Source: Fibrobacter succinogenes subsp. succinogenes S85 (GTDB lineage Bacteria; Fibrobacterota; Fibrobacteria; Fibrobacterales; Fibrobacteraceae). Taken from it: a stretch of 32,000 nucleotides of DNA. Shown here one piece after another: positions 1 to 32,000 of the stretch (within the stretch, counting starts at the first letter, position 1; each line of letters begins with the position of its first letter). Both the position numbers and the translations under genes were made by a program. The stretch lies in the NCBI RefSeq assembly GCF_000146505.1, contig NC_017448.1, positions 870,001 through 902,000 of the forward strand. The letters are read 5' to 3'. Under the pieces are notes generated by a model that saw only the letters and a list, made by a program, of their open reading frames with translations, was not told the DNA's origin and searched no databases.

Positions 1-33
1 TAAGCATATTTGTGATACTCCAAACCAACCCCA

Positions 34-82
34 GACTCGGCAAGATGCGTACTCCTACGATATTGCCGAGTCGCTTTTTTTA
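34..82 (+). terminator. Rho-independent terminator-like hairpin plus T-tract, probably ending a + strand gene upstream of the window
   Basis: 10-bp stem GACTCGGCAA (34-43) / TTGCCGAGTC (63-72) with an inner CGTA/TACG stem, followed by GCTTTTTTTA (73-82). It also lies just 3' of the minus-strand lipoprotein gene, so it may act in both directions. Confidence 0.55.
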
Positions 83-95
83 TTACCCTTTTCTA

Positions 96-611
96 TTACC
101 ACTTTGCAAGGGCGTTCGAAACAATCAAGTCCTGGAGCTTTTCAACGGCACGCGTCTGGCCATGGCGGTCTTCGGTCTCGTTCGCTTGGACGTCATAGAC
201 ACCATCCGCCGAGAGCGACTTGCTTTCGTAGATGATTCTTTCTTTTACGTTATCGTAAAATTTCACTTCAACGCGAATCGTCACGCGGTACGTTTCCACA
301 TCGCTATTGCTGTTATAGTTTTCGGGCTTGTTCGAATAGCTTAACAAAGTAATTTCAAAGTCGGCATTGGCATCGCTATTTACAAGACGCACACCACCCG
401 CATTGCGCTTGAACATATCAACGACTGCTGTATGGATGTTATTTGCAAGCACCGGATCCAAAGTTTTGTCCTCGACTTCATGGATATTGACCGTCTTGAT
501 GTGGCTCGGGAGCGTACTTGCAGTAAAGCTATAGCAACCCGAAAAAAAGCTTACCACCATGGCAAGCATCAAGGCGACAAACAGGCGAGAAATAAACTTA
601 TGGTAAAGCAT
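96..611 (-). CDS. Small outer-membrane lipoprotein, LptE/RlpB-like (LPS-assembly lipoprotein family, tentative)
   Basis: ORF 96..650. I prefer the internal ATG at 611, giving MLYHKFISRLFVALMLAMVVSFFSGC, a lipoprotein signal with lipobox FSGC. The mature ~150-aa beta-rich protein (IKTVNIHEVEDKT, ADFEITLLSY, YRVTIRVEVKFYD) resembles LptE-type proteins. The family call is by eye only. Confidence 0.45.
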   Translation of the reverse strand: MLYHKFISRLFVALMLAMVVSFFSGCYSFTASTLPSHIKTVNIHEVEDKTLDPVLANNIHTAVVDMFKRNAGGVRLVNSDANADFEITLLSYSNKPENYNSNSDVETYRVTIRVEVKFYDNVKERIIYESKSLSADGVYDVQANETEDRHGQTRAVEKLQDLIVSNALAKW

Positions 612-680
612 AATCACAATGTAGAAAAACACCCCGCAGCGCAAAGCCACAGGGTGTTCAAAATTCTACAGAACTAAACC

Positions 681-1064
681 TTATTTCTTCTGGGTTCTGC
701 GATAACCGCGACGAATCGTTTCCGTAGTGCGCTGGAACGGCATCGTCATGATGGTCGGGTTGTTACCGTTACTTGCATAGCAGTAAGAGTAAGCTTCCTT
801 CACGACCGTCATCTGGTAAACATACGGACCCGTAGCGAGCAAACGACCCTTGTCCGTAACCGGATACATCTTGATCGTAGCAAGCATAGCACCCGTAGAG
901 CCATACATCGGAGTTTCACCGCAGCCCGGCACCTTCACGCCTGCAGACTTCGTAGAAGAACGCAAGCCGTTCAAGGCGTTTTCAAATTCTTCCTGTGTCA
1001 CGCGCTTGCTGTACTGGTTCACAAAGTGGCCGAGGTGGTCAAACACGCGAATATTCACATGGAA
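681..1064 (-). other. Shared C-terminal module (copy 1 of 3): beta-sandwich-like segment plus basic tail
   Basis: FHVNIRVFDHLGHFVNQY ... ATGPYVYQMTVV ... TIRRGYRRTQKK-end. The same motif order is found at the C-termini of both giant GH9 proteins. Confidence 0.55.
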
Positions 1065-3374
1065 CGGCTGTGTGGTCGGGAAAGACCAGCTCGTGCAAGA
1101 TTCGTTACTCTTCTTGCCCGGAACGTTTGCAGAACCGTCGTTATAGCAGAGAGTTTTGTTTGCATCCTGGCCTGCACCATAGACAACGCCTGTACCAACC
1201 GGGACAGTCGTAGCCCCCTGAGCACCAGAAGTCATAAGCACCTTGGCGCTATCCTTAGCCCACTTGAGCGGATCAACGTTATTGACAGCCGGAATCGGAG
1301 TCAAAACAAGGTCAGCAGTCATGTCGGTCGGAATCGTACCGCTACCAGCCAAGTCCGTAAGTGCCTGGGATTCATTCGTAAAGTCCGGACGGTCATAAGC
1401 AGGGTCGTCAGGCACCACAGGAGTCGTAGCCACTGCAGTATAAGAAATCTTACCCCACTTTTCACGTTCATCGAAGCCTTCCACATGCTTGCCAGAGCTC
1501 GATGCCACATAGAAAGTCACCTTCTGAGACCAGGCCATCAACTGAGCCCATTCCTGTGCAGTATAGTTACCACCATTGCCATCATCGTTAAGTCCCTGGC
1601 TATACGGAACGTTGAATGCCAAGCGGTCATCGCCCAGGAGGCCACCTTCAACAACGTTACCATTAAGGTCCTTCACGACACCTTCAAACTGGTACATCTG
1701 GCCATCGGCACCCTTGTCAATCGGGCCAGTCATCGAAGTCACATAGAAGCCATAAACCATCGTCACCTTCTGGCCGTTAGCATCGGTCACTTCGCGCAAC
1801 ACAACCATGGACGGCACATTCGGATTGTTGATAGCAATAAGGCTAGAGTCTGCCAGCGGGACGTTCATGTACATGCTGTTGTGAGAAATACCGTTTTCGT
1901 CCACCTTCACGACGACATCGCTAACAGTCGGCTGACCATAACGGGACGGAGCAAGTTCGGCAAGAGACGTACGGATGTAAATGTTGGAACCATCGGACTG
2001 ACGGTCTGCATAGAAGAAGTGCAAATGATGCCAAGTATCATCGGCCCAGCCAGTTGCATCAGAAGCGCCGGAGCAGTTCGTGTAACCGGAAAGCGGTTCA
2101 CCGACATGGCAACCATGATTGTTCCTTGCAAGAACTTCAATATCGACCTTACCCGGAGCAGACAAGTGCGTACCGCCCAAGTCCACGACAAGCACGCCAT
2201 CAACAAAGATCCACATGTCATCGTCACCAGCGAATTCAAACACTTCGTGTGACGGAGTCTGGTTTGTAGTCTTGTACTTGAAGCTTGCGTAACCCATCAT
2301 GGTAAAGGCGTAGTTGCGGAGGTGCTGCAAGCCGAGGCTTCCATTCATCACAGCAGCCTGCCATGCGGCGCTATGTCCACTGCCATTTTCAACAGCACGC
2401 GGGCCACCCTGATTCAACCAGTCCTGACAAAGCTTAGCCGTATTCTGGTTCAAGAAGTCAGCCTGGTCCTTGGCATACTGGTAGTTGTAAGGCGGGCAGA
2501 AAATTGAGAGCGTCTGCGGGTCATACTGGTCACACACACCGTTCGGCTGGATCGAAGCATTACAGGGCTTGTTCATTACCCATTCTCTTGTAACCGGGTT
2601 GATGCTATCCAGCGGAGAATAACCACCATTGTTATAGTTATAGTCGTAAATGTAGTACTTGGTACCAGCAGGATCCTTCGGGATATCCATTGTTGTGTTG
2701 ACACGCTTGTTCTGGCCCGGAACATCAAGATACCACTGTTCAAAGAACTGGTTGTCGCAGCGTTCGTTCATCTTGCTGATGACGACACCGTCATACATAT
2801 CAATCTTGCCGTCAGCACCAGGAGCAGCAAAAATCAAATAAGGATTCACCATGCCCGGCGTGTAAATAACCGGATTGGACCAGTTTGTACCACCATTCGG
2901 GCATTTGTAACCACTCACGTCATTCTGGGCATTCTTGTAACCACGCTGCGTCCATCCCTGAGTAGACTTCTGGGAACATTCACCATACTCCAAGACAGGA
3001 CCAGCAGAAACAGTCTGTAAATAGGCCGGGAGATACGGATTCACCTGTCTCGGGAAACCATCAGTACCAATTTCGGCACCGACAATACCCGGCTGGAACG
3101 TATTCATGTTACCACAAGTATTATGATACGGTACATTGGCATACCAGACTGCATCGTAACCATACAAGTTCATTGCAGCACCGGTAGAAGTCCTGTAATT
3201 GTAAATTTCATTCAGATGATTAACGGATTCTTCCGAGAAATTTTCAAAGTCAGGGTGATTCGGCTGGAAATCGCGAATCACAATATCCAATGTGCGGACA
3301 TCCTGGGTCTGGGCAAAAGTAGCAACGGAACAACCAAACAGAGCACCGAGGGTAATCCATCTATATAATTTCAT
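681..3374 (-). CDS. Fibro-slime domain protein: secreted PA14-like cellulose-adhesion family protein with a basic C-terminal tail
   Basis: ORF 681..3464. Start moved to the ATG at 3374 (MKLYRWITLGALFGCSVATFAQ is a signal peptide; GGAG lies ~12 nt upstream). The N-terminal LDIVIRDFQPNHPDFENF and the core FEFAGDDDMWIFVDGVLVVDLGGTHLSAPG are hallmark fibro-slime/PA14-like motifs. The protein ends in RRGYRRTQKK. Confidence 0.85.
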   Translation of the reverse strand: MKLYRWITLGALFGCSVATFAQTQDVRTLDIVIRDFQPNHPDFENFSEESVNHLNEIYNYRTSTGAAMNLYGYDAVWYANVPYHNTCGNMNTFQPGIVGAEIGTDGFPRQVNPYLPAYLQTVSAGPVLEYGECSQKSTQGWTQRGYKNAQNDVSGYKCPNGGTNWSNPVIYTPGMVNPYLIFAAPGADGKIDMYDGVVISKMNERCDNQFFEQWYLDVPGQNKRVNTTMDIPKDPAGTKYYIYDYNYNNGGYSPLDSINPVTREWVMNKPCNASIQPNGVCDQYDPQTLSIFCPPYNYQYAKDQADFLNQNTAKLCQDWLNQGGPRAVENGSGHSAAWQAAVMNGSLGLQHLRNYAFTMMGYASFKYKTTNQTPSHEVFEFAGDDDMWIFVDGVLVVDLGGTHLSAPGKVDIEVLARNNHGCHVGEPLSGYTNCSGASDATGWADDTWHHLHFFYADRQSDGSNIYIRTSLAELAPSRYGQPTVSDVVVKVDENGISHNSMYMNVPLADSSLIAINNPNVPSMVVLREVTDANGQKVTMVYGFYVTSMTGPIDKGADGQMYQFEGVVKDLNGNVVEGGLLGDDRLAFNVPYSQGLNDDGNGGNYTAQEWAQLMAWSQKVTFYVASSSGKHVEGFDEREKWGKISYTAVATTPVVPDDPAYDRPDFTNESQALTDLAGSGTIPTDMTADLVLTPIPAVNNVDPLKWAKDSAKVLMTSGAQGATTVPVGTGVVYGAGQDANKTLCYNDGSANVPGKKSNESCTSWSFPTTQPFHVNIRVFDHLGHFVNQYSKRVTQEEFENALNGLRSSTKSAGVKVPGCGETPMYGSTGAMLATIKMYPVTDKGRLLATGPYVYQMTVVKEAYSYCYASNGNNPTIMTMPFQRTTETIRRGYRRTQKK
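1950..3293 (-). other. Fibro-slime (PA14-like) domain region of the 681..3374 protein
   Basis: Runs from IRDFQPNHPDFENF to FFYADRQSDGSNIYIRTSL and includes the GDDDMWIFVDG...DLGG motif. Boundaries are approximate. Confidence 0.6.
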
Positions 3375-3577
3375 AATAATCCAATCTCCACCTAAGGATA
3401 GGTTACAACAATTCCACCTAAATATAAACCAAATAAAATGAAAAGAGGTCCTATTATAATGCAAAATATATGTAAAAACAGAAAATCTTGAGAAAAGCCG
3501 GCAAGTTCCGTATTATATCCACAAAAACACTAGGCCTTCTATGTTTTTTCCAAGTGGATTATCTATTTTTTCCGCCC

Positions 3578-4237
3578 ATGAATTGGTCCATTGTTTTCTT
3601 TGTCATCATGATGCTCCTGTTGTTGCGCATTTTGCGCCTAAGAATCCGCGCCAACAGCACCCGTTCGGAATCTTTCAAGCGACTTCCACCCAAAGACCAG
3701 CTTGCAGTCCTCAAAGAATGCCTATTAAACAACCCTTCTGAGGCCAATCTAAAGAATTTAGCGGAATTTAGCGAGCGAACATCTATAAAAATTGACGTCG
3801 AAAGCTACCGTCCGTTCCTCAAGTCGCAGTTGGAAATTTTCGGCCGCAAGGATGCCATTGCCGAAGACAACGAGCTTTACGCCAAAGAATGTGAATGGAT
3901 GGACAAAATTACGCCAATCGAATTTGAAGAAGCCGAATCGTTCAGGCAAGCAAACGAGACTCAAAAGTACATTGAGCGCACCCTTGAAGGCATCGCCCGC
4001 CTGTACTCCGATGAAGCGATTCTGGAGACTCTTGCTAAAATCGCCCCGGACTACCCGCACGCAAGCGAGCTGACCGAAAGCTACAAGCAGCTCATGCAAG
4101 CCCGCGACGAAAGTGGCGCTGACGACAAGTCTCTCGAAGCCCTCCGCAAGCAAAAAAACGCCTGGGAAGAAGACCTCTTGAACGTAAAATTAGTAGACAG
4201 TAGGAAGTTGGCAGAACCTAGCCCGCTCCGCTCTTAG
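3578..4237 (+). CDS. Hypothetical N-terminally membrane-anchored protein, helical and acidic
   Basis: ORF 3488..4237 begins with TTG. The first ATG at 3578 gives MNWSIVFFVIMMLLLLRILRLRIR (a TM anchor) followed by a charged, helical-looking 190 aa. No family recognised. Confidence 0.55.
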   Translation: MNWSIVFFVIMMLLLLRILRLRIRANSTRSESFKRLPPKDQLAVLKECLLNNPSEANLKNLAEFSERTSIKIDVESYRPFLKSQLEIFGRKDAIAEDNELYAKECEWMDKITPIEFEEAESFRQANETQKYIERTLEGIARLYSDEAILETLAKIAPDYPHASELTESYKQLMQARDESGADDKSLEALRKQKNAWEEDLLNVKLVDSRKLAEPSPLRS

Positions 4238-4297
4238 AACTTAGTTGGCAGAACTTAGTTGACAGAGCTTAAAGAGAATGCATTGTTCTAAGTTCTA
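4189..4297. repeat. Heptad-phased short repeats plus a 10-bp inverted repeat spanning a convergent gene junction
   Basis: GTAGACA GTAGGAA GTTGGCA (4193-4213), then GAACTTA GTTGGCA GAACTTA GTTGACA GAGCTTA (4237-4271). TAGAACTTAG (4235-4244) is the exact reverse complement of CTAAGTTCTA (4287-4296). The palindrome AATGCATT lies in the loop. Confidence 0.7.
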
Positions 4298-4642
4298 TTT
4301 CTCCAAAAAATCCAACGCTTCGCCGGCAAGTTCCACACAGCGGTTGCACGGGATAATCTTGTTCGGGCGGATTTCCTGACACTTGGTGCAGCCCTGAGCG
4401 CCGCGCTTAAAGACATCTTCAATCGATTCAGCATGGTCGGGTTGCATCATCTTCGCCGCATAGAGCGCCCCGCACAAGCCGTCCGGAGCCTTTCCGCCAC
4501 CAAAAGCACGGAACATTTCGGCAGCCTTCACTGCCTCTTCTTCGGACTTGCCTGTTGCTCGCGCATAGCCATAAGCAACCGCCATGGCACAGTTACCGCG
4601 CTTATCCGCATGGAATTTCTTTGAAAATTCGGCAATCGACAT
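4295..4642 (-). CDS. C_GCAxxG_C_C family putative redox-active protein
   Basis: ORF 4295..4741. I prefer the ATG at 4642 because AAGGAG lies 6-7 nt upstream. The motif order is GNCAMAVAYGY ... GLCGALYAAKM ... GCTKCQEIR ... IPCNRCVELAGEAL, which fits the C / GCAxxG-like / C / C layout. Confidence 0.55.
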   Translation of the reverse strand: MSIAEFSKKFHADKRGNCAMAVAYGYARATGKSEEEAVKAAEMFRAFGGGKAPDGLCGALYAAKMMQPDHAESIEDVFKRGAQGCTKCQEIRPNKIIPCNRCVELAGEALDFLEK

Positions 4643-4770
4643 AAAAGCTCCTTTTACATTGTCATGCCGGCCTCCGTGTTCTTTGACCACTTGCGCTTTA
4701 GCGCTTATGTGGTCATGATCCGCGAATGGGGACGGCATCACCTTTTCTTATAAATATATATATTCTAGAC

Positions 4771-4935
4771 ATGCCTAACAAAAACAACGACATTCAAAAT
4801 CTTGACCTTGACCAGCTCATCGGCAACATGAGCTCCATCAACAGCGAAGACTACTGGTTCACCAAAGTCTCAAAAATTGAGGAATACGACGAATCCGCAC
4901 CGCAAAAGCCGGATTCCGAGAGTCACCAAAGGTGA
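4771..4935 (+). CDS. Possible small acidic hypothetical protein (54 aa)
   Basis: An ATG at 4771 follows an AT-rich TATATATATTCTAGAC stretch, and the stop codon abuts a hairpin. There is no recognisable family and no clear SD, so it may not be a gene. Confidence 0.25.
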   Translation: MPNKNNDIQNLDLDQLIGNMSSINSEDYWFTKVSKIEEYDESAPQKPDSESHQR

Positions 4936-4960
4936 TCCCCGAATAAGTCGGGGATGACAT
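4932..4960. repeat. REP-like palindromic element (copy A)
   Basis: GTGATCCCCGA-ataag-TCGGGGATGAC: an 8-bp perfect stem (4935-4942 / 4948-4955), extendable with one mismatch. Same arm consensus as the 10703..10738 hairpin. Confidence 0.45.
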
Positions 4961-4988
4961 TGCAAAAAATTTCATTAGAAACAAAAGA

Positions 4989-5012
4989 CCCTGCAAAAAC
5001 TTGCAGGGTTTT
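4989..5012. terminator. Bidirectional rho-independent terminator (serves pgk on the minus strand)
   Basis: CCCTGCAA-aaac-TTGCAGGG followed by TTTT on the + strand. On the minus strand the same hairpin is followed by TCTTTTGTTTC. It lies 23 nt past the pgk stop. Confidence 0.75.
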
Positions 5013-5034
5013 AAAATCCAAATATTAATTTGAA

Positions 5035-6291
5035 TTACTTGTCAGTAAGCACTGCAACGCCCGGAAGAACCTTGCCTTCCAAGAGTTCGAGGGAAGCGCC
5101 ACCACCCGTAGAGGTGTGGGTCACCTTCTTGTCAGCGCCGTACTTCTTGGCAGCCGTAGCGGTATCGCCACCACCGATCACGGTGATTGCGCCAGCAGCG
5201 GTAGCTTCGACGATAGCGTCAGCCATAGCCTTGGTAGCCTTTTCGAAAGCTTCGAATTCGAACACGCCTGCAGGACCGTTCCAAACGATGGTCTTTGCGG
5301 ACTTGATAGCGTTCACGAAGAGCTTGGTGGATTCAGCGCCCACATCGAGGCCCATCCAGCCAGCCGGAATGCCTTCGGCGTCAGAGACAGCCTTGGTAGC
5401 AGCGTCGGCAGCGAACTTGTCAGCAGCGATGTAGTCAACCGGGAGGATGATTTCCTTGCCGGCAGCCTTGGCCTTGGCCATCAGATCCGGAACGAGCTTG
5501 GCACCTTCTTCGTCAAACAAAGAAGAACCGATTTCGATGTTGTTGAGAACCTTCTTGAAGGTGAAAGCCATGCCACCGCCGATGATGATCTTGTCGGCCT
5601 TGTCGAGGAGGTTGTTGATGAGCTGGATCTTGTCAGCGACCTTTGCACCGCCGAGGATGGCAAGGAACGGACGCGGAGGATTGTTGAGGACCTGGTCGAA
5701 TGCCTTGAGTTCCTTGTTCATGAGGAAACCAGCGGCACGCTGCGGGAGTTCAACACCAGTCATGGAAGAGTGATCGCGATGAGCGGTACCGAAAGCGTCG
5801 TTCACGTAGACGTCAGCGAGCTTGGTGAGGCTTGCGCGGAATGCCTTGACGGCTTCCTTGTCGGCCTTTTCCTTAGTTTCGGTGCCATCGGCGTTCTTGA
5901 TCTTACGCTTGCCTTCTTCTTCGATGTGGAAGCGGAGGTTTTCGAGGAGGATGATTTCACCCGGCTTGATAGCAGCGCAGGCAGCTTCAACTTCCGGACC
6001 AACGCAGTCCGGGAGGAACTTCACCGGCTTCTTGATGAGTTCTTCGAGCTTCTTAGCAACCGGAGCGAGTGTGTACTTCATGTTCTTTTCGCCATTCGGA
6101 CGGCCGAGGTGGGAAGCGAGCACGACTGCTGCACCCTTTTCGAGAGCGTACTGGATGGTCGGGAGAGCGGCTTCGATACGCTTGGTGTTGGTAATTTCGC
6201 CAGTCACCTTGTCCTGCGGAACGTTGAAGTCGACACGGATGAACACGCGCTTGCCGGCGAGTTCGAGATCTTCGATAGAAAGCTTTGCCAT
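5035..6291 (-). CDS. pgk: Phosphoglycerate kinase
   Basis: 418 aa with classic PGK motifs: RVDFNVP, SHLGRP, NLRFH.EE, AFGTAHR, GGAKV.DKI, GGGMA.TF, WNGP.GVFE, GGGD(T/S). Confidence 0.97.
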
Positions 6292-6309
6292 TATAGCACC
6301 TTCTTTTTT

Positions 6310-6338
6310 AGGGTTAAAATTTTACGGCTGTAAATATA
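6310..6338 (-). promoter_or_regulatory. Candidate promoter/leader of pgk (TATATTTACAGCCGTAA ... TTAACCCT on the coding strand)
   Basis: The coding strand reads TATATTTACAGCCGTAAAATTTTAACCCT, ending 18 nt before the ATG. TATATTTA fits a Bacteroidota-like TAnnTTT(G/A) -7 element. The 10-mer TTTACAGCCG and the 8-mer TTAACCCT recur upstream of the fumarate hydratase gene. Confidence 0.4.
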
Positions 6339-6343
6339 GAAAA

Positions 6344-6371
6344 GACGAGAGACGAGAGAGGAGAGACGAGA
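6344..6371. repeat. Tandem heptamer repeat (GACGAGA)x4 with one variant (GAGGAGA)
   Basis: GACGAGA GACGAGA GAGGAGA GACGAGA read directly. This is a polypyrimidine tract on the pgk coding strand, just upstream of the putative pgk promoter. Confidence 0.8.
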
Positions 6372-6594
6372 GCTTTTTTCATTGGAAAAAGCATGAAGGT
6401 GAAACAGGGTACGTTTTGTAACCAGACTTTTACAAACAGAACGTTGAACCATACAATTAATTGATAATTTTATCACACCAATAATTTATTCATCCCTTTT
6501 GTGATTCTCCGCGTGAAAAAAAATTATATAATTCACTATCGGTGTTTTTTTTATATATTTTTCCAAAAAAATTGGATTATTCGGAGTAGATACG

Positions 6595-7641
6595 ATGAAG
6601 CGTTCTTTCTTATTGGCCTTATGCCTTTCCGCTGCAGCAGCTTTCGCTGGAGTTTATGATATCGCTGATTTTACGGCTAAAGATGCCGTTATGTCTGACA
6701 ATCAAGTTTTTGCCGCCAATGGTGGTCAGGAACTCAGCACCGCTTCCGTTGACGAAGCAGCTGCTGTTCCTTCTGGAAATATTGTTCTCCGTCAGAAGTT
6801 CGCCCAGGAATCTGGCCTTAACGCCTACCAGCTTTACATCGGTCAAGTTGGCGACGTTTCTTCCATGACCGCATTGAGCGTTCCTTCTACGGTTTCGTAC
6901 AAGAATGTCATTAAATCCAAACTTTACGTCCGTCGCGGCATGAAGCCGGGTGATGACGCCGAAAAGGTCTACTTTGACGGCAAGTACGTCTACATCCCGG
7001 GTGCAACATCCGCAATCACATTTGTGAACGGCATCGCCACTGAACTCAAGAGTGAAGCTCCGGCCGCTTCCGCAAGCTCCGCTCCGAAACAGGAATGCGA
7101 TGAATTCGATGTTTCTTGCGATGAAGACATCATTGCCGCAAAGAACAGCAAGAGCTACGATGTTTCTGGCGACTTGAACAGCACAAACTCCCGCGCAGAC
7201 TCCCGTGACTATTCCGCTTCCGCCGCAGCACAGGATGTCAAGGACCGCTTCGGTATCGCTGACGAAGTCCGCTTCTGGAGTGCAGTCGCCCTTTCCGCTG
7301 TTGCAGCGGGTAGTGCAGTCGTTGGTGTTCTCCAGCAGATGAAGGCTAGCGAAGCAGACAAGGCCTACAAGGATCTTGAAAAGGTCGCTAACAATGTCGA
7401 AGGCAAGATTAAGGAAGTTTGCAGTTCCATCAACAACTTTGACAGATGCGTCAAGTGGTACAAAACAGAAGCAACGCCTGAAACAAAGGCATTCATGATT
7501 GATGGTTGGTCTTACATTGACCTCCAGAACAGAATGAAGATCAACAAGGACACCAAGGATTCTTACGCTATGGGCCGCAACATCTGGTTCGGCGTCACAG
7601 CAGTTTCTTTGACTGCAGCTATCGTGTTGTTCGCATGGTAA
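6595..7641 (+). CDS. Hypothetical exported protein with an N-terminal signal peptide and a C-terminal hydrophobic tail
   Basis: MKRSFLLALCLSAAAAFAG is a signal peptide. There is an internal hydrophobic segment FWSAVALSAVAAGSAVVGVL and a terminal NIWFGVTAVSLTAAIVLFAW-stop. No family recognised. Confidence 0.6.
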   Translation: MKRSFLLALCLSAAAAFAGVYDIADFTAKDAVMSDNQVFAANGGQELSTASVDEAAAVPSGNIVLRQKFAQESGLNAYQLYIGQVGDVSSMTALSVPSTVSYKNVIKSKLYVRRGMKPGDDAEKVYFDGKYVYIPGATSAITFVNGIATELKSEAPAASASSAPKQECDEFDVSCDEDIIAAKNSKSYDVSGDLNSTNSRADSRDYSASAAAQDVKDRFGIADEVRFWSAVALSAVAAGSAVVGVLQQMKASEADKAYKDLEKVANNVEGKIKEVCSSINNFDRCVKWYKTEATPETKAFMIDGWSYIDLQNRMKINKDTKDSYAMGRNIWFGVTAVSLTAAIVLFAW

Positions 7642-8003
7642 TGGAACAAGGGCGAATCCGACTCAAAGACGTTCAATTTGATTGCATTGTAGGCATACTC
7701 CCCTACGAACGCGAAAACGAACAGCCAATCATCTTGAACCTGACCCTTTGGTTGGACTTTGCCAAAGCTGCAGAAACTGAAGATTTAAACGAATCTATCG
7801 ACTATGCAAAGCTGGCGGAAGAACTCAAAGGGTTCATCCGCCTTTCTTGTTTTAAGCTAGTTGAAACGCTTGTCGTAAAGACCGCAGAATACGTCTTGGA
7901 ACATTATCCCAAAGCAACCGCAGTCGAAGTCTCTGTTGCAAAGCCCCAAGCCGTCCCCGGTTGCCTCGGCGCCGAAGCAAGCGTTAAAATCAGTAGACAG
8001 TAG
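7635..8003 (+). CDS. folB: Dihydroneopterin aldolase
   Basis: 122 aa. Reads L.VQFDCIVGILPYERENEQPIILNLTLWLD ... DLNESIDYAKLAEEL, typical of the FolB tunnelling fold. The start (ATG 7635 or 7641) overlaps the upstream stop codon (ATGGTAATGG). Confidence 0.8.
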   Translation: MVMEQGRIRLKDVQFDCIVGILPYERENEQPIILNLTLWLDFAKAAETEDLNESIDYAKLAEELKGFIRLSCFKLVETLVVKTAEYVLEHYPKATAVEVSVAKPQAVPGCLGAEASVKISRQ

Positions 8004-8020
8004 GCGGTAGGAAGTAGGAA
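7985..8020. repeat. Second copy of the AAAAT-AGTAGACAGTAGG element plus GTAGGAA heptads
   Basis: TAAAATCAGTAGACAGTAGG (7985-8004) matches TAAAATTAGTAGACAGTAGG at 4185-4204 with one mismatch. It is followed by GTAGGCG GTAGGAA GTAGGAA. The folB stop codon TAG (8001-8003) lies inside the element. Confidence 0.7.
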
Positions 8021-8039
8021 GGAGACTTGTCCGAGCCAG

Positions 8040-9569
8040 TCATCCTCTAAAGGCGCGGTAGCGCAGAGCTTCGGAGAGATCCATAATGTCTACAGCGGAG
8101 GCGCCGCGCAAGTCGGCAATCGTGCGCGCAACTTTTAACAACCTAAAGTATCCGCGCGCACTCAATTCCATTTTAGCGGCAGCATTTACCGCAAAGCTTT
8201 CTACAGCAGGTGTCATCGCCGCAAATTTCCGTGCATATTCCGATGACATTTCAGCATTGGACTTAAACGTCAAATTGCGGAAGCGTTCCCGCTGAATTAC
8301 ACGAGCCGCACATACGCGCCTACGAATATCTGCAGAGGACTCCCCTCGCCCTTTTATCGCAAACATCGCAGCATCAACAGGTGGCACGCTCACCTGAATG
8401 TCAATACGGTCCAATAACGGTCCCGAAATTTTTTCACGATAACGTTTACGCGCTTCGGGCAAGCAAGTGCATTCACGCTTCGGATCCATAGAATAGCCAC
8501 ACGGACACGGGTTCATTGCAGCGCCCATCATAAACCGAGCAGGCCACACCACAGTACCGCTTGCTCGGCTAACCGATATTTCTCCTTCTTCCATCGGCTC
8601 GCGTAACGCTTCCAAGACACTCCGGTTGAACTCAGGCAGTTCATCCAGAAACAGTACCCCATTATGCGCCAAGCTCGCCTCGCCCGGCAAAAGCCTAGTG
8701 CCGCCGCCCACAAGCGAAACCATCGACGCTGAATGATGCGGTGAACGAAATGGTCTAGCAAGCACAGGTTTAAATTCGTCAGAATCACCTGCACTACGAG
8801 CACACGAATGAATTCGCGTCGTTTCCAAAATTTCCTGTTCAGTCATTTCAGGAAGAATCCCCGGCAAGCATTTCGCACAAAGTGTTTTACCCGCCCCAGG
8901 CGAACCTACAAGCAAAAAATTATGCGCACCAGCAGCGGCAATTTCAAGCGCACGCTTTACGCCATCCATCCCCACCACATTCTTAAAATCAGGAACCTTA
9001 TCGTCAACGTCAACGCGGTACGACGCAATCCCTTTTGCAACTTTCACATCTTGACAGGAATTGCGCGTCAAAATTTCAACACATTCCCCAAGTGTATCCG
9101 CACAAACAAAATGAATACCTTCCACCAGCGAAGCCTCCTGCACATTCCCTCGCGGAATAACGAGAATGCACTTACGTTCTGTAGACAAATTCATTGCGAT
9201 GGATAACACTCCACGGACAGGCTTCAACAAACCATCCAATGAAAGTTCGCCCACAAAGACATAGCGTTCCAACTGAGGGATTTCAATCTCACCCGTTGAA
9301 ACAAGCAAGCCAATCGCCAGCGGAAGGTCTAAAGCACTCCCCTCCTTTCGCAAATCCGCCGGTGACAGATTCACCGTTGTACGGAAACCTGTCACCACTT
9401 TCCCGATGGAACGTATCGCCGAAACGACGCGCTCACGAGATTCCCTTACCGCATTGTCCGGGAGCCCAACAAGAGTAAAACCAGGCAGTCCTTGAGCGGC
9501 ATCGACTTCAACACTCACGGAAACGGCCTTTATTCCAAACAAGCAATAAGAACGGATTCTACGAAACAA
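8040..9569 (-). CDS. comM: YifB/ComM family Mg-chelatase-like ATPase
   Basis: 509 aa. N-terminal Lon-like domain (VSVEVD...GLPGFTLVGLPDNAVRESRERV), Walker A GSPGAGKT, Walker B VLFLDELPEF, the Cys cluster NPCPCGY...CTC, and a C-terminal ChlI-like helical domain. Confidence 0.93.
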   Translation of the reverse strand: MFRRIRSYCLFGIKAVSVSVEVDAAQGLPGFTLVGLPDNAVRESRERVVSAIRSIGKVVTGFRTTVNLSPADLRKEGSALDLPLAIGLLVSTGEIEIPQLERYVFVGELSLDGLLKPVRGVLSIAMNLSTERKCILVIPRGNVQEASLVEGIHFVCADTLGECVEILTRNSCQDVKVAKGIASYRVDVDDKVPDFKNVVGMDGVKRALEIAAAGAHNFLLVGSPGAGKTLCAKCLPGILPEMTEQEILETTRIHSCARSAGDSDEFKPVLARPFRSPHHSASMVSLVGGGTRLLPGEASLAHNGVLFLDELPEFNRSVLEALREPMEEGEISVSRASGTVVWPARFMMGAAMNPCPCGYSMDPKRECTCLPEARKRYREKISGPLLDRIDIQVSVPPVDAAMFAIKGRGESSADIRRRVCAARVIQRERFRNLTFKSNAEMSSEYARKFAAMTPAVESFAVNAAAKMELSARGYFRLLKVARTIADLRGASAVDIMDLSEALRYRAFRG

Positions 9570-9581
9570 GTTGCACCTGCC

Positions 9582-9914
9582 TTATGCTACTGCAGCCTGA
9601 TACTTTTCAAGCACGCAATTTTCAATGTGTTCACGCAGCTGACGCGTAATCGGCAAGCACACGGTGCGATAATCTTCGCCCTTGTAGAACGTATCAATCG
9701 GGTAGCCCACAAACATGCCATTTTCACCATCCATCACGCGGAGTCCACGAATCTGGATTTGGTCGTTCAGCACGATTGTCGCAAGCCCTTTCATGTGACC
9801 TAGGTTTGCTCCTTCCTTGAACGGAAATACTTGAACATTCGTCACGGCAAGGCAATCAAATGCCGGAGACATTGCAGGGAAACCAGAGGTTTTCTTTTCT
9901 GTTTTTTCAGCCAT
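9582..9914 (-). CDS. spoVG: Septation/regulatory protein SpoVG
   Basis: 110 aa. Reads VTNVQVFPFKEG..LGHMKGLATIVLNDQIQIRGLRVMDGENGMFVGYP. A strong SD (AGGAGG) lies 5 nt upstream. The stop is 12 nt upstream of comM on the same strand, so an operon is probable. Confidence 0.88.
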   Translation of the reverse strand: MAEKTEKKTSGFPAMSPAFDCLAVTNVQVFPFKEGANLGHMKGLATIVLNDQIQIRGLRVMDGENGMFVGYPIDTFYKGEDYRTVCLPITRQLREHIENCVLEKYQAAVA

Positions 9915-10056
9915 ATCGGCCTCCTATTTTTTTGAAGATTAACCGCAGTTGAACGCACTCGCATTCTTGCGGAACGCTACACAGTATGCAAAAGACGTGC
10001 CAAAGACAAAATCGGCGTTTTTATGCAAAATTCGGCATTTCCATTCGAATAAAAAA

Positions 10057-10088
10057 GTGATTAATCGATTTAATCACTGATTAATCAG
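10057..10088. promoter_or_regulatory. Operator-like cluster of TGATTAATC(A/G) palindromic half-sites
   Basis: GTGATTAATCG-ATTTAATCAC-TGATTAATCAG. TGATTAATCA (10078-10087) is a perfect 10-bp palindrome, and GTGATTAA/TTAATCAC form a second inverted repeat. It sits in the divergent spoVG / 10152 intergenic region. Confidence 0.4.
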
Positions 10089-10151
10089 TTATTTTAACAC
10101 ATACAAAGTAATGCATTTTGTGCCTATAAAAAATTTTCTACCTTATCAACC

Positions 10152-10700
10152 ATGCTTTTAAAACCGAATATGCAATGGACGGCCAACCAGGGAATCATTC
10201 ACCCAATGGTCACAGCCGAGTTTTCGCAAACGACAAACAGCGTCGTCGTCAAGTTTACCGTAGAAGAACCTTTGGACTGCTATCGCGCCGCCGTTCAAGA
10301 AGACAACGGACGCAGCTGGGAAGATTCCTGCGTGGAAATCTTTTTGCAGAATCCGGCAAACCCGGCCGAATATTTCAACTTCGAAACGACAAGCCGAGGC
10401 TTTGTACTCGCCGCCCGTGGAATTGACCGCAATAACAGACAAACGCTCCCGCTCGATACGATCGCAAAAATCAAGCGTTCAGGAACTACGCCATGCATCC
10501 AAGACGATTCCGTCTACTGGACAATGACGATTGAAATTCCTGCCGAGATTTTTGGAATTAAATCATTCCAGGCGCCACTCCGCGGAAACCTCTACAAGTG
10601 TGCCGATAAAGCAAACAAGCCCCATTACCTGAGCGCGTTCCGCATAGAAACAGAAAAACCGGACTTTCACCGTCCGGAATTCTTTCAAGTTTTAGGATAA
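10152..10700 (+). CDS. Hypothetical protein, carbohydrate-binding family 9 (CBM9/DOMON)-like
   Basis: 182 aa with no signal peptide. The stretch SWEDSCVEIFLQNP...EYFNFETTSRG resembles the D.vE.F..P....Y.EFe.n..G core of CBM9-like domains. By-eye call. Confidence 0.4.
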   Translation: MLLKPNMQWTANQGIIHPMVTAEFSQTTNSVVVKFTVEEPLDCYRAAVQEDNGRSWEDSCVEIFLQNPANPAEYFNFETTSRGFVLAARGIDRNNRQTLPLDTIAKIKRSGTTPCIQDDSVYWTMTIEIPAEIFGIKSFQAPLRGNLYKCADKANKPHYLSAFRIETEKPDFHRPEFFQVLG

Positions 10701-10702
10701 AA

Positions 10703-10738
10703 GGCGATTCCGGCACAGAGGCCGGAATGACAGTCGCC
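10703..10738. terminator. Hairpin at a convergent gene junction; REP-like palindromic element (copy B)
   Basis: GGCGA-TTCCGGC-acagag-GCCGGAA-tgacag-TCGCC, sitting between the stops at 10700 (+) and 10740 (-). The arms GCGATTCCGGC / GCCGGAATGAC share a consensus with the 4932..4960 hairpin. There is no strong T-tract. Confidence 0.45.
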
Positions 10739-10739
10739 A

Positions 10740-11495
10740 TTACATCATACGCAATTTCATCTCGAAGACGGCGCGATCATTTTCGTCGAGAATTCGCATG
10801 TACGTAGCCCCATTGTGGTCCGCACGGAAGACTCTCATCGTCTGCCCTTCTTCGGATTCGCCCAAGTAATGAACTTCGAGCTCTGACGGGATGCAGAGTT
10901 CCAAATCCGAAGCGCTAAACACGTTCAACGCAAGCTTCACGTACTCGATGTTGTTCATGTGGTGCGACATATCGATATGTTGCGGCAACACCTTTTGCTG
11001 ATAAACTTCTTCGTACTCTTCTGGTTTCACGTTAAAGCGGTCGAATTCGTCCGTCATAAACGCATCCGGGAATCCTTCCGTCGGGAAGTCCACATCCGAA
11101 AGGCGCATCGGGCGATGGCGATCCAAGCTCAGACAACACATTTCTTGCTTTGCAAAAATAATCGGCTCGCCTTCCACCGTGGTAATCGCCGTATTTTCGT
11201 TCAAACGAATCAGCTGGTTATCTGCCGGGAACGACGTTGTCACGACCTTGTCGCGCCAGTACGGACGCTTGAGGAACTTGAACTTCGCCTTGTAAACGAC
11301 CCAAAAGCCGCCCTTTTCTTTTACCACGAAATTGTCCATTTTCATGGCGCCAAAATTTTCTGTAATATTGTCCTGGACCATGAGCACAGTCTGTGCAAGG
11401 CCCATCTTTCCAGAAACATCAATATAAGCCGAAGTTATTGTTCTCGGCTTTTGGAACACGAGCGGATTTTTCGCCAAAGTATAAATATCAATCAT
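10740..11495 (-). CDS. Acyl-[acyl-carrier-protein] thioesterase (double hot-dog fold)
   Basis: ORF 10740..11741. Starting at the ATG at 11495 (MIDIYTLAK...) gives 251 aa, the typical family length. Each half looks like a hot-dog fold, for example VLPQHIDMSHHMNNIEYVKLALNVF. The alternative ATG at 11531 would overlap the divergent start codon. Confidence 0.65.
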   Translation of the reverse strand: MIDIYTLAKNPLVFQKPRTITSAYIDVSGKMGLAQTVLMVQDNITENFGAMKMDNFVVKEKGGFWVVYKAKFKFLKRPYWRDKVVTTSFPADNQLIRLNENTAITTVEGEPIIFAKQEMCCLSLDRHRPMRLSDVDFPTEGFPDAFMTDEFDRFNVKPEEYEEVYQQKVLPQHIDMSHHMNNIEYVKLALNVFSASDLELCIPSELEVHYLGESEEGQTMRVFRADHNGATYMRILDENDRAVFEMKLRMM

Positions 11496-11529
11496 GGTTT
11501 TAATATAATTTTTTTTATCATTTGGGCGC

Positions 11530-12081
11530 ATGTCTACCGTTATTATTTTCAATAAGCCTTTTGGTGTTTTGAGCCAGTTCACCCCCGAAGCGGGCCACCC
11601 CGCCCTCGATAGCTTCGGATTTCCGCCAGGAGTGTACGCCGCAGGTCGCCTCGACCACGATAGCGAAGGAGCATTGCTCCTGACTGATAACGGCAAGCTC
11701 ATCAAAAAACTTTTGGACCCGAAATACGAGCACCCGCGCACATACCTCGCGCAAGTGGACGGTCAAATCACCGAAGAAGCCGTCTGTAAGCTCGCCAAAG
11801 GCGTAGACATCAAGGGCTACCACACCAAGCCCTGCAAAGCTGAAATTGTCGAAGCCCCGGAATGGATCTGGGAACGCAATCCGCCGGTACGTTTCCGCGC
11901 AAACATTCCCACTAGCTGGGTAAAGCTCACGCTCATTGAAGGCAAGAACCGCCAAGTCCGTCACATGACTGCAGCCGTAGGCTTTCCCACGCTCCGCCTT
12001 GTCCGCGTGCAAATCGGAAACATCCCGCTTGGCAAATTAAAGCCAGGCGAATGGCGCATCGTCACAGACAAAGTTATTTAA
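11530..12081 (+). CDS. rluE: rRNA pseudouridine synthase, RsuA/RluE family (no S4 domain)
   Basis: 183 aa. Reads IIFNKPFGVLSQF, the catalytic GRLDHDSEGALLLTDNG, PRTYLAQVDG and GKNRQVRHMTAAVGFPTLRLVR. The rluE symbol is a best guess based on size and the missing S4 domain. Confidence 0.8.
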   Translation: MSTVIIFNKPFGVLSQFTPEAGHPALDSFGFPPGVYAAGRLDHDSEGALLLTDNGKLIKKLLDPKYEHPRTYLAQVDGQITEEAVCKLAKGVDIKGYHTKPCKAEIVEAPEWIWERNPPVRFRANIPTSWVKLTLIEGKNRQVRHMTAAVGFPTLRLVRVQIGNIPLGKLKPGEWRIVTDKVI

Positions 12082-12194
12082 ACATTCGATTATTCGCCTT
12101 TGATAAATTGACAATGGAAGATTTCTAAAAGCCAATATTTATCCCCTACAAAGAGATATTTTCTTAATAGTAATCACCAAAGGGGGATATTTGG

Positions 12195-13925
12195 ATGCGA
12201 TACACAACAATCAAGGTTGTAGCCTTGTTAGCGGCTACAGCCATAACAGTCTATGCTAACGAAGGCCCGTGCGACATTTACGCCAGGGCAAAAACTCCAT
12301 GCGTCGCAGCACACAGCTTGACACGTGCACTCTACTCCAGCTACAGCGGGAACCTCTACCAAGTCCGCAGAGCCGATGGGCAAACCAAGGACATTCCTGT
12401 CGAAGAGCCGGGAGGCTTTGTCAAATCCTCCGTGCAAGACGACTTTTGTGCAGGTTCCAAATGCACAATTTCAATCATTTACGACCAGAGCAGCTACAAG
12501 AACGACCTGAAAAAATCGCCACCAGTCTATTGGCTAAAAGAAGGCGCCAAGGAAGCGGACGCCAACAGAGCCCCGATTTACATCAGCGGGCGCAAGGCTT
12601 ACGGATTCTATCGCGACGCCTGGTCCGCTACCGGTTACCGCAATAACAACACCAAAGGTGTAGCCACCGGAGACGAAGAAGAATCCATGTACATGGTGGT
12701 TGATGGCAGGCATTACAACGACTTGTGCTGTTTCAACTACGGAAACGCAGAAACGACCGGTAACGATGACGGCCCGGGAACTATGGAATGCATCTACTTC
12801 GGAAGCGACAAGGACTGGGGCGGTCCAGGACAAGGGAACGGTCCGTGGGTAGCCGCGGACTTGGAAGATGGTGTATTCAAGGGAAACGATGCTGGTTGGC
12901 AATGGGGCAAAACCCATACGACACCGTGGCCAAACGCACTTTCTATTGAAGCAGACTATGTAACCGCCATGCTGAAAGGCCCGAACGACGGAACGTTCAA
13001 ACTCAAAGGCGGCAGCGCCCAAAAAGGAAAACTCAACACCATGTGGGATGGCCCACGCAAAAGAGGCTACAGTCCACGCAAGCTGCAAGGCGCCATTGTG
13101 CTCGGTAACGGCGGTGACGGTAGCGACGGCGGCGCAGGAACATTCTTCGAAGGCTGCATGACAATCGGCAACCCGCCAGATTCTATTGACGATAAAGTCC
13201 AGGCAAATATTGTTGCCGCTGGTTACGGAAGCAAAATTGAGCTCAAGAAGCCTGATCCGATTGAACCGTTTAAGGATACGCTTACCATCCCGGGAAAAAT
13301 CGAAGCAGAAAACTACGACAAGGGCGGCAACGGTCAGGGATTCTTGGACACCGACATTGAAAACGAGAATTCCCTCTACCGCGAAGACAATGCAGGCCTC
13401 GACAGCGCAGGCGACGCCATTATTTACGGCTGGGGTTATGCCAACGATTGGCTGCGTTATACGATAAAAGTCTCCAAAAACGATTCGCTCGACATTACCG
13501 CACGCGTATCGTCGCCAAGCGATAGCACATTCTTCTCCATTCTCGTCGATGATAAGGATATCGCCAAAATCATGGTGCCAAACACCAGCGATTGGAAAAA
13601 CTTTGAAACAGTCACTACAACCGTGCCTGCAATTACAGCAGGCGACCATGTACTCAAAATTCAAATAGACAAGCCATACTTCAATCTTGACTGGATTGAA
13701 TTTACAGCGGCAAAAGAAAAAACAGCTTTGCCACAATTCAGCCTGCGCACAAATTCATCGCAAATTTACTCCGTCTATGATGTCCTTGGGAACCGCGTGA
13801 CCTCATTCCAAGCAAGCGAAAGCTCTATGCAAAACATTTGGGATAAAGCTCGTGTAGATCTACCAGGTGGCATTTACGTCATCAAGACCAATAGCAAAAC
13901 AATCCGAATTTCAAATACAAAATAA
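12195..13925 (+). CDS. GH54 alpha-L-arabinofuranosidase (fungal AbfB-type catalytic domain) + CBM6 + T9SS-like C-terminal domain
   Basis: Signal peptide MRYTTIKVVALLAATAITVYA. Residues ~24-345 align by eye along their length with Aspergillus/Trichoderma AbfB (GPCDIY..TPCVAAHS.TRALYSSYSG.LYQV, IIYDQS, GYRNN...ATGDEE.MY.V.DG.HYND.CCF.YGNAET, ME.IYFG, GGDGS.GG.GTF.EG, NIVAAGYG). Residues ~362-505 look like CBM6 (IPGKIEAENYDKGG ... DWIEF). The last ~65 aa are IYSVYDVLGNRV...LPGGIYVIKTNSKTIRI. Confidence 0.9.
   Translation: MRYTTIKVVALLAATAITVYANEGPCDIYARAKTPCVAAHSLTRALYSSYSGNLYQVRRADGQTKDIPVEEPGGFVKSSVQDDFCAGSKCTISIIYDQSSYKNDLKKSPPVYWLKEGAKEADANRAPIYISGRKAYGFYRDAWSATGYRNNNTKGVATGDEEESMYMVVDGRHYNDLCCFNYGNAETTGNDDGPGTMECIYFGSDKDWGGPGQGNGPWVAADLEDGVFKGNDAGWQWGKTHTTPWPNALSIEADYVTAMLKGPNDGTFKLKGGSAQKGKLNTMWDGPRKRGYSPRKLQGAIVLGNGGDGSDGGAGTFFEGCMTIGNPPDSIDDKVQANIVAAGYGSKIELKKPDPIEPFKDTLTIPGKIEAENYDKGGNGQGFLDTDIENENSLYREDNAGLDSAGDAIIYGWGYANDWLRYTIKVSKNDSLDITARVSSPSDSTFFSILVDDKDIAKIMVPNTSDWKNFETVTTTVPAITAGDHVLKIQIDKPYFNLDWIEFTAAKEKTALPQFSLRTNSSQIYSVYDVLGNRVTSFQASESSMQNIWDKARVDLPGGIYVIKTNSKTIRISNTK
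13728..13922 (+). other. T9SS type-A-like C-terminal sorting domain of the GH54 enzyme
   Basis: The pattern (Y.VYD.LGN.V ... L.GGIYVIK ... K) matches the Por-secretion-tail consensus by eye. Confidence 0.5.
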
Positions 13926-13952
13926 CACACTCCTCACAACCAAACTCACTTA

Positions 13953-13980
13953 AGTAGGCTTCGCAAGAAACCTACTTTTC
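13953..13980 (+). terminator. Rho-independent terminator of the GH54 gene
   Basis: AGTAGGCTTC-gcaa-GAAACCTACT followed by TTTTC, 28 nt after the stop. Confidence 0.7.
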
Positions 13981-14031
13981 AATTATATAAAACTTTACTA
14001 TTATTTTAACACAACCTAAAAAGGAGATTCT

Positions 14032-14661
14032 ATGAAAAAGATTTTATCGATTTCGCTTATTTTCGCTGTACTAGTACTTTCTGGTTGCGCCATTCTGACG
14101 GGGACAAGAATGCGCCCCATCGTTCTTGGACAGATGCTCATCTACGTCCGTGTATCAACAGCAAAAGCATATATTGCGACAGAAATGCCTGAGAAACTCG
14201 AAATTGACACCCCATACAACGTCAACTTCCCTTTTTATTACAAAAACGCTGTTCATGACACCACTAAAGGAATCGCCTCCGTTACGTTATTTAATGAAGA
14301 TTTAGAAATGGGTTTCATACTCGCGTCATACAGCAAAGCTGTACAAAACAATCCTGAAGTTTTCCAAAACGACATAAGCGATTCATTAAAGACGACCAGA
14401 ATTTTCACCGCTTACGATGAATTTTTCAAAGATTGTACAAATGAAAACCTTATCGATGCTGACTATAATTCCGAAAAAAAGTATACACACAGATGCTACA
14501 AAATAACACATGATGACGGAACGCCAGAGGAAACCTGCATCGCATCAAGATTAACACCCAAAGGAAATATCGTTGTTGTTTTCATGCGTAGTTTAACGTT
14601 TGACACAAATGTTAGGACAGAACTTTTTGACGCCATTGAAAGTATAGAATTCAAAGACTAG
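14032..14661 (+). CDS. Hypothetical lipoprotein
   Basis: MKKILSISLIFAVLVLSGC is a lipobox. AAGGAG lies 7 nt upstream. The gene is visibly more AT-rich and uses more A/T-ending codons than its neighbours. No family recognised. Confidence 0.65.
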   Translation: MKKILSISLIFAVLVLSGCAILTGTRMRPIVLGQMLIYVRVSTAKAYIATEMPEKLEIDTPYNVNFPFYYKNAVHDTTKGIASVTLFNEDLEMGFILASYSKAVQNNPEVFQNDISDSLKTTRIFTAYDEFFKDCTNENLIDADYNSEKKYTHRCYKITHDDGTPEETCIASRLTPKGNIVVVFMRSLTFDTNVRTELFDAIESIEFKD

Positions 14662-14691
14662 AAACTCCTAAAATTTTCACATACAAGAACA

Positions 14692-14722
14692 CCCCGCAAG
14701 CATAAACTTGCGGGGCGTTTCT
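14692..14722. terminator. Bidirectional terminator between the lipoprotein gene and the fumarate hydratase gene
   Basis: CCCCGCAAG-cataaa-CTTGCGGGG followed by CGTTTCT on the + strand, and by TGTTCTTGT on the minus strand. Confidence 0.7.
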
Positions 14723-14741
14723 ATTGAAAGGGTGGTTTCGA

Positions 14742-16379
14742 CTAGATCAATCCTTCGAAGAAATTATTTCCCTTGTCATCGACCAAGATGAATGCCGGGA
14801 AGTCCTTAATCGTGATCTTGCGGATGGCTTCCATGCCGAGTTCCGGGAAGGCCACGATGTCGTTGGACAGAATGTTCTGTTCAGCGAGGATGGCTGCCGG
14901 ACCGCCGATAGAGCCGAGGAAGAATCCACCGTACTTCTTGCAGGCGTCGGTCACGTCCTGGCTGCGGTTGCCCTTAGCGACCATGATCATCGAAGCACCC
15001 TTGCTCTGGAAGCGCATCACGTACGGATCCATGCGGTTAGCCGTCGTCGGGCCGAAGCTACCTGTCGGCATGCCAGCCGGAGTCTTTGCCGGACCAGCGT
15101 AGTAAATCGGGTGGTCAGAAACAACCTTGAGCACGGTCTTTTCTTCGTCCGTGAGTTCTTCGCCGCGTTCCTGCTTGTCGAAGATTTCGGCAATCTTGGC
15201 GTGTGCCATGTCGCGGGCCACAATCATCGTGCCCTTGAGGGAGAGGCGCGTCTTCACCGGATACTTGGTGAGGTCGGCGAGCACTTCCTTCATGGGGCGG
15301 TCAAGGTCAATTTCGATAGCCGGAGCGAGGTTCACTGCGTTGCCAGCCGGGATGTAGTTTTCCGGATGGTGTTCCATCTTTTCGAGCCAAAGGCCGTTTT
15401 CGTCAATCTTTGCCTTGATGTTACGGTCTGCAGAGCAGCTTACGCCGATAGAAACCGGGCAGCTTGCAGCATGACGCGGAGCGCGGATCACGCGGACATC
15501 ATGTACGAGGTACTTGCCACCGAACTGAGCGCCAATGCCCGTCTTCTGGCAAATGTGCAGAACCTTTTCTTCCATTTCGAGGTCGCGGAAGATACGGCCG
15601 CCTTCGGAACCGGAAGTCGGAATATCATCGAGGTAGCCGCAGCTAGCGAGCTTCACCATGTGCGTATTCATTTCGGCAGAGGTACCGCCAATCACGATAG
15701 CAAGGTGGTACGGAGGGCAAGCGGCTGTACCGAGCGTCTTCACCTTTTCGGCGAGGAACTTTTCCAAGGACTTCGGGTTGAGGAGCGCCTTGGTCATCGG
15801 CCAGTAATAAGTCTTGTTGGCAGAACCACCGCCCTTGGCGACGAAGAGGAACTTCATTTCGGCACCTTCTTCGGCGTGGATGTCGATCTGAGCCGGGAGG
15901 TTGCAACCGGTGTTCTTTTCTTCGTACATCGTCAAGGGAGCAATCTGGCTGTAGCGAAGGTTCTTGGTGGTGTAAGCGTTGTAGACACCTTCAGAAATTG
16001 CTTCGGCGTCATCAAAGCCCGTCCAAACCTGCTGACCCTTGTGGGCAACGCAAATAGCCGTACCGGTATCCTGGCAGAACGGGAGGATGCCCTTGGCGGC
16101 AACGCATGCGTTCTTGAGCATGGTGAGAGCGACAAACTTGTCGTTATCCGAAGCTTCCGGATCCTGGAGGATCTTTGCGACCTTAGCCGTGTGGGCCGGA
16201 CGGAGGCAGAATTCAACTTCTTCGAAAGCAGCCTGAGCAATCTTTGTCAAAGCTTCCTTAGAAACCTTGAGAATCTTCTTGCCTTCGAATTCGGCGACAG
16301 AAACGCCATCTTTACCGAGACTTACGTATTCGGTTGTATCTTCACCGTGCTGGACGGTAGCTTCGTATTTGAATGCCAT
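14742..16379 (-). CDS. fumA: Class I (Fe-S, FumA/FumB-type) fumarate hydratase
   Basis: 545 aa, colinear by eye with E. coli FumA/FumB: [144 protein letters not shown]. The A versus B paralogue cannot be assigned. Confidence 0.95.
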
Positions 16380-16396
16380 AGTAGATAATAGGGGTT

Positions 16397-16430
16397 AAGG
16401 GTTAATTCGTTACTTTCGGCTGTAAAAATA
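16397..16430 (-). promoter_or_regulatory. Candidate promoter/leader of the fumarate hydratase gene (TATTTTTACAGCCGAAA ... TTAACCCTT)
   Basis: The coding strand reads TATTTTTACAGCCGAAAGTAACGAATTAACCCTT, ending 17 nt before the ATG. It shares TTTACAGCCG and TTAACCCT with the pgk upstream region at a comparable distance. Confidence 0.4.
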
Positions 16431-16559
16431 ATTCTTTCCATTGAAAAAGCCACCCAACTTTGTACCACTTATCCCCCAGAACCGACCGTTCATCTCCTTT
16501 TTTCACATTTTTTTTGAACTTTTTTACTTTTTCCATGACCAAAATCACAGAAGATGTAT

Positions 16560-16567
16560 TATTTTTG
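16560..16567 (+). promoter_or_regulatory. Candidate -7 promoter element TATTTTTG (Bacteroidota-type TAnnTTTG)
   Basis: Exact TAnnTTTG match 42 nt upstream of the ATG at 16609. This is inference only, by analogy with the related FCB-group phylum. Confidence 0.3.
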
Positions 16568-16608
16568 ATAACGAAACAAAAAAATTCATTTTCCAAGAGG
16601 ATTGAACG

Positions 16609-17310
16609 ATGAAAAAAATTCTGCTCGCCACGATGATTTCGGCAGCTATGGTTTTTGCAGCTCCGGCCGCAAAAAAGGTTAGCAAGGCAGCCACAGCAAA
16701 GAAGGCCGTTGCCGCCAAGGTAGAAAAAGCAGCCGAAGCACCAGCTGCAGTAGAGGCAAAGGCTGCTGAAGCCACCGCCGCTGCTCAGACCCAGGCCGCA
16801 GATGCAACAACAGCCGCTCAGGCACAGGCTACCGCAGTAGCTGATTCCGCAAAGGCTCAGGCAACTGACGCCGCTGCAGCAGCCCAGGCTCAAGCCGCAG
16901 CAACAACCGAAGCCGCCCAGGCACAGGCTACCGCAGTAGTTGATTCCGCAAAGGCTCAGGCAACTGACGCCGCTGCAGCAACGCAGGCTCAGGCAGCAGC
17001 AACCGCAGACTCCGCCCAGGCCCAGGCACAGGCAGTCGTTGACACCGCTAAGGCTCAGGCCGCTGAAGCCTCTGAAGTGCTCGAAGCCAAGACAGAAGCT
17101 CCGGTAGACTCCGCCGCTCTCGCCAAGGCCGAAGAAGAAAAGAAGGCTGCCGAAGCAGAAGCTAAGGCAAAGGCTGAAGAAGAACAGAAGGTCGCTCAGG
17201 AAACTAGCGGTACCGCTAAGTCCGCCGTCATGGACAATCCGTGGGAATTCATCGCCGTTTCTGCAGCATTCATCGCCTCTGTTCTCGTGATCATCTTCAC
17301 TGGGGACTAA
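16609..17310 (+). CDS. Alanine/glutamine-rich repeat protein with a signal peptide and a C-terminal membrane anchor
   Basis: MKKILLATMISAAMVFAAPAAKK is a signal peptide. About 150 aa are A/Q/T/K/E low-complexity helical repeats (AQAQATAV.DSAKAQATDAAAA), followed by an EEEKKAAEAEAKAKAEEEQK block and the terminal WEFIAVSAAFIASVLVIIFTGD-stop. GAGG lies ~9 nt upstream. Confidence 0.75.
   Translation: MKKILLATMISAAMVFAAPAAKKVSKAATAKKAVAAKVEKAAEAPAAVEAKAAEATAAAQTQAADATTAAQAQATAVADSAKAQATDAAAAAQAQAAATTEAAQAQATAVVDSAKAQATDAAAATQAQAAATADSAQAQAQAVVDTAKAQAAEASEVLEAKTEAPVDSAALAKAEEEKKAAEAEAKAKAEEEQKVAQETSGTAKSAVMDNPWEFIAVSAAFIASVLVIIFTGD
16807..17070 (+). repeat. Tandem ~99-bp (33-codon) coding repeat, about 2.7 units
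   Basis: The 61-nt core GGCACAGGCTACCGCAGTAG(C/T)TGATTCCGCAAAGGCTCAGGCAACTGACGCCGCTGCAGCA occurs at 16821 and 16920 with one mismatch. A third, degenerate unit starts near 17019. Confidence 0.85.
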
Positions 17311-17345
17311 TAAGCGATTCAAAGAACGCTTTTCCAAAAGTTTTG

Positions 17346-17374
17346 AGACCGCCCGCAAGGACGGTCTTTTTTTG
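17346..17374 (+). terminator. Rho-independent terminator of the Ala-rich protein gene
   Basis: AGACCGCC-cgcaa-GGaCGGTCT followed by TTTTTTT. Confidence 0.8.
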
Positions 17375-17587
17375 TAAACTTCTATATACAAATGTTTCTT
17401 ACAAATTCACCACACGATTGTTTGCGGGACAGTAAAAAAAATGAGCATTCTCTCTATATGCTACACTTATTCCCACCACTAAGAAAAATCACAAAATTAG
17501 AGTATAATTTGAGAACAAAAAAAGCTTTTCCCGTAAAACATTTTTACATAAATAATCTATTTTATCTTTTGAGAGAATATAATTAGA

Positions 17588-17614
17588 GGGCAAGACTCGT
17601 TTTGCCCGATTTTT
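17588..17614 (+). promoter_or_regulatory. Leader hairpin plus U-tract immediately upstream of the SD of giant GH9 gene 1
   Basis: GGGCAA-gactcgtt-TTGCCC (17588-17607) followed by GATTTTTA. The SD AAGGAG is at 17623-17628 and the GTG start at 17635. Confidence 0.35.
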
Positions 17615-17634
17615 ACATATGTAAAGGAGACAAT

Positions 17635-20600
17635 GTGAGTATTAAGAAGTATCTGTTAGCTTTGTGCGCTGCCACCTCTGTAATGGCAGCACAGCAGGAA
17701 CAACCGACTCCTTATGATCTGATTCGACCGACTTTCCCATTGACTTGGGATAGCACCGTATTCGATAGATTCGACACCACAGTTACGAAAAAGCACAACA
17801 TGGTGCCAAGAAACAGGACTCCGGCAGCATACGCCCCGAATGCCCTGATTCCAGACACATTGAATCAAGCCTACCTCGACGCCATCAACGTCCGCATGTC
17901 TCCTATCCGCGTTAACCAGGCAGGTTATCTGGAATCGGATCTGGAACGCCAATTCTATTACATTGGTAACGCCTCCTCCTTTGAAGTCGTTGATGTCAAC
18001 GGCAAATCTTTTAGCCCTGCTGTAATGGGCTCACTTACCCCTTCTGGTCAAAGCATTTCGTCGGACTGGACAATTATTGCAGGCACTAACGCCGCCACGA
18101 ACGACCAGAAACGCTACCAAGTTGATATCACCGGCCAAGCCGGCAAGCTCATGATCGGTCACATTCCGCAGGGCGTCCCAACCGACACGCGTCTCCGTAT
18201 CAAGGTCGGTAACGATATTTCGAGCACATTCATTATCTCCAACAAGGTTTACTCCATGGTGAAGGATGCCGCCCTCAAGTTCTACGGCATCAACCGCAGC
18301 GGTGATGGTGATTCCTGGTTCCATGCAGCAAGCCATATGAAGGATGGCGCCGGTGCTGTAGTGACGGGAGCAGAAGATGTTCGAGATCAGTATAACGCAG
18401 CTCTTGCTGGAACGTTGCAAGGTGGCTACTATGACTGTGGCGACCACTTGAAGGAATCCCAGACCCAGATGTACGCATTCATGGTTGCAGCAGTCCTTGC
18501 AGCAACAAACGCCGATGCCGACGAAGACCATTACGCATTCAACCATGGCGAAACGGTCAATACCGATGGTATGCCGGATATGTTGCGCGAAGCAAAGCAT
18601 GGAGCAGATTATGTGTTGCGAGCCTATATTCGCGCCAAGGGCGTGATTGACGACATGGCTCTTTCTGTGGGTAACTTTGGTTCTGACCACGGTTGGTGGG
18701 GCCGCCCCGAAAACAGCGACAAACTGCCTGTTGACGGATCTGCCGCAGCTACAGACCGTGGCGGTCCCATGTCGCGTACAGTGCGCCTAGGTGAAATTGG
18801 AGCAAACATCGGTGGCGAAACTGCAGCAGGCCTTGCCCTTGTGGGTAAGCTTTATTCTGAATACCCTGAACATAAGGCTTTTGCCGATAGCTGTTTGAAG
18901 GTTGCAAAGGAAATGTATGACTTTGCAAAGTCTATGGCTCAAGGCAAGGTTTATAAGAATAATACCGAAGCTGCCGGTTGGTCTTCTCCAGCCTACAACG
19001 GCAATAACGAATACTTTGACGACCTTGCGCTTGCGTCTGTTGCCCTGTGGTATGCAACTGGAGATTCGAAGTATGGCGATGATGCTATTCGTTCCAAGAC
19101 GCTTGGCACGACGGTTCCTCAGTCGTTCATGGAAAACTGCGTGGGCTGTTTCGACGGTGGCTGGTTCGTGACCGACAACAAGGGTTTCCTTAAGAATGTG
19201 AAGAACACCAGCTGGGCCAACGCCTATGCTTATGCGACCTATGCCCTTTACAAGTTGATTCTTGCTGACGAAAACAAGGCTATTAATGAATTTGGCATGA
19301 CCAAGGAAGAACGTCTCAACGCCATTGAAGACTGTATCATGAGCATGATCCATAACTTGAGCGATGTGAGCGCCGGTACGGCGACAATCACCTTGCCCCG
19401 CAAGGATCCTTCCAATTACATGGTTCAAGATATTGGCTGGAAGGGCAATGAAGTCAAGTACGACCCCATCTGGTACTCAATGCAGACGGACCAGACCTGG
19501 ATTTACAACCGTTACCAAGCGGGTAACATCTTCGAAGTTTTGGCTTATGCTGACGTAGCAAAGGATATTGAGAAGCAGAATCTTTCTCTTCCGAACTTGG
19601 GAACCCCTAACTGGAAGGCCGACGAAATGTTCCAGTTGGGTATCAACCAGCTGAACTACCTCTTGGGCGTAAACCCGTGGGATGTGTCATACATTTTGGG
19701 TATCGGCGACAAGAACGACGCCCATCCGCACCACCGCGCAGCAAACCCCGAAGGCAAGAACCAACCGGGTGCCGCTTACAAGTATAATCCGCCTGTAGGA
19801 GCACTTTATGGCGGCGTGACTCCGGGAACGACGAACTCCATGGTTCCTGACAACAAGAGCTGGGAAGACTACCACAAATCTGAAACCTGTATCGATGCTG
19901 CCGCAACGCTCGTCAGTTCGGGTATGATAGCTTCGGCCAAGTTTGACCGTACGGCCGCACCGGACATTAGCGTAGAAATCCGCCATGTGAGCATGGACTC
20001 GGCGATTGTCATGATTAAGCTCACTCAGCGCGGCACAACCGTCATTTCTTACGGCACAACTGAAGGCCAGTACACTCTAAACGCAGTAGACTCTGTTGCC
20101 GGGATCCAACACGAAATGGTTTTGCGAGGTCTCACCCCAGGTACGACCTACTACTTCTACGTTACCGGTTCCAACGCTTACAAGCCAGAGAACTCAAAGA
20201 CAAAGTTCCTCGTGGATAGCACGCAGACTCCGTTCACATTCACGACACTCAGCACCATCGAAAACGCAAACATCGCAAACGTTACCGTCTGTAACGTCAG
20301 TGCCGACAGCGCCGAAATCATGTGGTACACCCCGAACGGAGAATACGAATCCAAGATCTACTGGGATACAATTCCGCACTCCAAGGCCGAAGAATTTGCA
20401 TTCAATACAGGAACGGGAAATGCAGACGTGTCCGGCATTCCGACCCAGTTCCACTACGTAAAGATTGGCGGACTTAAAGAAAAGACGACCTACTATTTTA
20501 TGGTCGAAAGTAACGGCGTACAGACTAATGTCGACGACAAGGGCAACCTCCTCAAGTTCACGACGCCTGTCGGCTGGTACGATTTCTCAGTCCGCGCCTA

Positions 20601-23600
20601 TCAATACGAATTTGGAGGAACGGAATTCCTAAATCTCAACATTTACAATAACGAAGCACGCGCATTCGACAGCCTTACTTTGCGCATGTACTTCAGTGCA
20701 AAGCCCGAAGAAGTAGAAAAGTGCGCCACGTTGATAGACTCCGACATCTGCCAAGCTTACGACGAAGCAGGCTTCAACAAGCCCTGCGAAAACGACCGCG
20801 AACTCCGTGACTTGATGCGTGCCGCATTACCGGTCCGTTTGGACGACACATACAATCCGACAACAGGTAAGTACGCTTACTACTTCCCAGTGCCGCTGGG
20901 TTCCTCGATTATCAAGTCCCAGTCTCGTCTGCGTGTTGATTTGACCTATTCTTCGGGTATTAGCAATGATGGCTACAAGACTTGCGAAACTCTTCGTGCT
21001 CCGGCCAAGAAGCACATGGACAAGACTACAGGAGACTGGTCTTGGGCTCCGCACGAATTCCTCGTCGATGGCGCAGACTATGATGGCATGCCTCAAGAAG
21101 ACAAAGACTACGGCGACCTTGACAACGATATCCCGGTAAACCCCTATATTGTCGTTTATCGTAAAAACGAATTTATTTGGGGTTTCAGCCCTTCCAAGAG
21201 CGAAATGGAAACCAAGAAAGCAAACTACCAGATGGACGTGACATTTGACCCTCCGTTCAACGTCTCCAACGGTTCCCATATCGACATTGACCAGACTAGC
21301 AGCACCGTCCATGTGACTGGTTACGCTCACATCACTGAAGGTGGCTACGTTACAAAGATTTGGGCTAACGGCGTACAGATCAGCGGCGAAGCATTTGCTG
21401 ACGGTACCGACAGATGGCTCTTGAACGAAGCTGGTACAGAAATTATCGCCAAGTACAATATGACCACCGACATGTGGGACCTCGATATTCCGGTCAAGAT
21501 GGGTATCGGAAGCAACAAAATTGACATCACCATCTTTGCAGGCCCGAACCCCACATGTGAAAAATGCTCCGAAGGCGGTGGCTGCGCATTTGAGAACAGA
21601 AACTACTATATCAACTTCTCCAAGGGCGATGCTACAGCCTCGACACTTGTCATCAAGGATGCTGCAGGCAATCCGATTACAAGCCCTGCAAATACCGATG
21701 GCACAGTATTCTTTATTGACTTGATGGACAAGGATAAGATCAAGGGCAACGTGCAGACGCTCGAAGTCCAGGTTCTCAACAACAAGAAGAACGATGTCCT
21801 CAAGGTCACCTTAACGGCAGACGCCGCCAATCCGGGTCACTTTGTCGGTGGACCGATTACAGCAGTCAGCCACTCCAAGGAAACTAGAAACGCAGCTTCC
21901 GAGATTTCGTTCTTTGCAGGCGACACCATCCAGGTTGTCTATACCGACCCGGATGACGAAGACGATGTTTCCAAGCAGACGTTCTACGCTGAATCCAAGG
22001 TTCCGTCTCCGCAGACCGTTCTCGCCGAAGACAGCAACTGCGACAACAAGGCCGACCAGCTTAGAATCGTTTTCACGAACAAGCTCAGCGCCGATTACCC
22101 GCTGGATAGCATCAGGTACTTTATCGAAGGCATGAGCGATACGGTCAGCGTTCCGCTTGTCGCAGCAAACTATACAGACAAGAACGAAATCCTCATCGCT
22201 CTTGACACAAGCCTCATTCCGACCAATGCAAATCCGTCCGGAAAGATTACGACTTACGTCGCCGACCGCGGTGTCGCAAACGCCGAAAGCGCAAAAATTA
22301 CCGATGGCATCCTCCCCACTCTCGTGAGCGTGTCCATCCTCGAGAAATCGGACAACGACGATAGCGGTCTCGATACCGTCATGATAGCCTTCTCGGAACC
22401 GGTCATCTTCTCGAACATGAACGAATGGCCGCTCGTGATTGCAGGTACAACTAGCGCACCGACTCTCGCGGCAGCCCCGACGACAACGAACAACGGCAAG
22501 AGCTGGCAATTGATTATCAGCGGAAACGTGAACAATTCGCTTGTACCGATTGGAGCTTTGGCTAGTGCAAGAACGACTGGCGGATTTACGATTACCGACC
22601 AGAACTTCAACCAGATTAACCCGGCCGGCTGTAACCCGAGCGTCCCAGTAACGCTTATTTCTCGCCCGGTCCCGGTCTACCATGCCGATATGATCGACAA
22701 GGAAGGCGACGGTGTTCCGGATGTGGTTTACATCGTATTCGAAAGAAAGCTCAAGCCGAAGGATGTCTTCGACAGCATCGTAACAGTCTGGGGAAACCCG
22801 GGCATTACACGCTCGTTCATCACGACAGCAGATACGACCGGAGGCGTCATTGTGCCGAAGGAAAGCTACTGGACTATCCGCGATACGGTTTCGGCTCCGT
22901 TCACGATACAGATTGATTCTGTTACGACAAAGGATTCCGTCAACACCTATAGCATTATCGAAATCACTATTCCGGCAACACACGCCTATCCGTATGGTTC
23001 AACAAGTGGCGATAGAGATGGTAACGGAACCGTTTCCCCGCTCAAGGGTGCTGCAAACGGCTTCTTTGAAACGAACTACACGCTGTACGACAAGTGCGCA
23101 CCGGTCATTTCGACCGCCCGTATGATCAAGAACGGATTGCTTACCGTCAACATCTCGGAACCGGTAACGGTCCTCGATGCAGGCAAGTACATCCAGCGTG
23201 AACGCGATGAATTCATCCCGTCTCAGGCACCTCAGGGAATGGGCAAGAGCTTCCTCTTCACCTACAACGAGAAGGATAACGTATTCCACGCCGGAGACCG
23301 CGTCCGCCTCGTTCCAAACATTCTCGGTTCTGCTTACGTCGACAAGAACAGCAACACTCCGACTATAGCAAATCCCTACGTCCGTATCACGGGTGACGAC
23401 AACATCCGCTTCTCTGTAACGCTTTCGAAGCCGGTGTCCACACCGAAGGCTGGCGCTTACATGGGTCGCCCGGAAAGCGTCTCCAACGATGCATTCGTAA
23501 CATCCGCAGTCATCAACGGCAAGCACAACTTCATCAACGGAGACGGAACCGTCATCGGTCAGGTAGACACCGCAGCCTACTTTGGCTCGGGCCCGAACTT

Positions 23601-24024
23601 CGAAATTGAAGTGATGATGCCTTCTGCAAGCTTCACGACACACGAAGGCTTGCCGATGTACAACTTCCATCTGAAGATTGTGACGGACCTTTACGACAAC
23701 CTCGGACAGTACATCAATACCTACAAGCTCGATATTCCGAGCGAAAAGTTCCAGTCGATGCGAAACCTCATCGACAACGGAACTCTCAAGCTCAACATGG
23801 AATGGGCCGCCAAGGATAACGAAGCTCCGGTCGCCAAGAAGGGTAACAAGATTGGCACAGGCGCTTACATCGCGAAGTTTGACTTCACTGCGGAATCCTA
23901 CTGCGCTGCTAAATTCGATGAATCGAGCAACGATTACAAGGCCAAGTGTACAGAAATCGGTGCCAGGGCAGAAAAGGCTTCTGACAGCAAGACCAAGACT
24001 CTCGGTTTCAAGAGAAGAAAGTAA
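17635..24024 (+). CDS. Giant multi-module GH9 family glycoside hydrolase / surface protein (2129 aa)
   Basis: ORF 17602..24024. I prefer the GTG at 17635 (AAGGAG 6 nt upstream), giving the signal peptide VSIKKYLLALCAATSVMAAQQ. Modules in order: CelD_N-like Ig (IRVNQAGYL); GH9 catalytic (GGYYDCGDHLKESQ, NPWDVSYILGIGDKNDAHPHHRAANP, YHKSETCIDAAA); two FN3 (GLTPGTTYYFYV, GLKEKTTYYFMV); a CBM3-like beta-sandwich; about 950 aa of Ig-like modules; and a C-terminal IVTDLYDNLGQYIN...GTGAYIAKF...KTLGFKRRK. Confidence 0.9.
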   Translation: MSIKKYLLALCAATSVMAAQQEQPTPYDLIRPTFPLTWDSTVFDRFDTTVTKKHNMVPRNRTPAAYAPNALIPDTLNQAYLDAINVRMSPIRVNQAGYLESDLERQFYYIGNASSFEVVDVNGKSFSPAVMGSLTPSGQSISSDWTIIAGTNAATNDQKRYQVDITGQAGKLMIGHIPQGVPTDTRLRIKVGNDISSTFIISNKVYSMVKDAALKFYGINRSGDGDSWFHAASHMKDGAGAVVTGAEDVRDQYNAALAGTLQGGYYDCGDHLKESQTQMYAFMVAAVLAATNADADEDHYAFNHGETVNTDGMPDMLREAKHGADYVLRAYIRAKGVIDDMALSVGNFGSDHGWWGRPENSDKLPVDGSAAATDRGGPMSRTVRLGEIGANIGGETAAGLALVGKLYSEYPEHKAFADSCLKVAKEMYDFAKSMAQGKVYKNNTEAAGWSSPAYNGNNEYFDDLALASVALWYATGDSKYGDDAIRSKTLGTTVPQSFMENCVGCFDGGWFVTDNKGFLKNVKNTSWANAYAYATYALYKLILADENKAINEFGMTKEERLNAIEDCIMSMIHNLSDVSAGTATITLPRKDPSNYMVQDIGWKGNEVKYDPIWYSMQTDQTWIYNRYQAGNIFEVLAYADVAKDIEKQNLSLPNLGTPNWKADEMFQLGINQLNYLLGVNPWDVSYILGIGDKNDAHPHHRAANPEGKNQPGAAYKYNPPVGALYGGVTPGTTNSMVPDNKSWEDYHKSETCIDAAATLVSSGMIASAKFDRTAAPDISVEIRHVSMDSAIVMIKLTQRGTTVISYGTTEGQYTLNAVDSVAGIQHEMVLRGLTPGTTYYFYVTGSNAYKPENSKTKFLVDSTQTPFTFTTLSTIENANIANVTVCNVSADSAEIMWYTPNGEYESKIYWDTIPHSKAEEFAFNTGTGNADVSGIPTQFHYVKIGGLKEKTTYYFMVESNGVQTNVDDKGNLLKFTTPVGWYDFSVRAYQYEFGGTEFLNLNIYNNEARAFDSLTLRMYFSAKPEEVEKCATLIDSDICQAYDEAGFNKPCENDRELRDLMRAALPVRLDDTYNPTTGKYAYYFPVPLGSSIIKSQSRLRVDLTYSSGISNDGYKTCETLRAPAKKHMDKTTGDWSWAPHEFLVDGADYDGMPQEDKDYGDLDNDIPVNPYIVVYRKNEFIWGFSPSKSEMETKKANYQMDVTFDPPFNVSNGSHIDIDQTSSTVHVTGYAHITEGGYVTKIWANGVQISGEAFADGTDRWLLNEAGTEIIAKYNMTTDMWDLDIPVKMGIGSNKIDITIFAGPNPTCEKCSEGGGCAFENRNYYINFSKGDATASTLVIKDAAGNPITSPANTDGTVFFIDLMDKDKIKGNVQTLEVQVLNNKKNDVLKVTLTADAANPGHFVGGPITAVSHSKETRNAASEISFFAGDTIQVVYTDPDDEDDVSKQTFYAESKVPSPQTVLAEDSNCDNKADQLRIVFTNKLSADYPLDSIRYFIEGMSDTVSVPLVAANYTDKNEILIALDTSLIPTNANPSGKITTYVADRGVANAESAKITDGILPTLVSVSILEKSDNDDSGLDTVMIAFSEPVIFSNMNEWPLVIAGTTSAPTLAAAPTTTNNGKSWQLIISGNVNNSLVPIGALASARTTGGFTITDQNFNQINPAGCNPSVPVTLISRPVPVYHADMIDKEGDGVPDVVYIVFERKLKPKDVFDSIVTVWGNPGITRSFITTADTTGGVIVPKESYWTIRDTVSAPFTIQIDSVTTKDSVNTYSIIEITIPATHAYPYGSTSGDRDGNGTVSPLKGAANGFFETNYTLYDKCAPVISTARMIKNGLLTVNISEPVTVLDAGKYIQRERDEFIPSQAPQGMGKSFLFTYNEKDNVFHAGDRVRLVPNILGSAYVDKNSNTPTIANPYVRITGDDNIRFSVTLSKPVSTPKAGAYMGRPESVSNDAFVTSAVINGKHNFINGDGTVIGQVDTAAYFGSGPNFEIEVMMPSASFTTHEGLPMYNFHLKIVTDLYDNLGQYINTYKLDIPSEKFQSMRNLIDNGTLKLNMEWAAKDNEAPVAKKGNKIGTGAYIAKFDFTAESYCAAKFDESSNDYKAKCTEIGARAEKASDSKTKTLGFKRRK
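18244..19935 (+). other. GH9 catalytic domain of giant protein 1 (approximate)
   Basis: DCGD carries the two catalytic Asp of the GH9 DAGD motif. The HHR motif and the acid Glu in SETCID are present. The domain is ~560 aa, so it carries insertions relative to the ~450-aa typical GH9 barrel. Confidence 0.8.
19957..20568 (+). other. Two tandem FN3-like modules of giant protein 1
   Basis: ISVEIRHVSMDSAIVMIKL...YGTTEGQY...LRGLTPGTTYYFYVTG and NVTVCNVSADSAEIMWYT...IYWDT...KIGGLKEKTTYYFMVES. Confidence 0.7.
23665..24024 (+). other. Shared C-terminal module (copy 2 of 3)
   Basis: FHLKIVTDLYDNLGQYINTY ... LKLNMEWAAKDNEAPVAKKGNKIGTGAYIAKFDF ... KTKTLGFKRRK-end. Confidence 0.55.
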
Positions 24025-24037
24025 TTATAAACAGGCA

Positions 24038-24077
24038 GCCACCAGGATCTAGCCATCCTGGCGGCTTCTTTATTTTT
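24038..24077 (+). terminator. Rho-independent terminator between the two giant GH9 genes
   Basis: GCCACCAGGAT-ctagcc-ATCCTGGCGGC (11-bp stem with one A:C mismatch) followed by TTCTTTATTTTT. It ends 20 nt before the next start codon. Confidence 0.7.
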
Positions 24078-24097
24078 GGGATAAAATAAGAGAAAAT

Positions 24098-27000
24098 ATG
24101 AAAAGATTACTCAGCATTGTTTCTTTACTGGCTATGTTCTGCATGGATTATGCAGAGGCAGAACTACCGAACATAGACAGAACATGTACCACCTGTAGCC
24201 GACGCTATTTGGACTCGTTGAACGTCTACAACAGACGCCCAATCCGAATGAACCAAAGCGGATTTAGACCGCAAGACTACAAGTACGCCTATGTCGCCGA
24301 TCCAAAGGAAATGACATTCAAGGTCATTGATGCAAACAGTGGTAAGGAAGTTCCGGGTGGCGGAAACCTCTCGCTTATCAAGAAAGGCGCTACAAAGCCA
24401 AACATCTGGATCAATGGTGCATTCAACTCAATGGAAAGCATTTATGAGTTTGGTAAACAAGACTCCATCAGCACAGAAAAGGAAGACCTGTACCGAGCCG
24501 ATTTTACGACGCTTTCGACAACGGGCGAATACTTCCTTGTCGTGGGCAAAGACACTTCGGCCACATTCCATGTACACCCATCCATCTACAACTCCATCCT
24601 CGAGAACTCCTTGCAGTTCTTCGGGATTCAACGCTGCGGTAACACAGATTCGCACTTCCACAAGCCCTGCCACTTGAAAGACGGCTCCAAAGTCGGACAT
24701 GACTTGACGGGCGGTTGGCATGACTGTGGTGACCATTTCAAGGTTTCTGAAACTCTTGGCTATACCGCCTACGTGCTTTCGATGGTTTACCTTACCTACC
24801 CCAACAAGGCTGAAGACCGCTATGGTCATTCTTATGCAGACACAGTCTTTACAGACGGTATCCCGGATATTCTCTACGAAGCAAAAATCGGTGCCGATTA
24901 CATACTCAAGCTTTACAAGGCCTCCAAAGAAGATGGATTGATTGCCCAAAATGACATGTACCATTCCGTGGGCGTTGACGAAAAGGACCACTCATTCTGG
25001 GACTTGCCGGAACGTCAGGACGCTCAGCCAGAATCTAAGGGCGGTCCAGACCGCGTTGTGCTCACAGGCATTGGCGCAAACACTTCGGGTATGTTTGTTG
25101 CAGCCCTTGCAAACGTCGCTGCCGGCTATCGCGTTTACGACCCAGCCTATTCTGATACGCTCATCGAAGCAGCAAAAGACATCTACAAGAACGTGATGAT
25201 GCCGCTCTTTGACTATGGTAACGGAAACGAAATGGGAAAGACGACATCATTCCCTGGATTCTATACCGGTGGCGGTCCGCGTTATGACGATGGTGCGGCA
25301 GCTGCACTCGCCTTGTGGTACGCCACTAAGGACACGACCTACCGCTATGACCTTTACAAGAACACCAACATTTTCAACAACCCCACCAACTCTAGATTCA
25401 ACCTGGACTACTTCAAGGCTGGATTCCTCGGCAACGAAAGTGGCTTTTCTCCTGGCGGCTGGGCAACTGACTACCAGAACATCCACACCTATGTGCTGTT
25501 CGCATTCCAGAACCTGATTTTGAAGAGCTCGGAAACAGCGGCCGAATTCGGTCTTACAGAAATCGAACGCGACTCCCTCTCGATGCGTACGATGGCAACA
25601 TTCCGCAAAATTTTGAATGACGCCACAAACCAGGGTGACTCTACCGTTCTCGTCAATCCGGGGGTAAACTCCAACGAAAAAAGCGAAGCTCATGAAGGTC
25701 CGACAGACCTCAAGGTCATTACTCCCTACAACCTTGTATGGACTAGCTTTGACTGGGGCGTGATCCGCTACAACCTGGGTACAGCCGTTTCCATCTTCTT
25801 GATGTACGAACTCACGAAGGACGAACGCTATTTGAAAGTCGCTCTTGACAACATGTACTACGCCCTTGGCGCTAACCCGTGGGATATTTCCCTCTTGATG
25901 GGCGCAGGTGACAAGAACCCGCAACACCCGCACAACCGTTCTGCAAACCCCGATGGCTTCAATACCGGTGGCATGCCTTACCAGTACCGCTGCCCGAAGG
26001 GTGCTCTCATGGGTGGCCGCGATCCAGAAAAAACACTTATCGAAGACTGGAGCAAATACACCTCTACCGAAACATGTATTGACTTCTCGGCACAGTTCCT
26101 CTTCCCGGCACAGAGCCTTGCAGAAACGCTCCCGCCTGATAACGAAGGCCCGATTTTTAGCAACATCGTCGGAACGCCGATTACAGATTCTACCGCTATC
26201 GTAAGCTGGGACGCAAACGAAGTCGCCCTTGTTACGGTTTTCTACGACGTAGTCCCCAATTCTGCCAATCCGAAATCAGTGCAGCAGACCACAGCCTCTA
26301 AGGGCGGTTCTGTAACGCTTACCGGACTCATTCCTGGACAGACATATTACTTCTTCCTCGAAGGCATGGACACCAAGAGAAACATCACGACTGATGACAA
26401 CCATGGTTATTGGTACTCCTTTACCATGACTCCCAAAATGACTGAAATCAAGGGAGTTACGATTTGCCAGGTCGACCATCGCAGTGCAAAGATTTACTGG
26501 TGGAGCACCGACCGTCTGAACGGCGTCGTCAACTACGGAAAGGCCAAGGGTGCCTACACTGAAACCCAAAATGCAAGTGGCAGCGCAGTCCTTTTCCACG
26601 AAGCCGAGCTCACAGGACTTGAAGCCGGTACGACCTATTACTTTACCGTTTCCTCGGGCGCAAAGACTTCTGAAGAATACTCATTTACCACAGAAAACCA
26701 CGCCACCTACGCTGACCTCGATATTTCTTTGAAGCCGAGTTCTTACGGTGGAGAAGCCGCCTGTAGCCAATGGCAAGATTGCCATGCCTTCATCATGTCG
26801 CTTTCAAACAACGACACCGTACCATTCGAAGACTTTGAAGTGCGTATGTACCTCAAGGATCAAAACCTCTCCGCACTCGGAAACTGCCACCAAAACTTCG
26901 GAGGCGACGGTCAAATGGGTAAGCCGATTAACGTTACTTTCGGAACCGCTCAGGCAGACGGTTTTGGAGGCTATTATCTCCCCATTAACGTCAAAGGCAA

Positions 27001-29953
27001 ACTAGAAGTTTCTGGACAGCTGATTATCCAAATTATTTTCCACAACTACGATCCTAATGTAAAGACAGTGAAATTCAGCGACATAGATAATTCCTGGTCA
27101 CTCCGCGCACACACCGAAGAAACCGATCCAGAACATTTTGAAGGCATTGACTTGACTCAAGCTCCTTACTTCAAGGGTTCTGAAACGACATTCCTCGAAT
27201 ACAATTCCAGGGGTGAAAAAGTTGTCGCCTTTACCCGTGACCCCTATATTACCGTCTATTACCACGGCAAGCACATCTATGGTTACGGTCCGGACTACAC
27301 ACCTGAAAATGGGCCGCAAGTCAAACGCACCATCGAAACAACGTTCACAAGCCCGTTCGTAAGCCCAAGATATTCTGTTGAAAAGGAAGATCCGCTCACA
27401 ACATACGCCGCCACAAGTAAGGTTACGCCAACGGGTGTCCTCGATGCCGTCGAAATGAACAGCAACCCGTATAAGTTTGACTACCCCAACCCCAACCGCA
27501 CCGACTCTATCGCCTTCGGTACAGATACAACTCTCGTCTACGGCAACAACTACATGGAATGGGTCACCTGGCACAACAGAAATGCCAACCAGAAGACCGA
27601 AAACAAGTATGACTGCGCATGCGCCGTGGTCCGTAGCAACGTTGAAATCGACAGTATCACGAAACCGCTCGAAAAACGTTATCTCACCTTTGACAAGTTG
27701 CAAATTGAAGGCTACAAGGACAAGTTCATCGAAGTGCAGATATCACTCCTCGACAGCAGCCTGGCTGTTATCAAGGATGAAAAGAACCTGAACGTTGAGC
27801 TTGTTAGCGATGATCCGAACGTTCAATTCTACACAGATCCAACAGCAACAATTCCTGTAACAACAATCACACTCTACGATGGCGTAGCAACAATCTACGT
27901 AAGCTCCAAGGTCGCCGTAACGACAAACATCTACGCAACGCACGGCAATACCGCAGACTACGCCTATACACCCGCGACAGCGGTTCTCAATATCGCTGAA
28001 CTCCCGCCATGGCCGATTATCGATGTGGCAAAGATTGTAGACCTCAACTGCGACCATATTCCTGATGCCATGGATATCACGCTATCCTCAGAATACGCAG
28101 AAAATCAGTCATTCACTTCAATTTCGTTCACCTATGGGGACAAGACTTACACCTCCGACAAGGTAAAATCCCTGAACGGCAAATCCCTCGTTGTAGAAAT
28201 CAATGTTCCTCAAGAAATCGTAACGAATGCCACAGGCAAGATTACTCTTACCAGCAACATTCAAGGCACCACCAAGACGGTAGACGACTCCTACGGAGAT
28301 GGCATTGCCCCGGCACTGCTCTCGGCAACGGTTCTTGAACGCCAGGATACATCTACAACCGACCACGTCTACCTGCAATTCAGCGAACCGATTTCCGCTC
28401 CTGGCACAATCTTCCCGCTGATTCTCTACGGTACGGACGGTGTAACTTTGGCAGCAACTCCAACCGTTCTTTCAGCTAAGCTCTACAACGAAGCCAAGAA
28501 CATCTGGGATTTCGAAATTTCGTTTGGCGCAGGAAACGTCTCGCTCGTCACTGCAGGCATGTGGGGACAGCTGAATCCGGCAGGAACGATCACAGACTTG
28601 AACGGTAACGGCGTTGCAGGTCTCTGCACTCCGGAAAAGGTTGAAATTCTCCTGAAGATTTTGCCTGTTCCAATGACTTACGCTGTCATCACAGACAAGC
28701 TGCAAAACGGTTATGCAAGCCACGTGGACGTGACTTTTGCAAAGGCACTCGACGAAAAGCATACACCGGAAAAGTTGGAAATCATCTTCGGTATTGCAAA
28801 GCCCGAAACGCTCACTGTGGAAAAAGGCAAGTTTACGCTTATCGGCGAAAACCTCTCCATTGACCTCGAGAAACCCTTCCAGTTCGGCAATACCGCCGGT
28901 AACTACGAAGGCACAACTCCGGGCGGAAAGATGCTTAGCCATGCAGGGCTTGTCACGCAGTATCTCGGAACAGGCGCAGCAACCGAAACTAACGAAATTC
29001 TCGCAGAAGACAAGGTCGGTCCGGTATTCGTGTCGGCTAAAATCAACCAGACGAACACAACCGATATCGTAACCATTACCGCGAGCGAGCCTCTCATCAT
29101 CGCCGATTCCTCTCAGCAGCTCTATAGACACAAGCGCTCCGACAAGCAGTCCAACGTGTTCACAAGCGGAGTTTCTAGCTGGAACTTCGTCCCGAATAAC
29201 AACTCGCTTACGCTCCTTTACAATGGCGACCTCATGGGTCAAGTCATGGAAGGCGACTACGTGAGAATGGGCTCCATGATGACAAGCGTATTCAAGGATG
29301 CCAACGGCAACTATCCTGAATTTGAAGTTCCCTGGGTCCTTGTCAACGGCAATGGCGCTCCGAGAATCAAGTTCGATGTCAAGCTGCGTGAAATCGTCAC
29401 GGATTTGACCCCGAGCAACCGCACCAAGATTGATGTCAACGAAACAATGCGATTCTACATCAAGAATCCGTCAACGAACAAGTTCGACCTCATCCAGAAC
29501 GGCAAAATTACGCTTGCAGGCATTGACTCTGCCGATATTGGCGGTGCCATCTTTGATGCAAAGCTCACTGTGCCGCGTGGCGTATCGATGGCTGACGAAT
29601 GCGCATGGGAAAATCTCCTTGTCAAGTTCAAAATCCCGATTTACTCAAATCTTGGAAACTTTGTCAACAGATTCCACAACTCCTTCAATGTGGATCCCAA
29701 GCTCTACCTCTCGCCCAACAACCAGGTGGAATTCGCCATTGAATGGGCTAACAAGGCTCCGTCTGGAATCCGTAGCAAGGACGATAGGGCTGTTGGCACC
29801 GGCGCATACATCTACAAGGCCGAAATTGAAGCTATATTCTCACCGAACATGAATATACCCGAAGTCAAGAACGATGCCAAGATAATCCAGAACTTCTCGT
29901 CGAAGACTTCGTTTGATCAGACAAAGACATTCGGTATAAAGAGGACTAAATAA
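24098..29953 (+). CDS. Giant multi-module GH9 family glycoside hydrolase / surface protein (1951 aa), paralogue of the upstream gene
   Basis: Signal peptide MKRLLSIVSLLAMFCMDYAEA. Modules in order: CelD_N-like Ig (IRMNQSGFRP); GH9 (GGWHDCGDHFKVSE, NPWDISLLMGAGDKNPQHPHNRSANP, YTSTETCIDFSAQ); two FN3 (GLIPGQTYYFFL, GLEAGTTYYFTV); a CBM3-like segment; Ig-like modules; and a C-terminal IPIYSNLGNFVN...GTGAYIYKAEI...KTFGIKRTK. Confidence 0.9.
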   Translation: MKRLLSIVSLLAMFCMDYAEAELPNIDRTCTTCSRRYLDSLNVYNRRPIRMNQSGFRPQDYKYAYVADPKEMTFKVIDANSGKEVPGGGNLSLIKKGATKPNIWINGAFNSMESIYEFGKQDSISTEKEDLYRADFTTLSTTGEYFLVVGKDTSATFHVHPSIYNSILENSLQFFGIQRCGNTDSHFHKPCHLKDGSKVGHDLTGGWHDCGDHFKVSETLGYTAYVLSMVYLTYPNKAEDRYGHSYADTVFTDGIPDILYEAKIGADYILKLYKASKEDGLIAQNDMYHSVGVDEKDHSFWDLPERQDAQPESKGGPDRVVLTGIGANTSGMFVAALANVAAGYRVYDPAYSDTLIEAAKDIYKNVMMPLFDYGNGNEMGKTTSFPGFYTGGGPRYDDGAAAALALWYATKDTTYRYDLYKNTNIFNNPTNSRFNLDYFKAGFLGNESGFSPGGWATDYQNIHTYVLFAFQNLILKSSETAAEFGLTEIERDSLSMRTMATFRKILNDATNQGDSTVLVNPGVNSNEKSEAHEGPTDLKVITPYNLVWTSFDWGVIRYNLGTAVSIFLMYELTKDERYLKVALDNMYYALGANPWDISLLMGAGDKNPQHPHNRSANPDGFNTGGMPYQYRCPKGALMGGRDPEKTLIEDWSKYTSTETCIDFSAQFLFPAQSLAETLPPDNEGPIFSNIVGTPITDSTAIVSWDANEVALVTVFYDVVPNSANPKSVQQTTASKGGSVTLTGLIPGQTYYFFLEGMDTKRNITTDDNHGYWYSFTMTPKMTEIKGVTICQVDHRSAKIYWWSTDRLNGVVNYGKAKGAYTETQNASGSAVLFHEAELTGLEAGTTYYFTVSSGAKTSEEYSFTTENHATYADLDISLKPSSYGGEAACSQWQDCHAFIMSLSNNDTVPFEDFEVRMYLKDQNLSALGNCHQNFGGDGQMGKPINVTFGTAQADGFGGYYLPINVKGKLEVSGQLIIQIIFHNYDPNVKTVKFSDIDNSWSLRAHTEETDPEHFEGIDLTQAPYFKGSETTFLEYNSRGEKVVAFTRDPYITVYYHGKHIYGYGPDYTPENGPQVKRTIETTFTSPFVSPRYSVEKEDPLTTYAATSKVTPTGVLDAVEMNSNPYKFDYPNPNRTDSIAFGTDTTLVYGNNYMEWVTWHNRNANQKTENKYDCACAVVRSNVEIDSITKPLEKRYLTFDKLQIEGYKDKFIEVQISLLDSSLAVIKDEKNLNVELVSDDPNVQFYTDPTATIPVTTITLYDGVATIYVSSKVAVTTNIYATHGNTADYAYTPATAVLNIAELPPWPIIDVAKIVDLNCDHIPDAMDITLSSEYAENQSFTSISFTYGDKTYTSDKVKSLNGKSLVVEINVPQEIVTNATGKITLTSNIQGTTKTVDDSYGDGIAPALLSATVLERQDTSTTDHVYLQFSEPISAPGTIFPLILYGTDGVTLAATPTVLSAKLYNEAKNIWDFEISFGAGNVSLVTAGMWGQLNPAGTITDLNGNGVAGLCTPEKVEILLKILPVPMTYAVITDKLQNGYASHVDVTFAKALDEKHTPEKLEIIFGIAKPETLTVEKGKFTLIGENLSIDLEKPFQFGNTAGNYEGTTPGGKMLSHAGLVTQYLGTGAATETNEILAEDKVGPVFVSAKINQTNTTDIVTITASEPLIIADSSQQLYRHKRSDKQSNVFTSGVSSWNFVPNNNSLTLLYNGDLMGQVMEGDYVRMGSMMTSVFKDANGNYPEFEVPWVLVNGNGAPRIKFDVKLREIVTDLTPSNRTKIDVNETMRFYIKNPSTNKFDLIQNGKITLAGIDSADIGGAIFDAKLTVPRGVSMADECAWENLLVKFKIPIYSNLGNFVNRFHNSFNVDPKLYLSPNNQVEFAIEWANKAPSGIRSKDDRAVGTGAYIYKAEIEAIFSPNMNIPEVKNDAKIIQNFSSKTSFDQTKTFGIKRTK
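24575..26122 (+). other. GH9 catalytic domain of giant protein 2 (approximate)
   Basis: DCGD and the acid Glu are retained. The HHR motif reads HNR (second His replaced by Asn). Confidence 0.75.
26144..26695 (+). other. Two tandem FN3-like modules of giant protein 2
   Basis: GTPITDSTAIVSWDANE...LTGLIPGQTYYFFLEG and VTICQVDHRSAKIYWWST...NYGKAKGAY...LTGLEAGTTYYFTVSS. Confidence 0.7.
29618..29953 (+). other. Shared C-terminal module (copy 3 of 3)
   Basis: LVKFKIPIYSNLGNFVNRF ... VEFAIEWANKAPSGIRSKDDRAVGTGAYIYKAEI ... TKTFGIKRTK-end. Confidence 0.55.
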
Positions 29954-29977
29954 AACTGTTCAGGTAACTGGGAAAAT

Positions 29978-32000
29978 ATGCAAGAGAGTCTATTTACAAA
30001 CTCACCTTATGTTATTGCGCTAACCGTTGTTGCATTAATCATCGTATGCTATTTTCCCATCATGCTTGGACAAAAGACGTCAGTCAAGCAGCTCCCCAGA
30101 TCCATACACCAGCTGGTGATTATCAGCATATTCTGGCAAGCGAGCAACTTGATTGGCGACATCTTTTTTAGCGGTGACAATTTTATTGCAGGCACAAAAG
30201 CCTATACGGCAAGGCAGCTCATATTCTGCACATCTGCCCTTGGTTGGATCCAGCTTGGAAACGCGATACAGCACACCGCCGAAATCAGCCTCAAGATAAA
30301 GAGGAAGAACGGCTGGAAGCTCATGAATATATTCGGAGCGCTGGCAATTCTGCTTTCGACTTATGCATTCATCAAGGATCCAAGTTACATTCCCGACATG
30401 AATTTCTTTGGATACAGACCTTTTGCCGAAAGGCCTGTATTCCACTTTTATACATTGCTGTTCTGCCTTTTTGTAGTCCCCAATATCATCGTGACGGGCT
30501 ACATCATGCTCCGCAATATCGTGCATTCTAGCGATACGACACTCCCCCACCAGGTAAGCATATACATGTTGACCTCGTTCGTGTTTTTTGTAACGCTAGC
30601 AGCGCTTTTTGACTTTATCATCCCCATTTCAACAAAGTTCAACAATTACGACCAGTTCCTCAAATGGTCGCAGTTCATCTCCGTATTCCTCGCCGTTCTT
30701 TCCGGACAATACTTCACGTCCGTTTCATTCAAGAACAAGAGTGCTTCCTGGTTCTTGGACAAGCTAAAGGACAGGATGGTCGACGGAATCATCTATTACA
30801 ACTACAAAGGTGAAATCCAGCTGGCAAACCCGGCTGCACTAAGCATTTTGCACACCACCCAAGAGGCGCTCCACAACAAGAAAATCACGTCCATATTTCC
30901 GCAGATTCAAGACCCGGCACGCGAATCAACTTACAACAAAATAAGAATCAAGATTGACAACGAAGACCATATTTTCAACGTCTCGATTTTTGAAATTCGC
31001 CAGTCGTTGACAACAAACTACAATGCGGCATTCTTTAGCGATGTTTCAAACACGCTTCATTACCAGCAGATTATCAAAAACCGCGATGAACAGTTCAAGG
31101 AATACCAGCTTGACCAGATCCGTTATCAGGAACGTCTGAACATTTGGAAAAAGAAGGTCGACGAAAGCAAGTACTTCCTGGACACGCTAATCAGTACGCT
31201 CCCCTTCCGTTTCTGGTCCAAGAACGAACAGGGCGTATTCATGACGCAGAACCAGAACGACATCAAGAACCGCGGAAACCTGCTACAGACATCCGAACCG
31301 GACAACAAGATTTTGCCACAGGAACTTCTAGCTCGTAACGAAGGCGAACCGCAGAGTTTCATTTCTTACGAACGAATTAAAAAGACGCTCAACGAAAATA
31401 ACGAAGAAGAAGAAGATATCGAAATTTTGAAACAGGACGACTACAACATGGCCGTCCGCAAAGGGGTTGCCAAGGATATCATGATTTTCAACAACATGTT
31501 CATCCCCATCATGGCCCCGCGCAAGCCGTACAAAATAATCGGTATCAAAATTGACATTACCAAGGAAATGCGTCTTGAGAAAGAACGCGACATGCTGCAA
31601 GAACAGAAGCACATCCACTCGAGGCTCGAAGAACTTGGCACCATCTGCGGTGGCTTCGCCCACGACTACAACAACATTCTCGGTTCACAAATCGGGTTCT
31701 GCGATCTCGCCCTTGAAGTGCTCGACAAGGATAACCAAGCTTACATGTTCATCCAGGAAGCACGCAAGGCGGCCACACGCGGCAAGGAATCGCTCGAGGA
31801 ACTCCTGAACACCATCCGCGGAAAGACTTCCGAGAAGGACAAGCTCACGGAATTTGCACCGTACATGATTATTGACGACGTGGTGAAGAAGCTCTGGATT
31901 ACGCTCCCGCCGAACGTGAAAGTCAAGGCCGAAAAACTAGACAAGAACATCCGCATCGTCGGAAACGTCTCGGCACTTGACCGCATTATCAGCAACCTCG
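29978..32000 (+). CDS. Sensor histidine kinase (7TM N-terminal domain, two PAS-like domains, HisKA), 3'-truncated by the window end
   Basis: This ORF is absent from the supplied track because it has no stop in the window. I translated it by hand from the ATG at 29978 and found it open to 32000. It has seven hydrophobic segments in the first ~245 aa, PAS-like segments (DGIIYYNYKGEIQLANPAALSIL; LISTLPFRFWSKNEQGVFMTQN), the H-box LGTICGGFAHDYNNILGSQIGFCDLAL, and the approach to the N-box (LDRIISNL) at the edge. Confidence 0.85.
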   Translation, partial: MQESLFTNSPYVIALTVVALIIVCYFPIMLGQKTSVKQLPRSIHQLVIISIFWQASNLIGDIFFSGDNFIAGTKAYTARQLIFCTSALGWIQLGNAIQHTAEISLKIKRKNGWKLMNIFGALAILLSTYAFIKDPSYIPDMNFFGYRPFAERPVFHFYTLLFCLFVVPNIIVTGYIMLRNIVHSSDTTLPHQVSIYMLTSFVFFVTLAALFDFIIPISTKFNNYDQFLKWSQFISVFLAVLSGQYFTSVSFKNKSASWFLDKLKDRMVDGIIYYNYKGEIQLANPAALSILHTTQEALHNKKITSIFPQIQDPARESTYNKIRIKIDNEDHIFNVSIFEIRQSLTTNYNAAFFSDVSNTLHYQQIIKNRDEQFKEYQLDQIRYQERLNIWKKKVDESKYFLDTLISTLPFRFWSKNEQGVFMTQNQNDIKNRGNLLQTSEPDNKILPQELLARNEGEPQSFISYERIKKTLNENNEEEEDIEILKQDDYNMAVRKGVAKDIMIFNNMFIPIMAPRKPYKIIGIKIDITKEMRLEKERDMLQEQKHIHSRLEELGTICGGFAHDYNNILGSQIGFCDLALEVLDKDNQAYMFIQEARKAATRGKESLEELLNTIRGKTSEKDKLTEFAPYMIIDDVVKKLWITLPPNVKVKAEKLDKNIRIVGNVSALDRIISNL

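Follow-up and report, generated by a model that had tools for sequence, protein, structure and literature searches.

A tandem pair of giant multi-modular GH9 proteins in Fibrobacter succinogenes, probably secreted beta-1,4-glucanases carried on Ig-like stalks

Two adjacent genes of Fibrobacter succinogenes S85, here called A (FSU_0809/Fisuc_0393) and B (FSU_0810/Fisuc_0394), encode a real but insufficiently described form of secreted multi-modular GH9 cellulase. We propose, at a probability of roughly 0.6 for the reading and its workings taken as a whole, that the two are giant, anciently duplicated, Fibrobacterota-restricted, secreted and catalytically competent GH9 beta-1,4-glucanases. The genes lie in a 32,000-nucleotide stretch of DNA (the window). 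A preliminary description had reported a tandem pair of co-oriented ORFs of 2129 and 1951 aa with a common module order, and both statements hold: the products are identical to the public proteins ACX74005/ADL25215/A7UG57 (A) and ACX74006/ADL25291/C9RL59 (B), and gene A begins with a GTG codon, 6 nt downstream of an AAGGAG motif. Neither gene had been overlooked, however, as published tables of genome, transcriptome and proteome data list both. FSU_0809 is one of the CAZyme genes that Fibrobacter expresses most highly and most constantly, and yet appears only as 'GH9' in those tables. The remaining ~1350 residues can now be assigned to two FN3 modules, a cryptic module of predicted CBM3 fold, a stalk of Ig-like domains and a tail of diverged secretion type (Table 1).

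Table 1. Features of the A-B locus, in window coordinates
Feature	Coordinates	Strand	Basis
Gene A, FSU_0809/Fisuc_0393, giant GH9 protein, 2129 aa	17635..24024	+	exact public-protein match; Pfam GH9
A, predicted Sec signal peptide (MSIKKYLLALCAATSVMAAQQ)	17635..17697	+	sequence reading
A, N-terminal Ig-like region, counterpart of B CelD_N	17857..18234	+	alignment with B residues 32-160
A, GH9 catalytic domain with insertions, aa 206-760	18250..19914	+	Pfam
A, two FN3 modules, aa ~775-975	19957..20559	+	Pfam Pur_ac_phosph_N (two stretches), fn3
A, CBM3-like 'X' module (predicted), aa 984-1190	20584..21204	+	fold match of predicted model
A, stalk of about seven Ig-like beta-sandwiches, aa ~1199-2000	21229..23634	+	model secondary structure
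A, C-terminal FlgD_ig/T9SS-CTD-like domain with insertion and basic end (…KTKTLGFKRRK)	23647..24021	+	orthologue-tail alignment, hhalign
A-B intergenic hairpin with U-run, a likely terminator (intrinsic) or attenuator	24037..24077	+	folding
Gene B, FSU_0810/Fisuc_0394, paralogue of A, 1951 aa	24098..29953	+	exact public-protein match
B, GH9 catalytic domain, aa 164-669	24587..26104	+	Pfam
B, two FN3 modules, aa ~689-865	26162..26692	+	Pfam
B, X module, divergent copy, aa 877-1075	26726..27322	+	alignment to A
B, Ig-like stalk	27323..29575	+	BLASTP vs A; weak Big_1
B, C-terminal CTD-like domain (…KTFGIKRTK)	29576..29950	+	alignment, hhalign
Histidine kinase Fisuc_0395, 792 aa in full, ORF cut by the window end	29978..32000	+	domain search

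Both proteins would be exported by the Sec route through an N-terminal signal peptide; for A, such a peptide was placed at residues 1-19 by Raut 2019 (PMC6851124) and scored 'NO' by Burnet 2015. The Ig-like region that follows passes the CelD_N threshold in B only (Pfam, E 1.4e-8), and the equivalent stretch of A, which has no Pfam match itself, aligns with it.

The catalytic domain was recovered by HMM search in both proteins, as had been expected (PF00759; A, 184.8 bits, E 4.7e-54; B, 234.9 bits, E 3e-69; curated cutoff 27.7 bits). In A, residues D267 and D270 (DCGD, 267-270) and E750 (ETCID motif) align with the motifs of Cel9M; so do the DCGD (209-212) and ETCID motifs of B, where the catalytic Glu lies inside TSTETCID (655-662) and is preceded by HPHNR (610-614). 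The catalytic Asp/Asp/Glu residues are invariant in 36-37 of the 37 family members aligned, and the HxHxR block is invariant in the A and B paralogue clades alike, across the phylum. Such invariance in both clades argues for selection on catalysis and suggests that the two domains are probably active. It also speaks against a different view, which we consider unlikely, that A and B serve chiefly as cellulose adhesins or as a surface coat, with a GH9 domain that mostly binds or has weak activity, and with adhesion provided by the stalk and X module. That view would be in keeping with the literature in that no enzymatic activity is recorded for FSU_0809 or FSU_0810 in Suen 2011 (PMC3079729) or Raut 2019 (PMC6851124).

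The GH9 domains are deep-branching and have ~110 residues more than the Pfam model. The closest solved structure to that of B is Cel9M (E 5.4e-32); characterised enzymes are only distant relatives of the two domains (E 1e-18 for A), and given this distance a beta-glucan other than cellulose could be the substrate. The target might then be xyloglucan, mixed-linkage glucan or cello-oligosaccharides set free at the surface rather than crystalline cellulose, and the presence of a xyloglucanase, BoGH9A, among the weak matches would suit this, as would the divergence of the domains and the lack of induction of A and B on cellulose. We nevertheless regard it as very unlikely, because the family is found in cellulotrophs (in ANBcel5, one of its genes lies two genes from that of a GH94 phosphorylase), because the accessory X module has a predicted CBM3-like fold, and because binding of FSU_0809 to cellulose is reported in Burnet 2015.

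Returning to the preferred reading of A and B as secreted beta-1,4-glucanases, their working part would be the Ig-GH9-FN3-FN3-CBM3-like head. In CbhA of C. (Acetivibrio) thermocellum the order is Ig-like, GH9, two FN3-like X1 modules and CBM3, and the order of head modules is common to CbhA/CelK and A/B. The Ig-GH9 structure of CbhA (1ut9/1rq5) was among the matches to B. The match of B to the NCBIfam model of CelK was far below cutoff. Unlike CbhA and CelK, A and B have neither CBM4 nor dockerin, carrying instead an Ig-like stalk of ~800 aa and a CTD-like tail, and their CBM3-like module, in contrast to that of CbhA, is not recognisable by sequence. A CbhA-like cellobiohydrolase was considered and rejected, since the catalytic domains are closer to GH9 of the endoglucanase type (Cel9M, E 5e-32) than to CbhA (E 2.7e-13).

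The two FN3 modules exceed the Pfam cutoffs in both proteins (fn3, 30.8 bits in A and 28.9 in B, cutoff 25; Pur_ac_phosph_N, 50.1 and 49.6 bits, cutoff 30). For the module that follows, described earlier as a CBM3-like sandwich, the predicted fold gave support but no sequence model did. In Foldseek, the AlphaFold model of the X module of A (m479e61cedc81; pLDDT about 65-86 over the module, with one low-confidence loop of ~40 residues) matched the CBM3 structures 4b9f_A (TMt 0.70), 1nbc_A (0.68), 4jo5 (0.63) and 4b96 (0.59), with a probability of 1.00 for the CBM3a/b matches. By contrast, Pfam searches at E up to 10 matched the module in neither A nor B nor any of 10 further family members, a family profile found 0 PDB sequences at E up to 1, and hhalign against an approximate CBM3a sequence of CipA gave a probability of 1.3%. 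We conclude that X resembles a CBM3-type beta-sandwich, on the strength of a medium-confidence predicted structure and with every sequence route negative. The copy in B is only 17% identical to that in A but keeps the invariant N, Y, P, W, H, G, Y, G and P columns. If the fold is correctly predicted, the module would keep the enzyme on cellulose.

A search with X returned 113 representative matches in 1.84 billion proteins. The giants among the matches listed also carry GH9, and of 10 smaller matches scanned, GH9 was present in 6 and GH9 or FN3 in 7, while 3 had no Pfam domain; other GH9 proteins and a Fib_succ_major protein contain it too. By this sampling, X appears to occur almost only next to GH9. 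A shorter relative (P0113) has the order GH9-FN3-FN3-X-Por_Secre_tail, and in three Fibrobacter relatives of ~1070 aa (P0086-P0088) X directly follows GH9, as CBM3c does in Theme-B GH9 enzymes. The latter (T. fusca Cel9A/E4, C. cellulolyticum Cel9G) likewise combine GH9 with an accessory module of CBM3 fold, and, of the solved catalytic domains, those of E4 and Cel9G come among the nearest to A and B. They differ in that A and B have two FN3 modules between GH9 and X, and in that X has no sequence similarity to CBM3c.

More than 1100 aa of each protein have no Pfam family, as previously noted, and structure prediction with Foldseek past residue ~1000 found the expected string of Ig-like beta-sandwiches. 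Two AlphaFold models of A (m479e61cedc81 and m98668c91a752; mean pLDDT 76 and 77) show seven or so such domains, in agreement with an anatomy of enzyme, binding module and stalk; the Ig-like character proposed for this region is thereby upheld, and the ~250 aa of Ig-like sequence and four modules described earlier correspond to these seven or so domains. The stalk of B has a weak Big_1 match (Pfam, E 0.004). Its first ~240 aa show no similarity to A detectable by BLASTP, and the rest is 25% identical to residues 1466-2000 of A. A BLASTP self-comparison for repeats within the stalk found none. In Foldseek, the stalk of A gave generic Ig-string matches only (S-layer SbsC, alpha2-macroglobulin/C3, PorU), and the S-layer proteins and adhesins among them would be compatible with a mainly adhesive role. 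For a glucanase, the ~800-aa string would act as a spacer, projecting the head away from the point that holds the C-terminus.

The conserved C-terminal module with a basic tail proved to be one more beta-sandwich followed by a FlgD_ig/T9SS-CTD-like domain of ~125 aa. Among 18 orthologue tails, 12 matched FlgD_ig, 11 CHU_C, 8 PorU/PorZ models and 2 Por_Secre_tail. Profiles of the Fibrobacter-type and Chitinispirillales-type tails matched each other in hhalign (95.9%, E 6.4e-9), and the Chitinispirillales profile found FlgD (E 2e-4) and the PorU tail (E 0.015) in the PDB. The tails of A and B themselves, which have an insertion of ~30 aa before the last strand, matched no T9SS model (NCBIfam, E up to 10); the Fibrobacter profile gave no relevant match in the PDB and no significant hhalign match to the T9SS-like tail of a GH54/CBM6 protein encoded in the window. 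T9SS machinery is attributed to F. succinogenes in the literature (Raut 2019, PMC6851124, and reviews), and Raut 2019 entered 'na' for both BTD and T9SS signal in FSU_0809/FSU_0810. Peptides detected in that study fall inside the tail of A: NLIDNGTLK (2044-2052), IGTGAYIAK (2073-2081) and, weakly, AKCTEIGARAEK (2103-2114). The putative sorting-like domain is therefore not quantitatively cleaved; the peptides could derive from precursor, and they lower the case for a T9SS-type tail. The profile comparisons link the tail to T9SS-type sorting domains, and with such a diverged FlgD_ig/CTD-type domain A and B would probably cross the outer membrane by the type IX pathway.

Two groups of known enzymes resemble A and B in this respect. 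The BTD/Fpm-1 cellulases (such as FSU_2914 and FSU_2361/2362), also of F. succinogenes, have a signal peptide and a basic C-terminal domain that is the proposed T9SS signal (Raut 2019, PMC6851124), and FSU_2361/2362 are likewise a tandem GH9 pair (Suen 2011, PMC3079729). However, they are 600-900 aa long, cellulose-induced and of measured activity, whereas FSU_0809/0810 are about 2000 aa long, constitutive and listed without BTD or T9SS signal. In the Bacteroidota, Ca. Paraporphyromonas polyenzymogenes and Cytophaga hutchinsonii (CHU_C) have large secreted GH9/GH5 proteins with a T9SS sorting domain at their end (PMC5831590). These bacteria share the FCB superphylum, and CHU_C and Por_Secre_tail are matched by orthologue tails of A/B; but the tails of A and B lack a direct T9SS match, have the insertion and yield peptides, and the giant GH9 family is limited to Fibrobacterota.

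The expression and localisation of A and B are established in the literature. Published peptides of FSU_0809 from envelope preparations cover the whole length of the protein, and Burnet 2015 found that the extracellular medium fraction was significantly enriched in both proteins, with Fisuc_0393 about 6-fold higher there than in the outer membrane. This distribution does not support the earlier label of surface-tethered proteins, and it also weighs against an adhesive coat, for which the identification of FSU_0809, as a whole protein, as an outer-membrane, cellulose- or carbohydrate-binding protein (Burnet 2015, citing Jun 2007) would be an argument. In a published transcriptome, both genes are constitutive on cellulose, cellobiose and glucose (rlog CV 1.5-3.2%), with A at rlog 12.10 and B at 10.25; Fisuc_0393 is above the 90th percentile, with a CV of 1.5%. 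On cellulose, FSU_0809 is slightly lower (-1.2 fold) and FSU_0810 unchanged (Raut 2019, PMC6851124). Envelope and extracellular presence could be confirmed from published data, but cellulose induction could not, and the suggestion that the pair is a piece of missing cellulolytic machinery is speculation. Constitutive expression would fit adhesins; in the preferred reading, it would mark A and B as first-contact enzymes that need no induction by cellulose.

An old duplication had been inferred from the low identity of the two proteins outside the catalytic blocks, and 19 of 30 residues do match in the blocks that had been quoted. BLASTP aligned A and B at 29% over ~980 N-terminal aa (E 3e-86) and at 25% over ~700 C-terminal aa (E 2e-30). 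In a neighbour-joining tree, sequences from across the genus Fibrobacter occur in the A-type and in the B-type clade alike, in agreement with an old event. The giant GH9 family comprises 59 matches, collinear end to end and found in Fibrobacterales and Chitinispirillales only, and by these searches would be confined to Fibrobacterota; it is kept in cellulolytic members of the phylum from the rumen to soda lakes. Conservation of the A-B-kinase arrangement across Fibrobacter also stood: B follows A in 47 of 62 loci, and the kinase gene comes directly after B in 43 of the 45 that are informative, separated from it by 5-30 nt in the majority. The gene order is absent outside the genus.

Between A and B lies a hairpin with a 12-bp stem containing 7 GC pairs (MFE -22 kcal/mol, z -3.16), likely an intrinsic terminator or attenuator, and in S85 just 24 nt separate B from the kinase gene. 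On the basis of this hairpin and gap and of the transcript levels, we infer that A would be transcribed mostly separately and at a higher level, and that B probably shares a transcript with the genes of the kinase, the receiver and the sigma-54 regulator downstream. The kinase, Fisuc_0395, has a multi-pass membrane region, PAS and HATPase_c; the receiver and sigma-54 activator (NtrC-type, Fisuc_0397) genes, beyond the window, are co-directional with it. Suen 2011 (PMC3079729) proposed a regulatory role for the two-component genes beside A and B, and the conserved adjacency and common direction of the genes could be taken to mean that all five form one regulatory unit, the kinase sensing a GH9-linked product or state and the regulator controlling A and B. 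We doubt this, and with it the 'dedicated' kinase of the preliminary description. A search allowing up to 2 mismatches found no sigma-54 -24/-12 element upstream of either A or B, no large extracytoplasmic sensor domain is evident in the kinase, and relatives outside the genus have no kinase adjacent to the giant GH9 gene. Moreover, all five genes fall in a constitutive cluster across substrates and growth rates in the published transcriptome, and the hairpin sets A apart from B.

To our knowledge, Fibrobacter attacks crystalline cellulose without cellulosomes or classical exocellulases, by a mechanism that is debated. The architecture of A and B provides constructs and hypotheses for biochemistry, but does not by itself explain that mechanism. 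A more ambitious reading, tentative and in our judgement improbable, would make the giant GH9 family the conserved catalytic core of non-cellulosomal cellulose attack in Fibrobacterota, borne on the surface or on vesicles and processive by virtue of an unclassified, GH9-specific cellulose-binding module; in Fibrobacter, two cooperating paralogues would have their export or load monitored by the adjacent kinase/sigma-54 system. Were this so, X would merit a CBM family to itself, or a remote subfamily within CBM3.

Two minor observations concern the rest of the window. A 329-aa minus-strand ORF (16402-17391) was rejected as an upstream gene, being a shadow of Fisuc_0392 on the plus strand, and the sole perfect sigma-54 site lies ahead of an unrelated SpoVG gene.

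The two tandem open reading frames of this Fibrobacter succinogenes S85 window, here called A and B, match public entries exactly. Both contain GH9 in Pfam searches (E 4.7e-54 in A and 3e-69 in B) and two FN3-type modules each, and CelD_N was detected in B. The GTG start codon of A is preceded by AAGGAG. In pairwise alignment, A and B are 29% identical across an N-terminal stretch of ~980 residues and 25% identical across a C-terminal one of ~700, and 19 of 30 residues are identical in the blocks that the preliminary description had compared; the pair of giant GH9 paralogues that it proposed is therefore real. The catalytic DxxD and Glu, which align with the Cel9M motifs, are unchanged in 36-37 of 37 family members. 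The nearest solved GH9s, all distant, are the endoglucanase types Cel9M, Cel9G and E4, with CbhA more distant still. Judged from sequence, A and B represent a variant, specific to Fibrobacterota, of the multi-modular secreted GH9 cellulases, with predicted activity. Both are catalogued as GH9 cellulases, activity unconfirmed (Suen 2011, PMC3079729); the genes are thus not new, but the literature searched gives no account of their architecture or function.

Coordinates of features in the window
Feature	Position	Strand	Remark
Gene A (FSU_0809/Fisuc_0393), 2129 aa	17635-24024	+	exact match ACX74005/ADL25215/A7UG57
Gene B (FSU_0810/Fisuc_0394), 1951 aa	24098-29953	+	exact match ACX74006/ADL25291/C9RL59
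A C268 (DCGD)	18436-18438
A C752 (ETC)	19888-19890
A ~1308-1317, C-x2-C-x5-GC	~21556-21585		within …FAGPNPTCEKCSEGGGCAF…
B 610-614, HPHNR	25925-25939
SpoVG homologue	9914-9582	-
Sigma-54 -24/-12 site	9987-10002	-	TGGCACGTCTTTTGCA
CBM9_2 protein, 182 aa	10152-10700	+	E 8.9e-36
GH54/CBM6 protein	12195-13925	+	tail …YSVYDVLGNRV…GGIYVIKTNSKTIRISNTK
329-aa ORF	16402-17391	-	rejected
Fisuc_0392, 233 aa	16609-17310	+
Hairpin and T-run 3' of Fisuc_0392	~17347-17375

Two features of the active-site region stand out. A Cys adjoins the catalytic Asp and a second lies two residues past the catalytic Glu, in the same columns in A and B. They co-occur in every Fibrobacterales member examined, whereas Chitinispirillales members lack the pair and have C/G or A/S; the two may form an active-site disulfide or thiol pair. 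The GH9 signature reads HPHNR in 8/8 B-type sequences and HPHHR in all other members, a substitution that may mean the paralogues have diverged in function.

The proposed module order held in outline. Beyond the second FN3 of A and B, no Pfam or NCBIfam family covers any part. Structures were predicted for A 955-1480 and 1481-2129 (mean pLDDT 76 and 77), and family alignments were built from 59 homologues. The model of A 984-1190 (the X module) is a sandwich, for which CBM3a and CBM3b were the top single-domain hits in Foldseek (TM 0.70 to 4b9f_A, 0.68 to 1nbc_A, 0.63 to 4jo5 and 0.59 to 4b96; probability 1.0). Because no sequence method applied recognises it, we describe this predicted module as having a CBM3-like fold and do not count it as a CBM3 member. 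It presumably shows CBM3 motifs in shared order (N…L.LRYY; DWS; VY.nG.lvWG.eP), which we take as a lead only. A profile search found the module in just 113 proteins among 1.84 billion representatives. Ten smaller ones were scanned, with GH9 in six, GH9 or FN3 in seven and no Pfam domain in three; in Fibrobacter enzymes of ~1070 aa it stands immediately after GH9, and it was found once alongside a Fib_succ_major domain. The X module is tied to GH9. The stalk of A (residues ~1199-2000) is modelled as about seven beta-sandwich domains, with only generic Ig-string matches in Foldseek. A Cys cluster between stalk domains 1 and 2 is invariant or nearly so family-wide. CbhA has the module order Ig-GH9-X1-X1-CBM3, which the head of A and B resembles; in A and B, however, the Ig-like stalk and a putative diverged sorting domain replace the dockerin.

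The last ~100-125 residues are alignable family-wide, with invariant G, W and Y. Chitinispirillales-type tails match FlgD_ig (12/18), the CHU_C T9SS signal (11/18), PorU/PorZ models and Por_Secre_tail, and their profile matches FlgD and the PorU tail in the PDB. Fibrobacter-type tails, which carry an insertion ahead of the last basic strand, gave no direct match to any model searched, PDB profile search included, but align to the Chitinispirillales-type profile with 95.9% probability (E 6.4e-9). A shorter relative has the C-terminal order GH9-FN3-FN3-X-Por_Secre_tail. We infer from these alignments that the A and B tails are probably diverged T9SS-type sorting domains; Raut 2019 (PMC6851124) entered both proteins without a basic terminal domain (BTD) or T9SS signal. 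Envelope-proteome peptides from that study fall inside the A tail (2044-2052, 2073-2081 and, weakly, 2103-2114), which counts against simple cleavage of the putative sorting domain. Other peptides on that study's list come from the GH9 domain, X module and stalk, so full-length A exists. Fisuc_0393 is cited in Burnet 2015 as earlier identified as an outer-membrane carbohydrate-binding protein; that study found it ~6-fold more abundant in the extracellular medium than in the outer membrane, so that "surface-tethered" exceeds the evidence.

Homologue searches restrict the giant GH9 family to Fibrobacterota, where it is collinear end to end, and conservation in FN3-2, and in parts of the X module, equals that of the catalytic core. 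Fibrobacter-type giants also occur on four contigs filed as Eggerthellaceae, Senegalimassilia, Sodaliphilus and Methanomethylophilaceae bins, probably through binning contamination. Among 77 loci examined for synteny, A precedes B in 47 of 62 informative ones, and a kinase homologue lies 3' of B in 43/45 (35 at >=40% identity). Conservation of pair and kinase thus stands within Fibrobacter but not outside it, where the giant gene is single and the kinase not adjacent; that of the cellulotroph ANBcel5 lies near a GH94 phosphorylase. Ten Fibrobacter loci carry three giants in tandem, the third being an extra A-type gene, recently duplicated, that lies upstream of the pair, and lone A-type genes occur in an F. 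intestinalis-like clade. A-type and B-type sequences form separate, genus-wide clades in a neighbour-joining tree; the duplication is therefore old, as had been suggested.

In S85, B is followed after 24 nt by a 792-aa kinase (multi-pass membrane, PAS, HATPase_c), then a receiver and a sigma-54 activator; a hairpin and U-run separate A from B. The conserved synteny suggests some functional link. However, no sigma-54 element was found upstream of A or B, and all five genes fall in the constitutive cluster of the Neumann 2018 supplement (mean rlog: A 12.10, B 10.25, kinase 8.81, receiver 11.04, sigma-54 regulator 10.77). On cellulose, FSU_0809 changed -1.2 fold and FSU_0810 was unchanged (Raut 2019). 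Nothing in the evidence favours substrate-responsive control of A or B, and both a "dedicated" kinase and a role as missing cellulose machinery go further than the data.

The sole exact sigma-54 consensus match within the window lies 73 nt upstream of the SpoVG homologue, and could be a target of a sigma-54 activator such as Fisuc_0397. The SpoVG gene and the gene for an acyl-ACP thioesterase homologue flank that of a stand-alone CBM9_2 protein. The tail of a GH54-type alpha-L-arabinofuranosidase with CBM6 reads as T9SS/Fpm-1-like, with no model match at E up to 0.001. Directly upstream of A, Fisuc_0392 (no Pfam family) combines a signal peptide with ~33-aa repeats rich in Ala, Gln and Thr, and has a hydrophobic helix at its C-terminus; a minus-strand ORF across it was rejected as its shadow. 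Fisuc_0392 is strongly expressed (rlog 11.6), with a hairpin and T-run of its own on the 3' side.

Follow-up and report, generated by a model that had tools for sequence, protein, structure and literature searches.

Sequence comparison indicates that the C-termini of three Fibrobacter succinogenes S85 proteins, Fisuc_0377, Fisuc_0393 and Fisuc_0394, are one homologous module of 115-133 aa. With a probability of roughly 0.55, this module would be a Fibrobacterales-specific enlarged T9SS-type CTD that is kept as a surface anchor. The corresponding genes are located in a 32,000-nucleotide stretch of the genome (NC_017448.1, positions 870,001 to 902,000), hereafter referred to as the window. The features of the window are listed in Table 1.

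Table 1. C-terminal modules, their motifs, the cargo genes and a comparator tail in the window (position 1 is the first nucleotide of the window).
Feature	Position	Strand	Basis or remark
Fibro-slime cargo gene	681..3464	-	likely start is an internal ATG yielding MKLYRWITLGALFGCSVATFA...
Fibro-slime protein (Fisuc_0377) C-terminal module, 133 aa	684..1082	-	translation; BLASTP against GH9-1 tail
GH54-CBM6 enzyme, short FPm-1/BTD-type tail (T9SS type A-like CTD), comparator	13725..13922	+	TIGR04183 and tail alignment
GH9-1 cargo gene	17602..24024	+	public gene call from 17635, 2129 aa; signal-peptide-like N-terminus
GH9-1 (Fisuc_0393/FSU_0809, UniProt A7UG57) C-terminal module, 121 aa	23659..24021	+	translation; alignment; stop codon next
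GH9-1 motif B hairpin (LYDNLGQYIN), near-invariant Gly	23689..23718	+	aligned with motif B in the type A CTDs of S85
GH9-1 motif D (IGTGAYIAK)	23851..23877	+	family conservation; peptide seen by mass spectrometry
GH9-1 terminal motif (TLGFKRRK, then stop)	23998..24021	+	family conservation
GH9-2 cargo gene	24098..29953	+	1951 aa; signal-peptide-like N-terminus
GH9-2 (Fisuc_0394/FSU_0810) C-terminal module, 115 aa	29606..29950	+	translation; BLASTP against GH9-1 tail

The GH9-1 tail was aligned by BLASTP with the GH9-2 and fibro-slime tails with E values of 2e-11 and 4e-8, respectively, and the latter two tails matched each other with E=0.007. Judging by these alignments, the likeness among the three tails is far above the chance level. 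The motifs quoted in the original prediction were found as written in the translations of the fibro-slime protein, GH9-1 and GH9-2: RVFDHLGHFVN, DLYDNLGQYIN and PIYSNLGNFVN; ATGPYVY, GTGAYIA and GTGAYIY; and, directly before the stop codon, RRGYRRTQKK, TLGFKRRK and TFGIKRTK. The interval proposed for the GH9-1 module (23665-24024) was right within two codons, the alignment giving the limits in Table 1 and a stop codon after them. The three carriers had been regarded as unrelated, but the two GH9 giants proved to be paralogues for the greater part of their length (979 aa aligned at 29% identity, E=4e-86). Because these giants are paralogous, the module occurs independently on three architectures rather than on the three window proteins. 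Fisuc_0377 carries the TIGR02148 fibro-slime domain. All three window proteins were contained in extracellular or outer-membrane fractions (PMC4668043).

The module belongs to a larger family. A profile of the module tails matched 410 protein clusters at E<=1e-3 and 109 at E<=1e-10 among 1.84 billion representatives. Homologue searches with the tails returned mostly short fragments orthologous to the three window tails, with little information on cargo or taxonomy, and a genome scan found the module only in Fibrobacter and its relatives (Fibrobacterales). It is carried by three classes of cargo, namely, fibro-slime/PA14 proteins, giant GH9 enzymes and, outside the window, giant cadherin-repeat proteins. 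As predicted, the module recurs on secreted proteins and is strictly C-terminal: in 139 of 147 representatives (95%), no more than 5 residues followed the match, these representatives had one copy per protein and never two, and a simple heuristic detected a signal-peptide-like N-terminus in 87 of 101 long module proteins. The module measures 115-135 aa across the family and is basic (pI 9.1-9.8; family median 9.1). Of the 155 family tails, 148 have the motif B Gly, motif D (G-T-G-[AP]-Y-[IV]) is almost invariant among them, and 146 of them end in G-[YFIWV]-x-R plus 0-6 further residues, most of which are basic. Column conservation is highest in two parts of the module, the Gly-containing motif B and the C-terminal strand with its basic residue. 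It was shown by mutagenesis that motif B with Gly and a Lys-bearing C-terminal strand are required for T9SS export (PMC11285876). No Pfam or NCBIfam model covers the module, and a literature search found no paper tying fibro-slime C-termini to a common domain.

The relation of the module to T9SS CTDs was studied by profile comparison. An HMM built from 14 S85 BTD/FPm-1/type A tails scored 39 of the 155 module tails above 10 bits, with a top score of 19.7 bits and 12.6 bits for the fibro-slime (Fisuc_0377) tail. Reversed or shuffled tails scored at most 3.4 bits, and none of 885 non-tail 150-aa windows of the module proteins scored above 8.0 bits. Motif B aligned in order with the type A tails of S85, as did motif D in one subgroup (GNGVYIVKV versus nGvYivr), and hhalign gave E values from 1e-3 to 2e-4 at a modest probability of 21-50%. 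Among NCBIfam models, TIGR04183 was the sole recurrent match, weak and below threshold (7 of 58 diverse members, best E=0.0039). Neither TIGR04183 nor PF18962 matched the three window tails; of the 58 diverse members, none was matched by PF18962, the type A Pfam model, or, at E<=10, by the type B models TIGR04131 and PF13585. No tested member, that is, none of the 58 diverse members and three window tails, passed the curated cut-off in any of the T9SS CTD models. When the module profile was compared with PDB sequences, no CTD was retrieved and only NHL repeats were matched, via the hairpin motif. Because the motif B hairpin also matches NHL repeats, it is not diagnostic by itself, and part of the CTD signal could come from a generic hairpin. 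The resemblance to T9SS CTDs noted originally thus held, and it did so without a match to a defined model. As judged from the profile scores, the module has a distant but specific similarity to type A CTDs.

The module had also been taken as the probable equivalent of the "basic terminal domain" known from older Fibrobacter papers. This identification was abandoned: BTD/FPm-1 designates instead GH54-type tails of 45-90 aa, and the entries for FSU_0809 in Raut et al. are "na" for both BTD and T9SS signal. Together with the GH54 tail, the BTD/FPm-1 sequences make up a class of their own, which is shorter and has in common with the module only basic charge and distant profile similarity. The GH54 tail matched TIGR04183 with E=0.0059, which is under the cut-off, and it aligned with the FPm-1/BTD tails of S85, whose profile matches the CTDs of RgpB, mirolase and HBP35 in the PDB. 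On the basis of these matches, the BTD/FPm-1 tail of the GH54 type is assigned as a T9SS type A CTD, in agreement with the expectation of a second tail class in the window. According to the genome paper, all F. succinogenes cellulases are devoid of FPm-1 or another known anchoring domain.

The fold of the module was predicted with AF2 on the family alignment with the GH9-1 tail as the first sequence. In the model (pLDDT 89.7), four long strands, each with 9-15 residues, are accompanied by a helix and short bridges. A Foldseek search with this model found nothing at E<=1e-3. The match of top probability (0.99) was Porphyromonas gingivalis PorU, with 74 columns, an rmsd of 2.8 A and 22% identity, the matched region of PorU not being reported. 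The similarity to FlgD-Ig suggested originally was represented just by low-probability Foldseek matches and was dropped. An earlier AF2 model from a 19-sequence alignment had a pLDDT of 66, and its Foldseek output was left out of the evidence.

Peptide coverage in OMV/outer-membrane proteomics had been proposed as a check of the fate of the module, and the published envelope proteome of Raut et al. answers this question in part. Three peptides, NLIDNGTLK, IGTGAYIAK and AKCTEIGARAEK, were found inside the GH9-1 module; these account for 3 of the 21 unique A7UG57 peptides, and the last of them is located 15 aa from the C-terminus. From tryptic-peptide counts, approximately 1.7 module peptides would be expected if FSU_0809 were intact. 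The identification is weak for one of them (PEP 0.048). For the classical CTDs of FSU_2303 and FSU_2914, 0 of 6 expected CTD peptides were present in the same peptide table, and according to Raut et al., BTD/FPm-1 cargo gave no peptides from the CTD. FSU_2502, an abundant fibro-slime protein and a possible carrier of the module, yielded no peptide with module motifs in these data. The module thus seems to stay on the mature protein, as observed indirectly for one protein (FSU_0809) in one dataset, although the module peptides could derive from unprocessed precursor because the dataset also includes cytoplasmic proteins.

Considering these observations, the following route is proposed for an enlarged, retained T9SS-type CTD. 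The cargo would pass the inner membrane via Sec, and the T9SS translocon would then recognise the module by two elements that are essential in P. gingivalis CTDs, namely, the invariant-Gly beta-hairpin (motif B, L-beta3-beta4) and the last strand with its conserved basic residue (C-t. motif). Unlike classical tails, the module would be left on the mature protein, and the retained module would hold the giant adhesins and cellulases non-covalently on the outer membrane or vesicles. We infer the T9SS dependence, the anchoring role and the receptor of the module. A CTD-recognising pathway is to be expected in F. succinogenes because the organism has many classical type A tails, one of them in the window; the T9SS has been placed in Fibrobacterota in general terms (PMC11285876).

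It can also be suggested, more tentatively, that the module is a new, Fibrobacterales-only retention signal, in which case the giant adhesins and GH9 enzymes would be docked, uncleaved, on the cell and vesicle surface by a receptor or shuttle of the outer membrane dedicated to this signal. Such a signal might use the T9SS in an undescribed way, or it might use a different pathway. If this were true, the module would be the missing anchor of the non-cellulosomal cellulolytic surface complex of Fibrobacter.

That the module is an ordinary cleavable long type A T9SS signal, removed by a PorU-like peptidase with subsequent covalent linkage of the cargo to LPS, appears unlikely. The motif order is that of type A CTDs, to which the module has specific similarity, Raut et al. 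proposed cleavage and an LPS route for Fibrobacter glycanases (BTD/FPm-1 cargo), and in Prevotella intermedia, CTDs of both the long and short classes are cleaved. However, the module peptides of FSU_0809 were recovered almost to the C-terminus and in at least the number expected for the intact protein, whereas the two classical cargoes gave no CTD peptide in the same table.

The genomic neighbourhood bears on a further explanation, according to which the module is a T9SS-independent retention or adhesion beta-domain binding LPS, an OmpA/TPR complex or cellulose, and the cargo is exported by another route, e.g., type II secretion or vesicles. Related loci were located by a degenerate DNA pattern for motif D. 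Downstream of the cargo genes in 112 Fibrobacter loci are genes for a radical-SAM enzyme, a histidine kinase or a protein of approximately 680 aa. The gene of the latter protein is convergent with the cargo gene and adjoins it in 12 of 24 cadherin-type loci; read by eye, this aspartate-rich-repeat protein is a putative OmpA/thrombospondin (TSP3)-type outer-membrane protein. This neighbour would fit a T9SS-independent domain, as would the basic character of the module, the sub-threshold scores of every T9SS model, the restriction of the cargo to adhesins and cellulose-active enzymes and the opinion of Burnet et al., who favoured type II/III export. Nevertheless, this explanation is doubtful, since binding needs no terminal position and yet 95% of the copies leave no more than 5 aa before the stop, conservation is highest in the terminal G-[YF]-[KR]-R, the CTD similarity is specific to the tail, and the module occurs as a single copy per protein, unlike CBMs or adhesion repeats.

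It is highly improbable that the module is a classical signal for sortase, exosortase or rhombosortase, or an autotransporter-like beta-barrel that anchors the protein in the outer membrane: the strictly terminal position, the basic cluster at the end and the four long predicted strands would suit such a role, but the sequence disfavours it, since the final 30 residues are polar (e.g., EKASDSKTKTLGFKRRK) and include no hydrophobic helix ahead of the basic tail, the strands are only four in number and amphipathic to polar, the terminus is not aromatic, and none of the 58 members matched such families in Pfam or NCBIfam.

The export and surface hold of cellulases and cellulose-binding proteins in F. 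succinogenes are a long-standing gap, and the module may explain both for these adhesins and cellulases. It provides a searchable signature for one cargo set, comprising fibro-slime adhesins, giant GH9 enzymes and cadherin-repeat giants, and separates this set from cargo with short, cleaved type A tails. With an enlarged T9SS-type CTD of this kind, the catalogue of T9SS-type signals would reach beyond Bacteroidota. A family model would allow better annotation of the several hundred protein clusters at present called "hypothetical", and a retained targeting domain could be of use in displaying enzymes on the cells or vesicles of Fibrobacter.

Of the known systems, the type A CTD (TIGR04183/Por_Secre_tail, including BTD/FPm-1) co-occurs with the module in the S85 genome and in the window. 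Like the module, it is basic and located at the extreme C-terminus of Sec-exported surface proteins, and the order of elements is alike: the hairpin h-x-h-[YF]-D-x-x-G-x-x-V, then G-x-Y-[IV]-x-[KR] and a last strand with a basic residue. In contrast to type A CTDs, which measure 65-90 aa for the classical tails of the S85 genome, the module is approximately twice as long (45-65 aa from motif B to motif D and approximately 40 aa from motif D to the end), has a fixed terminal F/R-G-[YFIW]-[KRM]-R, is found only on very large adhesins and GH9 enzymes, and apparently stays uncleaved. A precedent for length classes is given by the "short" and "long" type A CTDs of P. intermedia, which differ chiefly in the spacing of motifs B, D and E; however, the spacers there are 1-17 aa, as compared with 40-65 aa in the module, and both classes are cleaved and glycosylated, unlike the proposed module. 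Solved CTDs are compact seven-strand Ig-like beta-sandwiches of approximately 65-110 aa, whereas the AF2 model of the module has four long strands.

The CTDs of PorU and PorZ exceed cargo CTDs in length (96-108 aa, with insertions) and are kept after secretion (PMC11285876). In being lengthened by insertions and uncleaved, they resemble the proposed module, but PorU and PorZ are components of the machinery, whereas the module proteins are cargo, and no sequence similarity of PorU/PorZ-type CTDs to the module was detectable with the module profile against PDB sequences. Type B cargo (TIGR04131/CHU_C) is anchored via PorP/SprF-like proteins, whereas no porP/sprF-like gene adjoins the cargo gene at the window (S85) locus or among the 112 Fibrobacter loci. 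The behaviour proposed for the module is nevertheless that of type B CTDs, which are carried by giant adhesins, are kept after export and hold their cargo non-covalently on the surface (PMC9143113).

We confirmed the C-terminal module of about 115-133 aa that ends the fibro-slime protein Fisuc_0377 and the giant GH9 enzymes GH9-1 (UniProt A7UG57) and GH9-2. It occurs widely in Fibrobacterales, is unannotated and differs from BTD/FPm-1, the basic tails of S85 glycanases and esterases. The motifs originally quoted, and their order, were present in all three translations, and tail-versus-tail BLASTP gave E=2e-11, 4e-8 and 0.007 for the three pairs. The carriers had been described as three unrelated proteins; this held for the fibro-slime protein versus the GH9 enzymes but not for GH9-1 and GH9-2, which were paralogous over most of their length and thus represent one lineage. 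Therefore, the fibro-slime protein is the truly independent carrier within the window.

For a family search, 19 tails were made into a profile; among 1.84 billion representative proteins it matched 410 clusters at E<=1e-3, of which 109 also reached E<=1e-10. C-terminal ends and signal-peptide-like N-termini prevailed: the module recurs at the C-termini of other, apparently secreted proteins. Among the 147 representatives retrieved, each protein carried one copy and never two, and no more than 5 residues separated the end of the module from the C-terminus in 139, and no more than 12 in 145. A signal-peptide-like N-terminus was found in 87 of 101 long module-bearing proteins. The module is basic (pI 9.1-9.8), with the conserved columns h-x-h-[YF]-[DTS]-x-[LM]-G-x-[FY]-[VI], then G-[RK]-x-x-[GA]-T-G-[AP]-Y-[IV]-x-[KQ] followed by Cys, and finally [FR]-G-[YFIW]-[KRM]-R with 0-6 mostly basic residues before the stop. 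Its cargo comprises three architectures: fibro-slime/PA14 proteins (850-950 aa), GH9 giants (1900-2200 aa) and cadherin-repeat giants (1400-3150 aa; terminus FGYKRP). The cadherin-repeat pair of L005 shows that tandem cargo genes are found for this type too, besides the GH9 giants.

Pfam and NCBIfam scans of the three window tails matched no model. When 58 diverse members were scanned singly, Pfam gave no recurrent family, the sole recurrent NCBIfam family was TIGR04183 (T9SS type A; 7/58, each below cut-off), and a type B model never appeared among the matches from either database. No published description of the module was found in the literature searched. Its initial identification with the "basic terminal domain" had to be abandoned: Raut et al. 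list FSU_0809 as "na" for both BTD and T9SS signal, and actual BTD/FPm-1 sequences (their supplement) are 45-90 aa long and align with the GH54 tail of the window. According to Suen et al., BTD is FPm-1 and occurs mainly on hemicellulases and esterases, and no cellulase has it or another known anchoring domain. A joint profile of the BTD/FPm-1 tails matched three solved T9SS C-terminal domains (CTDs), those of RgpB, mirolase and HBP35, as well as a 75-aa chain of 8glk, named Endonuclease I. Therefore, the name BTD/FPm-1 stands for the classical type A CTD, and the earlier mapping was reversed; the second tail class proposed for the window is present as the GH54 tail. This tail scored 16.6 bits with TIGR04183 versus a cut-off of 23, so a T9SS type A-like tail would escape standard annotation. 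The module is a longer, undescribed class distinct from BTD/FPm-1, the basic charge being common to both. Outside the window, FSU_2361, FSU_2362 and FSU_2986 (Raut 2019 supplement) bear very short basic tails (~40 aa; ...RLRFDDQKVFIEKxGKRFDLKGxxxK and ...YDFKGRIIK), also called BTD in the literature, which appear unlike both FPm-1 and the long module and may represent the "short CTD" class of Prevotella intermedia.

One genome per GTDB species was scanned with a degenerate DNA pattern of motif D (G-T-G-[AP]-Y-[IV]), which matched at least 120 stretches. Among the 120 matches listed, 111 belonged to records named Fibrobacter, Fibrobacteraceae or Fibrobacterales, and five were chance matches without the terminal motif. 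Three were true fibro-slime tails on contigs (L030, L046, L067) assigned to Oscillospiraceae, Senegalimassilia and Eggerthellaceae; these bins come from one human-gut study. Since the tails are very like the F. intestinalis tail L088, they are, judged by sequence, probably binning contamination in public genomes. As judged from the matches listed, and with a pattern that detects about 30% of known tails, the module is likely absent outside Fibrobacterales. Within single genomes among the matches listed, all three cargo types co-occurred.

No porP/sprF-like gene was found beside cargo genes in the window, at the S85 locus or at the listed Fibrobacter loci. Among the matches listed, Fibrobacter fibro-slime loci recurrently had downstream a convergent radical-SAM enzyme gene (30/61) or a threonine-synthase-like gene (9/61), and the LptE-family gene was not the recurrent neighbour. 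A histidine-kinase gene lay 3' of GH9-type cargo on the same strand in 23 of 27 listed Fibrobacter loci of that type, as in S85, which suggests a conserved regulatory link. A gene for a ~680-aa protein adjoined 12 of 24 listed cadherin-type cargo genes. Read by eye, this protein has a signal peptide, a region that is maybe a beta-barrel and many aspartate-rich (thrombospondin type 3-like) repeats; we read it as OmpA/thrombospondin-repeat-like and a candidate partner or anchor of the cargo, and the adjacency may be mere synteny of close relatives.

Features of the window and related loci, and peptides of A7UG57 (L numbers, stretches from the motif D scan)
Feature	Position	Strand	Remarks
LptE-family lipoprotein gene	window 96-650	-	30 bp 3' of fibro-slime gene, same strand; Pfam E=1.6e-8
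Fibro-slime protein, Fisuc_0377	window 681-3464	-	
CBM9-like protein, 182 aa	window 10152-10700	+	Pfam E=9e-36; signal peptide not obvious
GH54-CBM6 arabinofuranosidase	window 12195-13925	+	66-aa FPm-1/BTD-type tail
233-aa protein	window 16609-17310	+	just 5' of GH9-1; signal peptide, C-terminal hydrophobic segment, long Ala/Gln/Thr-rich repeat (AQAQATAV...DSAKAQATDAAAA); no Pfam match; identical gene call in public S85 record
GH9-1, Fisuc_0393/FSU_0809	window 17602-24024		public gene call begins 17635; tandem with GH9-2
GH9-2, Fisuc_0394/FSU_0810	window 24098-29953		identical sequence at CP001792.1 447,405-453,260, F. succinogenes S85
Histidine kinase, response regulator, sigma-54 activator	window 29953 onward; L001 15881-20198		directly 3' of GH9-2
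Cadherin-repeat giants, 1515 and 3148 aa	L005 5169-19447 (GCA_001462305.1)		adjoining; module on 3148-aa protein; GH9 gene nearby
~680-aa protein	L006, L016, L029, L040, L048, L062, L063, L104, L106, L107 and others	convergent	3' of cadherin-type cargo
Peptide NLIDNGTLK	A7UG57 residues 2055-2063		three spectra, best PEP 3e-6
Peptide IGTGAYIAK	A7UG57 residues 2084-2092		PEP 0.002
Peptide AKCTEIGARAEK	A7UG57 residues 2114-2125		PEP 0.048, weak

When the 155 module tails were scored with an HMM of type A tails from S85 (14 sequences), 39 exceeded 10 bits (top 19.7). Reversed and shuffled tails reached at most 3.4 bits, and the 885 non-tail windows of these proteins all stayed at or below 8.0 bits. 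The aligned segments were the strand-hairpin around motif B, which has a near-invariant Gly, and, in the FGWMR subgroup, also motif D, in preserved order. Similarly, hhalign of the module against type A (E=1e-3 to 2e-4, probability 21-50%) matched motifs B and D across a large insertion. Because NHL repeats also matched the motif B hairpin in profile searches, this hairpin is not diagnostic alone. In the confident AF2 model (58-sequence alignment; pLDDT 89.7, pTM 0.78), residues 2-13, 18-26, 68-81 and 103-117 form strands and residues 28-33 a helix. Foldseek against the PDB returned nothing at E<=1e-3; the top-probability match was P. gingivalis PorU (0.99, 74 columns, rmsd 2.8 A, 22% identity), whose CTD is 105 residues long and uncleaved (PMC11285876), and this match of a predicted model to an unspecified PorU region is suggestive only. 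A T9SS-independent retention or adhesion domain appears unlikely.

Fisuc_0377, 0393 and 0394 were reported in extracellular-medium and outer-membrane fractions (Burnet et al., PMC4668043). The proposed check of peptide coverage could be made for GH9-1, one protein in one table (Raut et al.): 3 of its 21 unique peptides lay inside the module, about 1.7 being expected if the protein were intact. The six CTD peptides to be expected from two classical cargoes, FSU_2303 with 84 rows and FSU_2914 with 68, were all missing from this table, consistent with the statement of Raut et al. that BTD/FPm-1 regions lacked peptide coverage. This favours retention of the module, as judged from one protein in a preparation also containing cytoplasmic proteins. 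A cleavable long type A variant, which would share the type A matches, is accordingly improbable.

We consider it somewhat probable (about 55%) that the module is a lineage-specific, long putative T9SS-type CTD that is retained, and that would double as export signal and surface anchor of very large adhesins and GH9 enzymes. Mutagenesis in P. gingivalis demonstrated that export needs the Gly of the motif B hairpin as well as the Lys-bearing C-terminal strand (PMC11285876), and these two elements correspond to the best-conserved parts of the module. The CTD length classes of P. intermedia differ mainly by inter-motif spacing.
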